Shown piece after piece: positions 1-64,000 of a DNA stretch of 64,000 nucleotides. Origin of the DNA: a bacterium (GTDB lineage: Bacteria > UBA8248). Numbering within the stretch: position 1 is the stretch's first letter; every line of letters begins with the position of its first letter. The notes under the pieces were generated by a model, which had not been told where the DNA came from, searched no databases, and worked only from the letters and a program-made list of their open reading frames with translations. A program made the translations under genes and the position numbers. Where the stretch lies: positions 1,664,001 to 1,728,000 of the forward strand of contig OZ241326.1 in the NCBI GenBank assembly GCA_965199855.1, read 5' to 3'.

Positions 1-353
1 GAGTCGCCGGCGTCGGCGGGCAGCATGTCGTAGGTCTTGACGATGCTGAGCTCCGGGTCGCCGATGAGGGGATAGTTCACGGCGTGGCCCTGCGCGCGCT
101 CGATGTCCTTCGACCACTTCTCATGGTCGGAGACGCCGTCCACGCTGACGCCGATGATCTTGCAGTTCCGCCTCTCGAACTCGGGCTTGAGGCCGGCCAT
201 CGTCCCCAGCTCCGTGGTGCAGACCGGCGTGAAGTCCTTGGGATGCGAGAACAGGATGGCCCAGCCCTCGCCGATCCATTCATGGAAGCGGATGGGCCCC
301 TCGGTCGTGTCGGCCGAAAAATCCGGCGCTTCGTCGTTGATTCTGAGCGTCAT
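1..353 (-). CDS. 1-Cys peroxiredoxin (Prx6 type), runs off the window edge
   Basis: Manual translation from ATG 353: MTLRINDEAPDFSADTTEGPIRFHEWIGEGWAILFSHPKDFTPVCTTELG; PVCTTE is the Prx6 signature. Not in the ORF track because it is truncated. Confidence 0.92.
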   Translation of the reverse strand, partial: MTLRINDEAPDFSADTTEGPIRFHEWIGEGWAILFSHPKDFTPVCTTELGTMAGLKPEFERRNCKIIGVSVDGVSDHEKWSKDIERAQGHAVNYPLIGDPELSIVKTYDMLPADAGD

Positions 354-555
354 TGTCCCTTTCCCCTTGAAAAAAGTATTGGATGAGTTGCGGCATGGAT
401 TCACCGCGCGCGAAACCGCCAAGCGAAATATACCCCGCTCCCTCGCTCCGCGCAACTTCCGCGCGGCGTTGGGGAGGAAAAAAGCGGCCTTGGGCGGGTG
501 GCCGGGGCCTCCCGCAGGAGTATGGAGGACTCGGGCGGCGGTTCGCGGCGAGAGG

Positions 556-629
556 TGGCTGGGGGAGGAGGATTCGAACCTCCGTACCCAGATCCAGAGT
601 CTGGTGTCCTGCCGCTAGACGATCCCCCA
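556..629 (-). tRNA. tRNA-Gln (anticodon CTG)
   Basis: Minus strand TGGGGGATCGTCTAGCGGCAGGACACCAGACTCTGGATCTGGGTACGGAGGTTCGAATCCTCCTCCCCCAGCCA: CCAGA/TCTGG anticodon stem with loop CT-CTG-GA, GTTCGAATC T-loop, encoded CCA; directly downstream of gltX. Confidence 0.96.
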
Positions 630-690
630 GCGCGACCGGGATGTTTATATGCGGGAGGCTCCGGTTCGTCAAGGAAGGCGGCGAGGCGCG

Positions 691-2100
691 CTATCGGGCG
701 ATTCGGGCGAGGGCGGCGTCGAGGCGGCGGACGGCCGCCTCCCTGCCGAGGAGGCCGAGCGTCTCGAAAATGCCGGGGCTCACGGTTCCGCCCGTGACGG
801 CGACGCGCGCGGGCTGGGCCAGCTTGCCGAGCTTGAGACCCTCCTCCTCCAGGACGCGCTCGAAGGCGGACTTCACGGCTTCGGTCGAGAACGTCTCGAT
901 TCGGACGAGTTCGCCGCGCAGCTTCGCCAGCGCGCCCGATATTTCCGGCGTGAGGAATTTCGCCGCGGCCTTCCCGTCGATTTCGACTTCCTCCTCGAAG
1001 AAGAACCGCGCGCCCTCCGCCATGTCCTCCAGGGTTTCCGAGCGCGTTCTGAGCTCCTCGACGACGCCCCGGCGCGCCTCGCGCGTCAGCGCGTCCGGCG
1101 AGAGACCCCGCGCGCGGAGCCCCTCGTCCAGCGCCTCGACCAGAAAGTCGCCGTCGGCGCCCTTGACGTATTCCTGGTTCAGCCAGAGCAGCTTCTCCGG
1201 GTTGAAGACGGCGGCGGCGCGGTTCAGACCTTCGAGGGAGAAATGCTCGACAATCTCCCCGCGGGAGAATATCTCCTGATCCCCGAGGCTCCACCCGAGC
1301 CGTGCGAGGTAGTTGATGAGCGCCTCGGGCAGAAAGCCCCGCTCCCTGTATTCGAGCACCGAGTTCGCGCCGTGCCGCTTGGAGAGCCTCTTTTTGTCGG
1401 GGCCCAGGATCATCGAGATGTGCGCGAACGCGGGCGTCGGCTCGTTCAGGGCGCGATAGACGAGAACCTGCCTGGGCGTGTTCGAGAGGTGGTCGTTGCC
1501 GCGTATGACGTGGGTGATCCCCATGTCGATGTCGTCCACCGCCACGCAGAAGTTGTAGGTGGGCGAGCCGTCGGTGCGGACGATCACCATGTCGTCCAGC
1601 TGCTCGTTCTCGAAGGCGACCTCGCCGGCGAGGAGGTCGGCGACGCTCGTCCGTCCGCCCTCGGGGACGCGAAGCCGCAGGCAGAAGGGCGCGTCCGGCT
1701 CCTTGTCGTAGCGATCCCGGCAGGTTCCGTCGTATTTGGGCGTCCTTCCCGCGGCGCGCGCCCGCTCGCGCATGGCGTCCACCTCCTCGGGCGCGCAGGT
1801 GCAGCGGTAGGCGGCGCCGGAGGCGAGGAGTTTTTCCGCGGCCTCCCTGTAGACGTCCATGCGCCGCGACTGGCGGTAGGGCCCCTCGTCCCATTCGAGT
1901 CCCAGCCAGTCGAACGCCTCGAGAATCGCGTCGTAGTATTCTTCCGTGGAGCGCCGCCGGTCGGTGTCCTCGATTCTCAGGATGGCCGCGCCCCCGTGGC
2001 GCCGCGCGAAGAACCAGTTGAACAGCGCGGTGCGCGCCCCGCCCAGGTGGAGGTGTCCCGTGTTCGAGGGGGCGAAGCGGACGCGGACGCCGTTTTTCAT
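691..2100 (-). CDS. gltX: glutamate--tRNA ligase
   Basis: Start MKNGVRVRFAPSNTGHLHLGGART (HIGH region), LRIEDTD, THVIRGNDH, KRLSKR (KMSKS motif), C-terminal anticodon domain; ATG at 2100 chosen within ORF 691..2532. Confidence 0.96.
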   Translation of the reverse strand: MKNGVRVRFAPSNTGHLHLGGARTALFNWFFARRHGGAAILRIEDTDRRRSTEEYYDAILEAFDWLGLEWDEGPYRQSRRMDVYREAAEKLLASGAAYRCTCAPEEVDAMRERARAAGRTPKYDGTCRDRYDKEPDAPFCLRLRVPEGGRTSVADLLAGEVAFENEQLDDMVIVRTDGSPTYNFCVAVDDIDMGITHVIRGNDHLSNTPRQVLVYRALNEPTPAFAHISMILGPDKKRLSKRHGANSVLEYRERGFLPEALINYLARLGWSLGDQEIFSRGEIVEHFSLEGLNRAAAVFNPEKLLWLNQEYVKGADGDFLVEALDEGLRARGLSPDALTREARRGVVEELRTRSETLEDMAEGARFFFEEEVEIDGKAAAKFLTPEISGALAKLRGELVRIETFSTEAVKSAFERVLEEEGLKLGKLAQPARVAVTGGTVSPGIFETLGLLGREAAVRRLDAALARIAR

Positions 2101-2283
2101 CGAATGCCTCATCCTTTGCCGCCGCGCGGCGGACCCCGCGCGGCAAGGGGAGGATTCTAGGGATGGTTCGCGGGCGATTGCAAGACGCCCGGCCGGGCGC
2201 GGCGGCGCCCTTGCGGACGGCGGCTGAAAAGGCGAAAGATTCGGTGGGGAGCCTCGAAAACAGGAACGGGGAGGAGCGCGAAG

Positions 2284-2613
2284 ATGCCGTATTTCTACGA
2301 TCTTGCGGAAATCGAGCCGCAAAGGATGCCGGGGAGGGAGCGCAGGCTCGTCGTGGGCGAGAACGTGATGATGCTCTTCATCGAAAGAGAGGGCGGGACG
2401 GAGCAGGAGCACAGCCACGACGTGGAGCAGCTCGTCTATCTGGTGAAGGGCGAGGCCGCGTTCACCGTGGCCGGCGAGACGCGGAAGATCAGGGCGGGGC
2501 AGGTGGTTCACATCCCCAAGGGCGTCCCGCACCGGCTGGACGCGCCGACGCCCATCACCTACATCGGCGTCTATTCGCCCCTGCGCGAGGAGGCCATTCG
2601 CGCGGAGGCGTGA
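2284..2613 (+). CDS. cupin domain protein
   Basis: HSHDVEQLVYLVKG and IPKGVPH cupin motifs; GAGGAG RBS upstream. Confidence 0.88.
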   Translation: MPYFYDLAEIEPQRMPGRERRLVVGENVMMLFIEREGGTEQEHSHDVEQLVYLVKGEAAFTVAGETRKIRAGQVVHIPKGVPHRLDAPTPITYIGVYSPLREEAIRAEA

Positions 2614-2637
2614 GCGCCGCCCCGGAGGGCTCGGGCG

Positions 2638-3033
2638 CTAGTCGGGGGGCGTCCATCCCTCGGCCTCGAGCTCCTCCATCGCCTCCAGCATGCAGGTGAC
2701 CCCGTAGGTCAGCGCCTTGGAGCCCGACGGGTTCACGCAGACCATGAGCGCCTCGGCGATCTCCTCAGGATGGAGACCCAGCTGAAGCCCCTTCTTCAGA
2801 TGCTGCCTGAGGTGCGGTTGGTTGTGCGGGTTCGAGCCCTCGACGGCGAGGGCGAGAATGTGAAACAGCTCGTGCATCCGCTCGTCGAACCTTCTCGTCT
2901 TCGCGCGGATGACCTCGTCCAGACGCAACAGCGCCTCCATGTAGTCGGGAAACTTCTCGGCGATGAACGCATGGGCCGGGTATCTGCGCCCCCGTCGCGC
3001 GGCGATTTCATCGGCCAGGCTTTTCTCCGGCAT
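2638..3033 (-). CDS. carboxymuconolactone decarboxylase/AhpD-like protein
   Basis: ERMHELFHILALA...HLKKGLQLGLHPEEIAEAL matches the CMD helix pattern; start at MPEKS (ATG 3033, GGAGG RBS). Confidence 0.75.
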   Translation of the reverse strand: MPEKSLADEIAARRGRRYPAHAFIAEKFPDYMEALLRLDEVIRAKTRRFDERMHELFHILALAVEGSNPHNQPHLRQHLKKGLQLGLHPEEIAEALMVCVNPSGSKALTYGVTCMLEAMEELEAEGWTPPD

Positions 3034-3174
3034 GGCGGCCTCCCGTTCGGTTCGGGGAATCATTCGGCTTCGTCGAAAAATCAAGATCGTCCCGCAAAGG
3101 CTTTCTTCCTGTCATGAAGCGGGTCCGGCGGGACGCTCCCGAGCGCGCGGCCGGCGCGGTTTCTCGCTGTCGTC

Positions 3175-4491
3175 TCATAGACGATCTTCGCCGCCCCCGC
3201 CCCCTTGGGAGGGAGCGAGCGCCGCCTCCGGCCTCCCGGGTTCGGGCGTCAGCCAGAGCAGGGCGCCTCCCAGGAGAAAAAAGACGAGAATGGAGAGTAT
3301 CGCCGTTCTCTGGTCCCCCGTGAGAGCGGAGACGCCGCCGAAGACGATCGGCCCCAGCACCGAGCTCATCTTGCCGCAAACGCCGTAGAAGGAGAACGAC
3401 TGCGCGGATTTTTCCTCGGGGACGTAGGCGGCCATCAGCGCCCTGCTCGCCGACTGGCTGGAGCCGAGGGAAAGCCCCGCCAGCAGGGAGACGCCCAGGA
3501 ATACGGATTTCGAGCTCGTGAAATAGGCGATGACGACGACGGCGCACCAGTTCGCCAGCGTCAGCAGTATGGTTTTCCGCGCGCCCCAGGCGTCCGTCAG
3601 GTAGCCGAGGGCGAACGCGCCGACGCCGGCGGATACCTGCACGGCGAGAAAGAGGTACAGCACCTCGCCCATGGAGAAGGCCAGGGTGGAGACCGCGTAG
3701 ATGGAGCTGAAGGAGATGACGGTGACGACCCCGTCGTTGTAGAGGAAAAAGGCCAGCAGGAATCGGAGCGCGCCCGGGGTTTTCCTCATGCCGCGCAGCG
3801 TGCGCAGCAGCTCGGCGAAGGCGCCCCGCCCGCCCGGCGCGGATTTCGGCGCCGCCTCGCGCAGCCAGAAGATGACCGGAAGGGTGAAGAGGCCGTAGAA
3901 CCCGGCGACCGCGAGAAAGCTCGCGCGGAACCAGGGGAGATTCTCCGCCGAGAAGCCTCCGTCGAGAAAGGGCTTGACCAGGAAGAGGCAGAGCAGCCCG
4001 CCCGCGTAGCCCAGCCCCCAGCCCCAGCCGCTGATTTTCCCGACGCTGGCCGGGGTGGAGATGTCGGGCAGGAAGGAGTTGTAGAAGATGAGGGAGCCCT
4101 CGAACGCGGCGGCGGCGAGGATGAAGAGCAGCATTCCGGCGAGGATCATGCCGGCGGTCACGCTCGCCAGCAGGGCGGTGGCGAGGACGCAGACGCAGGC
4201 GTAGAGGAGCAGAAAGCGCTTGCGGGCGCCCCGCCCGTCCGCCGCGGTGCTCAGGGGAAGGGCGGTGGCCACGCTGGCGATCATGGCGAGCGCGAGCGCC
4301 AGCCCCCACAGGAAGTCCGCGCTTCCGCCGCCTCCGGCCACGACTTGCTTGAAATAGACGCTGTAGGCGACGGTGACGATGAGGGTGGGGAAGGCCGAAT
4401 TGGCGAAGTCGTACATGCACCAGGAGAAAATTTCCCGGCCCTGGCCCGGCCTCTTTGGGTTCGCGTTCGGCTCGCCGGCGTTCTTCTTCAT
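3175..4491 (-). CDS. MFS transporter, UMF1/ATG22-like
   Basis: SWCMYDFANSAF, FYNSFLPDI, SGWGWGLGYAGG, FFLYNDG and QSASRA are typical of this family; about 12 hydrophobic segments. Confidence 0.9.
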   Translation of the reverse strand: MKKNAGEPNANPKRPGQGREIFSWCMYDFANSAFPTLIVTVAYSVYFKQVVAGGGGSADFLWGLALALAMIASVATALPLSTAADGRGARKRFLLLYACVCVLATALLASVTAGMILAGMLLFILAAAAFEGSLIFYNSFLPDISTPASVGKISGWGWGLGYAGGLLCLFLVKPFLDGGFSAENLPWFRASFLAVAGFYGLFTLPVIFWLREAAPKSAPGGRGAFAELLRTLRGMRKTPGALRFLLAFFLYNDGVVTVISFSSIYAVSTLAFSMGEVLYLFLAVQVSAGVGAFALGYLTDAWGARKTILLTLANWCAVVVIAYFTSSKSVFLGVSLLAGLSLGSSQSASRALMAAYVPEEKSAQSFSFYGVCGKMSSVLGPIVFGGVSALTGDQRTAILSILVFFLLGGALLWLTPEPGRPEAALAPSQGGGGGEDRL

Positions 4492-4665
4492 GCGGACGCT
4501 TTACCGGAATGAAGAGCGGGCTGGATGAAAAAGCCCTCATAATGCGAGAGGCAATCGCAAAACCCTCGCATTCTGCTACTATACCCCATCGGGAGGTCAT
4601 CTGGAATCGCGCGCGCGTTCCGATGACCCGCAAGCCGCTTTCGGGTTTTCCCGCGTGAGTCTTTC

Positions 4666-7600
4666 ATGTTCCGGTTTCTGAAGTGGTCTGCCTGGATTCT
4701 CGGCGCGTTCGTCGTTCTCCTTGTCGCCGCCGTCCTCGCCGTGCAGGTTTTCCTCTCCTCGGACGAGGTCGTCAGAATCGTGGAGAGGGAGGGGCGCAAG
4801 CTCCTGGGCAGAAAAGTATCCATCGAGCGGCTGGAACTGGGTTTGTTCAAGATCACGGCGAGCGGAGTCGCCGTGGAGGGAGCGGGCGGGAAGGGCGAAG
4901 AAGCCGAAGCGGGCGGCAGGCCCTTCATCCGTCTCGCGGAGGTTGACGTTCTCTGGAATCCCTCGGCCCTGCTTTATCGGCGCGTCAGCGTCGTGCAGCT
5001 CACCGTCCGGGGCGGATCCTTTCGGGTGCGCCGGGACGCGCGCGGGAAATTCGATTTCCGCGACGTCATCGAGCGTCTGCGCCGGCCGGCGAAGAATGCG
5101 GAGGGGAGCCGGGCGGGAGGGCTGAAAATTCCCTTCCTCGCGCCCGCCTCCGCCGAGGCGGCGCCTGACGCCGCCGGGGGCGTCGGGCTTGGCTTCGGCT
5201 TCGTGATTCACGAACTGGATTTGTACGACGTAGCCGGCGAGGTTCGCTTCGCCGCCGGAGACGCCGCGCCGGCCTTCGCCGCCTCGTGCTCTCTCGCGCA
5301 CGTAGAGGTGGACAGGATAGCCCCGGGCGAGCCGCTGGACGTTTTTGTGGACGGGCGATGCCGCAGGCCGGGAGGCCCGCCGCTCATCCGGCTCAAGGGC
5401 GACGCGCGCGCGGACCTGGGCTCGCGGCGCTATCGCGCCTCGCTCGACGTCCCCCTGCTTGACGCATCCTTCATGGACGCCCTCTCGCCGGGAGGGGAGA
5501 ATTATCGCCTGCGAAGCGGGACTCTCGCGGGAAGCGCGAAGCTCGCCTACGCCGCCGGGGAGCCGCTCGCCTGGGAGGCTGACTTGCGGGGGCGCGCCAT
5601 CCGGGCGGATTTTCGGGCGAACCCTGGGGGGAAATGGCGCGCGTTGCGCCTGCCCGCGCTGAAGCTCAAGGCGAAGGGCCGATACGCTCCGACCGGGGGC
5701 TCCGCTCACGTGGAGTCCCTGCTTTTCGAGACGCCTCTTGCGAACGTCAGGCTCACGAAGCCCTCCTTCTGGAGCGTCGCGGGGAAGGACGAGATTCACG
5801 TAGAGGCGCGCGTCAAGGACATGGCCGGGGTCGGCGGCTGGGTTTCCGCGATAGCCGGCTTTTCCCTTCCCTGGCTGAAAAAGGGCGCGGCGGCGGAGGT
5901 GACGATATCGGCCGCGCGGGATCGCCGGAAGACCGCCGGCGCCGTTCGCGCGGAGGCGGCGGCGCGCTTCGACCCCGTGGGACTGGCCGCGTTTCTTCCG
6001 TTCTTCTCTCTCGACAATCGCGTCACGGACGTAAGGGGGAGCGCGGGCGGGAAGGCGCGCGTGGTTTTCGTCTCCGGCGAGACCGAGCGGTGGGACGTGG
6101 ATTTGCAGGCGCGGAGCGCGTCCGCCCGCGTCCGCATGAACGAGCGAAAGCCCTGGCGGGATCTGCGGTTCGAGGCGCTGGCGCTGCGCTCGAAGGGAAG
6201 CTTCGACGAGCGGGACGGCTCCGCGCGAATCGACGCCCTGGAAATCGAGCTGCCCTTCGCGGCGGCGAGGCTCGACAAGCCCGCCAGGTGGAACGTCTCG
6301 GGGCGGGATGAAGCCGCCCTGTCGATCGACGTGGGCGATCTCGCGTCCGTGGCCGATTTGCTGGCGCGGCTCGGGCTGGCGTCGCTCGAGGGCTTTCCCG
6401 ACGGGACGAGGGCGCGCCTCACGGCCGCCTTGTCCCGGAACCGGAAAGAGACATCGGGCTTCCGGGCGGAGGCGGACGCGCGCTTCGCCGCCCTGCCGAT
6501 TGCGCCCTTCGTGCGCCTGACGCCGCTGCCCGCTTCGGTGAAAAAGCCCGCGGGCCGGGTGAGCGGCGCGCTGCGCGTTTCCCTGAGCCCCGCCGGCGCC
6601 GTTCGCTGGGACGCCGACCTCGCCGGAAAAAAAATCGGCGCGATCGCCGGGAAAGCCCCGGACGGGAAGCCCCGCGCCGTCTCCCTCGATTCGGCCGTCC
6701 TCCGGACGACGGGCGTCCGGCTCCCCGCGGACGGCTCCTTCAGGGTCGGGAGGTTCGAGCTGGAGCTCCCCTTCGCCAGGGCGCGCCTCAATCGCGCGGC
6801 GACCTGGGGCGGGAAGGCCGGAGATGCGTTTTCGCTGACGCTCGACGTCACGGATTCGGGCGCCGCCGGCCGCTGGCTGGAGAGGCTCGCGGCGTTTCCC
6901 GTTCCCTTGGCGCCCGGCGGCGAGAAGATGAAAATCCTGCTCTCCGGGGAGAGAAGCGGAAAGAACGGACGCGGCTTCTCCTACGAGGCGTCCGCCTCGT
7001 TCGACGCCTTGCGCGTGGCCCCCCTGCTCGAACTCGCGCGCCTCTCTCCCGCGCCTTACCGCCTGGCGGGGGAGGTCGCCGGAAAGGCCGCGCTCGCCTA
7101 TGCGCCGGGCCGGAGAATCGCGTGGGACCTCGACCTCGAAAGCGGCGATCTGCGCGCGGGCGCTCTCGCGTCCCCGGCGCGAAAGCGGCGCGGGGCGGGG
7201 GCGGGGAAAGTGAGCCTCAAAACCGCCGGCTCCTATGATTTGCGGAGCCGGTCCGCCAGACTGCGGAGTTTCGACCTCTCCGCCCCCTTCGGCCGGGTGC
7301 GGATGCCGAAGCCCGCGCGCTGGAACGTGGAGGGGAGGGACGCGGCCCGGCTTCGGTGGAGGGTATCGAGCCTCGGTGAGGCGGCGCGGCTGGCCGGCGC
7401 CGTTTTCGGGGAGCCTTTTTCGAAATTGTCGGCGGCGGGCGGCGCCGACGGCTGGTTCGCCTTCTGGAGAAACAGAAAGAAGATGAAGGCACCGGCCGTC
7501 GGCTTCTCGGCCGCCGTGAAACTGCGCTCGCTCGCCCATGCCGACTATCCCAACCTGCGGCTGGCGGGCGAGGCTTCCGGGCGGATGAGCGGCGGCGTCC

Positions 7601-8829
7601 TCAAAATCCGCGCGCCGGAGCTGCGGCTGAGCGACGCGGGCAGGCCGGGCGCGCCGCCCGACGTCGTTCTGCGGGGGCTGAGCGCGTCCCTGGGCCGGGC
7701 GCCTCTCATGCGGGGGGAGCTGCGCGCGGCGGGCGTTCAGGCGAAGTCCCTCGAAGTCCGCTATCTGCATGACGCGGAGCGAAGGAGCAATTTCGCGTCC
7801 CTGTTCCGGCGGCGGAAGGAGAAGCGCTCCTCCGGAACGGGAGGCGGGGAGACGGGAAAAGCGGCGCCGGGCGTGAGGCGCGCGGCGGCTCCTCCGCCTT
7901 CAGGGGCAGGGGCGGCGCGCGTCAGGCGGGCGTCTGGAAGGGCGGAGCGGGAGGCGGGCGGGCCGCCGCTTCCCGTCATCAATGTCAAGAAGTTTGAAAT
8001 TCAGAAGTTGGCGCTTCATTTCGAGGACAGGCTCGAGAAGGACAAGCCGCCGATTGTCTGGGAGATTCCCGACGCCAGGGTGGTGGTGACGAACTTCGAC
8101 ACGCGCATGGCGCCGAACCTGCGCGAAACGCGCCTGGCGCTCAAGACGCTCGGCGGGGAGACTCCTTCGGTTTCTGCGAAAGCCTCGCTCAATCCCGCCC
8201 GGATGCCGCCGGACGTGGAGGGGACTTTCAGCCTCTCGGGGTTCGACCTTCGAGAAATATCCTCCTACGCCCGCGGCGTCGAGGGCGACAGCGTGGGCGC
8301 GGCGCTGATGCGCGGAACCAGAATAACGAGGGGGAGGCTCGATTTCCGCACCGCCTATTCGCTCAGGGACGGGCAGCTGGACCTGAAGGGGCGCGCCAAA
8401 ATTGTCGGACTGCGCCTGAAGCCGGACGGCGAGAATCCGCTGAGCGGCATCGCGATGAAAATCATCGAGAGGACGGCGCTGCGTCCGCTCAAGAAGAAGG
8501 GCGACGCGCTTTCGCTCGACGTCAGCGTGTCGGGCCGGGTGGACGATCCCGACTTCCACCTGCTGGACGCCGTCGTGGAGCCGGTGTTCGCCAATCTTTT
8601 CGAGCAGGTGGCGAGTCTGGGCTCCGACGTGACGAGCGCCCTGGACGAGATTCTCGGCATGGCGATCGAGGGCGTGCGGAAGGTGCTGCCCGGGGCGCAG
8701 CGCGGCGAGGACGCCGGGAAGGAGGCCGCTCCCCGGAGAGGGCCGTTCGGAACGATAGGGAAGGGAATCGGGGACGTTCTCGAGGGCCTTTTCGGGGACG
8801 GGAAGAAACCGGGCGAAAAATCCGAGTGA
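4666..8829 (+). CDS. AsmA-like/DUF748 bridge-like envelope protein, 1387 aa
   Basis: N-terminal TM helix followed by an AsmA-like region (LGRKVSIERLEL...VRRDARGKFDF); C-terminal DUF748-like region (LDVSVSGRVDDPDF); four internal repeats. Confidence 0.78.
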   Translation: MFRFLKWSAWILGAFVVLLVAAVLAVQVFLSSDEVVRIVEREGRKLLGRKVSIERLELGLFKITASGVAVEGAGGKGEEAEAGGRPFIRLAEVDVLWNPSALLYRRVSVVQLTVRGGSFRVRRDARGKFDFRDVIERLRRPAKNAEGSRAGGLKIPFLAPASAEAAPDAAGGVGLGFGFVIHELDLYDVAGEVRFAAGDAAPAFAASCSLAHVEVDRIAPGEPLDVFVDGRCRRPGGPPLIRLKGDARADLGSRRYRASLDVPLLDASFMDALSPGGENYRLRSGTLAGSAKLAYAAGEPLAWEADLRGRAIRADFRANPGGKWRALRLPALKLKAKGRYAPTGGSAHVESLLFETPLANVRLTKPSFWSVAGKDEIHVEARVKDMAGVGGWVSAIAGFSLPWLKKGAAAEVTISAARDRRKTAGAVRAEAAARFDPVGLAAFLPFFSLDNRVTDVRGSAGGKARVVFVSGETERWDVDLQARSASARVRMNERKPWRDLRFEALALRSKGSFDERDGSARIDALEIELPFAAARLDKPARWNVSGRDEAALSIDVGDLASVADLLARLGLASLEGFPDGTRARLTAALSRNRKETSGFRAEADARFAALPIAPFVRLTPLPASVKKPAGRVSGALRVSLSPAGAVRWDADLAGKKIGAIAGKAPDGKPRAVSLDSAVLRTTGVRLPADGSFRVGRFELELPFARARLNRAATWGGKAGDAFSLTLDVTDSGAAGRWLERLAAFPVPLAPGGEKMKILLSGERSGKNGRGFSYEASASFDALRVAPLLELARLSPAPYRLAGEVAGKAALAYAPGRRIAWDLDLESGDLRAGALASPARKRRGAGAGKVSLKTAGSYDLRSRSARLRSFDLSAPFGRVRMPKPARWNVEGRDAARLRWRVSSLGEAARLAGAVFGEPFSKLSAAGGADGWFAFWRNRKKMKAPAVGFSAAVKLRSLAHADYPNLRLAGEASGRMSGGVLKIRAPELRLSDAGRPGAPPDVVLRGLSASLGRAPLMRGELRAAGVQAKSLEVRYLHDAERRSNFASLFRRRKEKRSSGTGGGETGKAAPGVRRAAAPPPSGAGAARVRRASGRAEREAGGPPLPVINVKKFEIQKLALHFEDRLEKDKPPIVWEIPDARVVVTNFDTRMAPNLRETRLALKTLGGETPSVSAKASLNPARMPPDVEGTFSLSGFDLREISSYARGVEGDSVGAALMRGTRITRGRLDFRTAYSLRDGQLDLKGRAKIVGLRLKPDGENPLSGIAMKIIERTALRPLKKKGDALSLDVSVSGRVDDPDFHLLDAVVEPVFANLFEQVASLGSDVTSALDEILGMAIEGVRKVLPGAQRGEDAGKEAAPRRGPFGTIGKGIGDVLEGLFGDGKKPGEKSE

Positions 8830-8841
8830 GGGGGGCGGCCC

Positions 8842-9788
8842 TTGCCGCGCGGCGTTCTGGTGGTGAGTCCCTGGCATCGGCGATACGCGGAGGAGCTGAA
8901 GCGGCAGGCGCCGGGAGTTCGCGCCGCCGGCTGCGCCGGCGCGGAGGACGCGCCCGCCGATCTGTCGCCCTTCGACGCCGCCCTCGCCTGGAAGATGGAC
9001 AACGCGCTTCTCGAACGCTGGCCCGCGCTGGAGTGGATGCAGCTGGTCTCCGCGGGCGCGGACCACATTCTCTCCCTGCCCGCCCTGCGCCCCGGGGTCG
9101 CCGTCACCTCCGCGCGGGGCGTTCACGCGAGCCCATCGCCGACTATGCGATGATGATGCTCTCCGCCCTCTCCATGGGCCTGAAAAGCATGATGGCGAAC
9201 CAGGCGGAGCGCAGATGGAAGCCCTGGGGCTGGCGGGACCTGGAGGGCCGCGCGCTTTGCCAGGTCGGCATGGGCGCCATCGGGCGCGAAATCGCCCGCC
9301 GCGCCGGATGCGCCGGGATGCGCGTGCTGGGCGTGAGCCGCTCGGGCGCGTCGGGGGCGGACGAGGCGGATTCCCTCTTCCCGGCGGATGAAATCGAGGA
9401 GGCGCTCGGGCGCGCCGACTGCGTCGTCCTCGCTGTCCCCCATACCCCCGAAACGAAGGCCCTGATGAACGCGGAGAGGCTGGCCGCCATGAAGCCCGGC
9501 GCGCATCTCGTCAACGTGGCGCGGGGCGAGACGCTCGACGAGGACGCCCTGGTTCGCGCGCTCGATAGCGGCCATCTGGCCGGCGCCGCGCTGGACGTTT
9601 TCCCGGAAGAACCCCTGCCCGCCGACAGCCCGCTATGGGGGGTGAAAAACCTCATCATCACCCCCCACGTTTCGGGCCTCGCGCGCGACTATATTCCGCG
9701 CGTCTGCCGCGTATTCGTCGAAAACCATGAGAATCGCGCGCGCGGGCGACCCCTGAAAAACCTCATCGACAGGGAGCGCGGCTATTAA
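8842..9788 (+). pseudogene. D-2-hydroxyacid dehydrogenase family protein split by a 1-nt frameshift near 9129-9130 (pseudogene or sequencing error)
   Basis: The N-terminus (WMQLVSAGADH...TSARGVHA) is in ORF 8842..9153. The rest (EPIADY...VGMGAIG...LVNVARG...LDVF..EPL...ITPHVSG) is in ORF 8826..9788. One extra G restores GVHAEPIADY. Confidence 0.8.
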
Positions 9789-9931
9789 CCTCCGCGCGCC
9801 GTTCCATTAACGTCAAATTTTTCTTGCGCTTCCCGATTGAATCTGATATTGTTTCTAGGTTTTCCTCTGCCCGGGGACGCAGCGTTCCGCCAACGCCCGA
9901 AAGCTTCGGCGGGACAAGTGGGGTTTCGCGT

Positions 9932-12900
9932 ATGCCTGTTCGTCGCTCGGGCGCCAAGCCCAAACCCGCGTCAAGCTCGCTTTCCGAGAGAACCGGCGAA
10001 ATCGTCGGCCTGTGCCTGATCGGCTTCGCAGTCTTTCTGGCGATGTCGCTGTGGACTTTCCACGCCGGCGATCCCTCCTGGGGTTCGCGCGTCAACGCGG
10101 AATGGTCGGTTCGCAATTACGGGGGGGTCGTGGGCGCGCACGCCGCGGGCGTCATGGTGCAGACGCTGGGCGCCTTCTCCGCGCTCATGCCCGTGGGCCT
10201 GATTCTCTGGGGGGTGGCGGCGTTCGCCGGTCTGCGCTCCTGGCGGCCGGGCTGGCGCGGGCTGGTCGGCCTGCTTTGGCTCCTGAGCGCGTCGGGCCTG
10301 CTTTACAAGGCGTTCGCCGTCGATCCTCTCTTCGGGGCGCCGACGCTGGCGGGCGGCATGGTCGGCTACCTCGTCGTGAAGGCGCTGGAAGCCTATCTGG
10401 GAGGGGCGGGAAGCGGGCTTTCGCTCGTCTTCGTCTTTCTCGCCGCCCTCGTCGGGGCGACGGGCTTCTCGCTCAGAAAACTGGCCGCCGCGTTCGCGGG
10501 CGCGCAGGCGTGGTTTCTCTCGCGCTTTTTCGCAAGGATGAAAAAAGCCGCGCGGAAAGCGTCCCGGGGCGCCGCGTCCCGCGCCAAAAGGCTGGGCGCG
10601 GCGGCCATGGCCCTGCGCCTCTCTTTGCGCCGGCGCGCGCCCGCCGATGAATACGAAGCCGAATACGTAGAGGCCGTATGCGCCGGGGAGAATGAGGCCG
10701 GATATGTCGAGGAGTATGAGGGAGAAGAGGCCGGATATGGCGATGCGCGTGAAGCGCGGGATGAGGACGCCGGATATGCCGATGGTGAACTGATCGGCGC
10801 GGCGCCGGAGCCTTCGGGCGCTTCGCGGGAACGGGAGGTTGTCGAACCGGCCGCCGCGCCGGATGACTCGCTCCCGCCGCGTCGAAAGAACGGGCGGGAC
10901 GGCCGGCGCGCCGCCGGGTTTTCGGAGGAGGGCGGCCCCTCGCTGTTCGGCGGCGGGAAATTCCCCGAGACGGAGGCGTTCGCGCCCTCCGCGCGGGCGA
11001 TGGAGGAGGAGCCGGCGCGCCCCGAAGCCGCCCCGGACGCGCTTTGCGGACCGGCGACCGACTCCGGCGGAGAGGCGCGCGGAGGGCGGGAGAAGGCGCC
11101 GCCCCGGGAGGATGAGCCGCTCCGGCCTTCCGCCGACGAAGAAGAGGGGGCCGGCCCGTCCCTGCTGGACGCGACGACCGGCGAGGCGCGGGGAGCGGAC
11201 GCCGGCGATGCGGCGGGCGGCGGCGCGGAGGCCTGGGGAGAGCCGATCTCTCAGGATCCGCGAGATATGGAATATCCGGAACATCCGCGAAGCGCGCCGG
11301 AGGAGCAGCAGCAGCCGCATCCCTATGGCGACGCTTCTCTGGAGGCGATGGAAGAGATCGAAGAACGCGAAGAAGACGCTCTCTCGCGCGAGGCGCCGGC
11401 CGCGCCGCTCGCCGAACTGATTTCCGACGACGCCGGGAGGCGCCCCGCCGATTCGCCTCCGGCGAACGCGGAGGATTCCCCGGAGGATGATGACCCGGTG
11501 GAGGCTCTGCTGGAGTCCATCTCCGGCGGAGCGTCGGGGGACGCCCTCCCGGAAAACGGGGCATTGAAGGCCGGAGCGTCGGAGAACGGAGCGTCCGCGA
11601 AAGGTGCCCCGGAAAGCGCGGCATCGGGAAATGGCGCCCCGGGAAGCGGCGCGTCAGGGAACGGCGAGGCCCCGGCCGGGGACGTGAAGGTTCGGAGCGC
11701 GGGAGCGGACGGGGAGGCGGAGGTCGTCCGCATCCAGGAGGACTCTCTGGTTCGCTCCGGGGCGGGGACGGAGACCCGCGCGGTCGGAAGGCGTCCCCCC
11801 GAGCCGAGGCGGGAATACAGGCTTCCTTCGCTGGAGATTTTCGCGGACCCGCCCGCCGGCGGGCTGATAGTGGACGAGGCGGCCATCCGCGAGAAGTCGC
11901 TGCTTCTGGAGCAGACCCTGGGCGAGTTCGGCGTCAGCGGAAAAGTGACGGAGGTGAAGACGGGCCCGGTCATCACCATCTTCGAGTATGACCCCGCCCC
12001 GGGCATCAAGGTTTCCAAAATCACCGGCCTCGCCGACGACCTCGCCCGCGCACTCTCCGCGCTCAGCGTGCGCATCGTCGCCCCGATACCCGGAAAGTCG
12101 GTCGTGGGCATCGAGGTTCCCAACCTCAAGCGCGGCGCGGTGTTCGCCAAGGAGGTGTTCTCCTCGAGAGAGTTCCTCCAGGCGGAGAGCAAGCTCACCA
12201 TGGGCCTGGGCAAGGACATTCTCGGAAGAACGGCGTTCACCGACCTGGCGACGATTCCCCATCTTCTCATCGCGGGCACGACCGGCTCGGGGAAGAGCGT
12301 CGCCCTGAACATGATGATCTGCAGCCTTCTGGCGAGGCGCACGCCGCGCGAGGTGCGCTTCTTGATGATCGACCCCAAGATGCTGGAGCTCTCCATCTAC
12401 GAGGGCATCCCCCACCAGCTCGTGCCCGTGGTGACCGACCCGAAGAAGGCCGCGGCGGGACTGCGGGGCGTCCTGGCGGAGATGGAGCGCCGCTACCGGC
12501 TCATGAGCGAGGCGGGGGTGCGGAACATCCAGGGCTACAACGAGTCCGTGGCGCGGCAGCTGGGCGAGCGGGAATCGGAGCGGAGGCTGAAGGAGCCTCC
12601 CTCCGGGGAGAGCGAGGCGCTGGACTTCCTGCCCTACGTCGTCGTGGTGATAGACGAGCTGGCGGACTTGATGATGGTCGCCCCGCGCGAGGTGGAGGAG
12701 TCGATGACGCGCCTGGCGCAGATGGCGCGCGCCTCGGGGATCCACCTGCTGGTGGCGACCCAGCGTCCCTCGGTGGACGTTCTCACCGGCCTCATCAAGG
12801 CGAATTTTCCCTCCCGCATGGCCCTGCGCGTGGCCACCAGGACGGACTCGCGGACGATTCTGGACGCGAACGGCGCGGAGCGGCTTCTGGGCAAGGGGGA

Positions 12901-13300
12901 CATGCTCTTCGTGCCGCCCGGCTCGAGCGTTCCCGTCCGCATTCACGGCGCCTACGTTTCGGACGAAGAAATCTCGCAGCTGGTGGCGCACTGGAAGGGC
13001 CAGGGCTCGGCGGTGTTCCACGAGGACTGGTTCGTGGAGGAGGAGAGCGCGTCCGCGGGCGAGGAGGGCGAGGAGGAGGAGCACGACGAGCGCTACGACG
13101 ACGCCATCGCCCTGGTCGCCAGAACGCGCGAGGCGTCCATCTCCCTCATCCAGCGACATTTGCGGATTGGATACAACAGGGCGGCGCGCATGATCGAGCG
13201 CATGGAGCAGGAGGGAATCATCGGCCCGGCGGACGGCGTGAAGCGCAGGCAGGTGCTGGTGAGCGAGATTCCGGGAGAGGAGCCGGTGGAGGCTTCCTGA
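9932..13300 (+). CDS. ftsK: DNA translocase FtsK
   Basis: 4TM N-terminal domain (NYGGVVGA), long acidic linker, PHLLIAGTTGSGKS Walker A, VVIDELADLM Walker B, ATQRPSVDV, gamma domain SISLIQRHLRIGYNRAAR. Confidence 0.96.
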   Translation: MPVRRSGAKPKPASSSLSERTGEIVGLCLIGFAVFLAMSLWTFHAGDPSWGSRVNAEWSVRNYGGVVGAHAAGVMVQTLGAFSALMPVGLILWGVAAFAGLRSWRPGWRGLVGLLWLLSASGLLYKAFAVDPLFGAPTLAGGMVGYLVVKALEAYLGGAGSGLSLVFVFLAALVGATGFSLRKLAAAFAGAQAWFLSRFFARMKKAARKASRGAASRAKRLGAAAMALRLSLRRRAPADEYEAEYVEAVCAGENEAGYVEEYEGEEAGYGDAREARDEDAGYADGELIGAAPEPSGASREREVVEPAAAPDDSLPPRRKNGRDGRRAAGFSEEGGPSLFGGGKFPETEAFAPSARAMEEEPARPEAAPDALCGPATDSGGEARGGREKAPPREDEPLRPSADEEEGAGPSLLDATTGEARGADAGDAAGGGAEAWGEPISQDPRDMEYPEHPRSAPEEQQQPHPYGDASLEAMEEIEEREEDALSREAPAAPLAELISDDAGRRPADSPPANAEDSPEDDDPVEALLESISGGASGDALPENGALKAGASENGASAKGAPESAASGNGAPGSGASGNGEAPAGDVKVRSAGADGEAEVVRIQEDSLVRSGAGTETRAVGRRPPEPRREYRLPSLEIFADPPAGGLIVDEAAIREKSLLLEQTLGEFGVSGKVTEVKTGPVITIFEYDPAPGIKVSKITGLADDLARALSALSVRIVAPIPGKSVVGIEVPNLKRGAVFAKEVFSSREFLQAESKLTMGLGKDILGRTAFTDLATIPHLLIAGTTGSGKSVALNMMICSLLARRTPREVRFLMIDPKMLELSIYEGIPHQLVPVVTDPKKAAAGLRGVLAEMERRYRLMSEAGVRNIQGYNESVARQLGERESERRLKEPPSGESEALDFLPYVVVVIDELADLMMVAPREVEESMTRLAQMARASGIHLLVATQRPSVDVLTGLIKANFPSRMALRVATRTDSRTILDANGAERLLGKGDMLFVPPGSSVPVRIHGAYVSDEEISQLVAHWKGQGSAVFHEDWFVEEESASAGEEGEEEEHDERYDDAIALVARTREASISLIQRHLRIGYNRAARMIERMEQEGIIGPADGVKRRQVLVSEIPGEEPVEAS

Positions 13301-13561
13301 GCCGCCTTGGGCGCGCTTGTCGTCCTTCGCGCGCCGGCTTCGTCCTTCAGCGCGGGACGCGGGAGCGTCCATCTCCAACCATCCTGACGGAGAGTCGGGG
13401 CGGCGGTTGACGACCGCCGGCCGATGGGGAATGATGCGTCTGCGGGTCGGGAAGCATCGCCCACGCGCCCCCGGCTCCATCACCCCGGCCTCCCGGGTGC
13501 CCTTTCGCGGTTCGCGCGGGTTCCCGGGGCTTCGATCAGGCTTGCTCCCGGAGGAGAGGAA

Positions 13562-13888
13562 ATGGCTGAAGGCGTTCTCGAGTTCACGGACCAGAATTTT
13601 CAGGCGGACGTCATCGACTCCGCTGCGCCCGTTCTGGTCGATTTCTGGGCGGAGTGGTGCGCCCCCTGCAAGATGATCGCCCCCGCGGTGGAGGCGCTCG
13701 CCAGCGAATACGAGGGCAGGGTGCGCATCGGCAAGCTGAACATCGACGATAACCCCTCGACTCCCTCGAAATTCGGGATACGCGGCATCCCGACCCTCAT
13801 GCTGTTCAAGGGGGGCGAGGTCGCCGAGCAGATCGTGGGCGTGAAGCCCAAGGCGGACTTGAAGGCCGCCATCGATCGCGCCCTCTAG
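13562..13888 (+). CDS. trxA: thioredoxin
   Basis: VLVDFWAEWCAPCK, GIRGIPTL; GGAGGAG RBS before ATG 13562. Confidence 0.95.
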   Translation: MAEGVLEFTDQNFQADVIDSAAPVLVDFWAEWCAPCKMIAPAVEALASEYEGRVRIGKLNIDDNPSTPSKFGIRGIPTLMLFKGGEVAEQIVGVKPKADLKAAIDRAL

Positions 13889-13938
13889 CCTGGCGCCGCG
13901 CTCCTTGGCTCTCTGACGACTCAGGGAAGTCCCGCCTC

Positions 13939-14745
13939 TTGTCCTGGCTGCGCGAAGCGGCGCTTGACGCATCCGGCCACCGAATCGCCTTCTGCGAGGC
14001 CGGCCCCCCGGACGCGCCCGGCGCGCTCGTCTGCGTTCACGGGGCGGGAGGGAGCAGGGAGGGCTGGATTCGCCTGATGCGCGATCTGGCCGGGCGGGGC
14101 GTCGCGAGCCTGGCGCTCGAACTGCCCGGCCACGGAAAATCCAGCCCCGCGCGGATAGCGGATATTGGGGAATACGCCGGAATCGTCCTGCGGTTTCTGG
14201 AAGCGCGGAAGCTTGAGGCCGCCTGTCTGGCCGGCCATTCCATGGGCGGGGCGGTGGCGTTGCGGTGCGCCCTGTCGCGGCCCGGACTGCCGGGCGGCCT
14301 CGTTCTCATCGGAACCGGCGGGAGGCTCCGCGTGAAGCGGTCGATTCTGGAGGGCGCCGAGAGCCGCTTCGAGGAGACGGTGGAGGAAATCATCGCCTCC
14401 GCCTTCTCCCCGACGGCGGCGGAGGCGCTCCTGAGCGAGGGCGCGCGCGGCCTGCGCTCCTGCCGCCCGGAGACGCTGCGCGGCGACTTTCTCGCGTGCG
14501 ACGCGTTCGACGTTCTCTCCGAACTCGAATCCATCGCCGCGCCCGCCCTGGTCGTCTGCGGGGAGGACGATCTTCTGACGCCGCCCAAATACGCGCGGTT
14601 CCTCGCCGACGGGATGCCGGACGCCAGGCTCGCCCTCATCCCGCGGGCCGGCCACATGGCGATGCTCGAGCGGCCGGAGGCGGTCGGCTCCGAGATCGCG
14701 CGGTTTCTGGATGACCTGCGGGCGTCTCCCGACTCCGGGGGATGA
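13939..14745 (+). CDS. alpha/beta fold hydrolase
   Basis: HGAGG oxyanion loop, LPGHGKS, GHSMGG nucleophile elbow, GEDD acid, AGH histidine. Confidence 0.9.
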   Translation: MSWLREAALDASGHRIAFCEAGPPDAPGALVCVHGAGGSREGWIRLMRDLAGRGVASLALELPGHGKSSPARIADIGEYAGIVLRFLEARKLEAACLAGHSMGGAVALRCALSRPGLPGGLVLIGTGGRLRVKRSILEGAESRFEETVEEIIASAFSPTAAEALLSEGARGLRSCRPETLRGDFLACDAFDVLSELESIAAPALVVCGEDDLLTPPKYARFLADGMPDARLALIPRAGHMAMLERPEAVGSEIARFLDDLRASPDSGG

Positions 14746-14754
14746 GCCGAGGCG

Positions 14755-15636
14755 ATGAATCCCGCGCTTGGAACCATGAGAACGCCCCTCTATTTCATCC
14801 TGTTCGCGGGAGTCGCCGCCCTCGGGTTCTCCGCCGTCCTCATCCGCATGGCGGACGCGGAGCCTCTGGCGATAGCGGCGTATCGCATGGGCGGCGGCGC
14901 CCTGCTGCTGCTGCCGTTCACGGGCGCGGGCGTCCGCGCCGCGTGGAGGGCCTGCTCCCGCCGGGAAAGGGCCGTCTGGGCGGGCTCGGGCGCGTTTCTG
15001 GCGCTGCACTTCGCTCTGTGGATAGAGTCTCTCTCCCACACCTCGGTGGCGAGCTCCGTCACGCTGGCGACGACGAACCCTGTTTTCGCGGGCGTCGGCG
15101 GCGTCCTCCTTCTGGGGGAGAGGGAGCGGGCGAATTTCTGGCTGGGCGTTCTGCTGGCCGTCATGGGCGGCGCCGCGCTGGCCTTCTCCGACTTCGCGGG
15201 CCGGGCGTCCACCTTCCGGGGAAACTCTCTCGCGCTCGCCTCGGCCGTCATGGCCTCGGCCTACATGCTGTGCGGCCGCAGGTTGCGGGTGAGAATTCCC
15301 GTGATGACCTACGTCACGGCCTGCTACGGGCTGAGCGGCGTCCTGCTTTTCGGCGCGGCGCTCGCCTTCGGGCATCCTCTCGGCGGATACGCCCCGGACA
15401 CCTGGCTGCTCCTGCTCGCCATGATCCTGGGCCCGACGCTGATCGGCCACACCTCCATCAACTACGCGCTGGGGCATCTGCATCCGGGCAAGGTGGCGCT
15501 CGCCGTCGTGGGAGAGCCGCTGGTGGCCACGGGCCTGGCGTGGTGGACGCTCGGCGAAGCGCCCACGCCGGCCCGGCTTCTCGCCTGCGCGATCATCCTG
15601 ACGGGCATCGTCGTGGGCGGAAGGACGGCGCGCTAG
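14755..15636 (+). CDS. DMT/EamA family transporter
   Basis: Two EamA repeats, LALHFALWIESLSHTSVASS, GHTSINYAL, GEPLVA; about 10 TM segments. Confidence 0.9.
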   Translation: MNPALGTMRTPLYFILFAGVAALGFSAVLIRMADAEPLAIAAYRMGGGALLLLPFTGAGVRAAWRACSRRERAVWAGSGAFLALHFALWIESLSHTSVASSVTLATTNPVFAGVGGVLLLGERERANFWLGVLLAVMGGAALAFSDFAGRASTFRGNSLALASAVMASAYMLCGRRLRVRIPVMTYVTACYGLSGVLLFGAALAFGHPLGGYAPDTWLLLLAMILGPTLIGHTSINYALGHLHPGKVALAVVGEPLVATGLAWWTLGEAPTPARLLACAIILTGIVVGGRTAR

Positions 15637-15704
15637 CGCTTTCCCGCGTCTCCCGCGCGGATTCCGCCGCCGCGCCATGGGCTTTGCGGACAGGAGGAGC
15701 GAAT

Positions 15705-16430
15705 ATGAGGAAAGCCGCGCGCGCCCTGCTCATCCCGCTCCTTGCCGCCTTCGCGCTTTCCGGCTGCGAGGGCCTGCGGGAGACGAAAACCCACTACGTC
15801 TCCCGCGCGGGCGGGTTCCGCGTCGGGAAGCTCCCCCCGGAGCGCTGGCGAAGGACGCCCGACGCCGCCGATGTTCTCGCGCTGAACGATCCCTCGACTT
15901 CCGTTCTCTACTTCAGCAATCCCTACACGGGGGGCGTGATAGCCCTCCAGGTTCTCCACCGCCACTATTCGGAAAAAGCCGCGTTCATGGACGAGATGCG
16001 CTACATCTACAGGCGGATGCTGAGCGCGCCGTTCGCGGACGTGCGCGCGGTGAGCGGCGGCGCCCACGCGCCCTTCGGGAAGGCGGTGAGGCTCTCGGAA
16101 TCGCGCGGCGCGCTTCGCGGCGAGTTTCACCTGCGGGGGCGGATGGGCGGAAGGCCGACCGCCCGGGCGCGGGAGCGGGCGCGCGCGCGCCTGGACGAGG
16201 AGCTTCCCTTCGGCGGGGCGCGAACGAGGGAGGAGCTCGCCGAGGAGCGCAAATTTCGCCAGGCGTCCCTCGCTTCCCCGCATTCGGCGGATTACCGCGG
16301 CAAGGTCGTCGTGCTTCTGCGGAAGGGAAAGCTGTATGAGTTCTACTACGTCGAGCGCGCGCCGATGTTCGGCGCCGGCCTGCGCGCGTTCGACGCCTTC
16401 GTCGAGAGTTTCGAGTTCCTCCCCTCGTAG
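15705..16430 (+). CDS. hypothetical lipoprotein
   Basis: AGGAGG RBS, then MRKAARALLIPLLAAFALSGC lipobox; this is the C-terminal part of ORF 14742..16430. Confidence 0.72.
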   Translation: MRKAARALLIPLLAAFALSGCEGLRETKTHYVSRAGGFRVGKLPPERWRRTPDAADVLALNDPSTSVLYFSNPYTGGVIALQVLHRHYSEKAAFMDEMRYIYRRMLSAPFADVRAVSGGAHAPFGKAVRLSESRGALRGEFHLRGRMGGRPTARARERARARLDEELPFGGARTREELAEERKFRQASLASPHSADYRGKVVVLLRKGKLYEFYYVERAPMFGAGLRAFDAFVESFEFLPS

Positions 16431-16510
16431 GGAGGCGAAGGGAGGCGGGCCGGCCGGAGGGGGAGAGCCTGTGGTTGTTCGCGCCGAAGGCCGCGCGGGG
16501 AGGCTGTAGA

Positions 16511-17050
16511 ATGGAGGCGGCCGCGAGGCTTTGCGTCCTCTCGGACACGCACGGGCGCCTCCCCCGGGAAGCGGTCGGGTTCTGCGAGGGGGCGGACGCC
16601 ATCCTCCACGCGGGCGACGCGGGCTCAGACGCCGTCCTGGCCGAGCTCGAAGGCGTCGCCCCCCTCGTCTGCGTCTCGGGGAACGTGGACGCCCCCGATC
16701 TCGCGCCGGCGCGGGCGCGAACCGGGGCGGCGGGCTGGCGCGTCCTGGTTCAGCACATCGTCTGGCGAAAAGGGGCGCCTTCCCCGGAGACGCGCGCGCT
16801 GCTCGAGGAGGCGGGGGCGGACCTGGTGGTCTTCGGCCATACCCACCAGCCGCTCTGCCAAAAGGTCGGGGAGACGGTTTTCTTCAACCCCGGCAGTTGC
16901 GGCCCCAGGCGCTTCGACCTGCCCCGCGCGGTCGGCGAGGCGGTTCTGGACGCCGCCGGGGGGTGGTTCCGCGTTCTCGACCTCGACCGGATGCGCGACG
17001 CGCCGCCTCTGGTCGAGGCGCGCTTCGGGCCTCCCGCCGCCTTCCGTTGA
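16511..17050 (+). CDS. YfcE-like metallophosphoesterase
   Basis: SDTHG, HAGD, GNVD, FGHTH and NPGS motifs. Confidence 0.9.
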   Translation: MEAAARLCVLSDTHGRLPREAVGFCEGADAILHAGDAGSDAVLAELEGVAPLVCVSGNVDAPDLAPARARTGAAGWRVLVQHIVWRKGAPSPETRALLEEAGADLVVFGHTHQPLCQKVGETVFFNPGSCGPRRFDLPRAVGEAVLDAAGGWFRVLDLDRMRDAPPLVEARFGPPAAFR

Positions 17051-17146
17051 AAAGCGGCGCGATTTCGCGCGTTGCTTTCGGCCGGAAATCCGGCTACGCT
17101 TCCTAGGTTGCGAAGCTTTGAACCCCATGCGTCTGGAGGATTGCCG

Positions 17147-18868
17147 TTGAAAGTCAAACTCGCGAGGACGGCCGGTTTCTGCTGGGGCGTGGAAAGGGCG
17201 CTCGACATCGCCCTGGACACGGCCAGCGAGGCGCCCGGCGACGTGCTCACGCACGGCCCGCTGATTCACAATCCGCAGACGGTGGAGCTGCTCGAGGAGA
17301 AGAGCGTCTTCGCCTCCGATCCGCGGGAAACGCCGGACGGGACGAGCCTGGTGGTCATCCGCGCGCACGGCATCTCCCCCCGGGCGCGCGAGCGGCTGCG
17401 GGGCTCGGGCGCCGGCATCCGCGACGCCACCTGTCCCCTGGTCGCCAAGGTGCACGGCGTCATCCGCAAGCATTCGCGGCTGGGCGCCTTCACGGTGATC
17501 ATCGGCGAGGAGGGCCACCCCGAAGTGGACGGACACAGGGGCTACGCGGAGGCCGGCAGCCACCTGGTGACGGGCATGGAGGACGTGGCCGGCCTTCCCG
17601 ACCTGGGGGATCGCCCCGTCGTGGTGGTCGCGCAGACGACCATCAACATGCGCGAGTGGGGGGACGTGGAGGAGGCGATACTGGCGAGATACCCCCAGGC
17701 GCGGATGTTCAACACGATTTGCGACGCGACGGAGGTGCGCCAGGAGGAGGTGAAGAAGCTCGCGCCCGGGGTCGATTTGGTGGTCGTGGTGGGCGGGCGC
17801 AACAGCGGCAACACGAACCGCCTCGTCGAGGTGGCGAAGGAGGGGGGCGCGGAGTCGATTCTCATCGAGACCGAAGAGGAGATCGACGAGAAATTTCTCC
17901 AGAAATACAAGAACGTCGCCGTCACGGCGGGCGCCTCCACGCCGGACTGGATGATACGGCGCGTCGTGAACCGCATCGAGGCGATTCCCGATCCGAACCG
18001 GGGCGCCGCGGACAGGCTTTTCGACTTCCTCAAGCTGCTCACGCGGGCGAACGCGCTCGTTTTCCTCTCCGCGCTGCTGGGGAGCGTCGCCGCCTTGAGG
18101 CTGGGCGGCTTTCCCTTCTCGATGAAGATGGCGCTCACGGCGGGCCTGTATCTCTTCGCCCTGCACACGCTCAACCGCTGCATCACCTTCGAGGCGGACA
18201 GATACAACGAGCCGAACCGCTCCCGGTTCTACGAAAGCCGCAAGACCGCGATGCTGGGCCTGGGCGCCGCCGCCGCCCTCGCCTCCCTCGCGCTCGGCGC
18301 GAGCGTCTCCTGGGCGATCGGCGGCGTCATGCTCGTGGGGCTCGCCCTGGCCGTCCTGTTCAGCTTCAGCCTCGATCCGCGCGCCCACGCGCAGCGGACG
18401 GCGAGTTTCCCCGCCTCGAAAATCCTGCTGCTCACGATCGGGTGGACGTGCGCCCTGGCGCTTCTGCCCGCCATGGCGAACCCGGAGCTGACATCGGCGG
18501 GGGGGCTGGCCGCGTCCGCGCTCCTCGTTTTCGGCCTGACGTTCCTTCGCACCGGCCTGATGGAGCTGCGCGACATCCAGGGGGATCGGATCGTGGGCAA
18601 GCGAACGCTGCCGATCGTGCTGGGAAAGGAGCAGACCGAGGCGCTTCTGGGGGCGATTTGCGCCGCGCTGGCGGCGCTCCTGCTCAGCGCCTCCCTGAAC
18701 GGGTGGGTGGAGCCGCTCTTCGGCGCGCTCATGCTCGTCCCCGCGGCATACGCGGGCGCGTGCCTCTGGCTGTATGTCCGAAAAATACTGGGACACGGCG
18801 GATTGACGGAGGCCGTGGTCGAGCAGACGCTCGTCATCGCGGGCGTTCTGGCGCTGCTGTCGATGTAG
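17147..18868 (+). CDS. ispH: 4-hydroxy-3-methylbut-2-enyl diphosphate reductase fused to a C-terminal UbiA-like membrane domain
   Basis: GFCWGV, HGPLIHN, RAHG, DATCP, GHPEV, QTT, NTICDAT, GGRNSGNT and TAGASTP; followed by many TM helices with DIQGDRIVGKRTLP (UbiA second acidic motif). TTG start after GGAGG. Confidence 0.93.
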   Translation: MKVKLARTAGFCWGVERALDIALDTASEAPGDVLTHGPLIHNPQTVELLEEKSVFASDPRETPDGTSLVVIRAHGISPRARERLRGSGAGIRDATCPLVAKVHGVIRKHSRLGAFTVIIGEEGHPEVDGHRGYAEAGSHLVTGMEDVAGLPDLGDRPVVVVAQTTINMREWGDVEEAILARYPQARMFNTICDATEVRQEEVKKLAPGVDLVVVVGGRNSGNTNRLVEVAKEGGAESILIETEEEIDEKFLQKYKNVAVTAGASTPDWMIRRVVNRIEAIPDPNRGAADRLFDFLKLLTRANALVFLSALLGSVAALRLGGFPFSMKMALTAGLYLFALHTLNRCITFEADRYNEPNRSRFYESRKTAMLGLGAAAALASLALGASVSWAIGGVMLVGLALAVLFSFSLDPRAHAQRTASFPASKILLLTIGWTCALALLPAMANPELTSAGGLAASALLVFGLTFLRTGLMELRDIQGDRIVGKRTLPIVLGKEQTEALLGAICAALAALLLSASLNGWVEPLFGALMLVPAAYAGACLWLYVRKILGHGGLTEAVVEQTLVIAGVLALLSM

Positions 18869-18893
18869 GGGCGCCCCTCCTTCGCCCATGAGA

Positions 18894-18929
18894 AAGGCCG
18901 CGCCCGAATGGCGCGGCCTTGTCCTTTTT
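18894..18929 (+). terminator. probable intrinsic terminator between convergent genes
   Basis: AAGGCCGCGCC-CGAAT-GGCGCGGCCTT hairpin followed by GTCCTTTTT. Confidence 0.55.
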
Positions 18930-18997
18930 GTCAGCGAGAGCGGCGGCGTTCGCCCGTCCGCGCTCCGGCTTTCGCCCGCTTTCGCGGAAAGCCTCCG

Positions 18998-19318
18998 CTA
19001 GGTGCCCCGCGCGGCGCGCTTCGAGGCCTTGAGCGGGTTCAGCTTCTTCTCCAGAGGCGCCTCGAAGTCCACCTTGATGTGCGTGGCGAGGGAGCACCTG
19101 CCGCGCTCCCAGCGATTTTCCGGGTTGGGGTATCTGGAGCAGTATTTCCCCTTCGGCGTCTCGAAGACGTGATCGCACGGCTTCTCGTCGTCGCCCGATA
19201 GGCATTCCTCCACGACGGGAAGGCAGGCGCTCCCGTTGTAGGAGCATTTGTTCCTGTCGCTCGCGCCCTTCACGGCGAAATGGCACTCGACGGGCGCTTC
19301 CAAAAGCGCGCACTCCAT
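18998..19318 (-). CDS. PxxKW-family-like cysteine-rich small protein
   Basis: MECALLEAPVECHF...CSYNGSACLPVVEEC...CDH...YCSRYPNPENRWERGRCSLATH...KKLNPLKASKR; the Cys spacing and NPLKASKR tail match this family as I recall it. Confidence 0.75.
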   Translation of the reverse strand: MECALLEAPVECHFAVKGASDRNKCSYNGSACLPVVEECLSGDDEKPCDHVFETPKGKYCSRYPNPENRWERGRCSLATHIKVDFEAPLEKKLNPLKASKRAARGT

Positions 19319-19569
19319 GGCGTCCCCCACTTGGCTGAAAAACGAACGGCGTCGAACCGGAGCCGGCGGCCGCGCCGCGGGCTCCGCGAGAAAGCGCGTG
19401 GAGTGTAGGGAAAACCCGCGCCCGGCGCAACCGCCGCCGCGATTCGGAAGGAGTCCGGAAAATTCCCGAGGCGCCCGATTTCTCAGGGTCGAAACATCGC
19501 GGAAACGCGGGGGGCGTATATGCGTCACGCCGGAGGCGGAGAGCCGCCGTCCGGGGAGCGCGCCGTTGA

Positions 19570-19597
19570 TTGACGGCCGCCCGCCGCGTGTTATAGT
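19570..19597 (+). promoter_or_regulatory. putative sigma70 promoter for glnB-glnD
   Basis: TTGACG-N16-TATAGT with an extended -10 TG, about 55 nt upstream of glnB. Confidence 0.55.
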
Positions 19598-19632
19598 CGG
19601 GGCGCAGCGAGCCTGCTGGAACTTTCACATGA

Positions 19633-19989
<357 letters not shown>

Positions 19990-20001
19990 CCCGGCTCCCC
20001 C

Positions 20002-22746
20002 ATGACGCCCTCTCTCGCTCAGCTCTCAAGACTCCGGGCCGACCTGAAGGAGGCGGCCTCCGCCGCCGGCGGGGGGGAGCGGAGCGTCTTTCTTCGCTCC
20101 CTCAAGGAGACCTACGCGCGCGCCGGCGAATTCGTCCGCGCCGCGCAGGAGGAGGGCGCGGGCGGATATGAGCTGTGCCGCGCGCGCGCGGACTTCATGG
20201 ATGCGTTCATCGCCCTGGTCTTCGCCCACGCCCTGGCGGAGGCGAGAGCCGGGCCCGGAGGCGGGCGCCGGACGTTTCCCTGCGCCGTCGTCGCCATCGG
20301 GGGATACGGGAGAGGGGAGCTCTCCCCCGGCTCGGACGTCGACCTGCTGTTTCTCTTCTCGGGGCACGAGGCGGAGATCGGCGATCTGATACGCTCCATC
20401 CTCTATCTGATGTGGGACGCGGGCCTCTCCATCGGCCACAGCGCGCGGACGATCGCGAACTGCCTGAAGATCGCCAGGGAGGACTACCAGAGCGAAACCG
20501 CCATGCTGGAGAATCGCCTGCTGGCGGGCAGCGGGGAGGTTTTCGGGGAGTTCAACAGGAAATTCGACGCCTACATCCGGCGGGTGGCGAAAAGCTCGCA
20601 CCTTCGCAACCGGCTCGATGAGCGCATGAGGCGCTACCGCTCGTGGGATCCGTCGGTCTACGTGCTCGAGCCGAACGTGAAGGAGAGCGCGGGGGGGCTG
20701 CGGGATTTTCACGCCGTCCGCTGGCTCGCCAGAACTTTCGGCATGAAGCGGCTCGACGAGATATGGCGGAAGGGCTGGATGCCGCGCGCGGAGTTCGAGA
20801 AGGCGGAGAGGGCGTATGACTTTCTCCTCCGCATCCGCGCGCAGCTGCACATACGGGCGAAGGCGAAGAACGACATGCTGGGCTTCCAGGCGCAGGCGGA
20901 GGCGGCGCCCGCGCTGGGCTACGAGGACGACGAGAGCGCGATGGCGAGCGAGCGCCTGATGCGCGGCTATTTTCTGCGCGCGAGGGACCTGCACATCTTC
21001 TGCCGCGATTTTTTCGAGACCCTCGAAGACCATCTGCGGAGCCGGCGGTGGATGAACAAGAACCCGAAGCTCCAGCCCCTGGAATACGGCCTCGTCCTCC
21101 AGGACTACCACACGCTGGCGCCGGACGAGCGGAACCCGCGCGAGGCGCTCGAGCACCCCGCCGGCCTCATGCGGATATTCGAGTGCCAGTACCGCTTCGG
21201 GTGCCGCCTCTCGCCGGGCGCGAGAAACTTCGTTCGCGAGCATCTGGATACGGTGGACGACGCCTTTCGCGCCTCGCCCGAGGCGCGCGACAGCTTTTTG
21301 CGGATACTGGGAGGCAAGGCGGGCGTCGCGGCGGTGATGCGCGAAATGCACGGCCTGGGCCTGCTGGGGCGCTACATCCCCGAGTTCGAGCCCTTGACGT
21401 GCTTCGTGCACTATGATCACTATCACCGCTACACGGCGGACGAGCATACGCTGCTGACGCTCGCGGCGCTCGACGAGCTGACCTACGCGAAGGAGCCCTC
21501 CCTCCAGAACGTGGCCCACATCCACAGGGAGATGGAGCGCACGGGCATCCTGCGCCTCGCCCTCCTGCTTCACGACATCGGGAAGGCGCGGGGCCCCAGG
21601 CACGCGCACAAGAGCGCCTCCGCGCTGCCCGGCGTCATCATGCGCATGGGGCTGCCCGCCGACCAGGGAAGCGTCATCGAGTTTCTGGTGGCCTCCCACA
21701 TGGAGATGAGCATAACGGCCGAGCGGCGCGACATCGACGATCCCGTTCTCATCAGCAACTTCGCCGACAGGATGGGGACGATAGAGAGGCTCCGGATGCT
21801 TTATCTGCTCACCTACGCGGACGTCTCCGCCGTCGCCCCCGGCATGTGGACGGAATGGCGCGGCGCGCTGATTCACGAGCTCTACGCGCGCGCGCTCCGG
21901 GTGATGGAGACGGGGGAGGATTTGTACCGCAGGAAGCGCCGGGGCGACGTCGTGGAGCAGGTGAGCCTCGAGGCGAGGGCCGGGGGAGGCCGGACGGGGC
22001 GCGAGGCGATCGCCGCGCACGTGGCGTCCATGCCGGACAGATACCACGCCGGCACGCCGCCGCAGGACATCCTGCGCCACATCGAGCTCGGCGCGCGCCT
22101 GGAGGAGGGGGGCGCCGCCTGCGAGATCGACATCACCCACCGCAGAAGGCGGGGACACACGCTCCTCACCGTGGTGTGCAGGGATCAGATCGGCCTCTTC
22201 GCCCTCATCGCCGGCGCGGTGGCGGCGCACGACCTGAGCATCCTGGACGCGAAGGTCCACACGCGCGGGGACGGCCTGGCGATAGACACCCTCCAGGTGG
22301 CGGGCCCGGAGGGAGGCGCCGTCGCCAGCGAGAAGCTCTGGCGCAGCTTCCGCCGCTCGCTCGAGGGGCTTCTCTCGGGCGATCTCGAATTGTCTGAACT
22401 GCTCGGAGGGAGTAAAAGATACCTGCGCCTCAAGAAGCGGACGCCGTTCGCCCCGCCGGTGCTGGTCGAATTCGACCAGGGGGCGAGCGAGGACGCGACG
22501 GTGCTCGAGGTCGTCGCCCCGGACAGGCACGGCCTTCTGGCGCAGATCGCGCAGTTCTTCGCGGGCGAGGGAGTCTCCATCTCCCGCGCGAAGATAGCGA
22601 CGGAGGGGCAGTGCGCGATAGACGCCTTCTACGTCACGGACGACGACGGGAGAAAAATCGAGGACGCGGCGAGGCTTCGGGAGCTGTGCGCCCATCTGAG
22701 CGGGATTCTGGAGGAGGGGCGCCCGGCGGGCGTCGCCGCGTCGTAG
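20002..22746 (+). CDS. glnD: [protein-PII] uridylyltransferase
   Basis: AIGGYGRGELSPGSDVDL nucleotidyltransferase motif, EPNVKESAGGLRD, HD domain (HRYTADEH, LLHDIGK), two ACT domains. Confidence 0.95.
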   Translation: MTPSLAQLSRLRADLKEAASAAGGGERSVFLRSLKETYARAGEFVRAAQEEGAGGYELCRARADFMDAFIALVFAHALAEARAGPGGGRRTFPCAVVAIGGYGRGELSPGSDVDLLFLFSGHEAEIGDLIRSILYLMWDAGLSIGHSARTIANCLKIAREDYQSETAMLENRLLAGSGEVFGEFNRKFDAYIRRVAKSSHLRNRLDERMRRYRSWDPSVYVLEPNVKESAGGLRDFHAVRWLARTFGMKRLDEIWRKGWMPRAEFEKAERAYDFLLRIRAQLHIRAKAKNDMLGFQAQAEAAPALGYEDDESAMASERLMRGYFLRARDLHIFCRDFFETLEDHLRSRRWMNKNPKLQPLEYGLVLQDYHTLAPDERNPREALEHPAGLMRIFECQYRFGCRLSPGARNFVREHLDTVDDAFRASPEARDSFLRILGGKAGVAAVMREMHGLGLLGRYIPEFEPLTCFVHYDHYHRYTADEHTLLTLAALDELTYAKEPSLQNVAHIHREMERTGILRLALLLHDIGKARGPRHAHKSASALPGVIMRMGLPADQGSVIEFLVASHMEMSITAERRDIDDPVLISNFADRMGTIERLRMLYLLTYADVSAVAPGMWTEWRGALIHELYARALRVMETGEDLYRRKRRGDVVEQVSLEARAGGGRTGREAIAAHVASMPDRYHAGTPPQDILRHIELGARLEEGGAACEIDITHRRRRGHTLLTVVCRDQIGLFALIAGAVAAHDLSILDAKVHTRGDGLAIDTLQVAGPEGGAVASEKLWRSFRRSLEGLLSGDLELSELLGGSKRYLRLKKRTPFAPPVLVEFDQGASEDATVLEVVAPDRHGLLAQIAQFFAGEGVSISRAKIATEGQCAIDAFYVTDDDGRKIEDAARLRELCAHLSGILEEGRPAGVAAS

Positions 22747-22838
22747 CGATCGAGAGGGGGCCCCTCGGGGCCGAACGAACCCAGGTTTTGCGTCGCAGTC
22801 TCGGACAAAACCGCAATTCCGCATGGAGGTGAGCAGAG

Positions 22839-24251
22839 ATGGTCGAAAACGTAATGAAGATGGCTGAGGAAAACGGCGCCAAGATTGTGGACTTCCGCTT
22901 CTCGGACATGCCCGGGATGTGGCACCACTTCTCGGCGCCCATCAGGACGCTCGACGAGGACACCTTCGAGGAGGGCGTGGGCTTCGACGGGTCGAGCATC
23001 CGGGGGTTCCAGAGCATCGATCAGAGCGACATGCTCCTCATCCCCGACCCGAATACGGCGTTCATGGACCCGTTCATGAAGGCGCCCACCCTGGTGCTCA
23101 TCTGCGACATCAAGGACCCGGTGACGCTCGAGCTCTACGAGCGCGACCCCCGCTACATCGCGCTCAAGGCGGAGCAGTACATGAAGTCCACCGGCATCGG
23201 CGACACGGCCTACTTCGGCCCCGAGGCCGAGTTCTTCGTGTTCGACGACGTGCGCTACTCGGGCTCGGAGAACCACGCCTTCTACGAGGTCGATTCCTCC
23301 GAGGCGGCCTGGAACATGGGCGCCGACGAGGGGCCGAACCTCGCCCACAAGAACCGCCTCAAGGAGGGCTACTTTCCCGTTCCGCCGAACGACACCCTCC
23401 AGGACATCCGCACGGAGATGATGCTCGAGATGATCGACTGCGGCGTGGACTGCGAGGTGCACCACCACGAGGTGGCCTCCGCCGGCCAGTGCGAGCTCGA
23501 CATCCGCTTCGACACCCTGGTGGTCACGGCGGACAAGCTGATGAAGTACAAATACATCGTCAAGAACGTGGCGCGAAAGCACGGCAAGACGGCGACCTTC
23601 ATGCCGAAGCCCGTGTTTCTCGACAACGGCACCGGGATGCACACCCACCAGAGCATCTGGAAGGGCGAGAAGAACATCATGTATCAGGCGGGAACCTACG
23701 GCGACCTCAGCCAGGACGCGCTCTTCTACATCGGCGGCCTGCTGAAGCACGCCCCGGCGCTGCTCGCCTTCACGAACCCCACCACGAACAGCTACCGCCG
23801 CCTGGTGCCGGGCTACGAGGCGCCCATCAACCTCATGTACAGCTGCCGCAACCGCAGCGCGTGCATCCGCATCCCGATGTATTCCTCGAGCGAGAAGGCC
23901 AAGCGGGTCGAGCTGCGCTGCCCCGACCCCTCCTGCAACCCCTACATGGCCTTCGCCGCGATGCTGATGGCCGGACTCGACGGCATCCAGAACAAGATCA
24001 TGCCGCCCGAGCCCATCGACAAGAACCTCTACGACCTGGCCCCCGAGGAGAGGAGCGGCGTGGCGCAGACGCCCGGGAGCCTGCCCGAGGCCCTCGACGC
24101 CCTCGAGGCGGACAACGAGTTCCTGCTCAAGGGCGACGTGTTCACGCGCGACGTCGTTGACAACTGGATCGAATACAAGCGCGAGAACGAGGTGGACGCG
24201 ATTCGCCTGCGTCCGCATCCGCACGAGTTCACCCTCTACTACGACATCTAG
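22839..24251 (+). CDS. glnA: type I glutamine synthetase
   Basis: [55 protein letters not shown], adenylylation site KNLYDL. Confidence 0.98.
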
Positions 24252-24304
24252 GGCGCGCGCCGGCTCCCCCGAAATACCCGGGAGCGGCCCGAACCGCAGA
24301 GCCA

Positions 24305-24343
24305 TGAAACCCCCTCGGGCGACCACGGCCCGAGGGGGTTTCA
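24305..24343 (+). terminator. strong hairpin after glnA (probable terminator)
   Basis: TGAAACCCCCTCGGGC...GCCCGAGGGGGTTTCA, a 16-bp perfect inverted repeat. Confidence 0.65.
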
Positions 24344-24524
24344 CCATCGGGGACGAACGCCCGCCGCCAATCCGGCAACGGTCCGCATGTGTTCGCGGAA
24401 CGCCGCGCGCGCGAATCGGCCGTGGGCGGAGGCGGTTTCATCAAAAGGCCTCCGTTTTCGTCCCGAAAGCCCTTACAATGCGGCGCGGGAAGCGCTACAC
24501 TGCATCCGAAAGGGGGAGCGCCGG

Positions 24525-24758
24525 ATGATGACGACGTTTCAGGCCGCGAGCCTCGTTCTGGACGCTGTTGCCGTTGTCCTCATCGGGGCGGGCATAGCCG
24601 CCATGATCATCGGGACGATGCGGCGGGAGCGTGAAAGCGCGCGCGCGGCAACGGAATCGGAGCGCCGCCACGCGGAGGCGGCGGCGCGGCACGAAGAAGC
24701 GATGCTCGCTCTGCGGACGCTGATCGAGCGAACGGGCGGCGCGCGGGACGGCGAATGA
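24525..24758 (+). CDS. small single-TM hypothetical protein, copy 1 (77 aa)
   Basis: MMTTFQAASLVLDAVAVVLIGAGIAAMIIGTMRR...RRHAEAAARHEEAMLALRTLIERTGG; purine-rich RBS; close paralog 398 nt downstream. Confidence 0.7.
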   Translation: MMTTFQAASLVLDAVAVVLIGAGIAAMIIGTMRRERESARAATESERRHAEAAARHEEAMLALRTLIERTGGARDGE

Positions 24759-24922
24759 CGCGGCGGCGGGCGTGGCGCGCGGACGATTCGGCGGCCGCCC
24801 TTTGTAGGACGGCGCTTGTATGCGTCCGGCGCATGGCCGCATGATGGGAAGGAAAGCCCGGAAAACGATGGGGCGCGCGGCGTGAGCGGCGTTGCGCCGT
24901 ATTCGGGAAGGGGAAATGCCGG

Positions 24923-25123
24923 ATGATGACCACCTTTCAGACAGCGAGCCTCGTTCTGGACGCCGCCGCCGTCGCGCTGATCGGATTTGGAATTATCGCC
25001 ATGATCCGCGGCACGGCGGCGCGGGAGCGGGATAACCAGCGCCGCCACGCGGAGGCGGCGGCGCGGCACGAAGAGGCGATGCTCGCGCTGCGGACGCTGA
25101 TCGAGCGAACGGGCGGCGGATGA
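24923..25123 (+). CDS. small single-TM hypothetical protein, copy 2 (66 aa)
   Basis: MMTTFQTASLVLDAAAVALIGFGIIAMIRG...RRHAEAAARHEEAMLALRTLIERTGGG; the C-terminal 26 residues are identical to copy 1. Confidence 0.7.
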   Translation: MMTTFQTASLVLDAAAVALIGFGIIAMIRGTAARERDNQRRHAEAAARHEEAMLALRTLIERTGGG

Positions 25124-25166
25124 CGCGGCGCGTCTCTCCCCCCGCTTCCCCTCCGGGGGGCTTGGT

Positions 25167-26321
25167 TCAGGCGGGGTATTTCTCCACGAGGCGGCGGGCG
25201 ATGACGAGGCGCTGTATGTCGTTCGTCCCCTCGCCCACCTGGAGGAGTATGGCGTCGCGGTAATACCGCTCGACGGGCAGCTCCTTGATGTAGCCGTATC
25301 CCCCGTGAATGTGGACGGCGGCCTCCGAGGCGCGCTGGCAGGCGTCCGTGGCGAAGAGCTTGGCCATGCCGGCCTCGAGGTCGCACCGCTGCCCCGCGTC
25401 CTTCATGGCCGCCGCGCGCCAGGTGAGCTGCCGGGCGGCCTCGAGCGAGGTCGCCATGTCGGCGAGCTTGAGCTGGATCGCCTGATGCTCGGCGATGGGC
25501 CTGCCCATCGTCCTGCGCTGCTGGGCGTATCGGATGGAGTCCTCGAAGCAGGCGGCGTGCAGGCCCACCCCCCGGGCGGCCACCTGGATGCGCCCCAGCT
25601 CGAGCGCCGCCATGAGCTGGTGGAACCCCCGGTTCTCCTCCCCGATGAGGCGCGAGGCGGGAACCGCGCAGTCCTCGAAGGTCAGCTCTCCCGTGCGGAC
25701 GCCCTTGTAGCCCATCTTGTCCAGATGGCGGCTGACGCCGAAGCCGGGCAGGTTCCTGTCCATCAGGAGGCAGCTGATGCCCCGCGTGGGCTTCTCGGCC
25801 TTGGGGTTCGTGCGCGCCATGACGGCGAAGTGGGTGGCGTTCTCGCTGTTGGTGATGAACATCTTGGAGCCGTTGACGACGAAGTCCTCCCCCTCGCGGC
25901 GGGCGGAGGTTCTGAGCGCCGCCACGTCGGAGCCGCCGTCCGCCTCGGTGATGCCGATGCCGAAGCGCATCCTGCCCTCGGCCACCTCGGGAAGCCACGC
26001 CCCGCGCTGCTCCTCGCTTCCGAACTCGCTGATCATCCACCCCACCATCGAGTGCGACCCGAGGACGCCGGTGAGGCTCATCCAGCCGCGCGCCAGCTCC
26101 TCGGTCAGCACCGCGAAGCTCACCGCGCCCATCTCGCCGCCGCCGTATTTCTCCGGCACCAGCGCGCCGAAATATCCCAGCTCCTTCATCCGCTCCACCA
26201 GGGGATGGGGATACTCGTCCCTGTGCTCGTAGCCGCTGGCGGCGGGGATGACCTCCCGATCCACGAACTGGCGGACGCCGCCCCGGAGCGCGGCCTGAAA
26301 CTCGTTCAACTGCACGTCCAT
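25167..26321 (-). CDS. acyl-CoA dehydrogenase family protein
   Basis: GITEADGGSD, VNGSKMFITN, KMGYKG, RRTMGRPIAEHQ, IHGGYGY, GEGTNDIQR; start at MDVQLNE (ATG 26321). Confidence 0.93.
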   Translation of the reverse strand: MDVQLNEFQAALRGGVRQFVDREVIPAASGYEHRDEYPHPLVERMKELGYFGALVPEKYGGGEMGAVSFAVLTEELARGWMSLTGVLGSHSMVGWMISEFGSEEQRGAWLPEVAEGRMRFGIGITEADGGSDVAALRTSARREGEDFVVNGSKMFITNSENATHFAVMARTNPKAEKPTRGISCLLMDRNLPGFGVSRHLDKMGYKGVRTGELTFEDCAVPASRLIGEENRGFHQLMAALELGRIQVAARGVGLHAACFEDSIRYAQQRRTMGRPIAEHQAIQLKLADMATSLEAARQLTWRAAAMKDAGQRCDLEAGMAKLFATDACQRASEAAVHIHGGYGYIKELPVERYYRDAILLQVGEGTNDIQRLVIARRLVEKYPA

Positions 26322-26386
26322 GTCGTTCGCTCCCGATGCCGCGCGGGGAGGGCTTCCGCGCTCCTCTCCGGTCGAATCGCCCTTCC

Positions 26387-26728
26387 TCAGCCGAACAGGG
26401 AAAGGCCGCCCATGCCCTCGGGAATGAGCAGCCGCTCCACGGTCTCGCCCTTTGCCAGATGCCGCTCCACAATCTCCTCCGCGTCCTCGGGCCGCACCCC
26501 GCCATACCAGACGTTGTCGGGCATGACGCAGACCACCGCCCCGTGCTCGCAGGCGTCCAGGCAGGTCGTCGCCAGAACGCGCGCGCGCCCCTTCAGCTCC
26601 TTCTCCTCCAGCAGCGACTTCATGCGCTCCCGAAGGGCGAGGGCGCCGCAGGCGGCGCAGCTTCCCTTGGGGTGATCCGCCGCTCGCTCGTTCGCGCACA
26701 CCAGAGCGTATCGCTTGTCCCTGAACAC
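26387..26728 (-). CDS. thioredoxin-like [2Fe-2S] ferredoxin
   Basis: VCANERAADHPKGSC...CLDACEHG...PDNVWYGGV; GTG start at 26728 is inferred. Confidence 0.85.
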   Translation of the reverse strand: MFRDKRYALVCANERAADHPKGSCAACGALALRERMKSLLEEKELKGRARVLATTCLDACEHGAVVCVMPDNVWYGGVRPEDAEEIVERHLAKGETVERLLIPEGMGGLSLFG

Positions 26729-26959
26729 CTCGCCCGCTCCCGGAGTTTGATGAAGGCGCCGCGTTCCGCGTCCCCGGCTCGCAGCCTGAGCGGCGCGCCG
26801 ACGTTCGTCCATTCGCCCGTTTCGCCGAGAGGAAGGCTAGCACTTGCGGGGCGGCTCTTCAATCCGCGCCCCCTTTCGCCCGTTTGTGTTTTTTTCCGAA
26901 AAGGGCGTAAGATCGGCTCGACCGGAGCCATGAATTCTCCTTTCGCGGGAAGGCCGTCC

Positions 26960-27736
26960 ATGTCCCCAAGCCCTTCCGAAAGCCGGCCCAGGCGCGCGCT
27001 CCTCTTCGCCACCTGTCTGGTGGAGCGGTTCTTTCCCGAGGTCGGCGAGGCGGCCGTTCACCTGCTCGAGAAGGCGGGCGTGGAGGTCGTCTATCCGGAA
27101 GGGCTCACCTGCTGCGGGCTTCCCCACTACAACAACGGCTTCCGCGCCGAGGCGCGGAAAACGCTCGCCGCCCAGCTGCCCCTGCTGGAGGGAAACGTCC
27201 CCATCGTCGTTCCCTCGGGCTCGTGCGGCTGGATGCTCAAATGCGTCCTGCCCACCCTGTTCCCCGACGATCCCTGGACGCGGGAGCGCGCCGCGCGCGT
27301 CGCCGGTCGGGTGGTCGAACTCTCGCAGTTTCTGCGCGGAATCGGGATGGAGGACTTCGGCGCGCCGCTTCCGGGGAAGACGGCCTATCACGACTCCTGC
27401 CACCTTCTGCGCGGGCTGGGGGAGGAGCGCGCCCCGCGCGAATGCCTCGACCTGGCGGCGGAGAGGCGCGAGGAGCTGCCCGGCTGCGATCGCTGCTGCG
27501 GGTTCGGCGGCGCGTTTTCCGTCAAGTTTCCCGAAGTCTCCTGCGCCATGCTGGAGGAGAAGCTCCGCTCCGCCGAGGGCATCGGCGCCGACTGGCTCGT
27601 GGCGGCCGACGCGGGCTGCATGCTCCAGCTGGCGGGCGGACTCTCGCGGCGAAACTCCCGGGTCAAACTCCTCCACCTGGCCCAGGCGCTCGCCGGGCCG
27701 GAGGCGCCGGGCTGGCCGGAGGAGGGCGGCCCATGA
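26960..27736 (+). CDS. lutA: LutA/LldE-like CCG-domain Fe-S protein
   Basis: FATCLV, TCCG, PSGSC, YHDSCH, CCGFGG, DAGCMLQL; the stop overlaps the lutB start (ATGA). Confidence 0.88.
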   Translation: MSPSPSESRPRRALLFATCLVERFFPEVGEAAVHLLEKAGVEVVYPEGLTCCGLPHYNNGFRAEARKTLAAQLPLLEGNVPIVVPSGSCGWMLKCVLPTLFPDDPWTRERAARVAGRVVELSQFLRGIGMEDFGAPLPGKTAYHDSCHLLRGLGEERAPRECLDLAAERREELPGCDRCCGFGGAFSVKFPEVSCAMLEEKLRSAEGIGADWLVAADAGCMLQLAGGLSRRNSRVKLLHLAQALAGPEAPGWPEEGGP

Positions 27737-29853
27737 GCGGGGGCTTCAACGAGCGGGCGCGCGCCGCCCTGGCCGACGCGCCGCTTCAGGAGGCGCTTCA
27801 GGCGGCGACGGGCAGGTTCGCCGACCTGCGCGTCCGGGCGTTTCAATCGACCGCCGCCCCGCTCGCCCTGCGCGCGAAGGCGCGGGAGATTCGCCGAAGA
27901 ACGTTCGAGGAGATCGACCGCCACCTGGAGACCCTGTTCAAGAGCCTCGAGCGGCTGGGCGTGCGCGTCCATCCGGCGGCGGACGCGGCCGCCGCGCGGC
28001 GCGTCGTCCTCGAAATCGCCCGCAAGAACGGGGTGAAGACCGTCGTCAAGAGCAAGTCCATGGCGACCGAGGAGATTCACCTGAACCAGGCGCTCGAGGC
28101 GGCCGGCATCACGCCCTGCGAGACGGATCTCGGGGAGTGGATTCTCCAGCTGGCGAACGAGACGCCGAGCCACCTCGTGGCGCCGGCCATCCACAAGACG
28201 CTCGGGCAGGTGCAGGACGTCTTCCGCGAGAAGGTGGACTCCGACCCGGGCCCGGACCCCGAGGCGCTCACGGCCATCGCCCGCGAGAAGCTGCGGGCGG
28301 AATTCCTGCGCGCGGGCATGGGAATCAGCGGCGTGAACTTCGCCGTGGCCGAAACGGGAACCCTCTGCCTCGTCACGAACGAGGGCAACGGCAGGCTCGT
28401 CACCACCCTGCCGAAGACGCACGTCGCCGTCATGGGCTTCGAGAAGGTGGTGCCCACCCTGCGCGAGACGCTCACCCTGCTCTCGGTTCTGCCCCGAAGC
28501 GCCACGGGCCAGAAGCTTTCGAGCTACTTCACCATGCTCACCGGCCCCAGGAGGGAGGGGGAGGCGGACGGCCCCGACGAGGCGCATCTCGTCCTGCTGG
28601 ACGGCGGGCGCTCCCGCCACCTGGGGACGCCGTTTCAGGAGGCGTTTCACTGCATTCGCTGCGGGGCGTGCCAGAACGCCTGCCCCGTGTTCCAGACGGT
28701 GGGCGGACACGCCTACGACTCGGTGTACGGCGGGCCCATCGGCTCCATTTTGAGTCCCATGCTGCGCGGCCTCGACGCCTCGGGCGAGCTTCCGGCGGCT
28801 TCGAGCCTGTGCGGCGCCTGCATGGACGCCTGCCCCGTGTTCGTCGATATCCCCCGGATGCTGCTGGAGATGCGCGAGGCGCGAACCGCCAAAAAGAGCA
28901 ACTCGACGCTGGAGAGGCTCGCCTTCCGGCTGATCGGGGCGGCGATGCGCAGGCCCCTCCTCTGGGAGACGGGCGGCCGCGCGGCCGCCATGGTCTCGAA
29001 CTTCCTGGGAGAGAAGGCGGCCGCGCGCCTTCCGGGCCCCGCCCGCGCCTGGACGCGGGGGCGCGATCTGCCCCGCATGGCGAAGAAGAGCTTTCGAGCG
29101 CGCTGGCGGGAGAGGAACCGGGGCGCCGCCGACGCGCAGCCCTCGGTTCCGGAGCCGAGACGCGCGGAGGCGCCGGACGCCGTGGTCGAAAAGGCGCATC
29201 ACGCCCTGGAGCTGGGGCGCGGACTCTCGCACGGAAGCGCCGGGGCGCCCCCGGATCCCCTGCCGGAAATCGACGTGCCCGATCCCGCCGCCCGCTTCGC
29301 CCTGGAATTCGAGGCGGTGGCGAACCCCGTTCGCCGTCCGGCGTCGATGGAGGAGGCGCGCGAATGCGTCCTTGAGATAGCCGCCGAATGGAGGGAGCGG
29401 CCCCTCGCCGTGAGCGCCCGCCTTCCCGTCGACGCGGCGGCGTGGCTCTCGGAGGCGGGCTTCGAGCTTCGCTTCCCTTCGGAGGAGGGAGACGACCGCG
29501 CGGCCATCGCCGGCTGCGGCCTGGGAATCACGGGCTGCGACTGGGCGATCGCCGAGACGGGCAGCGTCGTCCTGCGGAGCGGGCCGGGCCGCCCGCGCCT
29601 CCACTCCCTGCTGCCGGAGGCGCATCTGGCGCTCATCCCGGAGAGAAGCATCCTGCCGCATATTTCCTCGCTCGCGCCCGAGCTCGAGGCCGCCCTCGCC
29701 GGGGAGCGCGCCGCCGCGCCCAGCTGCGTCAGCGTCATCACTGGCCCCAGCCGCTCGGCCGACATCGCGCTCACGCTCATCAAGGGGGTGCACGGCCCGC
29801 GCGAGGTCTTCGCCGTCCTCCTTCCCGACCGCCTCGCTGAGGGGGATGGCTGA
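27733..29853 (+). CDS. lutB: LutB/LldF Fe-S protein fused to a LutC (LUD) domain
   Basis: KSKSMATEEI, ETDLGE, NEGNGR, CIRCGACQNACPV and SSLCGACMDACPV; then a C-terminal LutC region AETGSV...SLLPEAH...ITGPSRSADI...GVHGP. Confidence 0.9.
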   Translation: MSGGFNERARAALADAPLQEALQAATGRFADLRVRAFQSTAAPLALRAKAREIRRRTFEEIDRHLETLFKSLERLGVRVHPAADAAAARRVVLEIARKNGVKTVVKSKSMATEEIHLNQALEAAGITPCETDLGEWILQLANETPSHLVAPAIHKTLGQVQDVFREKVDSDPGPDPEALTAIAREKLRAEFLRAGMGISGVNFAVAETGTLCLVTNEGNGRLVTTLPKTHVAVMGFEKVVPTLRETLTLLSVLPRSATGQKLSSYFTMLTGPRREGEADGPDEAHLVLLDGGRSRHLGTPFQEAFHCIRCGACQNACPVFQTVGGHAYDSVYGGPIGSILSPMLRGLDASGELPAASSLCGACMDACPVFVDIPRMLLEMREARTAKKSNSTLERLAFRLIGAAMRRPLLWETGGRAAAMVSNFLGEKAAARLPGPARAWTRGRDLPRMAKKSFRARWRERNRGAADAQPSVPEPRRAEAPDAVVEKAHHALELGRGLSHGSAGAPPDPLPEIDVPDPAARFALEFEAVANPVRRPASMEEARECVLEIAAEWRERPLAVSARLPVDAAAWLSEAGFELRFPSEEGDDRAAIAGCGLGITGCDWAIAETGSVVLRSGPGRPRLHSLLPEAHLALIPERSILPHISSLAPELEAALAGERAAAPSCVSVITGPSRSADIALTLIKGVHGPREVFAVLLPDRLAEGDG

Positions 29854-29931
29854 GGCGCCCCGCTCCGCGCGGCCCGCCGCTCCGCCGCCTTGCCCGGGCG
29901 GTTCGGGGATGGCCCCCGCGGCCGTCCTTTC

Positions 29932-29955
29932 GTAGGGGCGGTTCGGGAACCGCCC
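29932..29955 (+). repeat. GTAG-type REP-like palindrome
   Basis: GTAGGGGCGGTTCGGGAACCGCCC: GTAG head followed by a GGGCGGTTC/GAACCGCCC stem. Confidence 0.5.
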
Positions 29956-30491
29956 GCTTTCGAGGGCGTTCGCATCGGAAAAGGGGGGCGAGAACGCTCC
30001 CCGAGGGGAGGGCGGCGTCGGGTCGCATTCACGCCTTCGCCCTCCGGGGCCGCGGGAGAATTTCCGGGGCGGAGGAGACCTCTTTCGGGCGTTCGGAGAG
30101 GTTCCGCGGGTGCCGCGAAAGCCGCGGATGAACGTCTGCGAATTTCGACAAAAACAGACAAATTCACGGCCTTATCCTGCAAATACGCAGCTGTTTTCCA
30201 CCCTTTTCCACCCTTTTGACGCCCTCTTTTGTTCCCCGATTCGCCGCCTTCTCTCCCCCCGCGGGCGCATCTCTCCCCGTCAGGAATGTATCGTAGGCTT
30301 GGCCCGCTCCCACAGCCGCAAATGCGGGCAGATGCGGGCAGGTGCGCGCGAGGCTCGTTTTGGAGCGTTGAAAAGGCGCGATTTTTCGGCGAGAAGCCTC
30401 TTTGTCGGGACGATCCGCGCCCTTCCGGTGAGGCTTTCGCCCGGTTTTCAGGGGAAATTCCCCGTTCTCCGAGCCGGGGGAGGGGTGGTTT

Positions 30492-31004
30492 TCAGTCCGC
30501 GGAGGGCCAGGCCATGCCGTGGTCGCGGAGGATTTCGCGGAGTTTCGAGACGTTGATCAGCTCCATGGGCGCGCCTTCGGAATACTTCTGCACCTCTTCG
30601 GTGAAGTATCCCGTCGATATCAGGATGCCCTTGAGCGCCCGCTCGGCGCGCACGGTGTCGGAGAGTCCGATTACTCGTATCGAATTCACGAAGTCGCCCT
30701 CGGGCGCCAGGATGCCGTGGATGATGTAGTCGCCGCCGATGATGGGGGCGGGGTTGTGGGCGAGGATATCGATTTCCTCCTCGTTCACCCAGTGCGTCTC
30801 GACGACGCGCATGTTCATGCCCTCGAGCAGCTCGACGAGCATCCGCTCGAATTCCCGGGGCGGCATCCGGCGCAGGGAGTCGATTTCGGCGTCGTCCGCG
30901 TCTTTTCCCGCGTCCGCCTCGAGCGCGACGTTCGAGGTGGTTCGCTTGACGAACAGGATGGTGATGAAGCCCAGGATGAGCGCGAAGAATATGAGTTCCA
31001 GCAT
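30492..31004 (-). CDS. membrane-anchored Mrr_cat-like (restriction endonuclease fold) protein
   Basis: N-terminal TM, PREFERMLVELL, EIDILA, KGILISTGYFT, MELIN...L pattern of Mrr_cat; the catalytic Lys position appears replaced. Confidence 0.72.
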   Translation of the reverse strand: MLELIFFALILGFITILFVKRTTSNVALEADAGKDADDAEIDSLRRMPPREFERMLVELLEGMNMRVVETHWVNEEEIDILAHNPAPIIGGDYIIHGILAPEGDFVNSIRVIGLSDTVRAERALKGILISTGYFTEEVQKYSEGAPMELINVSKLREILRDHGMAWPSAD

Positions 31005-31112
31005 GTCGGCGCTCCCGGGCTTTTGGGGAAAGAAGCGTCCCGCCGCGGCGAAGCGGCCGGGATTCGGGGCGGCTGACGCGCGGACGCCGCGCCCGGACGG
31101 GCGAAAAGGAGG

Positions 31113-31280
31113 CTATCGAATCATCTCGTCATACACGTCGTCCTTCTTGCCTTTTTCGATGAGCTTGTCGTGCCGGAGTCCCTGCGAGATCGCCAGCCAG
31201 ACGAAATACGCCACCAGGGGAATCATGAAGGCGATGGGGATGTTGTCGGGCTTCGTCAGAATGGCCAGAAAATTTTCCAT
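31113..31280 (-). CDS. 55-aa single-TM protein with a KPDNIPI motif
   Basis: MENFLAILTKPDNIPIAFMIPLVAYFVWLAISQGLRHDKLIEKGKKDDVYDEMIR; GAGGAAAGGGA upstream; protein-like 3' part of ORF 31113..31460. Confidence 0.72.
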   Translation of the reverse strand: MENFLAILTKPDNIPIAFMIPLVAYFVWLAISQGLRHDKLIEKGKKDDVYDEMIR

Positions 31281-31522
31281 GTCGAAAATCCCTTTCCTCG
31301 GCGACCGGGCGTTGAGGGAGACGCTTCTGATTCGGGGCATTCTGGCGGAAATCCCCTTCGGGGGCAAGGAGCCGGAAGCCCCGCTCCCGAAAAAAAGGCT
31401 CCTCGCCCGGGACGCGCCTTGACAACCGGCGCGCGGAATGGGTATATCCATGGGAATCACGCCGCCGGAACGGGCGAAGCCCGCCTTCCGGCGAATCGCC
31501 CCTACGAGAACGAGGCGGAGCG

Positions 31523-32002
31523 ATGCCCCACTTCATCTTCGACGCCTGCATCGGGTGCTCGGTGTGCGAGCCCGTTTGTCCGACGAAGGCCATCACGGGC
31601 GAGCCGCGCGAGATCTACAAAATCGACCCCACCCTCTGCATCGACTGCGGCGTGTGCGGCAAGTATTGCCCGGCGTTCGCCATCCAGGACGACGAGGGCG
31701 AGGTGATACGCAACATCAAGCACAAGGAGATGCCCAAGGCGTTCGTCCTGGAGGAGAACTGCACGGGTTGCGTCTGGTGCGTGGACGTCTGCCCGTTCGA
31801 CTGCATCCGCATGGCGCCCTCGTCCGTCGAGCGGGATCACAGCGCGGTGGCCGTCGTGGATCAATCCACCTGCGTCGGCTGCCGGCTCTGCGAGGAGATT
31901 TGCAACAAGGGGGCGATCATCGTGCCGAAGCACGAGGACGAGTCCGAATACATGACGCCGTTCATGCACGAATTCGTAACCTCCCCCCTTCGCGCCTATT
32001 GA
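31523..32002 (+). CDS. polyferredoxin with four [4Fe-4S] motifs
   Basis: CIGCSVCEPVC, CIDCGVCGKYC, CTGCVWCVDVC and CVGCRLCEEIC. Confidence 0.92.
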   Translation: MPHFIFDACIGCSVCEPVCPTKAITGEPREIYKIDPTLCIDCGVCGKYCPAFAIQDDEGEVIRNIKHKEMPKAFVLEENCTGCVWCVDVCPFDCIRMAPSSVERDHSAVAVVDQSTCVGCRLCEEICNKGAIIVPKHEDESEYMTPFMHEFVTSPLRAY

Positions 32003-32026
32003 GCGCGTCGAAGCCGGGCCGTTCCG

Positions 32027-32053
32027 ACTCCCCCGTCCCGGGGGAGTTTTTTT
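32027..32053 (+). terminator. intrinsic terminator
   Basis: ACTCCCCCG-TCC-CGGGGGAGT followed by TTTTTT just after the ferredoxin stop. Confidence 0.8.
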
Positions 32054-32069
32054 CGTCCGCGCGAACTCC

Positions 32070-32098
32070 TTGACGCCGAAGGCGGGCTTGGGTAGCTT
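32070..32098 (+). promoter_or_regulatory. putative sigma70 promoter for rel-nfi
   Basis: TTGACG-N17-TAGCTT immediately after the terminator. Confidence 0.4.
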
Positions 32099-32185
32099 TC
32101 CGGGCCGTGGCCGGATGGAGGGGGCGGCCCCGCTCTTTCCGGGGACGAGCCGCCGCCGGAGCCGGTCGAAAGAGGAGGGAATCCG

Positions 32186-34411
32186 TTGCCTCCGGTCTTG
32201 ACGCCGCGTCCGCCCGCCCGGATCATGGACATCATCGATCTGGTCGAGGCGTATTCGCCCGACTGCTCGGAGATGCTCACCAGGGCCTATATCTTCACGG
32301 CGAAAGTCCACAAGGGGCAGTCCCGCGTTTCCGGGGAGCCCTACATATCCCATCCCCTGGAGGTGGCCCGCATTCTGGCGGAACTGCGCCAGGACCCCGA
32401 GACGGTATGCGCCGGCCTGCTGCACGACACCGTGGAGGACACCTCGACGACGCTCGGGGAGATTGACGAACACTTCGGGGAGCATGTCGCCGAGCTCGTG
32501 GACGGCGTCACGAAGCTGGCGAAGATCGACAGCTCGAACACCCAGATCCGGCAGGCGGAAAGCTACCGCAAGATGCTGATCGCCATGTCGAGGGACATCC
32601 GGGTCATCATCATCAAACTCGCCGACAGGCTCCACAACGCGCTGACCCTTCATCATCTCCCGCAAAAAAGGCGGGAGCGCATCGCTAGGGAGACGGCGGA
32701 AATCTACGCCCCGCTTGCCAATCGCATCGGCCTCGGCTGGCTCAAGGGGGCGCTGGAGGACGTGGCGTTCAAGCATCTGCGCCCCAGGGAGTTCCTGGAG
32801 ATTGACGAAATGCTCCGCGACGGCCTCGAGGACCGCGAAGCGTATATGGAGCGCGTCATCGCGGATCTGAACGAAAGCCTCGGGGAAGCGGGCGTCAGCG
32901 CGGAGGCGTCCGCCAGATTCAAGCTTCACTCCAGCATCTACGAGAAGATGCAGACGCAGAATCTCGACTTCCACCAGGTGTATGACATTTGCGGCGTGCG
33001 CGTCATCGTGGACGACGCGAAGGACTGCTACGCGGTGCTGGGGGTTCTGCATTCGCGCTGGACGCCCATCCCCGGACGCTTCAAGGACTACATCGCCCTG
33101 CCCAAGGCGAATCTGTATCAGTCTCTTCACACCACCGTCCTGGGGCCGGCGGGGCAGAGGGTCGAATTCCAGATTCGCACGCGGGAGATGCACCGCGTGG
33201 CGGATGAGGGCATCGCCGCGCACTGGAAATACAAGGGAGGCGAGGAGGTCAACGACGACATGGCCGACAAGTTCGAGTGGCTCAGGAGAATCGTGGAAAG
33301 CCTGAGCGAAGAGGCCGATCCGCGCAATCTGGTCGATTCCGTGAAGGTCAATCTGTTTCAGGACGAGGTGTTCGTCTTCACACCCCGGGGAGATGTGAAG
33401 AGCTTCCCGCGCGGGGCGACGCCTGTCGATTTCGCCTTCTCGATCCATACGGATTTGGGCAGCCGCTGCGTGGGCGCCAAGATCAACGGGAAAATCGCGC
33501 CCTTGAGCAGGCTCCTCGAAAACGGCGACATCGTCGAGATATTCACGAATCAGCACCGAAAGCCCAGCGTGGACTGGATGAAGTTCGTCGTCACCGCCAG
33601 GGCGAAGCAGAAGATCAGAAACTGGATCAGGCAGGAGCAGCGGGAGCGCTCCCTCACGCTCGGCGAGGAGCTGCTCGAGCATGAGCTGAGCCGGTGCGTG
33701 AGGATTTCCTCGCCATACATGAGCCCCCGCGCCCTGCGGGAGGCGGCGCGCTTCTTCGGGGTTCAGAGCGACAAGGACCTTCTGGCGGGGATTGGCTTCG
33801 GGCGCGTATCCGCGCGCCAGGTCGCCTACAAGCTGCTGCCCGAGGAGCTCGTGCGCGAGCGGGAGAGGAAGGACAGGTCCCGCCTCAGGCGTCTGGTGCA
33901 CCGCGTGAGCCGCCACAGGAGCCGGCCGGGCATTCTCGTGAAGGATCAGGACGACGTGCTGGTTCGCTACGGAAAATGCTGCCAGCCGATTCCGGGCGAT
34001 GAGATCGTCGGCTTCATCACGCGCGGACGCGGCGTGACGGTGCACAACGAGGACTGCCCCAACATCAAGGCGCTGATGGACGAGCAGGAGCGCCTCGTGG
34101 AGGTTTCCTGGGGCGAGGTCGGCAGGGAGATGCACCTGGTGACGCTCGTGGTGGAGGCGCGGGACAGGCCGGGCGTGCTGGCGAGCCTGAGCGCCGCCAT
34201 CGCCGCGTGCGACGCGAACATCTCCCGCGTCTCGGCCGAGGCCTCCCACAAGAAGGCGGAGATTCGCCTGGACGTCCAGGTGCGCGATCTGGCCCACCTC
34301 AACGAGGTTCTCAAGAGGATTCACGAGGAGAAGTTCATCCTCTCCGTCAATCGAATCGCGCCCGAAGTCGCGCCCCGCAGGGGAGAGGTTCCGAAAATTC
34401 GCTCGGACTAG
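32186..34411 (+). CDS. spoT: bifunctional (p)ppGpp synthetase/hydrolase (long RSH, Rel/SpoT)
   Basis: Intact HD hydrolase (GEPYISHP, LLHDTVED), KLADRLHN, RFKDYI, YQSLHT, AAHWKYK, TGS, KCCQPIPGD and ACT domains. The start may be ATG 32225. Confidence 0.94.
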   Translation: MPPVLTPRPPARIMDIIDLVEAYSPDCSEMLTRAYIFTAKVHKGQSRVSGEPYISHPLEVARILAELRQDPETVCAGLLHDTVEDTSTTLGEIDEHFGEHVAELVDGVTKLAKIDSSNTQIRQAESYRKMLIAMSRDIRVIIIKLADRLHNALTLHHLPQKRRERIARETAEIYAPLANRIGLGWLKGALEDVAFKHLRPREFLEIDEMLRDGLEDREAYMERVIADLNESLGEAGVSAEASARFKLHSSIYEKMQTQNLDFHQVYDICGVRVIVDDAKDCYAVLGVLHSRWTPIPGRFKDYIALPKANLYQSLHTTVLGPAGQRVEFQIRTREMHRVADEGIAAHWKYKGGEEVNDDMADKFEWLRRIVESLSEEADPRNLVDSVKVNLFQDEVFVFTPRGDVKSFPRGATPVDFAFSIHTDLGSRCVGAKINGKIAPLSRLLENGDIVEIFTNQHRKPSVDWMKFVVTARAKQKIRNWIRQEQRERSLTLGEELLEHELSRCVRISSPYMSPRALREAARFFGVQSDKDLLAGIGFGRVSARQVAYKLLPEELVRERERKDRSRLRRLVHRVSRHRSRPGILVKDQDDVLVRYGKCCQPIPGDEIVGFITRGRGVTVHNEDCPNIKALMDEQERLVEVSWGEVGREMHLVTLVVEARDRPGVLASLSAAIAACDANISRVSAEASHKKAEIRLDVQVRDLAHLNEVLKRIHEEKFILSVNRIAPEVAPRRGEVPKIRSD

Positions 34412-34449
34412 GCGCGCTTCGCCCGAATCGGCGGCGGAGAGGACGCCTC

Positions 34450-35157
34450 ATGGCTCGCGGCGCATCCATGCCTGATTTGCTCGATCACCCCTGGGAAATC
34501 ACCCCCGCCGAGGCGATGCGGGTTCAAGGCGCGCTTCGGAAGCGTCTGGCGCGCCATCCGCTGGCCGCCCGGCCCAAAACAATCGCGGGCGCGGACGTCT
34601 CCTGCCCATGGCGCGGCGAATCCGGCGTCGGCGGGATGGTCGTTTTCTCCTGGCCCGACATGCGAATCGTCGATGAATCGTTCCATGCCGGAGCGCTGCG
34701 CTTTCCCTACGTCCCCGGTCTGCTCTCCTTTCGGGAGGGCTTTTTGCTCGAAAAAGCCTTTCTGGGTCTGCGGGAGAAGCCGGATCTCGTCATTTTCGAC
34801 GGTCAGGGAGCGGCGCACCCCCGGGGGTTCGGCATCGCCTCGCACCTGGGGCTGCGGCTGGGCCTGCCTTCCATAGGATGCGCCAAGAGCCGCCTGTTCG
34901 GCGACGCTCCCGAGGCGCCGGGCGAGGAGAAGGGGGATTGGCGGCGCCTCCGCTCCCCGGACGGGCGCGAGATAGGCGCGGTTCTCAGAACGAGGCGCGG
35001 CGTGAAGCCCGTGTATGTCTCTCCCGGCCACCGCATCGACATCGAGGATTCGGTTCGCTGGGTGCTGAAGACGACTTCCCGATACCGCCTGCCCGAGGTG
35101 ATTCGCGCGGCGCACAGGCGCGTGAACGAAGAGCGAGTGAGGCGAAAAATCACATAG
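34450..35157 (+). CDS. nfi: endonuclease V
   Basis: GADVS, FPYVPGLLSFRE, DGQGAAHPRGFGIASHLG, IGCAKS, KPVYVSPGH, YRLPE. Confidence 0.94.
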   Translation: MARGASMPDLLDHPWEITPAEAMRVQGALRKRLARHPLAARPKTIAGADVSCPWRGESGVGGMVVFSWPDMRIVDESFHAGALRFPYVPGLLSFREGFLLEKAFLGLREKPDLVIFDGQGAAHPRGFGIASHLGLRLGLPSIGCAKSRLFGDAPEAPGEEKGDWRRLRSPDGREIGAVLRTRRGVKPVYVSPGHRIDIEDSVRWVLKTTSRYRLPEVIRAAHRRVNEERVRRKIT

Positions 35158-35214
35158 CGAAGAAAGAAGCCGCGCCCCGTCCCGGCGCTTCCGCGTCGAG
35201 CGGCCGCGCGGAGG

Positions 35215-38121
35215 CTACCCAGACGACGCGCCGCGCGGGGACGCCGCTTCGGGTTTTGCGGCCTGCGGCGCGCCGCCCTCCGCCCCGGGGGCGGGGACGA
35301 AGTTCTTCTCGATCATCAGGTAGTCCCGAATCGCGCGGATTTGGCGATACGCATCCCCTCCGAGCGTCTCCTCGTCGATGGGCTCGCCATGGCTCTCGAT
35401 GCTTCCCTTGCCGATGGTCTTTCCGAGATCGACGGGGGAGGAGATGATCATCTTTTTCTCATCCATGCTCATCACCCGGACAAGGTGGGCGCTCCCGCCG
35501 ATGCGCAGGGTGGCCAGCTGCTCCTCGGCCAGCTCGGCCTCTTTCGCGGTTTCCAGCTCGTAGGCGAAGCGGCCCTCCTCCTTCTCGCCCCGCGTCCCCT
35601 TGACGACTTCGGCCCGCGCCCCCGCGCCTTCAAAGAAATTCGGCATTCTGGTTCCCGGCTGAATCTTGCCCGGGTTCACAAGCCAGTCGAATATCCAGTC
35701 GGGACGCAGGCGGCTTTTGGTGAACAGGAGGTTCGGCGCGGTCGGGGGTTCCTGCCCCGCCGGGGGCGGCCACTCTCCATGACAGGAGAGGCATTCCGCC
35801 TTCGTGAACAGCTCCTTTCCGGCTTTCCGGCTTTCCGCGCTCACGTTCGCGGCGTCGAAATGGACGTAGGGGCGAAGTTTCGAGTCCAGCGCGGCGAAGT
35901 AGTCCACGAGCGCGGCGGCGTCCTCCTCGGGCATCTGGAAGCTGGGCATCCGCACCTTCAGCCAGGGCCTCAAGGTCACGACGTCGCGCAGGAAGCCGAA
36001 GAACCAGTCCGGCTGCACCTTCCTGCCCTCGCCGTTCAGCGGGGGCGGGCCTTTCGCCTTGTCCTGGTAGCGCCGGAGGAGGTCGCCGCCCCAGTTCTCG
36101 ATCACGTGGCAGCCGCTGCAGTTGTATTTTTCGATCATCCGGCGGCCTTTTTCGATGCGCCTCGCGCGATCGTCCAGCCTGACGTGGACGCTGTGCGGCG
36201 CGCCGTGCGGCGTCATGGAGCGGAGCAGGGTGCGTATGGCGGTGACTTCCGCGTCGCTGAGCTCGAAATTCGGCATCAGGAGGGCTTCGCGCTCCGTCTG
36301 GTAGATTTGCGGGTTCTTGAGCTTGCCGAAGGTCCACGCCTCCCATGTGTGCGGCGTATCGACCACGTTCCCGAACGAAAGCTCGAACGGCTTCTTGGCG
36401 GCGAAGCGGGTGAGGTCCGGCCCGATTTTGGAGAGCGCCTCCGTGCCGGGAATGACGTGGCAGCCGAAGCAGCCTCGCGTCGCCACGAGCTTCCTGCCCC
36501 GCTCGAAGGAGGCCGCGTCGCCCAGCTTCCGGGGCTTCGGCCGCTTGGACGGCGGCGTGAGGCTGATGAGGTAGGCCGTCACCGCGCTCGCCTCCTCATC
36601 CGAGAGGCGCAGACTGGGCATCTTCGTGTCGGGCCAATACGCCTTGGGGTTTTTCAGCCACCGGCGCAGCCAGTCGGGCCGCACCTTCGCGCCGATGTTC
36701 TGAAGGGCCGGGGCGAAGTCCCGGTTGCGATAGACGATGGGCCTTCCGTTCACGCCCTCGAGGGGCGGGCCGGGGTTCAGGTCGCCTTCGCCCCGGACGT
36801 GGCAGCCCAGGCACCCGACGGACTCGAAGACGGCTTTTCCCTTTTCAATCCGCGCGGGGTCGTCCAGGTTCGGAGCCTCGCCCGGCTCCGCCTTCCGCTT
36901 GCCCTGCCGCCAGACGTAGGTGGCGATGTCGAACGCCTCCTGATCCGTCAGGCTGAAATAGGGCATTCGGGTGCGCGGGTTGTAGTCTTTCGGCTTCTTG
37001 ATCCAGGAGACGAGCCAGGAGGGCGACACCTTTTCCTGAATTCTCGACAAGTCCGGCCCCGCCTTGCGCAGACCCTCTGTGCCCGGCAGGGTGTGGCAGC
37101 CGTTGCACCCCATCTCCCGCGCGAGGGAGATGCCGCGCGAGATTTGCGGCGCCCCGGGAATGTTGAACTGCTCCGCGTGGCAGCTTCTGCACTTGGTCTG
37201 GGTCTCGCTGCCGTACAGCATGGGGTCTTCCCAGAACTGCACGTGGCCGTGGGCCTTCTCCACGCTGGTGACGGCGGTTCCCTGTCCGCCGTGGCAGAGG
37301 GTGCAGCCGACCTTGTTGAATTCGTGCTTCGAGAGATAAAGGCGCCGGTCGGGGTGCGTGCGGAACGGCTGGGGCGCGTTTTCAAACCCCGCCCGGTTGA
37401 TTCCCAGGTGGCAGGTCTGGCACCGCTCCACCTTCATCACCGGCTCGTTGAAGTTGTTGCGCTCGTATTCGCGCAGGACGATCTGGTTGATCTCGTAGGG
37501 CCGGCCGGCGATGCCCTGGAGTCGCCGCTCCTGGAAGGAAATCGCGCTCGCGGCTTTTCGCCGCGCCGCCTCGAGCGCTTCCAGTTCCTTCCTCCTGGCT
37601 TCAATCTTCGCCTTTATCGCGTCCCTGGCGGCTTCCGCCTTCTCCGCGATCGGCTGTATCTGGTCGAGCTGGGCCTTGGCTTCATCGACTTCTTTTTGCT
37701 CGGCCTCCTTGTCGTGTCCCTGGCGAATGGCTTCCTGGAGGTAGAAATAGGACTGGTCGAAAAGGGCTTTTCGGAAGCCCAGCTCCTGGACTTTCTCGAA
37801 GGCGTCGAGCTCGCTTTCGGCGAACGCCTCCCTGAGCGCCTTCAGCTCCTCGTCGCTGGCGAGCTTCTGCTTTTGGGCGGCGATTTTCCGGTCGAGTTCG
37901 GAGATTCGGGAGCCGCTCGACGCCCTGAGGCCGGCGAGCTCCTTCTCCACGAGCGCCTTCTCGTAGGCGTTGAACTCTTTTTGATACTGCTTCCAGGGCC
38001 TGCGCGTGAACGCCTCGTCCCACACCGTCCAGAACGTGACGGCGACCATGACGAGCCCGAGAATGAAGAAGGGAACGGGACTGGTTTTCTCCTCCGGAGG
38101 CTTGAAGTCTCTACCTTGCAT
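35215..38121 (-). CDS. membrane-anchored octaheme cytochrome c with an N-terminal coiled coil
   Basis: One N-terminal TM, a long coiled coil, eight CxxCH motifs (CQTCH, CTLCH, CRSCH, CNGCH, CLGCH, CFGCH, CSGCH, CLSCH) and repeated GPDL/W..NP...MP class I domains. Confidence 0.9.
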   Translation of the reverse strand: MQGRDFKPPEEKTSPVPFFILGLVMVAVTFWTVWDEAFTRRPWKQYQKEFNAYEKALVEKELAGLRASSGSRISELDRKIAAQKQKLASDEELKALREAFAESELDAFEKVQELGFRKALFDQSYFYLQEAIRQGHDKEAEQKEVDEAKAQLDQIQPIAEKAEAARDAIKAKIEARRKELEALEAARRKAASAISFQERRLQGIAGRPYEINQIVLREYERNNFNEPVMKVERCQTCHLGINRAGFENAPQPFRTHPDRRLYLSKHEFNKVGCTLCHGGQGTAVTSVEKAHGHVQFWEDPMLYGSETQTKCRSCHAEQFNIPGAPQISRGISLAREMGCNGCHTLPGTEGLRKAGPDLSRIQEKVSPSWLVSWIKKPKDYNPRTRMPYFSLTDQEAFDIATYVWRQGKRKAEPGEAPNLDDPARIEKGKAVFESVGCLGCHVRGEGDLNPGPPLEGVNGRPIVYRNRDFAPALQNIGAKVRPDWLRRWLKNPKAYWPDTKMPSLRLSDEEASAVTAYLISLTPPSKRPKPRKLGDAASFERGRKLVATRGCFGCHVIPGTEALSKIGPDLTRFAAKKPFELSFGNVVDTPHTWEAWTFGKLKNPQIYQTEREALLMPNFELSDAEVTAIRTLLRSMTPHGAPHSVHVRLDDRARRIEKGRRMIEKYNCSGCHVIENWGGDLLRRYQDKAKGPPPLNGEGRKVQPDWFFGFLRDVVTLRPWLKVRMPSFQMPEEDAAALVDYFAALDSKLRPYVHFDAANVSAESRKAGKELFTKAECLSCHGEWPPPAGQEPPTAPNLLFTKSRLRPDWIFDWLVNPGKIQPGTRMPNFFEGAGARAEVVKGTRGEKEEGRFAYELETAKEAELAEEQLATLRIGGSAHLVRVMSMDEKKMIISSPVDLGKTIGKGSIESHGEPIDEETLGGDAYRQIRAIRDYLMIEKNFVPAPGAEGGAPQAAKPEAASPRGASSG

Positions 38122-38189
38122 TGTGAAAAAACGCTCCCCCCGGCGTTTTGAGCGAAAATCGCGGGCGCTTCCCGTCTGAAATCGGGCTG

Positions 38190-38218
38190 ATTATAGGTAT
38201 GGGCAAAAGGGGCGTCAA
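38190..38218 (-). promoter_or_regulatory. near-consensus sigma70 promoter for the octaheme cytochrome
   Basis: Minus strand TTGACG-N17-TATAAT, about 70 nt upstream of the ATG at 38121. Confidence 0.75.
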
Positions 38219-38262
38219 CCGCAGGGCGGATAGTTTTGACTCAAGGCGCGCCGCCGGCCGGT

Positions 38263-41200
38263 CTATCCGCTCTGGCCGCGAATGATGCTGGCGAGCTGGC
38301 GGATGATGGCGACGGAGATGGCGGGATGATCGTGGATCAGCTGCAAAAGCGGCTCTTTCTCGATGCCCAGCAGGGAGGCGTCCTTGCTGGCGCGCGCGCC
38401 CGCGCTTCTGCCTTCTTCGCCGAACAGTGCGATTTCTCCGAACGAGGTGGGCGGGCCGAGCGTGGCCAGTATCCTCGGCTCCCCGCTCGTCCGGCTCTGC
38501 GTGATCTCGATTTCCCCGTCCACGATGACGTAGAGGTAGTCGCAGGGGTCTCCCTGCTCGAAAAGAATTTTTCCCGCCGGCGCCTGGATTTCCCGCGAAA
38601 TGTTGCTCAGGATTTTGAGCTGCTCCGCGCTCATCGCCTCGAACATGTTGACGCCTTTGAGGAACAGGGCCTTTTCAATGGTCGAGAGCATGGCTTTCTC
38701 CTGTCGGGATGAGGTTTCTCCGGGCCTTCCGCGCCGGCCGAGCCCGCGGCGCGCCTGAATCCGCACCATTTCGCTTTCGTCATTCTTCGCGGCTCTCAAA
38801 GCCGCTTCAACGGCTTCTTCGTCCTGCAGGACGCCCGCCAGGGCGGCGACGGCGGCCTCGCGGATGAAGGGATCCTCATGCGAGGCGCGCGCCCCGAAGC
38901 GGGCGATCCACGCCGCCGCCGTCTCATGCGCCGCGCCCGCGAGGTATTTTCCCGCCGCGTCGATGGCGATGGCCTGAAGCCAGGCGTTGTCGGAATTCGC
39001 GTATGTCTCCAGCGCCTCGTCGATGGATGCGTCGGGTATTTCCCAGAGTTTTCTGCCCTCCGAGATTTTCTCCTCGGTCGATCTGCCCAGAAGCAGGGGC
39101 TCGAGAGCGAGGATGAGGATCCTCGCGCCGCCGGCGGAGGAGAAATCCGAGAGCGTCTCGATGGCGATCGCCCTTGATGAAGAAGAGCCGCCCCGGGCGA
39201 TGGATTCCGCCACGGTGTCCACCGTCTTCTCGTCTCCAATCACCCCCAGAAGATCCAGCAGCACCAGCTGCCTCTCTTCCACGGCGTCGCCCAGCGCCTT
39301 TCGCAGCATCGTGAAGGGGGCGGCGTTTTCCTGGCGTTCGATGGCGCGGAGATGGCTGATGACGGCATACGTCTCCTTGAGGCGCTCCACGGCGAACGAG
39401 GAGAGCGCCTCGACGATTTCCGCCGCGCCCATCTCCCGCTCGTCGCTTTTGGCGCTTTTGAGCAGAAGCGGCGCGAGAAACGAAGCCACGCCGGAGCCTT
39501 CGAGGGAGAGAGTTCCTTTTCGCTTCATCTTCTTCAGGGAATCGACGGCCTGGCTTCGCACCAGCGCGTCGGCGTCCGAGAGGGCGCGCAGGGCGCGCTC
39601 GAAGTTCTCCCTCGTTCCCCTCTCGCCGAGCTGCCGCACGCCCCTGCGCCGAATCGCCGCGCTCCTGTCCGCCGTGGCCGCGCGGAGGACTTCCTCCATC
39701 TTCTCCTCGTCCACGCCCTGGTTCATGGCCAGGGCCGCGATGGCCTCCAGGGCGGCTCCGCGGACCCTTTCCTCCTCCTGATGGAGATAGGGAATCAGCC
39801 GTCTGATGAACCGCGGGTTCCGGAGTTCTCCGATGCACCGCAGAGCGCAGACCCTGGCCGCCTCGTCTTCCTCGCTGAGCATCCGGTGCAGCGTTTGCAG
39901 GCCGTTGGCGAGCCAGAAGAGGTCGTCCGATCGCACGAGCAGCCGAATGGCGCGCGCCCTCGCTTCCGGGGAGCGGCTCTCCAGGCATTGGTGAACCAGG
40001 TCCGCCATCTCCTCGGTCAGCCCGACGGCTTCGGCCGCGTCCATGGCGGCGCATTGAACGGCCGGGTCTTCCGCCGCCAGGTATTCCGCGACCACGCTCC
40101 GCATTTTTTCGCTTTCCTTCGCCTCGGGCGCCCCGGCGAGGATTTTCAGCAGCCCGGCGGCCGCCTCCCCCCTTCTCCTGGGAATTTCCGCGAGAATCGC
40201 CTCGAACGCCTCGCCCCCGCCGGCGTCGGCCATCATCCGGGCGGCGAAGACGCAGGAGTCGTCATCCCCTTCGCGCACGTTCTTTTTCAGCATCGCCGCG
40301 CTGTCGGCGTCGATCGGGCCGAAGCCCTCCCGCGCGTAGCGATAGAGGCCCAGGCTCCGCTCCTCGAGCATCCTCCGCAGGGCGGCGCCGTATTCGCGGC
40401 GCACGAAGAAGCCGGCGGCGAGGTAGGCGAGGGCGATGAAAAGAGAGATGAGCGCCACTTGGCCGGGGCTCAGGGGGAAGAGGGCGAGGCCGGTCGGCTT
40501 GATGACGAGCAGGGCTGCGCCGCTGACGATGCTGGCCACGGCCACCACCTGCCCCGCGACGAACGCGCCGACCCGCGCGCGAATGGCCGGGGAGACCGCG
40601 TTGTAGAGCAGGGCGTTGATGGCGTTTCGGATGGACTCCTGAAGGTTCTTGTTGTTGAAGCGCAGGAAGACGGCCGAATAGAAGCCCGGCGAAATCGCCA
40701 TGCCGAGGAGTCCGACGATCGTGGTGAGCGGATAGATGAGGTTCGCCGTGCCCAGACCGAGCCGCTTGATGACGCGCGGGGTGATGAACGTTTGAACGAG
40801 AAGGGAGAAGGCGCTGCCGATGGCGGTGAAATACCCGAGGAACGAGGCGAGTTGCGCGCGATCCGGGAACGCTTCCCGGAAAACGAGGCTGTATTGAAAA
40901 TCCTGAAAACTTCTGAGGATGACCACGAGAAAGCTGAACAGGGCGAACGCGCAGACGTATCCATTCGTCCTGAGCAGCGTCAGATTCCCTTCTTTCGAGG
41001 CCGTTTTCGTCCTTTTGCGCTTTCGCGGCCCCGCGTCCTCGATGAGGTGCTCCCGAAGGCGCCATTCGGCGTATTGCACCGCCCCGATGCTGACGATGAT
41101 GGCGCCGATCCACACGTAGAGCAGATTCGTGACGCTTCCCAGGACGGGGATGAGCGCCGGGATGGACAGCCCCCCCAGGATGCCGCCGCAGCGTCCCCCC

Positions 41201-41673
41201 GTCAGGATGAGCGGAACCAGCCGCTTCGATTGCAGGACGTCGAGATATTGGCCGTAGAGGGCGCGGAAGTTGTTCGGCAGCATGTTCGTGAACATGACGA
41301 ACAGCGTGTGCAGGAGCGGAAATGCGATGGGCATCGCATAGGCGCGCACGTCGGCGAAGACGAGCAGCTGGATGCCGAGGATGAGCGCGATGAAGAAGGC
41401 CAGAACGGTCTTGAACATCGCGGGGATGGACAGTTTTTCGGTCAGCGAGGAATAGAAGGAGCTGATGAGGATGATGACGAGGGCGTTGAAGATATACATG
41501 TAGGGCAGGAAGCCCGGCCCGACCTCGGAGAGGAACAGCGCCTCGGACGCGGCGAGGCCGATGGAGAACTGCACTCCGATCAGAAAATAGAACAGGAAGA
41601 ACACGGAGAAAACGAGGATTTCTTCCCGCTGGATGTCGAACGCTTTTTTGAGGAGCCTGGCCATGTTGCTCAC
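38263..41673 (-). CDS. NTT/TLC-like nucleotide transporter domain + HEAT repeats + cyclic-nucleotide-binding domain
   Basis: About 12 TM with ALFLSEVGPGFLPYMYI, DVLQSKRLVPLI, DFQY and RLGLG; central HEAT repeats (DPAVQCAA, EERVRGAA, DALVRSQA, DPFIREAA); C-terminal LFEQGD...YVIVDGEI...FGEIAL...RSA cNMP domain. Confidence 0.82.
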   Translation of the reverse strand: MSNMARLLKKAFDIQREEILVFSVFFLFYFLIGVQFSIGLAASEALFLSEVGPGFLPYMYIFNALVIILISSFYSSLTEKLSIPAMFKTVLAFFIALILGIQLLVFADVRAYAMPIAFPLLHTLFVMFTNMLPNNFRALYGQYLDVLQSKRLVPLILTGGRCGGILGGLSIPALIPVLGSVTNLLYVWIGAIIVSIGAVQYAEWRLREHLIEDAGPRKRKRTKTASKEGNLTLLRTNGYVCAFALFSFLVVILRSFQDFQYSLVFREAFPDRAQLASFLGYFTAIGSAFSLLVQTFITPRVIKRLGLGTANLIYPLTTIVGLLGMAISPGFYSAVFLRFNNKNLQESIRNAINALLYNAVSPAIRARVGAFVAGQVVAVASIVSGAALLVIKPTGLALFPLSPGQVALISLFIALAYLAAGFFVRREYGAALRRMLEERSLGLYRYAREGFGPIDADSAAMLKKNVREGDDDSCVFAARMMADAGGGEAFEAILAEIPRRRGEAAAGLLKILAGAPEAKESEKMRSVVAEYLAAEDPAVQCAAMDAAEAVGLTEEMADLVHQCLESRSPEARARAIRLLVRSDDLFWLANGLQTLHRMLSEEDEAARVCALRCIGELRNPRFIRRLIPYLHQEEERVRGAALEAIAALAMNQGVDEEKMEEVLRAATADRSAAIRRRGVRQLGERGTRENFERALRALSDADALVRSQAVDSLKKMKRKGTLSLEGSGVASFLAPLLLKSAKSDEREMGAAEIVEALSSFAVERLKETYAVISHLRAIERQENAAPFTMLRKALGDAVEERQLVLLDLLGVIGDEKTVDTVAESIARGGSSSSRAIAIETLSDFSSAGGARILILALEPLLLGRSTEEKISEGRKLWEIPDASIDEALETYANSDNAWLQAIAIDAAGKYLAGAAHETAAAWIARFGARASHEDPFIREAAVAALAGVLQDEEAVEAALRAAKNDESEMVRIQARRGLGRRGRPGETSSRQEKAMLSTIEKALFLKGVNMFEAMSAEQLKILSNISREIQAPAGKILFEQGDPCDYLYVIVDGEIEITQSRTSGEPRILATLGPPTSFGEIALFGEEGRSAGARASKDASLLGIEKEPLLQLIHDHPAISVAIIRQLASIIRGQSG

Positions 41674-41751
41674 TTGCGGAGCGAGACGCGCGCGCGCCTC
41701 GCCCTCGGGGGCGCGCGGGATGGGAGCGGTAGAGAATGCCCGGATTCTAGC

Positions 41752-43389
41752 CTAGAATTTTCGGGATTTCCAGGAATAGAACGCGAGGGCGTCCTCCGCC
41801 CACTGCGCGCAGTTTTCGCTGAAGCGCCGCCAGCGGCTGTTGGCGCACTGGGCGCGAACGGGGTCGGCGTTTCCCTCAGCGATCAGGCCGCTCAGGGGCG
41901 AGAGGTCGAATTCGGCGCGCACCGGCGTTCTGCCGCGCGCCTCGGCGTTGAGGAGGGACAAGAAGCGCGCGAACGCATGGAAGGCGCCGCGAATTTTCTC
42001 GCACAGCCGCTCCGCGCCTCCCGCGTATGCTACCAGGGGGGGAACCAGGGGAGCGTAGCGGTTGAGCTCCATGCCGCCTTCCGTGCGGTTCGTGATGCTG
42101 TCCACGCCGACGACGCCGATGGAATCGTCTGAAAATTCAATCGGGAACAGTCTGGCGTAGAGCGCCTCCACAACCGGGCCCGCGCGGCTGAGCCGAAGAT
42201 GAACGCGGACGCTGAACAGGCCGAAGTCGATCCAGTCGCATACCAGCGGAAGGTAGCGGACGCCGAACAGCTGCTCGTAGTTTTCGATGGCGTCCGCCAG
42301 AAGGCGGATGGCGTCCTTTCGGGGGCGGGAGGCTTCGCGCAGGCGGGTGCCGAGTCCGGGCGCGCAGTCGCGGAGCGTTCGCCGCAGGGCGTCCGGAGAG
42401 GCCGCGCCGGACGCCGAAGGGGCGGCTTCCCGGGTCTTGACGTAGGCTTCCGAGGTGGCCGGGCTGGCGCGGAAGCGGCGCATGAGCCAGTCCAGCGCCC
42501 GGAGGTGGTCGCCGTTTTCCGCGTCGAGCGAGAGGGGAAGGGGCATCGCGCTCTCCGCGGCGACGCCGAGTCTGCTCAAATCCGGAAGCCCGAACCCGTC
42601 GGGATGCGCGTCCAGGCGGAAGCATCCGCGCCCGCCGCCCCCTTCCTGGGGCTTGATGAAGAAGGTTGCGGCTCCCCACCGCTTCGCCAGGGCGGACGCG
42701 GTATCCAGAATGGCGGCGGCCGCGGCCTCAGGCCCTCCTCCGTTCAATTCCACCACCTCGTATCTGGCCGTCAGGCGGCTCCCCCGGCCGTCCTCTGCGG
42801 CGCCTCGCCCGTTCGCGCCGCTTCCGTTCAGAAGTTGATAGGTGGTTTTCTTGTTGGACAGCGGGCCGCCGGGGGCGGTGAGCGGCCCCGGCACGACGAC
42901 GACCCCCCGCGCCTCCAGCACCTGGGCCAGGCTCGCGTCGTAGAGGCTTCGCTGGGCGGCCTGGCTGATGACGAGAAGCTCTCCGGGCGCCTTGGCGGCG
43001 CGCGCCAGAAGCTCTTCGCGCCGGTTCAGCGCCTTGACGGGGATGGAAAGCCCCAGGCGGCTCAGATGCGCGCTCATCACCCGCGCCGTCTCCGCCGTGA
43101 GGGGCAGCCGGCTCGGGGAGCCGTCCAGCAGGAGGATTTCTCCCGGACGCCGACCGGGCGCTTCTTCCCGCTGAATGCGGAGGTCGGTGAATCGGGCGTC
43201 CCGGGACGCCCATTGGTTGAGGCGATCGATCAGGGTCTCGTTCAAATCGCCGGCGTTCGAGTCGAATTCCCGGCTCACGCGGCGCAAATCCCAGACGCCG
43301 CCGCTCGCGTCGGGCGTGAGCCCGTAGAGAGAAGGCTCCCGGTCGATGAGCGCGTGGTGGGCGCGGGCTGGGGTTTTCCGTCGGGCCAC
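41752..43389 (-). CDS. hypothetical protein with a divergent ATP-grasp-like core
   Basis: LSNKKTTYQLL and FFIKPQEGGGGRGCFRL resemble ATP-grasp B-domain motifs; late EFDL...IAEGNADP resembles the D...ExN metal site. GTG start at 43389 is inferred. Confidence 0.55.
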   Translation of the reverse strand: MARRKTPARAHHALIDREPSLYGLTPDASGGVWDLRRVSREFDSNAGDLNETLIDRLNQWASRDARFTDLRIQREEAPGRRPGEILLLDGSPSRLPLTAETARVMSAHLSRLGLSIPVKALNRREELLARAAKAPGELLVISQAAQRSLYDASLAQVLEARGVVVVPGPLTAPGGPLSNKKTTYQLLNGSGANGRGAAEDGRGSRLTARYEVVELNGGGPEAAAAAILDTASALAKRWGAATFFIKPQEGGGGRGCFRLDAHPDGFGLPDLSRLGVAAESAMPLPLSLDAENGDHLRALDWLMRRFRASPATSEAYVKTREAAPSASGAASPDALRRTLRDCAPGLGTRLREASRPRKDAIRLLADAIENYEQLFGVRYLPLVCDWIDFGLFSVRVHLRLSRAGPVVEALYARLFPIEFSDDSIGVVGVDSITNRTEGGMELNRYAPLVPPLVAYAGGAERLCEKIRGAFHAFARFLSLLNAEARGRTPVRAEFDLSPLSGLIAEGNADPVRAQCANSRWRRFSENCAQWAEDALAFYSWKSRKF

Positions 43390-43406
43390 GGCTTCGCTTC
43401 GGATTC

Positions 43407-44576
43407 CTAGATCGTGACTTTGCGCTGGCGCATGAAGTGCTTGACCACCCAATCCGCGATCGCGCCGCCCACGGCCTTCTCGCCGGCGAGGGAGGAGGGG
43501 CTCGGCTCCATGCAGCTCAGGGCGCGTATCCCCGTCATGCGGCGCGCCTCCTCGCGCGCGTCCTCTTCGTTGGCGAGTCTGCCGGAGATGAGCATATTCT
43601 CCTCCTCCACCGCCAGATGGCTGCGGATCCAGTGGACGATGAGCGTCGATTCCAGCGTATCACACGCGCAGACGACCAGGCCCCTGCGCGCGAGCCAGTC
43701 CTTGAGCCAGGGGTCGCTCGCCACGTGAAGGCTGGCGTCCGAACAGGGAGAGTCCGCCAGTTCCGCGATGACGATCTCTCCCTTCGCGCAGGCGTGGCGA
43801 AGCAGGTTCCGCGCGCATCGCCTGGCTTCGTTCCTGAAGACGGCGCAGGTGGAGGGCAGGCCCACGTCCACGAAATCCCACCCGAGTCGCGTGGAATCGA
43901 AAAACCCCAGCTGTCTTCCGTAGTTCACCTGCATCAGATCCCGCATCCGTCCCGTCCCGGTGAGCTTCGCGTATGAGGCGCGGATGCCCGAGGAGTGCAG
44001 GGAGGAGGCGAGAGAGGACGCGCAGGTCGTCTTGCCTACGTCCATCTCGGAGCCGGCGATGAGGACGATGGGCGCGCGCGGGATTCCCTCTTCATCGACG
44101 GGGCATCGGGTGTCGGGGATGACGGGCAGACGGGAGAGCCGGGCGGGCTTCCCGCGCAGCGGGACGCTTCCCTTCACCTCGATTTTCACGCACGGGGCCT
44201 GCGGGCTCCCGCACAGGCCGGAGACGCCGCCAACGTTCAGAAGATCCAGCGCGTCGCCCGGCATGACGGGCGCGTCCGGCTCCCGGCCCGAAATGCTCCG
44301 GTTCGCATACCGCCCGCCGATGGCGACGGCCACGCTCATTTTTTCGCGCAGGCGCACCTCGCTCGTCTTCCACGCTCCCTGCGTTCCGGGGAGGGGCTCC
44401 AGTATCTCCAGGCGATTGACGGGCGCGTTTTCGGGCGCGTCGGTAATCTCGCCCAAGGCGATGCCGCCGGGGGGAACGGGCTGCGGGTCGGACGTGAAAT
44501 CCGCCTGAAACGCATACGGGCTTTCCGGCGAGAGGAACAGGCCGCGGGCGGTGGATGCGAAAAAATCTACTTTCAA
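43407..44576 (-). CDS. DUF1611 (DgcN)-like P-loop protein
   Basis: IGGRYA, LDLLNVGGVSG, AGSEMDVGKTT P-loop, KLTGTG, DFVDVGLPST, ELAD, ISG; TTG start overlaps the upstream stop (TTGA). Confidence 0.7.
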   Translation of the reverse strand: MKVDFFASTARGLFLSPESPYAFQADFTSDPQPVPPGGIALGEITDAPENAPVNRLEILEPLPGTQGAWKTSEVRLREKMSVAVAIGGRYANRSISGREPDAPVMPGDALDLLNVGGVSGLCGSPQAPCVKIEVKGSVPLRGKPARLSRLPVIPDTRCPVDEEGIPRAPIVLIAGSEMDVGKTTCASSLASSLHSSGIRASYAKLTGTGRMRDLMQVNYGRQLGFFDSTRLGWDFVDVGLPSTCAVFRNEARRCARNLLRHACAKGEIVIAELADSPCSDASLHVASDPWLKDWLARRGLVVCACDTLESTLIVHWIRSHLAVEEENMLISGRLANEEDAREEARRMTGIRALSCMEPSPSSLAGEKAVGGAIADWVVKHFMRQRKVTI

Positions 44577-46033
44577 CGCTTCTCCATGTCCCGGGAAGGC
44601 GAAAGAGCGAGATGCCGAGTGAACGCATCTATCATTTCGCGCGCGGAGGAGGATATCTGCGCCTCCCCTCCTTCATGGATGGAGGAAATCCCCTCCAGCT
44701 TGCAGAACGCCCCCCTCGGCTCCACTATCGCCCCTTTCGCCGGGGGAGAGCAAGTGACGAGAACCTCATCGCGCTCCCGAACCTCGTGCAGGCGGGAGCC
44801 TCGCCGGATGAATTCGAGGCTCCCGTTTCTGATGGCGTATACGCCGGGCGTCAGCGAGCGGCCGACCCTCACGCGCGCCGCGCTCGTGTTGCGAAGGATC
44901 AGCTGAAAGCCTGAGAGCTCCGGCTTGTCGAGGTCGGCGAGCAGGCCCCGGCGCTCGTCCATGGAGGCGCCCGGGTCGAGAAATTCGGCCAGATGCCAGT
45001 AGGTGGTGGGGGGGGCGCCGCCGCCCTGGATTTCCTCGAGCTCGGTCATCAGCTGCGTGGTTCCGAGCACGCGCGGGTTCAGCTCCAGGGCGTAGGGCCT
45101 GTCTTGGTGGACGATGAAATCGACGCCGTATATTCCCCGGTAGCCCGCGCCGGCTATCCACTCTCCGATTTTCAGGGTGGCTTCCTCGATTTTCCGCCGA
45201 CTCGCCGGAGAAACCCGCCGCCGATACGCCGCGTAGTCGCTGCCGGCGTAGTCGAAGCGGTGCATGGAGCAGCCGGGAATCCCGGTGAACATCACCGAGG
45301 GGTGGGACATCCAGGGCTTTCCGCCGCGAACGACTCCCGCCGCGCCGACGGCGGGGCCCTCTAGGAATTTGCTCGCTATCACGAGGGCGTCTCGCCCCAG
45401 TTTCTCGATGAGTTCGGCCCGCTTGCGCGAGAGTGCCCCGGGTGAGCCGATGAGGTGCGTCTGGTTGCCCGAGGAGCCGATGCGCTCGGAGACGATCATC
45501 GAGGGCCCGAATTCCTCAAGCTGCCTCGCGCCCAGCTCGCCCAGCGCCGTCGCTTCGCCCGGGGGAACGTCGAGACCGGCTTCGACGGCGCGGAGGCGAA
45601 ACGCTATCTTGTCGTCGAAGCGGGTTTTGATCTTCACCGGATTCGCCAGGACGCGGAGCCCGCCCCCGGCCCGCTCCGCGAGTTCGGCGAGAAATTCCGT
45701 GGAGCGATAGGGGATGACGCATCGCGGGCCCTCTCCTCGCGAGAGGTATTCCCGAATCTCCCGTCCCAGCGCGCCCGCGTATGCCTCCACCAGGGAGGCG
45801 TGCGTCCAGACGATGCGCCTGTTTTGGCCGCGCTCCACGGCGAAGTAGCGCAGGCGTCCGTCCCATTCGGGGCCGTCCAGTCCGTAGTCGCAGGCGATGA
45901 GAAAATCGAGGGGAACGATGTTCTCCACCGTGATGGAATCCGCCGCGCGCAGTCCCTGGAAGCCGAACGTCGCGCCCTCCGGAACGGCGGCGCGCAGCCT
46001 GTCGTAAAGCTCTTCTTTCGCGGGCCGGGCCAA
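44573..46033 (-). CDS. ATP-grasp amino-acid/peptide ligase (PGM1-like)
   Basis: FDDKIAFR, GSSGNQTHLI, IASKFLEG, YAGSDY, GYRGIYGVDFIV...ALELNPR; AAGGA RBS before TTG. Confidence 0.8.
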   Translation of the reverse strand: MARPAKEELYDRLRAAVPEGATFGFQGLRAADSITVENIVPLDFLIACDYGLDGPEWDGRLRYFAVERGQNRRIVWTHASLVEAYAGALGREIREYLSRGEGPRCVIPYRSTEFLAELAERAGGGLRVLANPVKIKTRFDDKIAFRLRAVEAGLDVPPGEATALGELGARQLEEFGPSMIVSERIGSSGNQTHLIGSPGALSRKRAELIEKLGRDALVIASKFLEGPAVGAAGVVRGGKPWMSHPSVMFTGIPGCSMHRFDYAGSDYAAYRRRVSPASRRKIEEATLKIGEWIAGAGYRGIYGVDFIVHQDRPYALELNPRVLGTTQLMTELEEIQGGGAPPTTYWHLAEFLDPGASMDERRGLLADLDKPELSGFQLILRNTSAARVRVGRSLTPGVYAIRNGSLEFIRRGSRLHEVRERDEVLVTCSPPAKGAIVEPRGAFCKLEGISSIHEGGEAQISSSAREMIDAFTRHLALSPSRDMEKR

Positions 46034-46265
46034 AAGGCGCGTTCCTTCGTCGGGAGATCGCCCGGAACGTCGGGGCGGCGGAAACGGCTGATTCTAATCC
46101 GGCGGCTTCGCCGCATCAAACGGCGCCCCGATGGTTCGCGGCGGGGGAGGACTCCGGGTGGGGGCTTCCGCGCCGCGCCGCGCCCTGTGATAGGATGCGC
46201 GGCGAACCATTTCCAGGAGCGCGGCGGCGAGGCGCGGAAGCTCGCGAACGCCGGGAGAGGGGCGA

Positions 46266-47180
46266 ATGCCGGAAACGGCTCTTGAGGCGGATGAATGCTC
46301 GGTGATCCCGGCGTCGGAGTCCGGAGGGGAGAAATTCCGGCGAAGCCTGATGCGCTCCAAGCCGGCGGTGCTCGGCGGTGCCTTCCTCGTTCTGCTCGTT
46401 CTCGTTTCTCTCGCCGCTCCCCTCATCGCGCCGCAAAACCCGAAGAAGGTGGACGTGCGCCTGCGCCTCAAGCCTCCCGCGTGGGCGGAGGGGGGAAACG
46501 CGAGCCATCTGCTGGGAACCGACGCGCTGGGCCGCGACGTCCTGAGCCGGCTCATGTACGGCGGGCGCGTCTCCATCGTGGTGGGCCTGAGTTCGGTGGT
46601 GATTTCGGGGGCGATCGGGGTCGTCCTCGGCCTCGTTTCCGGCTTTTTCGGCGGAAAGCTGGACGACCTCATCAGCGGATTCTCCGAAATTCAGCTGGCG
46701 TTTCCCTTCATCCTTCTGGCCATCACCATCATGGCGGTCATCGGGCCGGGGCTGCTCAACATCATTCTGGTGCTGGGCGTCAGCCGGTGGGTGGCATACG
46801 GCCGGGTGGTGAGGGGGCAGGTCATCTCGATTCGGGAGCGCGAATTCATCGAGGCCGCCCGCGCCCTGGGCTACCCTCTCCATCGCGTCCTGTTCATGCA
46901 GGTGCTGCCCAACGCGCTCTCCCCGCTCATCGTCATCGCCACGTTCGCCGTGGCGGGAAACATCATTTCCGAATCCTCGCTGAGCTTCCTGGGGCTCGGC
47001 GTTCCGCCCTCGGTCGTCACCTGGGGGGGAATGCTCTCCGAGGGGCGCGAGTATCTTCGCGGCGCCTGGTGGATGGCGACTTTCCCGGGGTTCGCCATCA
47101 TGGCGACGGTCCTGAGCATCAACCTGCTCGGCGACTGGCTGAGGGACTACATGGACCCCCGCCTCGGCGACGATTTGTAG
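46266..47180 (+). CDS. peptide/nickel ABC transporter permease (DppC/OppC-like)
   Basis: LLGTDALGRDVLSRLMYGGRVS, EFIEAARALG EAA loop, LSFLGLG, WGGMLSEG, GDWLRDYMDPR. Confidence 0.93.
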   Translation: MPETALEADECSVIPASESGGEKFRRSLMRSKPAVLGGAFLVLLVLVSLAAPLIAPQNPKKVDVRLRLKPPAWAEGGNASHLLGTDALGRDVLSRLMYGGRVSIVVGLSSVVISGAIGVVLGLVSGFFGGKLDDLISGFSEIQLAFPFILLAITIMAVIGPGLLNIILVLGVSRWVAYGRVVRGQVISIREREFIEAARALGYPLHRVLFMQVLPNALSPLIVIATFAVAGNIISESSLSFLGLGVPPSVVTWGGMLSEGREYLRGAWWMATFPGFAIMATVLSINLLGDWLRDYMDPRLGDDL

Positions 47181-47210
47181 GCTCTTTTCGCTTTCTCGGA
47201 GAAGGACGCG

Positions 47211-48758
47211 ATGAAGAAGGCCCTGCTGTGCGGATTCTGTCTGCTGGCTCTCGCCCTCGCCGCCTGCGGCCGCGAAGCGGGGGAGAAGCCGCTTACGGTT
47301 CTCCTCTCGGTGGAGGCGAACACGCTCGACCCCCATTTCGCCACCTCCACCATCGAGTGGTGCGTCCTGATGAACCTGTTCGACCCGCTCATCCACCGGC
47401 GCGACGACATGACGCTCGAACCGGCGCTCGCCGAGCGCTGGGAGGTGGACGAGACCAGGAAAGTCTGGACGTTTCACCTCCGCAAGGGGGTGAAGTTTCA
47501 CAACGGCGAGCCGTTCGACGCCGAATCCGTGCGATACACTTTCGAGCGGATGCGCGATGAGAGGCTCAGGCCCCGCATCACGGCGGCGCGAAGGATTTTC
47601 CTGGACAGGGTGGAGAAGGCGGACGCCCACACCGTGAGGATTCACACGAAGCGTCCGGTGGCGAACCTGCCGGTGTGGATGGTGAACGCCTTCATGCTGC
47701 CGCCGAAATACTATTCGTCCACGCCTCCGAAGGAGCTGCTGAGAAAGCCCGTGGGCACCGGCCCCTACAGGCTGGTGAAGTGGATCAAGGACGACCGGAT
47801 CGAGATGGAGGCCAACGGCGCCTGGTGGCGGGGCGGGCCGAAGATCGGGCGCGCGGTGTGGCGGCCGGTGCCCGAGGCCTCCGCGCGGATAGCGGAGCTG
47901 GAAACGGGCGGAGCCGACATCATCATGAACATCTCGCCCGATCAGGCGAAAACCATAAAGGCGAGCGCGGACGGCCTTCAGTTCATGGGGGTGCAGGGGG
48001 GGCGGCGGGTGTATATCGGGATTCGCGCCGACCACGGCGCGCTGGGCGATGAGCGCGTTCGCCGGGCGCTGAACTACGCGGTCGATTTCGACGCCATCGC
48101 CAAAAGCGTTCTCCTGGGGCACGGCTCCCGGATGGGCAGCGTCGTGAACGCCCCGAACAGCGCCCCGGACGTGAAGGCGTATCCCCACGATCCCGAAAAG
48201 GCCAGGGCGCTTCTCGCCGAGGCCGGCCTGGAGGATTCGGACGGAGACGGCGTTCTGGAGACGAACGGAGAGCCCTTCGAGCTCAGGCTCGACGTGCCCG
48301 CCGCCAGGTATCTCAAGGGCAAGGAGATAGCCGAATCCGTGGCGGCGAATTTCCGCGCCGTGGGCGTCAAAGTGGAGGTCATTCCCCTGGAATGGTCGGT
48401 TTTTCTCGCCAAGAGAAGAAAGAAGACGCTCGCGCCCCTGTATTTTCACGGGTTCAGCTCCGCCTTCAACGAGGAGCTCGACCTGGGCGCGCTGCGCCCC
48501 GACCTGTTCGCCAACCTCACCGCCTGGCGGAGCGAGGCGTTCATCAGGAACTACGAAAAACTCGGCCAGACGTTCGACCCCGCAGAGCGCAGGCGAATCA
48601 GCTACGCCATGCAGCGCATCGCGCGGGAGGCCAGCCCCTGGGTGTTTCTCTGGAGCCAGTATGATTTTTTCGGCGTCAGCGCGAGAGCCGCGTGGACGCC
48701 GAGGCCGGACGAGAGAATCTATCTGCCCTCCGTCCGTTTGAGGGAAGCGAAGGAATAA
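47211..48758 (+). CDS. family 5 ABC substrate-binding lipoprotein (DppA/OppA-like)
   Basis: LALAAC lipobox, TLDPH, LAERWEV, LRKGVKFHNGEPF, GTGPY, VRRALNYAVD. Confidence 0.93.
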   Translation: MKKALLCGFCLLALALAACGREAGEKPLTVLLSVEANTLDPHFATSTIEWCVLMNLFDPLIHRRDDMTLEPALAERWEVDETRKVWTFHLRKGVKFHNGEPFDAESVRYTFERMRDERLRPRITAARRIFLDRVEKADAHTVRIHTKRPVANLPVWMVNAFMLPPKYYSSTPPKELLRKPVGTGPYRLVKWIKDDRIEMEANGAWWRGGPKIGRAVWRPVPEASARIAELETGGADIIMNISPDQAKTIKASADGLQFMGVQGGRRVYIGIRADHGALGDERVRRALNYAVDFDAIAKSVLLGHGSRMGSVVNAPNSAPDVKAYPHDPEKARALLAEAGLEDSDGDGVLETNGEPFELRLDVPAARYLKGKEIAESVAANFRAVGVKVEVIPLEWSVFLAKRRKKTLAPLYFHGFSSAFNEELDLGALRPDLFANLTAWRSEAFIRNYEKLGQTFDPAERRRISYAMQRIAREASPWVFLWSQYDFFGVSARAAWTPRPDERIYLPSVRLREAKE

Positions 48759-48838
48759 TAAAGGGCGCGCGGGGGCGGGACGTCTCCGTTCGGGGCGGCG
48801 CGCCCGCGCTTCGGGCGGGATGAAGCCGGAGGGCGAGG

Positions 48839-49756
48839 ATGGGCGCCTATCTTTTCAGAAGGCTCGTCAGAGCCGTCGTGGTCGTGGCCGGCGTCAGCTT
48901 CATTTCGTTCGCCGTCCTGTTCCTCTCGGGCGATCCGACGGACACGATGGTGGGCGAGGACTGGACGGTCGAGGAGGTCGGGAATCTCCGCCGGGAGATG
49001 GGCCTGGACAAGCCCTGGTTCGCGCAATATGGGCTGTACGTGAGCCGGGCCGTTCGCGGCGATTTTGGAGAAAGCCTGCGCTACCGCCAGCCCGCGTTCG
49101 AGCTCATCATGGAGCGCCTGCCGGCGACCCTGGAGCTCGCCTTCACGGCGCTCATTCTATCCATCGTCCTGGCGTTTCCCGTGGGGGTCGTGAGCGCGGC
49201 GCGGCGCGGCTCGCCCTACGATCACGGGGGAATGCTCTTCGCGCTCCTGGGCCAGTCCGTCCCCGTTTTCTGGCTCGGCCTGATGCTGATCCTCATCTTC
49301 GGGGTGCATCTGCGGTGGCTGCCGATCAGCGGAAGGAGCGGGTGGGAGCATCTGCTTCTGCCCGCCGCCGCGCTCGCCACCTATTCGATCGCCCGAAACG
49401 CGCGGGTGGTGCGGAGCGCCATGCTGGAGGTTCTGCGGCACGAATACGTGAAGACCGCCCGGGCGAAGGGATTGCCCGAATGGGTCGTCATCAACCTGCA
49501 CGCGCTCAGAAATTCCCTGATTCCGGTGATCACGATCATCGGCCTCGAGTTCGGGCACCTGCTGGGCGGGGCGGTGATCGTCGAGACGATATTCGCCTGG
49601 CCGGGCGTGGGCAGGCTCATGATCCAGGCCGTCTATGCGAAGGATTTCCCCCTCGTGCAGGCTTCGGTGACCATCACCGCGCTGATGTTCGTCTCCCTGA
49701 ACCTCATCGTTGACCTGATGTATTCCGTCCTCGATCCGAGGGTCAGACTGCATTGA
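48839..49756 (+). CDS. peptide/nickel ABC transporter permease (DppB/OppB-like)
   Basis: GLDKP, GDFGES, RLPATLEL, YVKTARAKGL, HALRN, ETIFAWPGVG, LDPRVR. Confidence 0.93.
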   Translation: MGAYLFRRLVRAVVVVAGVSFISFAVLFLSGDPTDTMVGEDWTVEEVGNLRREMGLDKPWFAQYGLYVSRAVRGDFGESLRYRQPAFELIMERLPATLELAFTALILSIVLAFPVGVVSAARRGSPYDHGGMLFALLGQSVPVFWLGLMLILIFGVHLRWLPISGRSGWEHLLLPAAALATYSIARNARVVRSAMLEVLRHEYVKTARAKGLPEWVVINLHALRNSLIPVITIIGLEFGHLLGGAVIVETIFAWPGVGRLMIQAVYAKDFPLVQASVTITALMFVSLNLIVDLMYSVLDPRVRLH

Positions 49757-50691
49757 GCGACATCGCGTATTTCTGGACGCCGGAATCCCTCCTGCACGAC
49801 AACGGCCGCCACGTGGAGAGCGTCGAGCGCGCCAGGCGCCTTGCGCCCGACAGGATCGCTCCGCAGGTTCCCTCGCTGAAGAATATGGCGGCCGCGCCCC
49901 ACGACGCCTCCGCGTGGGTGCTGAGGGTGCATGAGGAGGCGCACCACCGGTTCGTGCGCGAATCGTGCGCGAGGGGCCGCTGCGTTCTGGATCAGGGGGA
50001 CACCCGCGCCGGCCCCGGAAGCTACGAGGCCGCGCTCGCCGCCGTGGACGCGGCCCTCAGCGCGGCGGACGCCGTGATGACCGGACAGGCCGACGGCGCC
50101 TTTTGCGCCGCGAGGCCGCCGGGCCACCACGCTCTGCCCCATCAGTCGATGGGCTTCTGCCTGTTCGCCACCGTCTCCATTCTGGCGCGGTATCTGCAGG
50201 AGGAGCACGGCCTGCGAAGAATCGCCGTGGTCGATTGGGACGTGCACCACGGCAACGGCACCCAGCGCGTCTTCTGGCGCGACCCGGACGTGCTCTTCGT
50301 CTCCCTGCATCAGCATCCGCACTATCCGGGGACGGGCCTCGCCGGTGAAGCGGGAGAAGGGGCGGGCGCGGGCAAGACGCTGAACGTTCCCCTCGGGGCG
50401 GGGACGCCGGAGGCGGAATATCTGGCGAAATTCCGGGAGCTCGCGCTCCCCGCCGTCGAGGCGCACGCGCCGGAGGCGATCCTCATCTCGGCGGGCTTCG
50501 ACGCGCATCGCGATGATCCGCTCGGGGGTCTGACGCTGAGCGAGGCGGGATTCGCCGAATTGACCCGATGCGTCAGGGCGCTCTCGGAGGAGGTTTGCGA
50601 AGGGCGCGTCGTCAGCCTGCTCGAGGGCGGGTATGATCTCGACGCCCTGGAGCGCTCCGTCGTATCCCACCTGCGGGCGCTGTCCGCCTGA
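49753..50691 (+). CDS. histone deacetylase family amidohydrolase (AcuC/AphA-like)
   Basis: RPPGHHA, GFCLF, DWDVHHGNGTQ, SAGFDAH..DPLG, LEGGY; TTG start overlaps the dppB stop. Confidence 0.92.
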   Translation: MSDIAYFWTPESLLHDNGRHVESVERARRLAPDRIAPQVPSLKNMAAAPHDASAWVLRVHEEAHHRFVRESCARGRCVLDQGDTRAGPGSYEAALAAVDAALSAADAVMTGQADGAFCAARPPGHHALPHQSMGFCLFATVSILARYLQEEHGLRRIAVVDWDVHHGNGTQRVFWRDPDVLFVSLHQHPHYPGTGLAGEAGEGAGAGKTLNVPLGAGTPEAEYLAKFRELALPAVEAHAPEAILISAGFDAHRDDPLGGLTLSEAGFAELTRCVRALSEEVCEGRVVSLLEGGYDLDALERSVVSHLRALSA

Positions 50692-50729
50692 TGAGATCTT
50701 GCGGGGTTTTCCGGTGAAATTTCCGGATA

Positions 50730-50751
50730 TTTAGTTGTCTGACTAACTAAA
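50730..50751. promoter_or_regulatory. putative TetR operator (imperfect palindrome)
   Basis: TTTAGTT-GTCTGACT-AACTAAA in an AT-rich patch about 75 nt upstream of the TetR gene. Confidence 0.6.
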
Positions 50752-50824
50752 AAGGTTTAATGTACTCACCTGTCCGGCTTCCGGCCGGCTTCGGGGAGCG
50801 AATGACGCGCGACGGGCGGAGACG

Positions 50825-51457
50825 ATGGAAGCGGCCGCGGCGGTTCCAAAAGAAACGAGAATGTCCGGAACGAGACGCAGGATCGTGGAGGCGGCCGCAA
50901 GGCTCGTCTATTACAAGGGTTTTCACGCCACCTCCCTGGACATGGTGGCGCGGGCCGCCCGCGTGAACCGGGGAAGTCTGTATTATTTCTTTCGCTCGAA
51001 GAAGAACCTGGGGCTGGCCGTCATCGATCACTATGAGTCCATGCTCCATGAGAGCTATCTTTCCCCCGCGCTCGGCGGAGCGGCGAAGGGGAGCGAGAAA
51101 ATGCGGCGTCTGGCGGAGCGCTACGCCCGGATGCCGGCCCAGGATTCTCCGTGCTGCGGATGCCCCATCGGGAACCTCTCGCTCGAGCTCAGCGGCCTGG
51201 ACGAGGAGATGCGCGTCCGCCTGAAAGCCGTCTGGGAGGGGGTTTTCGGGAAAATCGCCCTCGTTCTGGAGCAGTCGCGGGAGGAAGGGGAGCTTCCGGG
51301 AGATATCGACCCGCTCCTGTGCGCGCGCTCTTTCTTCTCGCAGATACAGGGGGCGCACATCATCGCGAGATGCTCCCGGGACGAGTCTTCCCTGCGCGCC
51401 GACTGCGGGCGCGCCGTCGCGAGCCTGCCCTGGGCGAAGAGGGGAGAGGGGAAATGA
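50825..51457 (+). CDS. TetR/AcrR family regulator (NemR/LmrA-like)
   Basis: KGFHATSLDMVA...GSLYYFFRSK HTH; C-terminal CCGCPIGNLSLE. Confidence 0.9.
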   Translation: MEAAAAVPKETRMSGTRRRIVEAAARLVYYKGFHATSLDMVARAARVNRGSLYYFFRSKKNLGLAVIDHYESMLHESYLSPALGGAAKGSEKMRRLAERYARMPAQDSPCCGCPIGNLSLELSGLDEEMRVRLKAVWEGVFGKIALVLEQSREEGELPGDIDPLLCARSFFSQIQGAHIIARCSRDESSLRADCGRAVASLPWAKRGEGK

Positions 51458-52605
51458 ACGCGGAAGGGCGCGGGTTTCGACGCGGAAGCCCCCCCGGTTC
51501 GAGAGGGAGAGGCTGGCTCGTCTGGGCCGCTTTTCTGGCGGGGGCGGGGCTGGTCTGGCTGTTCACGGAGGGCTATTTCCAGAGGGTTCAGGATCCGGAC
51601 GCCGCGCCCCGCCCGGTCACGCCGCGCGGCGATCTGGCGGCCGAGGAGCAATCCAACATCGAGCTCTTTCGCGCCGCCTCCCCCTCGGTGGTCTATATCA
51701 CGAGGCTGGCGATGCGGCGGCGCGGGATGTTCAGCCTCAACCTGTTCGAGATTCCGCAGGGCACGGGCACGGGCTTCGTCTGGAACGACCGGGGCCACGT
51801 CATCACGAATCTGCACGTCATTCAGCGCGCGAGCGCCCTGCGCGTCACCCTGGCGGACGGCTCGGAGTGGGAGGCGCGCGTCGTGGGCGCGGCGCCGGAT
51901 CATGACCTGGCGGTTCTCTTCATCAACGCGCCGAAAAGACGCCTCAAGCCGATCTCCGTCGGCCGCTCCGCCAGCCTCCAGGTGGGCCAGAGGGTGTTCG
52001 CCATCGGCAATCCCTTCGGGCTGGATCAGACGCTCACGACGGGCATCATCAGCGCCCTGGGACGCGAGATCGACAGCGCCTCCGGCCGCAAGATCAGCGG
52101 CGTCATCCAGACGGACGCCGCCATCAATCCGGGCAATTCCGGGGGGCCGCTGCTGGACAGCGCCGCGCGCCTCATAGGCGTCAACACCGCCATTTTCAGC
52201 CCCTCGGGCTCCAGCGCGGGCATCGGCTTCGCCGTTCCCGTGGACACCGTGAACAGGGTCGTTCCCCAGCTGATTCGCCACGGCCGCGTCACGCGGCCGG
52301 GCCTCGGCGTCCACGTGGCCGATCGGGGAACGGCGGCGCGCTTCGGGGCGCGGGGGGTGCTGATCCTCCGCGTGCAGAAGGGCAGCGCCGCCGAGGCGGC
52401 GGGGCTGCGCGGCACGAGGAGAGGCGCGGGGGGGCGGCTTCTGCTCGGCGACGTCATCGTGGGCGTGGGGGCCGCGTCCGTCGCCTCGCCCGATGAGCTG
52501 CTGAACGCGCTCGACGCGCGCAAGGTGGGAGACGTCGTGGAGGTGCGCTTCACGCGCGGCGGAAAACAGATGAGCGTGAGCGTGAAGCTTCAGGCGCTCG
52601 GCTAG
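51454..52605 (+). CDS. HtrA/DegS-like S1C serine protease with one PDZ domain
   Basis: GTGFV, ITNLHV (His), DLAVL (Asp), QTDAAINPGNSGGPL (Ser), PDZ; ATG 51454 overlaps the TetR stop. Confidence 0.93.
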   Translation: MNAEGRGFRRGSPPGSRGRGWLVWAAFLAGAGLVWLFTEGYFQRVQDPDAAPRPVTPRGDLAAEEQSNIELFRAASPSVVYITRLAMRRRGMFSLNLFEIPQGTGTGFVWNDRGHVITNLHVIQRASALRVTLADGSEWEARVVGAAPDHDLAVLFINAPKRRLKPISVGRSASLQVGQRVFAIGNPFGLDQTLTTGIISALGREIDSASGRKISGVIQTDAAINPGNSGGPLLDSAARLIGVNTAIFSPSGSSAGIGFAVPVDTVNRVVPQLIRHGRVTRPGLGVHVADRGTAARFGARGVLILRVQKGSAAEAAGLRGTRRGAGGRLLLGDVIVGVGAASVASPDELLNALDARKVGDVVEVRFTRGGKQMSVSVKLQALG

Positions 52606-52620
52606 GAAGGAGGGTTCGCC

Positions 52621-55035
52621 GTGTCCGTTCATTCGATTCCCGAGAGTCTGGAAATTCCGGTCGAGGGCATGTCGTGCGCGGCGTGCTCCGCCAGACTGGA
52701 GAAGCGGCTGGGCGCGCTGGAGGGCGTTCTGCGCGCCCGCGTGAGCCTGGCCTCGGCGCGCGCGCGCGTCGAGTTCGTCCCCGCCCGGGTGTCGCCCGCC
52801 GATATCGCCGAAAGGGTGGAGAAGACGGGCTTCCGCGTTCCGAATGCGAGCTTGGGCCTCGCCATCGAGGGCATGAGCTGCGCCGCGTGCGCCGCCCGCG
52901 TGGAAAAGCGGCTGAACGATCTCGCGGGCGTCGTCGCCGCGAGCGTGAATTTCTCGGCGGGCCGGGGCCGGGTCGAGTTCCGGCCGGGGATCGCCTCGGC
53001 CGGGCGCATTCTCGAATGCGTGGCGCGGACGGGATATTCCGCCCGCGCCCTGGCGGACGGGGAGCGGGACGCGGAGCAGTCCGAGCGCGCGCGGCGGCTG
53101 AGGAGAAGCGCGCGCCTGCTCGCCGCCTCCGCGGTTTTGTCCGCGCCCTTCCTGGCGGGGATGCTCGCCATGCTCATCGACGCGCCGGGCTGGGAGCTTC
53201 CCCGATGGTGGCAATTCGCGCTCGCCACGCCCGTGCAGTTCGTCGCGGGCTGGCGGTTCTATCGGGGGGCGTATCATTCGCTTCGGGGCGGCGGCGCGAA
53301 CATGGACGTTCTCGTCGCTCTGGGCACGAGCGCGGCCTGGCTGCACAGCAGCGTCGTGACCCTGGGGGGGCTGAGCGCGCATCACGTGTATTTCGAGGCG
53401 TCCGCGATGCTGATCACGCTCATCCTGCTCGGGAAAACCCTCGAGGAGCGCGCGATGGGCAGGACGTCCGAGGCGATCAGGAAACTGATGGACCTTCGGC
53501 CGAGGACGGCGCGCGTCCTGCGCGGCGGAGAGGAGCGCGAGGTCCCCGTGGACGAGGTGCGGGTGGGCGATATCGTCATGGTGCGGCCGGGGGAGAAATA
53601 CCCCGTGGACGGAATCATCGTGGAGGGCGCCACCTCCGTGGATGAGTCCATGCTGACGGGCGAGAGCGTTCCCGTGGAAAAGGGCGTGGGGGACGCCGTC
53701 GCCGGTGCCTCCATCAACATCGACGGGGCGGTGCGGTTCGAGGCCGCGAAGGTGGGAGCGGAAACCCTGCTCGCGCGGATCATCTGGATGGTGGAGCGGG
53801 CGCAGATCTCCCGGGCGCCGATTCAGCGCGCGGCGGATCGGGTTTCGGGCGTGTTCGTTCCCTGCGCGCTGGGAATCGCCGCGCTCACGTTCGCCGTCTG
53901 GTACGCGCTGGGGGAGTTCGCCCCCGCGCTGATAAACGCCGCCGCCGTTCTGGTCATCGCCTGTCCGTGCGCCCTGGGGCTGGCGACGCCCACGGCCATC
54001 ATGGTGGGCGCGGGGAAGGGCGCCGAGACGGGCATCCTCATCAAGGGCGGCGAGTCTCTGGAGACGGCCCACAAAATAGACGCCCTCATCATGGACAAGA
54101 CGGGGACGCTGACCACCGGAAAGCCCGTCGTGACGGACGTCCTGCCGTTTGGCGATCTGCGGGAGGAGGAGCTGCTCCGGCTGGCGGCGAGCGCGGAGCG
54201 CGGCTCGGAGCATCCCCTGGGCAGGGCGCTGGTGGAGGAGAGCGAGGCGCGCGGGACGGCGCCGCTCGACATGAGCGATTTCCGCGCCCTCCCGGGGCGC
54301 GGCGTCGAGGCGAGAGTGGCGGGGCGGAAAATCTGTCTCGGCAACGAGAAACTCATGGCGGAGCGCGGCGTGGACGCGGGTCGCCACGCCGCCGCCGTTC
54401 GGCGTCTCGAAGCCGAGGGCAAAACCGTGGCGCTCCTCGCCGACGAGGGGGGGGCGGCGCTGGGCGCCCTTGCGGTCGCCGACTCCCTGAAGGAGGGCGC
54501 GGCGGAGGCCGTTTCGTCCCTCCGGGGTCTGGGGATGGAAATTTACATGATGACCGGGGACAACGAGCGAACGGCGCGCGCCGCCGCGGCGCGGGCGGGC
54601 ATCTCCCGCGTGATGGCGGACGTGATGCCGGACCAAAAAGCGGCCATGGTGGAGCGGCTCAGGCGGGATGGCGCGAAGGTGGGCATGGTGGGCGACGGCA
54701 TCAACGACGCCCCGGCGCTCGCCGCCGCCGACGTGGGGTTCGCCGTCGGCGGCGGGACGGACATCGCCATGGAAGCGGCCGACGTCACGCTGATTCAGGG
54801 CGATCTGGCGGGCGTCCCGGCCGCCATTCAGCTTTCGAGAGCCACGATGCGGAAAATCCGCCAGAACCTTTTCTGGGCGTTTTTCTACAACGTTCTCGGC
54901 ATCCCCCTGGCGGCGCTGGGATTTCTGAACCCCGTCTTCGCCGGCGCGGCCATGGCGTTCAGTTCGGTGTCCGTCGTGTCGAACGCCCTCCTGCTGCGAA
55001 GATGGAAGCCGGACCGCCCGGGGAGCGCGGATTAG
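52621..55035 (+). CDS. copA: Cu(I)-translocating P1B-1 ATPase
   Basis: Two GMSCAAC HMA domains, [35 protein letters not shown] and MAFSS transmembrane motifs. Confidence 0.93.
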
Positions 55036-55097
55036 ATTTTCGGGGAGCCTTCTCGCCCTGCGCGCCGCGATTGAGGACGCCTCTTTGACCGGCGCGC

Positions 55098-55166
55098 GTC
55101 ATTCCGGCGAAAGCCGGAATCCGGTGTTTTCCGTGAGTTGCGGATTGTCGCCTTCGCCGCAATGAC
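55098..55166. repeat. inverted pair of GTCATTCC-type REP elements (REPIN-like)
   Basis: GTCATTCCGGCGAAAGCCGGAATCC (55098-55122) and a degenerate reverse copy GGATTGTCGCCTTCGCCGCAATGAC (55142-55166). Confidence 0.65.
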
Positions 55167-55313
55167 GGCGAAAACGACGGGGAGGTCTCTCGCTTTTAAT
55201 ATATTCAATAACAATACGTTGGATTTGGTTGTCTGATGTATTTTCTCTGAAAATTCCGGAAATTCGCTCCCCCTTCCGTGAAGCGCGAAATACGCCGTCG
55301 CCTTCCGACGAGC

Positions 55314-55937
55314 CTACCTCGGCTGTCCGTCCTCGAAACTCCTTTCCAGAAACTCGCCGAGCGCGCACTGCCAGAAGCCGTTGAGGCGGCCGATGGGCGC
55401 GAGCTTTTTCATGTCGATGTACGCGCCCGTCATCACCTCCGGGCTGACGTGGAAATAGACGACCTCCCCAATGAGCAGGGGGTGCCTGTTCGACCCCAGC
55501 TCGAATACCTTGTGGGTCTCGCACTCGAAATGAATGGGCGCGTCCTTGACGCGGGGCGCCTTCACCTTCCTGGCGGGGGCGGGCGTGAGGCCGGTGGCCT
55601 CGAATTCGCTCTCTTCGGCGGGAATGCCGTTCGCCGTGTCCACCATCTGCTTCCAGTGCCGCTCGGTGACCACGTTGAAGCAGAACTCTCCGGTCTCCTC
55701 CGCGTTGATGAGGGTGTGCTTTTTCGTTCCGTCGGGGTTTCGCGCCACGGTGAGGGAGATCATCGGCGGCGCCACGCACACGCAGGTGAAGAAGCTGAAG
55801 GGCGCGATGTTGTGAATCCCGTCCCTGCTGATGGAGGACGCCCAGCCGATGGGGCGCGGAACGATGGAGCCGGTGAGCAGGCGATAGATCTCGCGCCGCT
55901 CCAGTTCGTCGGGGTCGAATTCCAGGTAATCGCTCAT
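55314..55937 (-). CDS. flavin reductase-like family protein
   Basis: IVPRPIGWASS, NIAPFSFF, KHTLINAEETGEFCFNVV, PRVKDAPIHFEC, PIGRL. Confidence 0.9.
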   Translation of the reverse strand: MSDYLEFDPDELERREIYRLLTGSIVPRPIGWASSISRDGIHNIAPFSFFTCVCVAPPMISLTVARNPDGTKKHTLINAEETGEFCFNVVTERHWKQMVDTANGIPAEESEFEATGLTPAPARKVKAPRVKDAPIHFECETHKVFELGSNRHPLLIGEVVYFHVSPEVMTGAYIDMKKLAPIGRLNGFWQCALGEFLERSFEDGQPR

Positions 55938-55983
55938 CGGGAACCTCAAAGGCTGTGGGGGCGTCGGCGTCCTCTCGCGGCGG

Positions 55984-56751
55984 CTACGCCATGAAGCGGC
56001 CCGCGTTCACGGCGATGGTCTGGCCCGTGAGGTAGGCCGATTCGGGCGACGCCAGCATGAGCACCCAGCCCACGACGTCCTCCACCTCGGCGACGCGGCC
56101 GAGGAGCGTGCCCTTGCCGATCATCTCGCGCTGCTCCTCGGAGCGAACCGCGACGACGCGCTCGGTCAGGGTGGTTCCCGGCGCGATGGCGTTGACGCGG
56201 ACGTTGAACTTTCCCAGGTCGTAGGCGAGCACGCGGGTGAGGGCGTGGACGCCCGCCTTGGCCGCCGCGTAGGGCGGGGAGGAGGGCTGGAGGGTGGTGA
56301 GTCCCGACATGGAGCCCAGGCTGATCACGCAGCCGCCGTTCTGCTTCTCGAAGACGGGCGTCAGGTATTTCGAGGTGAGAAAAACGCTTTTGAGATTCCT
56401 GTCCACCACCGCGTCCCATTCCTCCTCCGGGGTGTCGCCCATCGAGAGCTGCTGATGGAAGCCGCCCGCGCAGTTGACGAAAATGTCGATGCGGCCTCCC
56501 TCGCCCGCCGCCCGCTCTATCATTCGCCTGACGGCCGCCGAATCGGTGAGGTCGCAGGCGATGAAGGCGGCGTCGCCCCCCCTGCCGCGAATGCCGGCGG
56601 CCGCGGCCTCTCCCGGCTCCCTGTCGATGTCCACGAGATAGGCCTTGGCGCCCGCCTCGGCGAACGCCTCCGCGGAGGCCTTGCCGATGCCGCGCGACGC
56701 GCCGGTGACGACGGCGACCTGCCCTGAAAAATCAAATCTCGTCTTGCCCAT
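55984..56751 (-). CDS. short-chain dehydrogenase/reductase
   Basis: VTGASRGIG, VNCAG, YAAAK catalytic motif, VNAIAPG, YLTGQ; start at MGKTR (ATG 56751). Confidence 0.92.
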   Translation of the reverse strand: MGKTRFDFSGQVAVVTGASRGIGKASAEAFAEAGAKAYLVDIDREPGEAAAAGIRGRGGDAAFIACDLTDSAAVRRMIERAAGEGGRIDIFVNCAGGFHQQLSMGDTPEEEWDAVVDRNLKSVFLTSKYLTPVFEKQNGGCVISLGSMSGLTTLQPSSPPYAAAKAGVHALTRVLAYDLGKFNVRVNAIAPGTTLTERVVAVRSEEQREMIGKGTLLGRVAEVEDVVGWVLMLASPESAYLTGQTIAVNAGRFMA

Positions 56752-56972
56752 GAAGCCCCCTCCCCGGAGGATGATGCGCCTTGACCGGCTTTCGGAATGG
56801 AAGCGCGCGCCTCGCAAGCTCCGCTCCCGCCGGGCCGCGCGGCAGGCGCCCGGAGCGATGCGCAGTTCTGCACGGGGGGCGGCCTTTTGGCAAGCGCGCC
56901 GGCGTTTTGCGGGCGGCGGACGCCCCTCGTCCCGCGAAATGAGGACAAGGCGGCCGGCCCGGCGGGCGGGGT

Positions 56973-57131
56973 TCAGCCGCCTCCCTTGATGAGGCGCGCG
57001 ATCGTGTCGATGATGCCGTTGTCGAAAAGCGTCCACGCCGTAACCACCACGACGAGCGCGAGGACGCCCAGCAGCAGATACTCGAGCAGGCCGTGTCCGG
57101 CGGCGGGCTTGCGGGTGGGGTTTTTCGCCAT
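56973..57131 (-). CDS. Flp/Fap-type (type IVc) prepilin-like protein, 52 aa
   Basis: Manual translation MAKNPTRKPAAG|HGLLEYLLLGVLALVVVVTAWTLFDNGIIDTIARLIKGGG: basic leader, G|xxxxEY Flp motif and a hydrophobic helix. Below the ORF-track size cutoff. Confidence 0.65.
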   Translation of the reverse strand: MAKNPTRKPAAGHGLLEYLLLGVLALVVVVTAWTLFDNGIIDTIARLIKGGG

Positions 57132-57315
57132 GCGGGGGATTCTCGCGCCATCGGGGAGAACGGGGGCGGCCGGCTCCCGGGATTATATTCGCAATTCCCC
57201 GCCCGTGAAACCCGAAGCGGCGGGGAAGAAGACGGGAATGGACAAGGGGGCGGCATCCGTTTATGGTAAGTTCGAGAGCCGCCCTCTCCTCTCGTCCCGG
57301 AGCCTTGTGATTCGG

Positions 57316-57879
57316 ATGGACTCTGCGAAAAACAATTTCGGCGAGGCCGAAAAAATACGCACGGAAGCGATTGGCGTCGCGGGCAAGAGGATTTTTCGCA
57401 TCCTGATCGATTGCCCCTCCAGGGCGGCCGCCACGCTCTGGTTGGAAAAAGAGCAGGTCTATGGCCTTTCGATGGCGATAAGGAAGATGATGGAGGAGAA
57501 GGGCGGGGACGAGCGGCGTCGGGATCAGGAGGCGGATTTTCCCGACGTCGCCGAGATCGATTCCGCGCCCGTGAGTTCGGGCGGCGCGCTCGAGTTCAAG
57601 GTGAGCCGCCTGGGGCTGGCGTATGGCCCGGGCGACGGCCGCGTCACCATCTTCTTCCACGACGAGCGCGACGAGGCGGCCGAGGGCGGGGAGGAGGACG
57701 AGGAAGCCGTCGGCCCCGCCGCGCTCCAGGTGAGCCTCGCGCGCGAGCAGATGGATGCGTTCGTCATGCAGAGCCTGGAGGAATGCTCATCCGGCCGGGG
57801 AACGGACGCGCTCTCCCGCCAAGCCATGGTGGTCACCGGCAAGGTGGACCCCGGCGCGAACGGGCATTTTCATCATTAG
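57316..57879 (+). CDS. DUF3090 family protein
   Basis: AIGVAGKRIFRI, WLEKEQV, LEFKVSRLGLAY, SGR...NGH tail; adjacent to an SCO1664-family gene, its usual neighbour. Confidence 0.75.
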   Translation: MDSAKNNFGEAEKIRTEAIGVAGKRIFRILIDCPSRAAATLWLEKEQVYGLSMAIRKMMEEKGGDERRRDQEADFPDVAEIDSAPVSSGGALEFKVSRLGLAYGPGDGRVTIFFHDERDEAAEGGEEDEEAVGPAALQVSLAREQMDAFVMQSLEECSSGRGTDALSRQAMVVTGKVDPGANGHFHH

Positions 57880-57916
57880 CCCGCGGCGCTTATCGCCTAT
57901 CCGACAGGAACGCCCC

Positions 57917-58705
57917 GTGTCCCGCAAATCTCCATCCGGTAGCGCGCCCCCCGAAGCGCGGGAGCCGCCGGAGGCGCGCGCCCGCAGGTTCGAGCCCGGC
58001 GAGATCGAGAATCTTCTTCTCGCTTCGGAATTTCTGGGCGGCGAGCTGGTGCCGCAGGGCTCGAACTATACCTTCGCCGTGAAGATGGCGGCGGCGGATT
58101 TTCAGTTCTGGGCCATATACAAGCCGGCGAGCGGGGAGTGCCCCCTTTGGGATTTTCCCTACGGGACGCTCCATTTCCGCGAAAGGTGCTCCTTTCTGGT
58201 GAGCCGTCATCTGGGGTGGCATCTGGTTCCCCCGACGGTGATTCGGGAAGGCCCCCACGGCGAGGGCTCCCTGCAGCTCTGCGCGCCCTACGACGGGAAG
58301 TCGAACTATTTTACGCTCCGGGCGGAGACGCGCCCCGAACTGCTCCTGCTCGCGGCCTTCGACATCATGGTGAACAACGCGGACCGCAAGGGCGGGCACT
58401 GCTTCAGGGCGGAGGACGGCCGCGTCTGGGGGATCGACCACGGCCTCACGTTCCACGCCGAGCCGAAGCTGCGAACCGTCATCTGGGACTTCGCGGGGTT
58501 CTCCCTGCCCGAGGAGCGGGTGAGCGACGTCATGCGTCTCGAGGAGAGCCTGGGGAATCCCGACGACCCCCTGCGGCGCGAGATGGACGCGCTGCTGGCG
58601 CCCGAGGAAATGGAGGTTTTTCGGGAGAGGGTGGCGAAGTTCAGGGGAAAGCCGTGCCTGCCGACGCCGGAGGAGTATCGGCGCGTTCACTGGCCCTTTG
58701 AGTAG
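57917..58705 (+). CDS. SCO1664 family protein (PI3/4-kinase-like fold)
   Basis: GSNYTF, IYKPASGECPLWDFPYGTL..RE, VPPTVIREGPHGEGS, NNADRKGGH, GIDHGLTFH, KLRTVIWDFAG. Confidence 0.88.
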   Translation: MSRKSPSGSAPPEAREPPEARARRFEPGEIENLLLASEFLGGELVPQGSNYTFAVKMAAADFQFWAIYKPASGECPLWDFPYGTLHFRERCSFLVSRHLGWHLVPPTVIREGPHGEGSLQLCAPYDGKSNYFTLRAETRPELLLLAAFDIMVNNADRKGGHCFRAEDGRVWGIDHGLTFHAEPKLRTVIWDFAGFSLPEERVSDVMRLEESLGNPDDPLRREMDALLAPEEMEVFRERVAKFRGKPCLPTPEEYRRVHWPFE

Positions 58706-58751
58706 GCCGGGCGGCGCGCTCCAGAATGTCCGGGACGCCGGGAGGGAGGCG

Positions 58752-60083
58752 ATGAGAGCCTGCGGGAGCGCGGCGCGGAGCCTTCCGGCGCTTTTTCTCG
58801 CCTCTCTCGCCGTCTGCGCGGCGCCTGCCGGGTGCGGCCTCCAATATGGCCTGCCCTGGGCGGAGAGGACGGCGGGCGAGAGGCTGGCCGAGAAGCGCGC
58901 GTTCATCGCCAAAAACCCCGGCCATCCCCGGGCGAGGCGATTCCTTCGGGAGCTGGACGCCCCCGATTTTCAAAAAGCCTCCCGAATCCATACGGCCGCG
59001 GCCTACGACGAGTATCTGAAGGCGCACCCCTCGGGGAGGTACGCCCCCCGGGCGCGCCGCCGGGCGGAGCGGCTGGCGTATGACGACGCGCTCGCCTCGA
59101 AGAATCCCGCCGCCCTCGATAATTTTCTGAAGCGCTTTCCCGAAAGCCGGCTTCTGTCGGGCGCCGGGGCCGGCCCTCAGCGGGGCGAATACGAGGCCGC
59201 CAGGAAAAAAGACGACGTTCGCTCCTACAGGGCGTTCATCGCCAAATACAGGAGCGCGCGAAGCCCGTGGACCCAGGCGGCGACCCGGCGCCTGGAGCGC
59301 CTGCTGCTCGACGCGGCGAAGAAGTCCCGAAGCGTCCTGGAGCTCGAAAGATACGTCTTTGACAATCCCGGAAGCCCCTATCTCCCTGAAGCGCGCGGCG
59401 CCCTGCGCGCGGCGAGGTTCGAGCGGGCGATGCGCTCCGGCAGGAAGGCGGAGCGGGAAGCGTTTGTCCGCGAATACGAAGGCTCGAAAGAGGCCGCTCT
59501 CATGCGGCGGCGCATGGAGGAGCAGGCGCTGCGGGGCGCCGAGCGTTCCGGCCGCGTCTCGGCGCTCGAGCGGTATCTCGCGCGCTATCCGCGTTCGCCC
59601 CACAGAAAGCGGATTCTCTCCTCCATCGCCGTGATGGCGCGGGAGAGGAATCGCCAGGCCCATCGGTGGGTGCGCGCGCGCGACGCCGAAATCGAGGCGT
59701 TCAGGAAGCGCAAGTGCAAGTCCTGCAAGCCCTATCTGCGCGTCCGGGGCGCGCTGCTCAACACCGACCCCGACTTCTCCTTCGACGTGGTGGTGCAGGT
59801 TCAGCTCATCGAGAAGGGCCGGCGGTGCTGCCGCGTCAGGCGCCGGGTAAAGCATCTGCGGCCCGGGGAGAGCCGCCCGTTCTCGTTTCCCGTGCGCGGC
59901 AGAGCGCCGAAAGAGGGCCGGCCGCTTCCCCGCTATGAAGTCAGGATCGTGTCCGGCTCCGCCTACCGCGATCCGCAGGCGGAGAAGGGCGGGAGGATAG
60001 AGGGGCTGGACGGGGGCGGGGAGGGCCCTCCGGCGGATCGGTTCGCGCCGGTGCGGGTGCCGGATTTATCGCCCGTAAAATAA
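58752..60083 (+). CDS. exported helical-repeat protein (probable lipoprotein) with a C-terminal beta domain
   Basis: Signal ending AAPAGC; seven repeats such as AYDEYLKAHPSG and ALERYLARYPRS; C-terminal CKSC...VRGALLN...LRPGESRPFSF. Confidence 0.7.
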   Translation: MRACGSAARSLPALFLASLAVCAAPAGCGLQYGLPWAERTAGERLAEKRAFIAKNPGHPRARRFLRELDAPDFQKASRIHTAAAYDEYLKAHPSGRYAPRARRRAERLAYDDALASKNPAALDNFLKRFPESRLLSGAGAGPQRGEYEAARKKDDVRSYRAFIAKYRSARSPWTQAATRRLERLLLDAAKKSRSVLELERYVFDNPGSPYLPEARGALRAARFERAMRSGRKAEREAFVREYEGSKEAALMRRRMEEQALRGAERSGRVSALERYLARYPRSPHRKRILSSIAVMARERNRQAHRWVRARDAEIEAFRKRKCKSCKPYLRVRGALLNTDPDFSFDVVVQVQLIEKGRRCCRVRRRVKHLRPGESRPFSFPVRGRAPKEGRPLPRYEVRIVSGSAYRDPQAEKGGRIEGLDGGGEGPPADRFAPVRVPDLSPVK

Positions 60084-60150
60084 TGAATATCAATAAGTTG
60101 TATAAATAAACTCAAGTTGAATCGAGGCGCGTTCCGCCCTCGCTCGCCGC

Positions 60151-61059
60151 TCAGCGTCTCCCGTTCGCGCGCCAGAGCCGGGGGCGGTTCACCTTTTTGA
60201 GGTTGGCCGCGATGTATTTGGCGAGGCCGGGATTGCCGATGAGGAGGGACTGGCGCCACGCGCGCGCGGCGTCCAGGTTCTTGGGGGAGTTCTCCTCCGG
60301 AAAGAAAGTCTCCAGCTCCCGCCATTGATCCGCGCGGCGGCTTCGGGCGAGCGTCGCCCCTCCCGCCTCCTTCACGATGACGGCGCCCGCCGCCACGTCC
60401 CAGATGCTCGGGGCGCCGAAGATCGCGTAGTGCATCCCTCCGCGCGCCACGAGCGCCTGCTCGTAGCACATGGAGCCGGTGGAGCGCACCTCGCCCAGGC
60501 TGCTCCTGAGCGGGCCGGTGGGGCGAAACTGCGTCCAGTAGGAGCCGGGCAGGGCGGCGATGCGCCTTCCCGTCGGCTTCTCCTCCCGCGCCGCCTCGAT
60601 GGGGCGCTCGTTGCGAAACGCTCCGCCCCCCTCGCAGGCGCGATAGACGGCGCCCCCGTCCTCGGGCGTGAAGATGGCGCCCGCGACGGAGCGCCCGCGC
60701 CTGAGAACCCCCACGGAGCAGCCCCAGACGGGCAGGCCGTTCAGGAAGTTCTTCGTCCCGTCCAGAGGGTCGAGAACCCACAGATAGTCGGGCACCTCCC
60801 GCGCGCCCTGCTCCCTGGCCTCGTCCTCGTCCTTCGGCTTCTCCTCGCCCAGGACGCCGTGGGCGGGGAAGCGCTCGCTGATCCGCTTCGTCAGAAACGC
60901 CTGGCTCGCGCGGTCGGCCTCGCTCACCGGGTCGGTTTTCGCCTTGTTCTTGTAGTCCACCTCCACCCGTTCGCCGAAAAGCCCCATCAGGATTTCGCCG
61001 GCCTCCCTGGCGAATTCCGCGGCGGCCCGGGCCAAGTCCGGTGGGGCGGCGCCGCTCAC
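60151..61059 (-). CDS. inositol monophosphatase family protein
   Basis: DPVSEADR, GVLGEE, WVLDPLDGTKNF, WDVAAGAVIVKEAGG; GTG start overlaps the upstream stop. Confidence 0.92.
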   Translation of the reverse strand: MSGAAPPDLARAAAEFAREAGEILMGLFGERVEVDYKNKAKTDPVSEADRASQAFLTKRISERFPAHGVLGEEKPKDEDEAREQGAREVPDYLWVLDPLDGTKNFLNGLPVWGCSVGVLRRGRSVAGAIFTPEDGGAVYRACEGGGAFRNERPIEAAREEKPTGRRIAALPGSYWTQFRPTGPLRSSLGEVRSTGSMCYEQALVARGGMHYAIFGAPSIWDVAAGAVIVKEAGGATLARSRRADQWRELETFFPEENSPKNLDAARAWRQSLLIGNPGLAKYIAANLKKVNRPRLWRANGRR

Positions 61060-62105
61060 GCTCCGCGCTCCAGGAGGGGCAGGTCGAGCCTTCGGGCGAT
61101 TTCGTCCAATTCGGCGAGCCGCTCGGGCGGCAGCTCCAGGCCGTCTCGCCTGCGCGACGCCTCGCTCTCGCGCTCGATTTCGCCCGGCGCGTAGATGCGC
61201 TCGACGCCCGCCGCCTTCGGCGTCGCCTTGATGACGGAGATGAAGGCGTTGGCGGCCGCCCTGAATTTCGAGAGGGGAAGCAGCGCCTCGACGTTCACCG
61301 CCGCGAAAACGCTCGTCACGCGGCTCTTGCCGGTGAACTCGTTGATGCCCACGATCTCGTGGCTGTAGCCTCCGCCGGCGAACGAGCCCAGAATGGCGTC
61401 GATGACGATGGAGAGGCCGCTTCCCTTGTAGCCCGCAATCGGGCACAGGAGGGAGCTCTCCAGCACCTGACGGGGGTCGGTGGTGGGCCTTCCCTCGCCG
61501 TCCAGCCCCCAGCCCTCGGGGATGTCCCTGCCCGCGCGCGCCGCCTCGATGATGTAGCCCCGGGCGACGACGGAGAGCGCCATGTCCAGCACGATGGGCG
61601 GGTCGCCCGGCAGGGCGATGGAGACGGGATTGTTGCCGAGCCTGGCCTCTTTGGCTCCCGCCGGCGGCAGGACGCGCAGCGTGTTCGTCGTCACGAGGCC
61701 CACCATGCCCGCATCCGGCGCCATGGCCGCATACGCCGCGGCGGCGCCGAAGTGGTTGCTCTCCTTCAGGAAGACGACGCCCACGTTGTGGCTCCGGGCG
61801 CGGGCGAGGGCCTCCTCCATCGCGCGCCTGGAGACCACCTGGCCCATGCCGTTGTCGCCGTCGGCGAGGGCGAGGGCGCCCGCGTCCCTGACGACGCGGA
61901 AGTTCGGGGTCGGGTTCGCCAGGCTGATTTCCAGACGCTTGACGTAGTGGGGCATCCGAATCACGCCGTGGCTGGTCACGCCGCGCAGCTCGGACATCAC
62001 CAGGGTCCGCGCCGTCCAGTCGGCGTCCTCCCCGGGCAGGCCCAGCTTGGCGAAAACGCGATGCAGGAAAGCGTGGAGCTTCTCGCCCGTGGTGCGTTCG
62101 CTCAT
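61056..62105 (-). CDS. Ldh_2 family oxidoreductase (malate/L-lactate/sulfolactate/ureidoglycolate dehydrogenase type)
   Basis: GVTSHG, DGDNGMG, NHFG, LGNNP, LDMA, GYKGSGL, YAPGE. Confidence 0.92.
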   Translation of the reverse strand: MSERTTGEKLHAFLHRVFAKLGLPGEDADWTARTLVMSELRGVTSHGVIRMPHYVKRLEISLANPTPNFRVVRDAGALALADGDNGMGQVVSRRAMEEALARARSHNVGVVFLKESNHFGAAAAYAAMAPDAGMVGLVTTNTLRVLPPAGAKEARLGNNPVSIALPGDPPIVLDMALSVVARGYIIEAARAGRDIPEGWGLDGEGRPTTDPRQVLESSLLCPIAGYKGSGLSIVIDAILGSFAGGGYSHEIVGINEFTGKSRVTSVFAAVNVEALLPLSKFRAAANAFISVIKATPKAAGVERIYAPGEIERESEASRRRDGLELPPERLAELDEIARRLDLPLLERGA

Positions 62106-62678
62106 TCAGCCCTCGCGCTCGAGCAGATAGGCCGTTCCGCGCCGGACGTGCTCGCCCGAATCCACGCCGTCCAGAAAATCGGCGCGGGAAACCGACCAGC
62201 GGTTCGCCTCGCGCAGCTCCCGCGCGCGCCAGCCGGGGGCGTCCAGGAGCGCCTCGACCCCGGAATAGCCGGGCCCCCTTTGCGCCACCGCCAGATACCA
62301 GCGGGGGCTCGCCGCGCGCAATATCGCCTCCTGGGCGCCCGAGTCGAACGGCAGCCAGCAGGAGAAGACGAAATCGGGCGCGTAGGCGCCGAGCGCGCCT
62401 TTCGCGTCCAGCGCCTCGACGCCGGGCCCTCCGCGCGGGTCGGTGAGCCGCAGGCTCACGCCGCCCGCCCGCAGGGCTTTCCCGATCGCGCCGCCGCCGG
62501 CGCCCACCTCAAGGGGCGCTTCGGGGGCGAGGCCGGAAATTTCCCCTGTCAGCGCGTCCAGCCATTCGATGACGGGAAGCTGATAGACGTTCCTCTCCTC
62601 GCAGAAGGCGAGCCAGCCGTCGCCGCGCTCCTCCTCGGCGAGCCTCCGGATGGCCTCGGCGTAGGGCAGGGGATTCAC
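62106..62678 (-). CDS. hypothetical protein, class I SAM-binding-like
   Basis: LEVGAGGG motif I, TDP, VFSCW; abuts the Ldh_2 gene. Confidence 0.55.
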   Translation of the reverse strand: MNPLPYAEAIRRLAEEERGDGWLAFCEERNVYQLPVIEWLDALTGEISGLAPEAPLEVGAGGGAIGKALRAGGVSLRLTDPRGGPGVEALDAKGALGAYAPDFVFSCWLPFDSGAQEAILRAASPRWYLAVAQRGPGYSGVEALLDAPGWRARELREANRWSVSRADFLDGVDSGEHVRRGTAYLLEREG

Positions 62679-62821
62679 CCGAAAAACTCCGCGTGAGCGC
62701 GCCTTTCGCGGTCTCCCGCGGGGAATCGGGCGGCTCCCGAAGGCGCGGGACGAACGCGCTCTGCGCCCCGCCGCGGAAGGAGTTTTCCGGCGCCTTCGCC
62801 GGGGCCGGCGGCGCCCCGCCC

Positions 62822-63991
62822 CTAGACGCTGGGCCCGTTCCTGTTGATGGCGAAGGCGTTGTCCTCGCGCAGGATTTCGGCTTTCGTCATTTTCCCGCTC
62901 GCGACGTCGAGCACCTCGTCATAGACGCGGCGTCCCGCCGTCTCGATGGTCGCGCCCTCGAAGATGTCCGTCACGTCCACGTCCGTCGTGTCGGCCTGGA
63001 GCCTCGCCGAGAGCGGGTTGCCCGTGATGCGGATGGTGCTCATCAGGGGGTGGTTGATGGTGTGGCCCCCGCCCGTGGAGAAGATGAGCGTCTGCGCCCC
63101 GCCCGCGGCGATGCCGGTGATGGACTCTCCGCCGTGCCCCGGGGTGTCCATCACGTGGAGGCCGCTTTTGCGCCCCGCCCGCTTCGCCCAGGGGATCACG
63201 TCCACGATGGGGGCGGAGCCCGCCTTCTGGATGGCGCCGAGGGACTTCTCCTCGATGGTGGTCAGGCCGCCCTCCATGTTGTCGCCCGTGGGCTGGCTGC
63301 CCCGCAGATCGACGCCGCAGGCGAGGATGCGCGCCTCCATTTCCTCCACCATCCGCCAGATGCGCCTGCCGAGGGCGGGCCGCGCGCACTTGGCGGCCAG
63401 CACGCCCTCGCCGCCCATCATCTCGGTGGTTTCGGCGAGAAGCGCCCGCCCGCCCTGGCCGACGACCTGATCCGTCACCCAGCCGGCGGCCTTGTTGTGG
63501 GAGAGCCCCGAAGTCGTGTCCGAGGTGCCGCAGTTCAGGCCCAGCAGGAGCTTGCTCACGGGAACTTCCCGGCGGTGCTCGTTCGTGAGGTCTCTGAGCA
63601 TCTCCATGCCGAGGCGCGTGGCCTTGGCGGTGGCGTCTATCGCCCCGCCGTCCTCGCGGATGTTGATCGCCTCGACCCGCTTGCCCGTTCCGGCGATTTC
63701 ATGGGCGATCTCCTCCGCCGTGCAGCCCTCCTCGCGGTGGTGGTCGATGACGATGACGGCGCCCGCGTTGGCGTTTTTCCCGTGCCCGACGAGGGTCTCG
63801 AACGTGCGCTGGATGTCGGGGCCGATCTGGCAGCGTCCCAGGGGGTGGGTGAGGGCGACGCTGTGCCGCAGGGTTCGGGCGACGCGCTCGCAGGTCGGGT
63901 TGGCGTAGAGCGTGCCGCTCAGCAGGAGCAGGTAATTTCTGGCGCCCACGTCGCCGTTCTCGCGGGGGTATCCCCACCAGGTTTTTCTCAT
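62822..63991 (-). CDS. UxaA/GarD/SuyB family dehydratase or lyase, catalytic subunit (no SAF domain)
   Basis: GYPRENGDVGARN, HPLGRC, CGTSD, ETTEMMG, GDNMEGGLTTIEEKSLG, MDTPG, IFSTGGG. Confidence 0.9.
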   Translation of the reverse strand: MRKTWWGYPRENGDVGARNYLLLLSGTLYANPTCERVARTLRHSVALTHPLGRCQIGPDIQRTFETLVGHGKNANAGAVIVIDHHREEGCTAEEIAHEIAGTGKRVEAINIREDGGAIDATAKATRLGMEMLRDLTNEHRREVPVSKLLLGLNCGTSDTTSGLSHNKAAGWVTDQVVGQGGRALLAETTEMMGGEGVLAAKCARPALGRRIWRMVEEMEARILACGVDLRGSQPTGDNMEGGLTTIEEKSLGAIQKAGSAPIVDVIPWAKRAGRKSGLHVMDTPGHGGESITGIAAGGAQTLIFSTGGGHTINHPLMSTIRITGNPLSARLQADTTDVDVTDIFEGATIETAGRRVYDEVLDVASGKMTKAEILREDNAFAINRNGPSV

Positions 63992-64000
63992 GCGTCCGGG

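Follow-up and report, generated by a model that had tools for sequence, protein, structure and literature searches.

Four co-oriented genes of an uncultured Nitrospinota bacterium, here termed g1 to g4, lie back to back with genes for ABC transporter components and a deacetylase-like protein. This locus raises the question of whether the four genes specify a single pathway, what kind of product it may yield, and whether the divergent operon takes part in it. The window analyzed, i.e. the whole stretch of DNA, is 64,000 nucleotides long and has a GC content of 67%.

Genetic organization of the locus

The ORFs, their spacings and the divergent gap described in an earlier note on this DNA were all reproduced. 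Genes g1 (44573–46033), g2 (43407–44576), g3 (41752–43389) and g4 (38263–41673) are located on the minus strand and are read from position 46033 to 38263. The longest possible ORF of g3 starts at 43452, within g2, and a GTG start was used instead. Genes g1 and g2 overlap by 4 nt (TTGA), g2 and g3 are separated by 17 nt, and g3 and g4 by 78 nt (87 nt with the ATG of an identical 1133-aa database entry, P0110). On the plus strand, beyond a 232-nt intergenic region (46034–46265), are placed (i) a dppC-like gene for a DppC/OppC/NikC-type ABC permease (46266–47180), (ii) a gene for a family-5 substrate-binding protein (SBP_bac_5) in the dppA position (47211–48758), (iii) a dppB/nikB-like gene for a DppB/NikB-type permease (48839–49756) and (iv) a gene (Hist_deacetyl, HDAC; 49753–50691) encoding a 312-aa class-II-like HDAC-family zinc amidohydrolase, which overlaps the preceding permease gene by TTGA. 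The GC3 bias typical of real genes was observed in all eight frames. Genes for a copper P-type ATPase (CopA) and a TetR protein adjoin the locus, as revealed by a Pfam scan. The same scan detected no ABC ATPase gene among the 46 ORFs of the window and, within the cluster, no gene for GNAT or another acetyltransferase and no LysW-like or RiPP-recognition gene; neither precursor-making genes nor a gene identifiable with a product or substrate were found there.

Promoter-like sites were recognized on the minus strand upstream of g1 (46091–46119; TTGATG-17-TAGAAT) and upstream of g4 (41744–41772; TGGAAA-17-TAGAAT), the latter straddling the g3 stop codon. The TAGAAT(C) box of g1 is conserved in relatives and that of g4, likewise -10-like, is kept in most of them; the g3–g4 gap measures 73–110 nt among the loci. 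Since g4 has its own promoter-like box, it may not be strictly co-transcribed with g1–g3. Outside these boxes the 78-nt and 232-nt regions are poorly conserved; the latter contains two separate -10-like boxes, with no shared conserved operator and no Rfam element.

Predicted products of g1, g2 and g3

The g1 protein (486 aa) is the only one in the cluster to exceed a Pfam ATP-grasp cut-off (PF02655, ATP-grasp_3; 28.1 versus 23.2 bits). It also matches the NCBIfam models NF005096 (PRK06524, “biotin carboxylase-like”; E 2.8e-16, far below the model cut-off) and BesA (2.4e-6), and its best solved relative is BesA (PDB 8yi6; 6e-5). The motif D305...E318-L-N320-P-R is present, and 61–84% of the members of Atlas clusters resembling g1 carry ATP-grasp_3. 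These similarities point to an ATP-grasp ligase of the BesA/PGM1 (BesA/PRK06524) type. A distant relative encoded by Rhizobium plasmids adjoins genes for a peptide ABC importer, a C45 peptidase and an amidase.

The g3 protein (545 aa) produced no sequence match in Pfam, NCBIfam or the PDB. Its AF2 model (pLDDT 79.6, pTM 0.85), derived from 17 sequences belonging to a single lineage, is predicted to have an ATP-grasp fold with insertions, and the top Foldseek matches are all ATP-grasp proteins: D-Ala-D-Ala ligases (best), DcsG, LysX/ArgX and PurT/PurK (E from 5e-6, with modest TM-scores of 0.29–0.39 by query length). K246-P-x-x-G-G-G-G-x-G, D495 and E505-G-N507 are invariant in this family, which is represented by 42 matches among 1.84e9 representatives and has no Pfam model. 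By predicted fold and motifs, g3 is probably a very divergent Ddl-like ATP-grasp enzyme. Thus, of the two ATP-grasp proteins proposed earlier, g1 is upheld by Pfam, and g3 by its predicted fold and motifs but not by any sequence-level match.

The g2 protein (389 aa) would consist of an all-beta N-terminal domain (approximately residues 1–160) and a BioD/CTP-synthase-like P-loop domain (AF2 model: pLDDT 78.4, pTM 0.80). It is indeed a P-loop protein, and its nearest Pfam family is DUF1611, as previously noted, but it does not qualify as a DUF1611 protein: the match to PF07755 is restricted to 42 residues of the P-loop region and is sub-threshold (17.2 versus the gathering score of 25 bits), as is that to AAA_26, and DUF1611_N was not detected by Pfam. 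The bioD model is likewise not reached (19.5 versus 83.3 bits). A profile search of the PDB yielded BioD only (E 2.5e-4 over 45 residues, with K182 and K204 aligned), and the top Foldseek matches are CTP synthetase (best, with its UTP-activating domain), ATPase-type HypB and dethiobiotin synthetase. G175, G181-K-T-T184 and K204-L-T-G-T-G-R are invariant in the g2 family, and hence both the P-loop lysine and the BioD-type second lysine (K204); a conserved segment (211–243) is left disordered by the model. The g2 family therefore appears, from its sequence, peripheral to DUF1611 rather than a Pfam member of it. An acetylation step had been assigned to g2 by analogy with DgcN, presumably a DUF1611 member, in the earlier note. 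Since g2 fails the DUF1611 threshold and matches CTP synthase, HypB and dethiobiotin synthetase by fold and BioD by profile, that assignment has no basis and was rejected; the cluster contains no other acetyltransferase either. The gene dgcN is described in the literature as a D-Glu pathway gene.

Predicted product of g4

The fourth gene encodes a 1136-aa membrane protein composed of a divergent NTT-type domain, HEAT repeats (approximately residues 480–980; HEAT_2, 1.6e-23) and a domain for binding cyclic nucleotides (cNBD; 1030–1115; cNMP_binding, 3.5e-21) with an intact phosphate-binding motif, FGEIAL...RSA. Hydropathy analysis indicated approximately 11–12 hydrophobic segments between residues 19 and 426. 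Pfam detected no PF03219 in the N-terminal 480 residues; the homologs of this domain (23–46% identity) carry PF03219 and are named as Npt1/Npt2 family in 20 of 95 matches, in agreement with the earlier call of an NTT-HEAT-cNMP transporter. Among the previous domain calls, those for g1 and g4 are thus borne out, that for g3 holds by predicted fold and motifs only, and that for g2 fails. The single NTT-HEAT-cNBD homolog seen outside the lineage, on an Acaryochloris plasmid, has no ligase genes beside it.

The divergent operon

The dppC-like product contains BPD_transp_1 and OppC_N (Pfam) and scores 298 bits on Opp4C and 259 bits on DppC, both below cut-off; the dppB-like product reaches 334 bits on Opp2B (cut-off 350). 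The permeases score best on nickel/cobalt Opp1/Opp2/Nik models. The substrate-binding protein (SBP_bac_5, 4.3e-83), which has an N-terminal hydrophobic segment, scores highest on NikA in NCBIfam; its top matches in NCBIfam and the PDB are divided among NikA, GsiB/YliB and DppA, and no cut-off is attained. CntA and CntC models are far below cut-off on these genes. The HDAC protein (PF00850, 2.2e-88) is closest in the PDB to HDAC6 catalytic domains, 5ji5 (315 aa, Burkholderia) and HDAH. By extrapolated estimate, its gene overlaps the permease gene by 4 nt in 17 of 23 loci. Both HDAC homologs examined outside the lineage (2/2) are stand-alone and not beside an ABC importer.

Conservation of the locus

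Genes g2 and g3 are adjacent in all 29 related loci; g1 was found in 27 and g4 in 26 of them (at least 30% coverage), the missing copies coinciding with contig ends. The order g1–g4 is colinear in every related locus long enough (50–88% protein identity), with gaps, their ends extrapolated from tblastn, of -6 to -1 nt between g1 and g2 (24/27) and -1 to +23 nt between g2 and g3 (29/29). This arrangement is not due to chance. In one locus (L021) a methyltransferase gene occupies the dppC position while g1–g4 are intact; the four genes therefore behave as a unit. In another (L017), the dppA, HDAC and HtrA matches are fragmented and g1–g3 intact.

The divergent arrangement is retained in 25 of 26 informative loci, which favors the proposed link with the ABC–HDAC genes; L021, and the equal conservation of the flanks (multihaem cytochrome, TetR, HtrA, CopA; down to 50–57% identity), speak against that link. 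Synteny within the lineage extends over the whole ~20-kb block, from CopA to the cytochrome, so that conserved order is weak evidence of function, and linkage of the ABC–HDAC genes to g1–g4 is inseparable from shared ancestry.

Relatives of g2 outside the lineage

A word-seeded search found g2 and g3 only in this lineage. Full-length g2 homologs are carried by plasmids of Bacillota and Rhodobacterales; five contexts were analyzed, homology resting on hhalign for two (98.9–99.2% probability) and on tblastn only for the others. All five genes are clustered with a transporter gene on the same strand. An ATP-grasp gene directly follows in two of them (Bacillus and Priestia plasmids) and is absent as a neighbor in three. 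The adjacent ATP-grasp protein has LAL_C2 above cut-off in Priestia and is below every ATP-grasp cut-off in Bacillus. Both g2-type genes lie in PEP-mutase clusters that also encode an MFS transporter and one more ATP-grasp protein, in Priestia with LAL_C2; in total, LAL_C2 was found on three of their ATP-grasps, twice above its cut-off. The ATP-grasps beside the g2-like genes have no detectable homology to g1 or g3. The Rhodobacterales genes have S8 peptidases and ABC exporters with a peptidase domain in their vicinity, which are typical of modified peptides. The clusters around the outside relatives are of the phosphonate or peptide type and contain MFS or ABC exporters rather than nucleotide genes. 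DUF1611_C is the nearest Pfam P-loop family for four of the five proteins (16.5–22.6 bits) and none was found for that of Priestia; matches of g2 and its relatives cover only ~40–60 P-loop residues, all below 25 bits, and DUF1611_N was not found in the five at E ≤0.01.

Proposed function

The most economical reading is that g1–g4 constitute a ribosome-independent amide-ligase pathway for a small metabolite, with g4 as a cyclic-nucleotide-gated transporter, and we consider the chances of this to be about even. It draws on the order and spacing of the genes, on folds and catalytic motifs, on restriction to the lineage and on the recurrence of the g2 family beside transporters and ATP-grasp ligases. 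Dethiobiotin synthetase and CTP synthase phosphorylate an oxygen to drive C–N bond formation. The presumably translationally coupled g1-g2-g3 operon would supply three soluble enzymes, a BesA/PGM1-type ATP-grasp ligase (g1), a P-loop “amidoligase” resembling BioD and CTP synthase and carrying a beta N-domain specific to its family (g2) and a very divergent Ddl-like ATP-grasp (g3), each of which would activate a carboxyl or carbonyl oxygen at the expense of ATP and join it to an amine. Acting on one molecule, they would most likely convert primary metabolites, without ribosomes or NRPS, into a small amide-linked compound, peptide-like or pseudopeptide in nature. The g4 protein, gated by cAMP or cGMP binding to its C-terminal domain, may be a dedicated transporter, most likely exporting the product, or else importing a substrate.

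The earlier note went further, suggesting that g1–g3, with a DgcN-like g2, make an N-acetylated or D-amino-acid peptide that the ABC–HDAC operon would re-import and deacetylate. Its non-ribosomal amide-ligase part is retained, given two ATP-grasp-type enzymes; the acetylation, import and deacetylation part is not, in view of the g2 fold and the shared ancestry of the block, and such a cycle is unsupported. The divergent layout, the HDAC–permease overlap, the D-Ala-D-Ala ligases as best fold matches of g3 and the setting of the Rhizobium g1 relative favor the full model, but it is improbable considering that g2 resembles no acyl-CoA transferase, that the cluster lacks an acetyltransferase, that flanks beyond both operons are equally conserved, that L021 lacks the dpp side next to g1 and L017 has fragmented dppA, HDAC and HtrA matches, that both outside HDAC homologs stand alone, and that the -10 boxes are separate with no shared operator. 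A metallophore cycle, in which a chelator made by g1–g3 is exported by g4, its metal complex is taken up again through the Nik/Opp-type importer and the metal is freed by the zinc amidohydrolase, would suit the nickel-type scores of the permeases and substrate-binding protein and the adjoining copper ATPase and TetR genes, in a layout (biosynthesis, MFS-clan transporter, Opp-type importer) that we take to resemble the staphylopine cnt locus. We judge it quite improbable, as the transporter scores, distributed among peptide, glutathione and nickel models, are all below cut-off, CntA/CntC fall far short, opine dehydrogenase and nicotianamine-synthase-like genes are absent, and any linkage between the two operons is putative (the block is syntenic, and L021 departs from it).

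Alternatively, g1–g3 might modify a nucleotide or nucleotide cofactor, e.g. by amidation or aminoacylation, and g4 move the derivative. Characterized NTTs carry nucleotides, NAD or SAM, according to reference titles in PMC5381601, the UTP-activating domain of CTP synthetase is the best fold match of g2, and PurT/PurK, which act on ribonucleotides, are among those of g3; such matches are, however, generic for both superfamilies, no substrate is known for the NTT-HEAT clade from that article, and g2 relatives keep other company, which makes this reading unlikely. That the ligases instead add residues to a protein or ribosomal peptide (as RimK, LysX/ArgX or graspetide-like enzymes), with the g4 HEAT repeats as docking scaffold, is hardly probable: LysX/ArgX match g3, HEAT repeats mediate protein–protein contacts (PMC5381601) and the Rhodobacterales contexts are suggestive, but with gaps of -4, 17 and 78 nt the operon has no space in which a precursor or carrier could be encoded, conservation of the 232-nt and 78-nt regions is poor outside the promoter boxes, and LysW-like and RiPP-recognition genes are absent from the Pfam scan. 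Least probable of all is that the genes are unrelated neighbors held together by lineage-wide synteny alone. The wholly syntenic block and the lineage restriction of g3 and g2 in the word-seeded search would permit this, but overlaps and gaps of ≤23 nt persist down to 50% identity, members of the g2 family again precede an ATP-grasp gene in Bacillota, and g1–g4 stay together in L021 while the upstream neighbor changes.

Comparison with known systems

The three-part architecture of g4 is that of the NTT-HEAT-cNBD fusions described by Major et al. (2017; PMC5381601), for which the available text gives neither function nor gene context; in g4 the N-domain is too divergent for PF03219 and the gene follows three ligase genes. 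With DUF1611/DgcN, g2 shares the P-loop region only, its N-domain being predicted all-beta, and no DUF1611 structure is among its listed fold or profile matches. With dethiobiotin synthetase and the CTP-synthase amidoligase domain (SIMIBI P-loop) it shares the fold, Walker A and second catalytic lysine, differing from them in the additional 160-residue N-domain and the conserved 211–243 segment.

The phosphonate-type PEP-mutase clusters on plasmids of Bacillus paranthracis and Priestia megaterium, for which a literature listing showed no paper, encode a full-length g2 homolog (hhalign 99.2% for the Bacillus protein) with the shared motifs GGRxANRSISG, DLLNxGGV, GSxMDVGKT and KL[TS]GTGRMRD. Its gene is directly followed by one for an ATP-grasp, and another ATP-grasp and an MFS transporter are encoded elsewhere in the cluster. 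Only those clusters, and not the g1–g4 locus, encode PEP mutase, phosphonopyruvate decarboxylase and carbamoyltransferase; their ATP-grasps show no detectable relationship to g1 or g3.

In mycosporine-like amino acid clusters, the ATP-grasp MysC and the Ddl-like ligase MysD act successively on one small molecule. The g1–g4 locus would likewise have two different ATP-grasp ligases, but the Pfam scan found no dimethyl-4-deoxygadusol synthase or O-methyltransferase gene. BacD, RizA, TabS and PGM1 represent natural-product clusters with ATP-grasp L-amino-acid or peptide ligases. These, together with BesA, the closest solved relative of g1, are alike in forming amide bonds free of NRPS and ribosomes next to a dedicated transporter. 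Compared with them, the g1–g4 locus lacks precursor and tailoring genes, its g3 has no sequence-level relation to known ATP-grasp families, a third, P-loop ligase-type enzyme (g2) is added, and the transporter, instead of being a simple MFS or ABC protein, is of the NTT-HEAT-cNBD type.

Genetic organization of the locus

The four co-oriented minus-strand genes (46033–38263) were delimited by ORF listing and the GC3 pattern. From the farthest upstream, they are g1 (44573–46033; 486 aa), g2 (43407–44576; 389 aa), g3 (41752–43389; 545 aa, with a GTG start 17 nt past the g2 stop codon) and g4 (38263–41673; 1136 aa). g1 and g2 overlap in the sequence TTGA, and 78 nt separate g3 from g4. A region of 232 nt lies between g1 and the divergent plus-strand operon (46266–50691), whose products are, in this order, a permease of the DppC/OppC type, a substrate-binding protein of family 5 (dppA; 47211–48758), a permease of the DppB/NikB type and an HDAC-family protein of 312 aa, the TTG start codon of the last gene overlapping the stop codon of the preceding permease gene. 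ORF listing, GC3 and the measured overlaps and gap sequences show that the gene coordinates and spacings of the earlier note were correct.

In an alignment of 26 sequences of the divergent intergenic region only two −10-like boxes are conserved, each separately: TAGAAT on the g1 side and CTGTGATAGGAT on the dppC side. No shared operator is apparent in this alignment, and the presence of two separate boxes weighs against g1–g4 and the dpp-HDAC genes constituting a single system. A TAGAAT(C) box occurs upstream of g1 (46091–46119, minus strand) and again upstream of g4, directly after the g3 stop codon (41744–41772, minus strand), and both copies are kept in most relatives. The conserved box at the g3 stop codon suggests that g4 can also be transcribed separately, from a promoter of the type found at g1. 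Of the promoter-like sites in the region the best, TTGACG-17-TATAAT (38218–38190), belongs to the gene located directly downstream of g4 (35215–38121, minus strand), which encodes a multihaem cytochrome c of 968 aa containing cbb3/FixO-like parts; this site marks the end of the g1–g4 unit. A search for Rfam and riboswitch elements gave nothing credible in 45950–46350, which likewise speaks against a single system; the sole RNA element at gathering score in the window is a tRNA (559–629).

The G+C content of the window is approximately 67% and falls to 0.63 at 30001–34000. A gene with an Mrr-type restriction endonuclease domain (30492–31004) adjoins a ferredoxin gene and relA/spoT. Two further ORFs on the plus strand are of note: one of 598 aa (17072–18868) in which IspH/LytB (residues 28–303) and UbiA prenyltransferase (332–569) domains form an unusual fusion, and one of 1387 aa (4666–8829) whose sole Pfam match is DUF748.

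Two predicted ATP-grasp proteins

Among the four proteins, only that encoded by g1 passes a Pfam ATP-grasp cut-off (PF02655; 28.1 bits versus a gathering score of 23.2). It contains the D...E-x-N Mg/ATP-binding motif (GVD305F...ALE318-L-N320-PR). In NCBIfam it comes closest to PRK06524 “biotin carboxylase” (E 2.8e-16) and to the BesA model, in neither case anywhere near the equivalog cut-off (58.7 versus 684 bits and 26.6 versus 750 bits); judged by these scores, g1 is predicted to be related to both enzymes and distinct from them. The closest solved structure is that of BesA, an L-propargylglycine–L-glutamate ligase (8yi6; E 6e-5). Look-alikes in the Atlas are ATP-grasp_3 proteins of 450–520 aa, commonest in Actinomycetota, Myxococcota and Pseudomonadota. 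The plasmid collection contains 15 records of g1 relatives (21–32% identity), including Rhizobium genes annotated as “biotin carboxylase”; one of the Rhizobium relatives adjoins genes for a beta-eliminating-lyase-related protein, a C45 peptidase, a complete peptide ABC importer and an amidase. No paralogy between g1 and g3 was detectable by BLASTP (E 0.8).

The single g3 sequence has no Pfam or NCBIfam match (E ≤10 or ≤0.1) and none among PDB sequences, and its 17-sequence profile retrieved nothing relevant from the PDB. The AlphaFold2 model calculated from this alignment (mean pLDDT 79.6, pTM 0.85) gave at least 103 Foldseek matches in the PDB at E ≤0.001 (best E 5e-6), and those listed are all ATP-grasp proteins: D-Ala-D-Ala ligases, DcsG, LysX/ArgX, PurT/PurK and a Streptomyces ATP-grasp peptide ligase. 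By query length the TM-scores are 0.29–0.39, and by target length they reach at most 0.66, which fits a core of 300 residues carrying large insertions. Columns invariant in the 17 sequences comprise K246-P-x-x-G-G-G-G-x-G (K246, G250–253, G255), D495 and E505-G-N507; this Lys/Gly-rich loop followed by D...E-x-N corresponds, at the sequence level, to the arrangement found at the nucleotide- and Mg-binding sites of ATP-grasp enzymes. g3 is thus a predicted ATP-grasp fold enzyme. The proposal that the operon encodes two ATP-grasp proteins therefore holds for g1 by Pfam and for g3 by predicted fold plus motifs only, no sequence model matching the latter.

A word-seeded search with g3 found 53 proteins, of which the nine named ones are all “hypothetical protein”; the corresponding search with g2 found 56 (seven named, again all “hypothetical protein”). 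The named matches in both cases come from Nitrospinae, Nitrospinota, Nitrospinaceae or “Tectomicrobia” MAGs. When the g3 profile was run with HMMER against the full set of 1.84 billion cluster representatives, 42 matched at E ≤0.001, 14 of them at least 430 aa long with a family-length alignment. P0052 and P0205–P0224 are 31–50% relatives of g3. No relevant Pfam domain was detected in 15 g3 relatives, including the more distant P0205–P0218, and g3 has no match in the plasmid collection.

A predicted BioD-like P-loop enzyme encoded by g2

The earlier note assigned g2 to DUF1611 and, by analogy with a characterized member, to the acetyltransferases. Neither assignment was upheld. The match to PF07755 (DUF1611_C) scores 17.2 bits, under the gathering score of 25, and covers 42 P-loop residues only; this domain is precomputed in only one of the 56 g2 homologs, and DUF1611_N (PF17396) gives no match in g2 at E ≤10. 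Other sub-threshold P-loop matches are AAA_26 and TIGR00347 bioD, the latter at 19.5 versus 83.3 bits, a score at which g2 was rejected as a dethiobiotin synthetase proper. The predicted structure (pLDDT 78.4, pTM 0.80) consists of an all-beta N-domain (residues ~1–160) and a P-loop domain, with a highly conserved segment (211–243) that is disordered in the model. By fold it is matched best by CTP synthetase (amidoligase domain), ATPase-type HypB and dethiobiotin synthetase, and no DUF1611 structure is among the matches listed.

The 18-sequence g2 profile retrieved only BioD from the PDB (E 2.5e-4), in an alignment covering the Walker-A lysine and K204 of K-L-T-G-T-G-R, set against K-P-x-x-x-G of BioD. 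Both G175-x5-G181-K-T-T and K204-L-T-G-T-G-R are invariant. Walker A, second lysine and modeled fold together identify g2 as a predicted BioD-like SIMIBI P-loop enzyme, and fold and profile point to BioD and CTP synthase instead of an acetyltransferase. BioD and the N-domain of CTP synthase phosphorylate a carbamate or carbonyl oxygen, which drives C–N bond formation. Given this likeness and chemistry, g2 is best read as a third ATP-dependent enzyme of predicted ligase/cyclase type. The models of g2 and g3 both rest on shallow, single-lineage alignments; a prediction of the g3–g2 complex with both alignments scored 0.00, which is evidence neither way.

Domain architecture of the g4 protein

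The g4 protein has approximately 11–12 hydrophobic segments in residues 19–426, followed in the same chain by HEAT repeats (PF13646, 83 bits) and a cNMP-binding domain (PF00027, 75 bits) with an intact FGEIAL...RSA motif. The HEAT and cNMP parts of the NTT-HEAT-cNMP architecture claimed in the earlier note were thus confirmed, and the nucleotide-transporter (NTT) part is putative: neither g4 itself nor its close homologs match PF03219, and a search with residues 1–480 yielded 95 proteins, 20 of which (23–46% identity) carry PF03219 plus HEAT, most of the 20 also having the cNMP domain. Several N-domain homologs bear the name Npt1/Npt2 family or ATP:ADP antiporter. Based on these homologs and the HEAT and cNMP domains, g4 is classified by sequence as a putative divergent member of the NTT-HEAT-cNBD architecture.

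Proteins of the NTT-HEAT(-cNBD) type occur widely, among others in cyanobacteria, chlamydiae and oomycetes; the single gene of this kind in the plasmid collection (Acaryochloris) has no ligase neighbors. The architecture was described by Major et al. 2017, a paper which, in the parts available, gives neither function nor gene context (PMC5381601), and no later functional study of NTT-HEAT proteins was found in the literature searched. The conserved position of g4 after three ligase genes offers a concrete hypothesis for the role of this family: g4 may transport a metabolite under the control of cyclic nucleotides and not be the ATP importer of an energy parasite. With PADLOC defence models, g4 was matched only generically, through its HEAT and cNMP domains, and g1–g3 and the HDAC gene had no match; an anti-phage defence system was rejected for want of a specific match.

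Conservation of the locus within the lineage

Genome contigs were searched with the g3 alignment profile and 12 proteins of the window were mapped by tblastn onto the resulting 29 loci. Those with a taxon in the title all belong to this Nitrospinota group, the remaining titles reading “MAG: bacterium”. g2 and g3 are adjacent in 29/29 loci; g1 was found in 27 (L005 and L028 start inside g2) and g4 in 26 at ≥30% coverage (L017 ends 172 residues into g4, and L027 and L028 end at or just past g3). The HDAC gene follows dppB in all 23 loci extending that far. Gaps in the relatives, which are estimates extrapolated from tblastn ends, amount to −6 to −1 nt for g1–g2 (24 of 27 loci), −1 to +23 nt for g2–g3 (29 loci), 73–110 nt for g3–g4 (28 loci) and −4 nt for dppB-HDAC (17 of 23 loci).

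The flanks are equally conserved. The cytochrome gene downstream of g4 is positionally kept in 21 loci, and CopA, TetR (18 loci) and HtrA genes occupy the same positions beyond the HDAC gene, even in loci whose proteins are just 50–57% identical. The entire ~20-kb block has been inherited together, and shared gene order therefore cannot separate function from ancestry. In the window, the longest HtrA ORF (from 51151; region 50825–52605, plus strand) overlaps the TetR gene by ~300 nt; this overlap and a trypsin domain starting only at residue 206 indicate that the true HtrA start is probably later.

The earlier note had joined both operons into one system and asked if they separate in relatives. 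The divergent dppC lies beside g1 in 25 of 26 informative loci, the single exception being L021 (g3 61% identical). Here the 1.3 kb upstream of g1 gives no dpp match; g1–g4 are present together with the beginning of the cytochrome gene, and a co-oriented SAM-dependent methyltransferase gene (L021:423–1175) stands 170 nt upstream of g1, in the place of dppC. This methyltransferase may have a tailoring role within the g1–g4 operon. In L017, dppA, HDAC and HtrA matches are each split into 3–4 pieces, with g1, g2, g3 and dppC single and full-length. The dppB of this locus is just 65% identical (L017:1300–6100). The fragmentation may reflect decay of the dpp-HDAC side or locally poor assembly. Synteny is thus weak evidence for a two-operon system, since the flanks are conserved equally, and L021 and L017 argue against dependence.

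The two permeases and family-5 substrate-binding protein fit a Dpp/Opp/Nik ABC importer; a Pfam scan of 46 window ORFs gave no ABC_tran match, and L001–L029 have the same dpp layout in the tblastn maps, which cover the 12 mapped proteins only. In the window operon (46266–50691) the HDAC-family gene stands where dppD/F usually come. Two HDAC homologs from the plasmid collection (~41–42% identity) are stand-alone genes.

Relatives of g2 outside the lineage

Gene contexts outside the lineage were sampled from plasmids only. The g2 query gave three plasmid matches and its Bacillus relative, used as query, five more. Profile–profile comparison showed that g2 is homologous across both domains to the Bacillus paranthracis (99.2%, E 1.7e-19, 238 columns) and Sulfitobacter (98.9%, 255 columns) proteins, and the three share the motifs GGRxANRSISG, DLLNxGGV, GSxMDVGKT, KL[TS]GTGRMRD and DFVDxG. 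PF07755 scores 16.5–22.6 bits in four of five outside relatives, the Priestia protein having no match, and their NCBI annotation is inconsistent (DUF1611, dethiobiotin synthase or hypothetical).

In B. paranthracis (L030:1670–9993) and Priestia megaterium (L031:4613–13301) the g2-like gene is part of a same-strand PEP-mutase (phosphonate-type) cluster with a split phosphonopyruvate decarboxylase, a carbamoyltransferase, an MFS transporter and two ATP-grasps, one of which starts directly after the g2-like gene. Pfam LAL_C2 is present in three of these four ATP-grasps (two above cut-off); the one directly after the Bacillus g2-like gene reaches no ATP-grasp cut-off and is tied to the others by BLASTP. 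Their homology to g1 or g3 is not detectable, and kinship with g3 was rejected at a profile probability of <1%. No paper describing these clusters was found. Three Rhodobacterales plasmids (L037:6121–9645, L038:6015–9522, L039:6054–9459) carry an alpha/beta hydrolase gene, a g2-like gene and an ABC exporter as a unit close to genes for an S8 peptidase, a sigma factor and bacteriocin-type export, with no ATP-grasp near the g2-like gene. The g2 family therefore occurs with a transporter in all five outside contexts and with ATP-grasp ligases in two.

Possible function of the g1–g4 operon

g1, g2 and g3 would represent three different ATP-dependent C–N bond-forming catalysts, translationally coupled. 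No precursor-supplying or tailoring gene was found with g1–g3, and the simplest reading would be a small amide-linked compound assembled stepwise from common metabolites; in a variant, two ligations would be combined with BioD-like ring closure or amidation by g2. The recurrence of a g2-family gene with a dedicated transporter makes g4 a natural candidate for moving the product, with its cNMP domain supplying the gating; as pure speculation, the HEAT array could serve the soluble enzymes as a docking platform. We give roughly even chances to ribosome-independent stepwise synthesis of such a compound by g1–g3 with g4 as product mover. A graspetide or other RiPP precursor was rejected: gaps of −4, 17 and 78 nt leave no room for it, intergenic regions are conserved just at the promoter-like boxes, and by both measures no conserved small ORF lies beside the ligases.

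Five other explanations compete with this reading, each of them considered improbable. Two are a nucleotide-derivative pathway and modification of a macromolecule. The acetylation/deacetylation loop of the earlier note, in which a possibly N-acetylated or D-amino-acid peptide made by g1–g3 is re-imported and deacetylated, draws on the adjacent importer and HDAC genes and is opposed by the BioD-like character of g2. Mere juxtaposition of the genes is consistent with co-inheritance of the whole block, the overlapping g1–g2 reading frames speaking against it. A metallophore cycle would make use of the Nik/Opp-type importer, L021 weighing on the other side. A broader scheme is also improbable in our view: a three-ligase pseudopeptide, built by the ATP-grasp g1, a BioD-like cyclo/amidoligase and g3 as a novel ATP-grasp, would leave through g4 as its cyclic-nucleotide-gated exporter, not a nucleotide importer, and the divergent importer and HDAC-type amidohydrolase would form the re-uptake and cleavage arm. 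If true, this would be a complete secrete-and-recover cycle peculiar to this Nitrospinota lineage, with a metallophore or a signal as its product, and the first functional context for the widespread NTT-HEAT family and for the g2 family.

For stepwise synthesis by g1–g3, a product such as an ordinary osmolyte or dipeptide would make the finding modest. The host lineage being uncultured, a dedicated secondary-metabolite-like pathway would inform on its ecology. Two families without a Pfam model emerge: the g3 ATP-grasp and the g2 family, which recurs beside transporters and ATP-grasp ligases. Since the latter spans natural-product-type clusters of three phyla, its chemistry would aid their annotation, phosphonate clusters included.

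Comparison with known systems

The claim that no described pathway has this composition agrees with our results: equivalog scores are all far under cut-off, the g2 and g3 families have no Pfam model, and no paper linking the g1–g4 gene types was found in the literature searched. The operon is most readily likened to stand-alone ATP-grasp ligase clusters for dipeptide or pseudopeptide natural products, BesA being nearest to g1 among solved structures. Amide synthesis by ATP-grasp enzymes, independent of the ribosome and served by a dedicated transporter, is known; the composition of g1–g4 is new.
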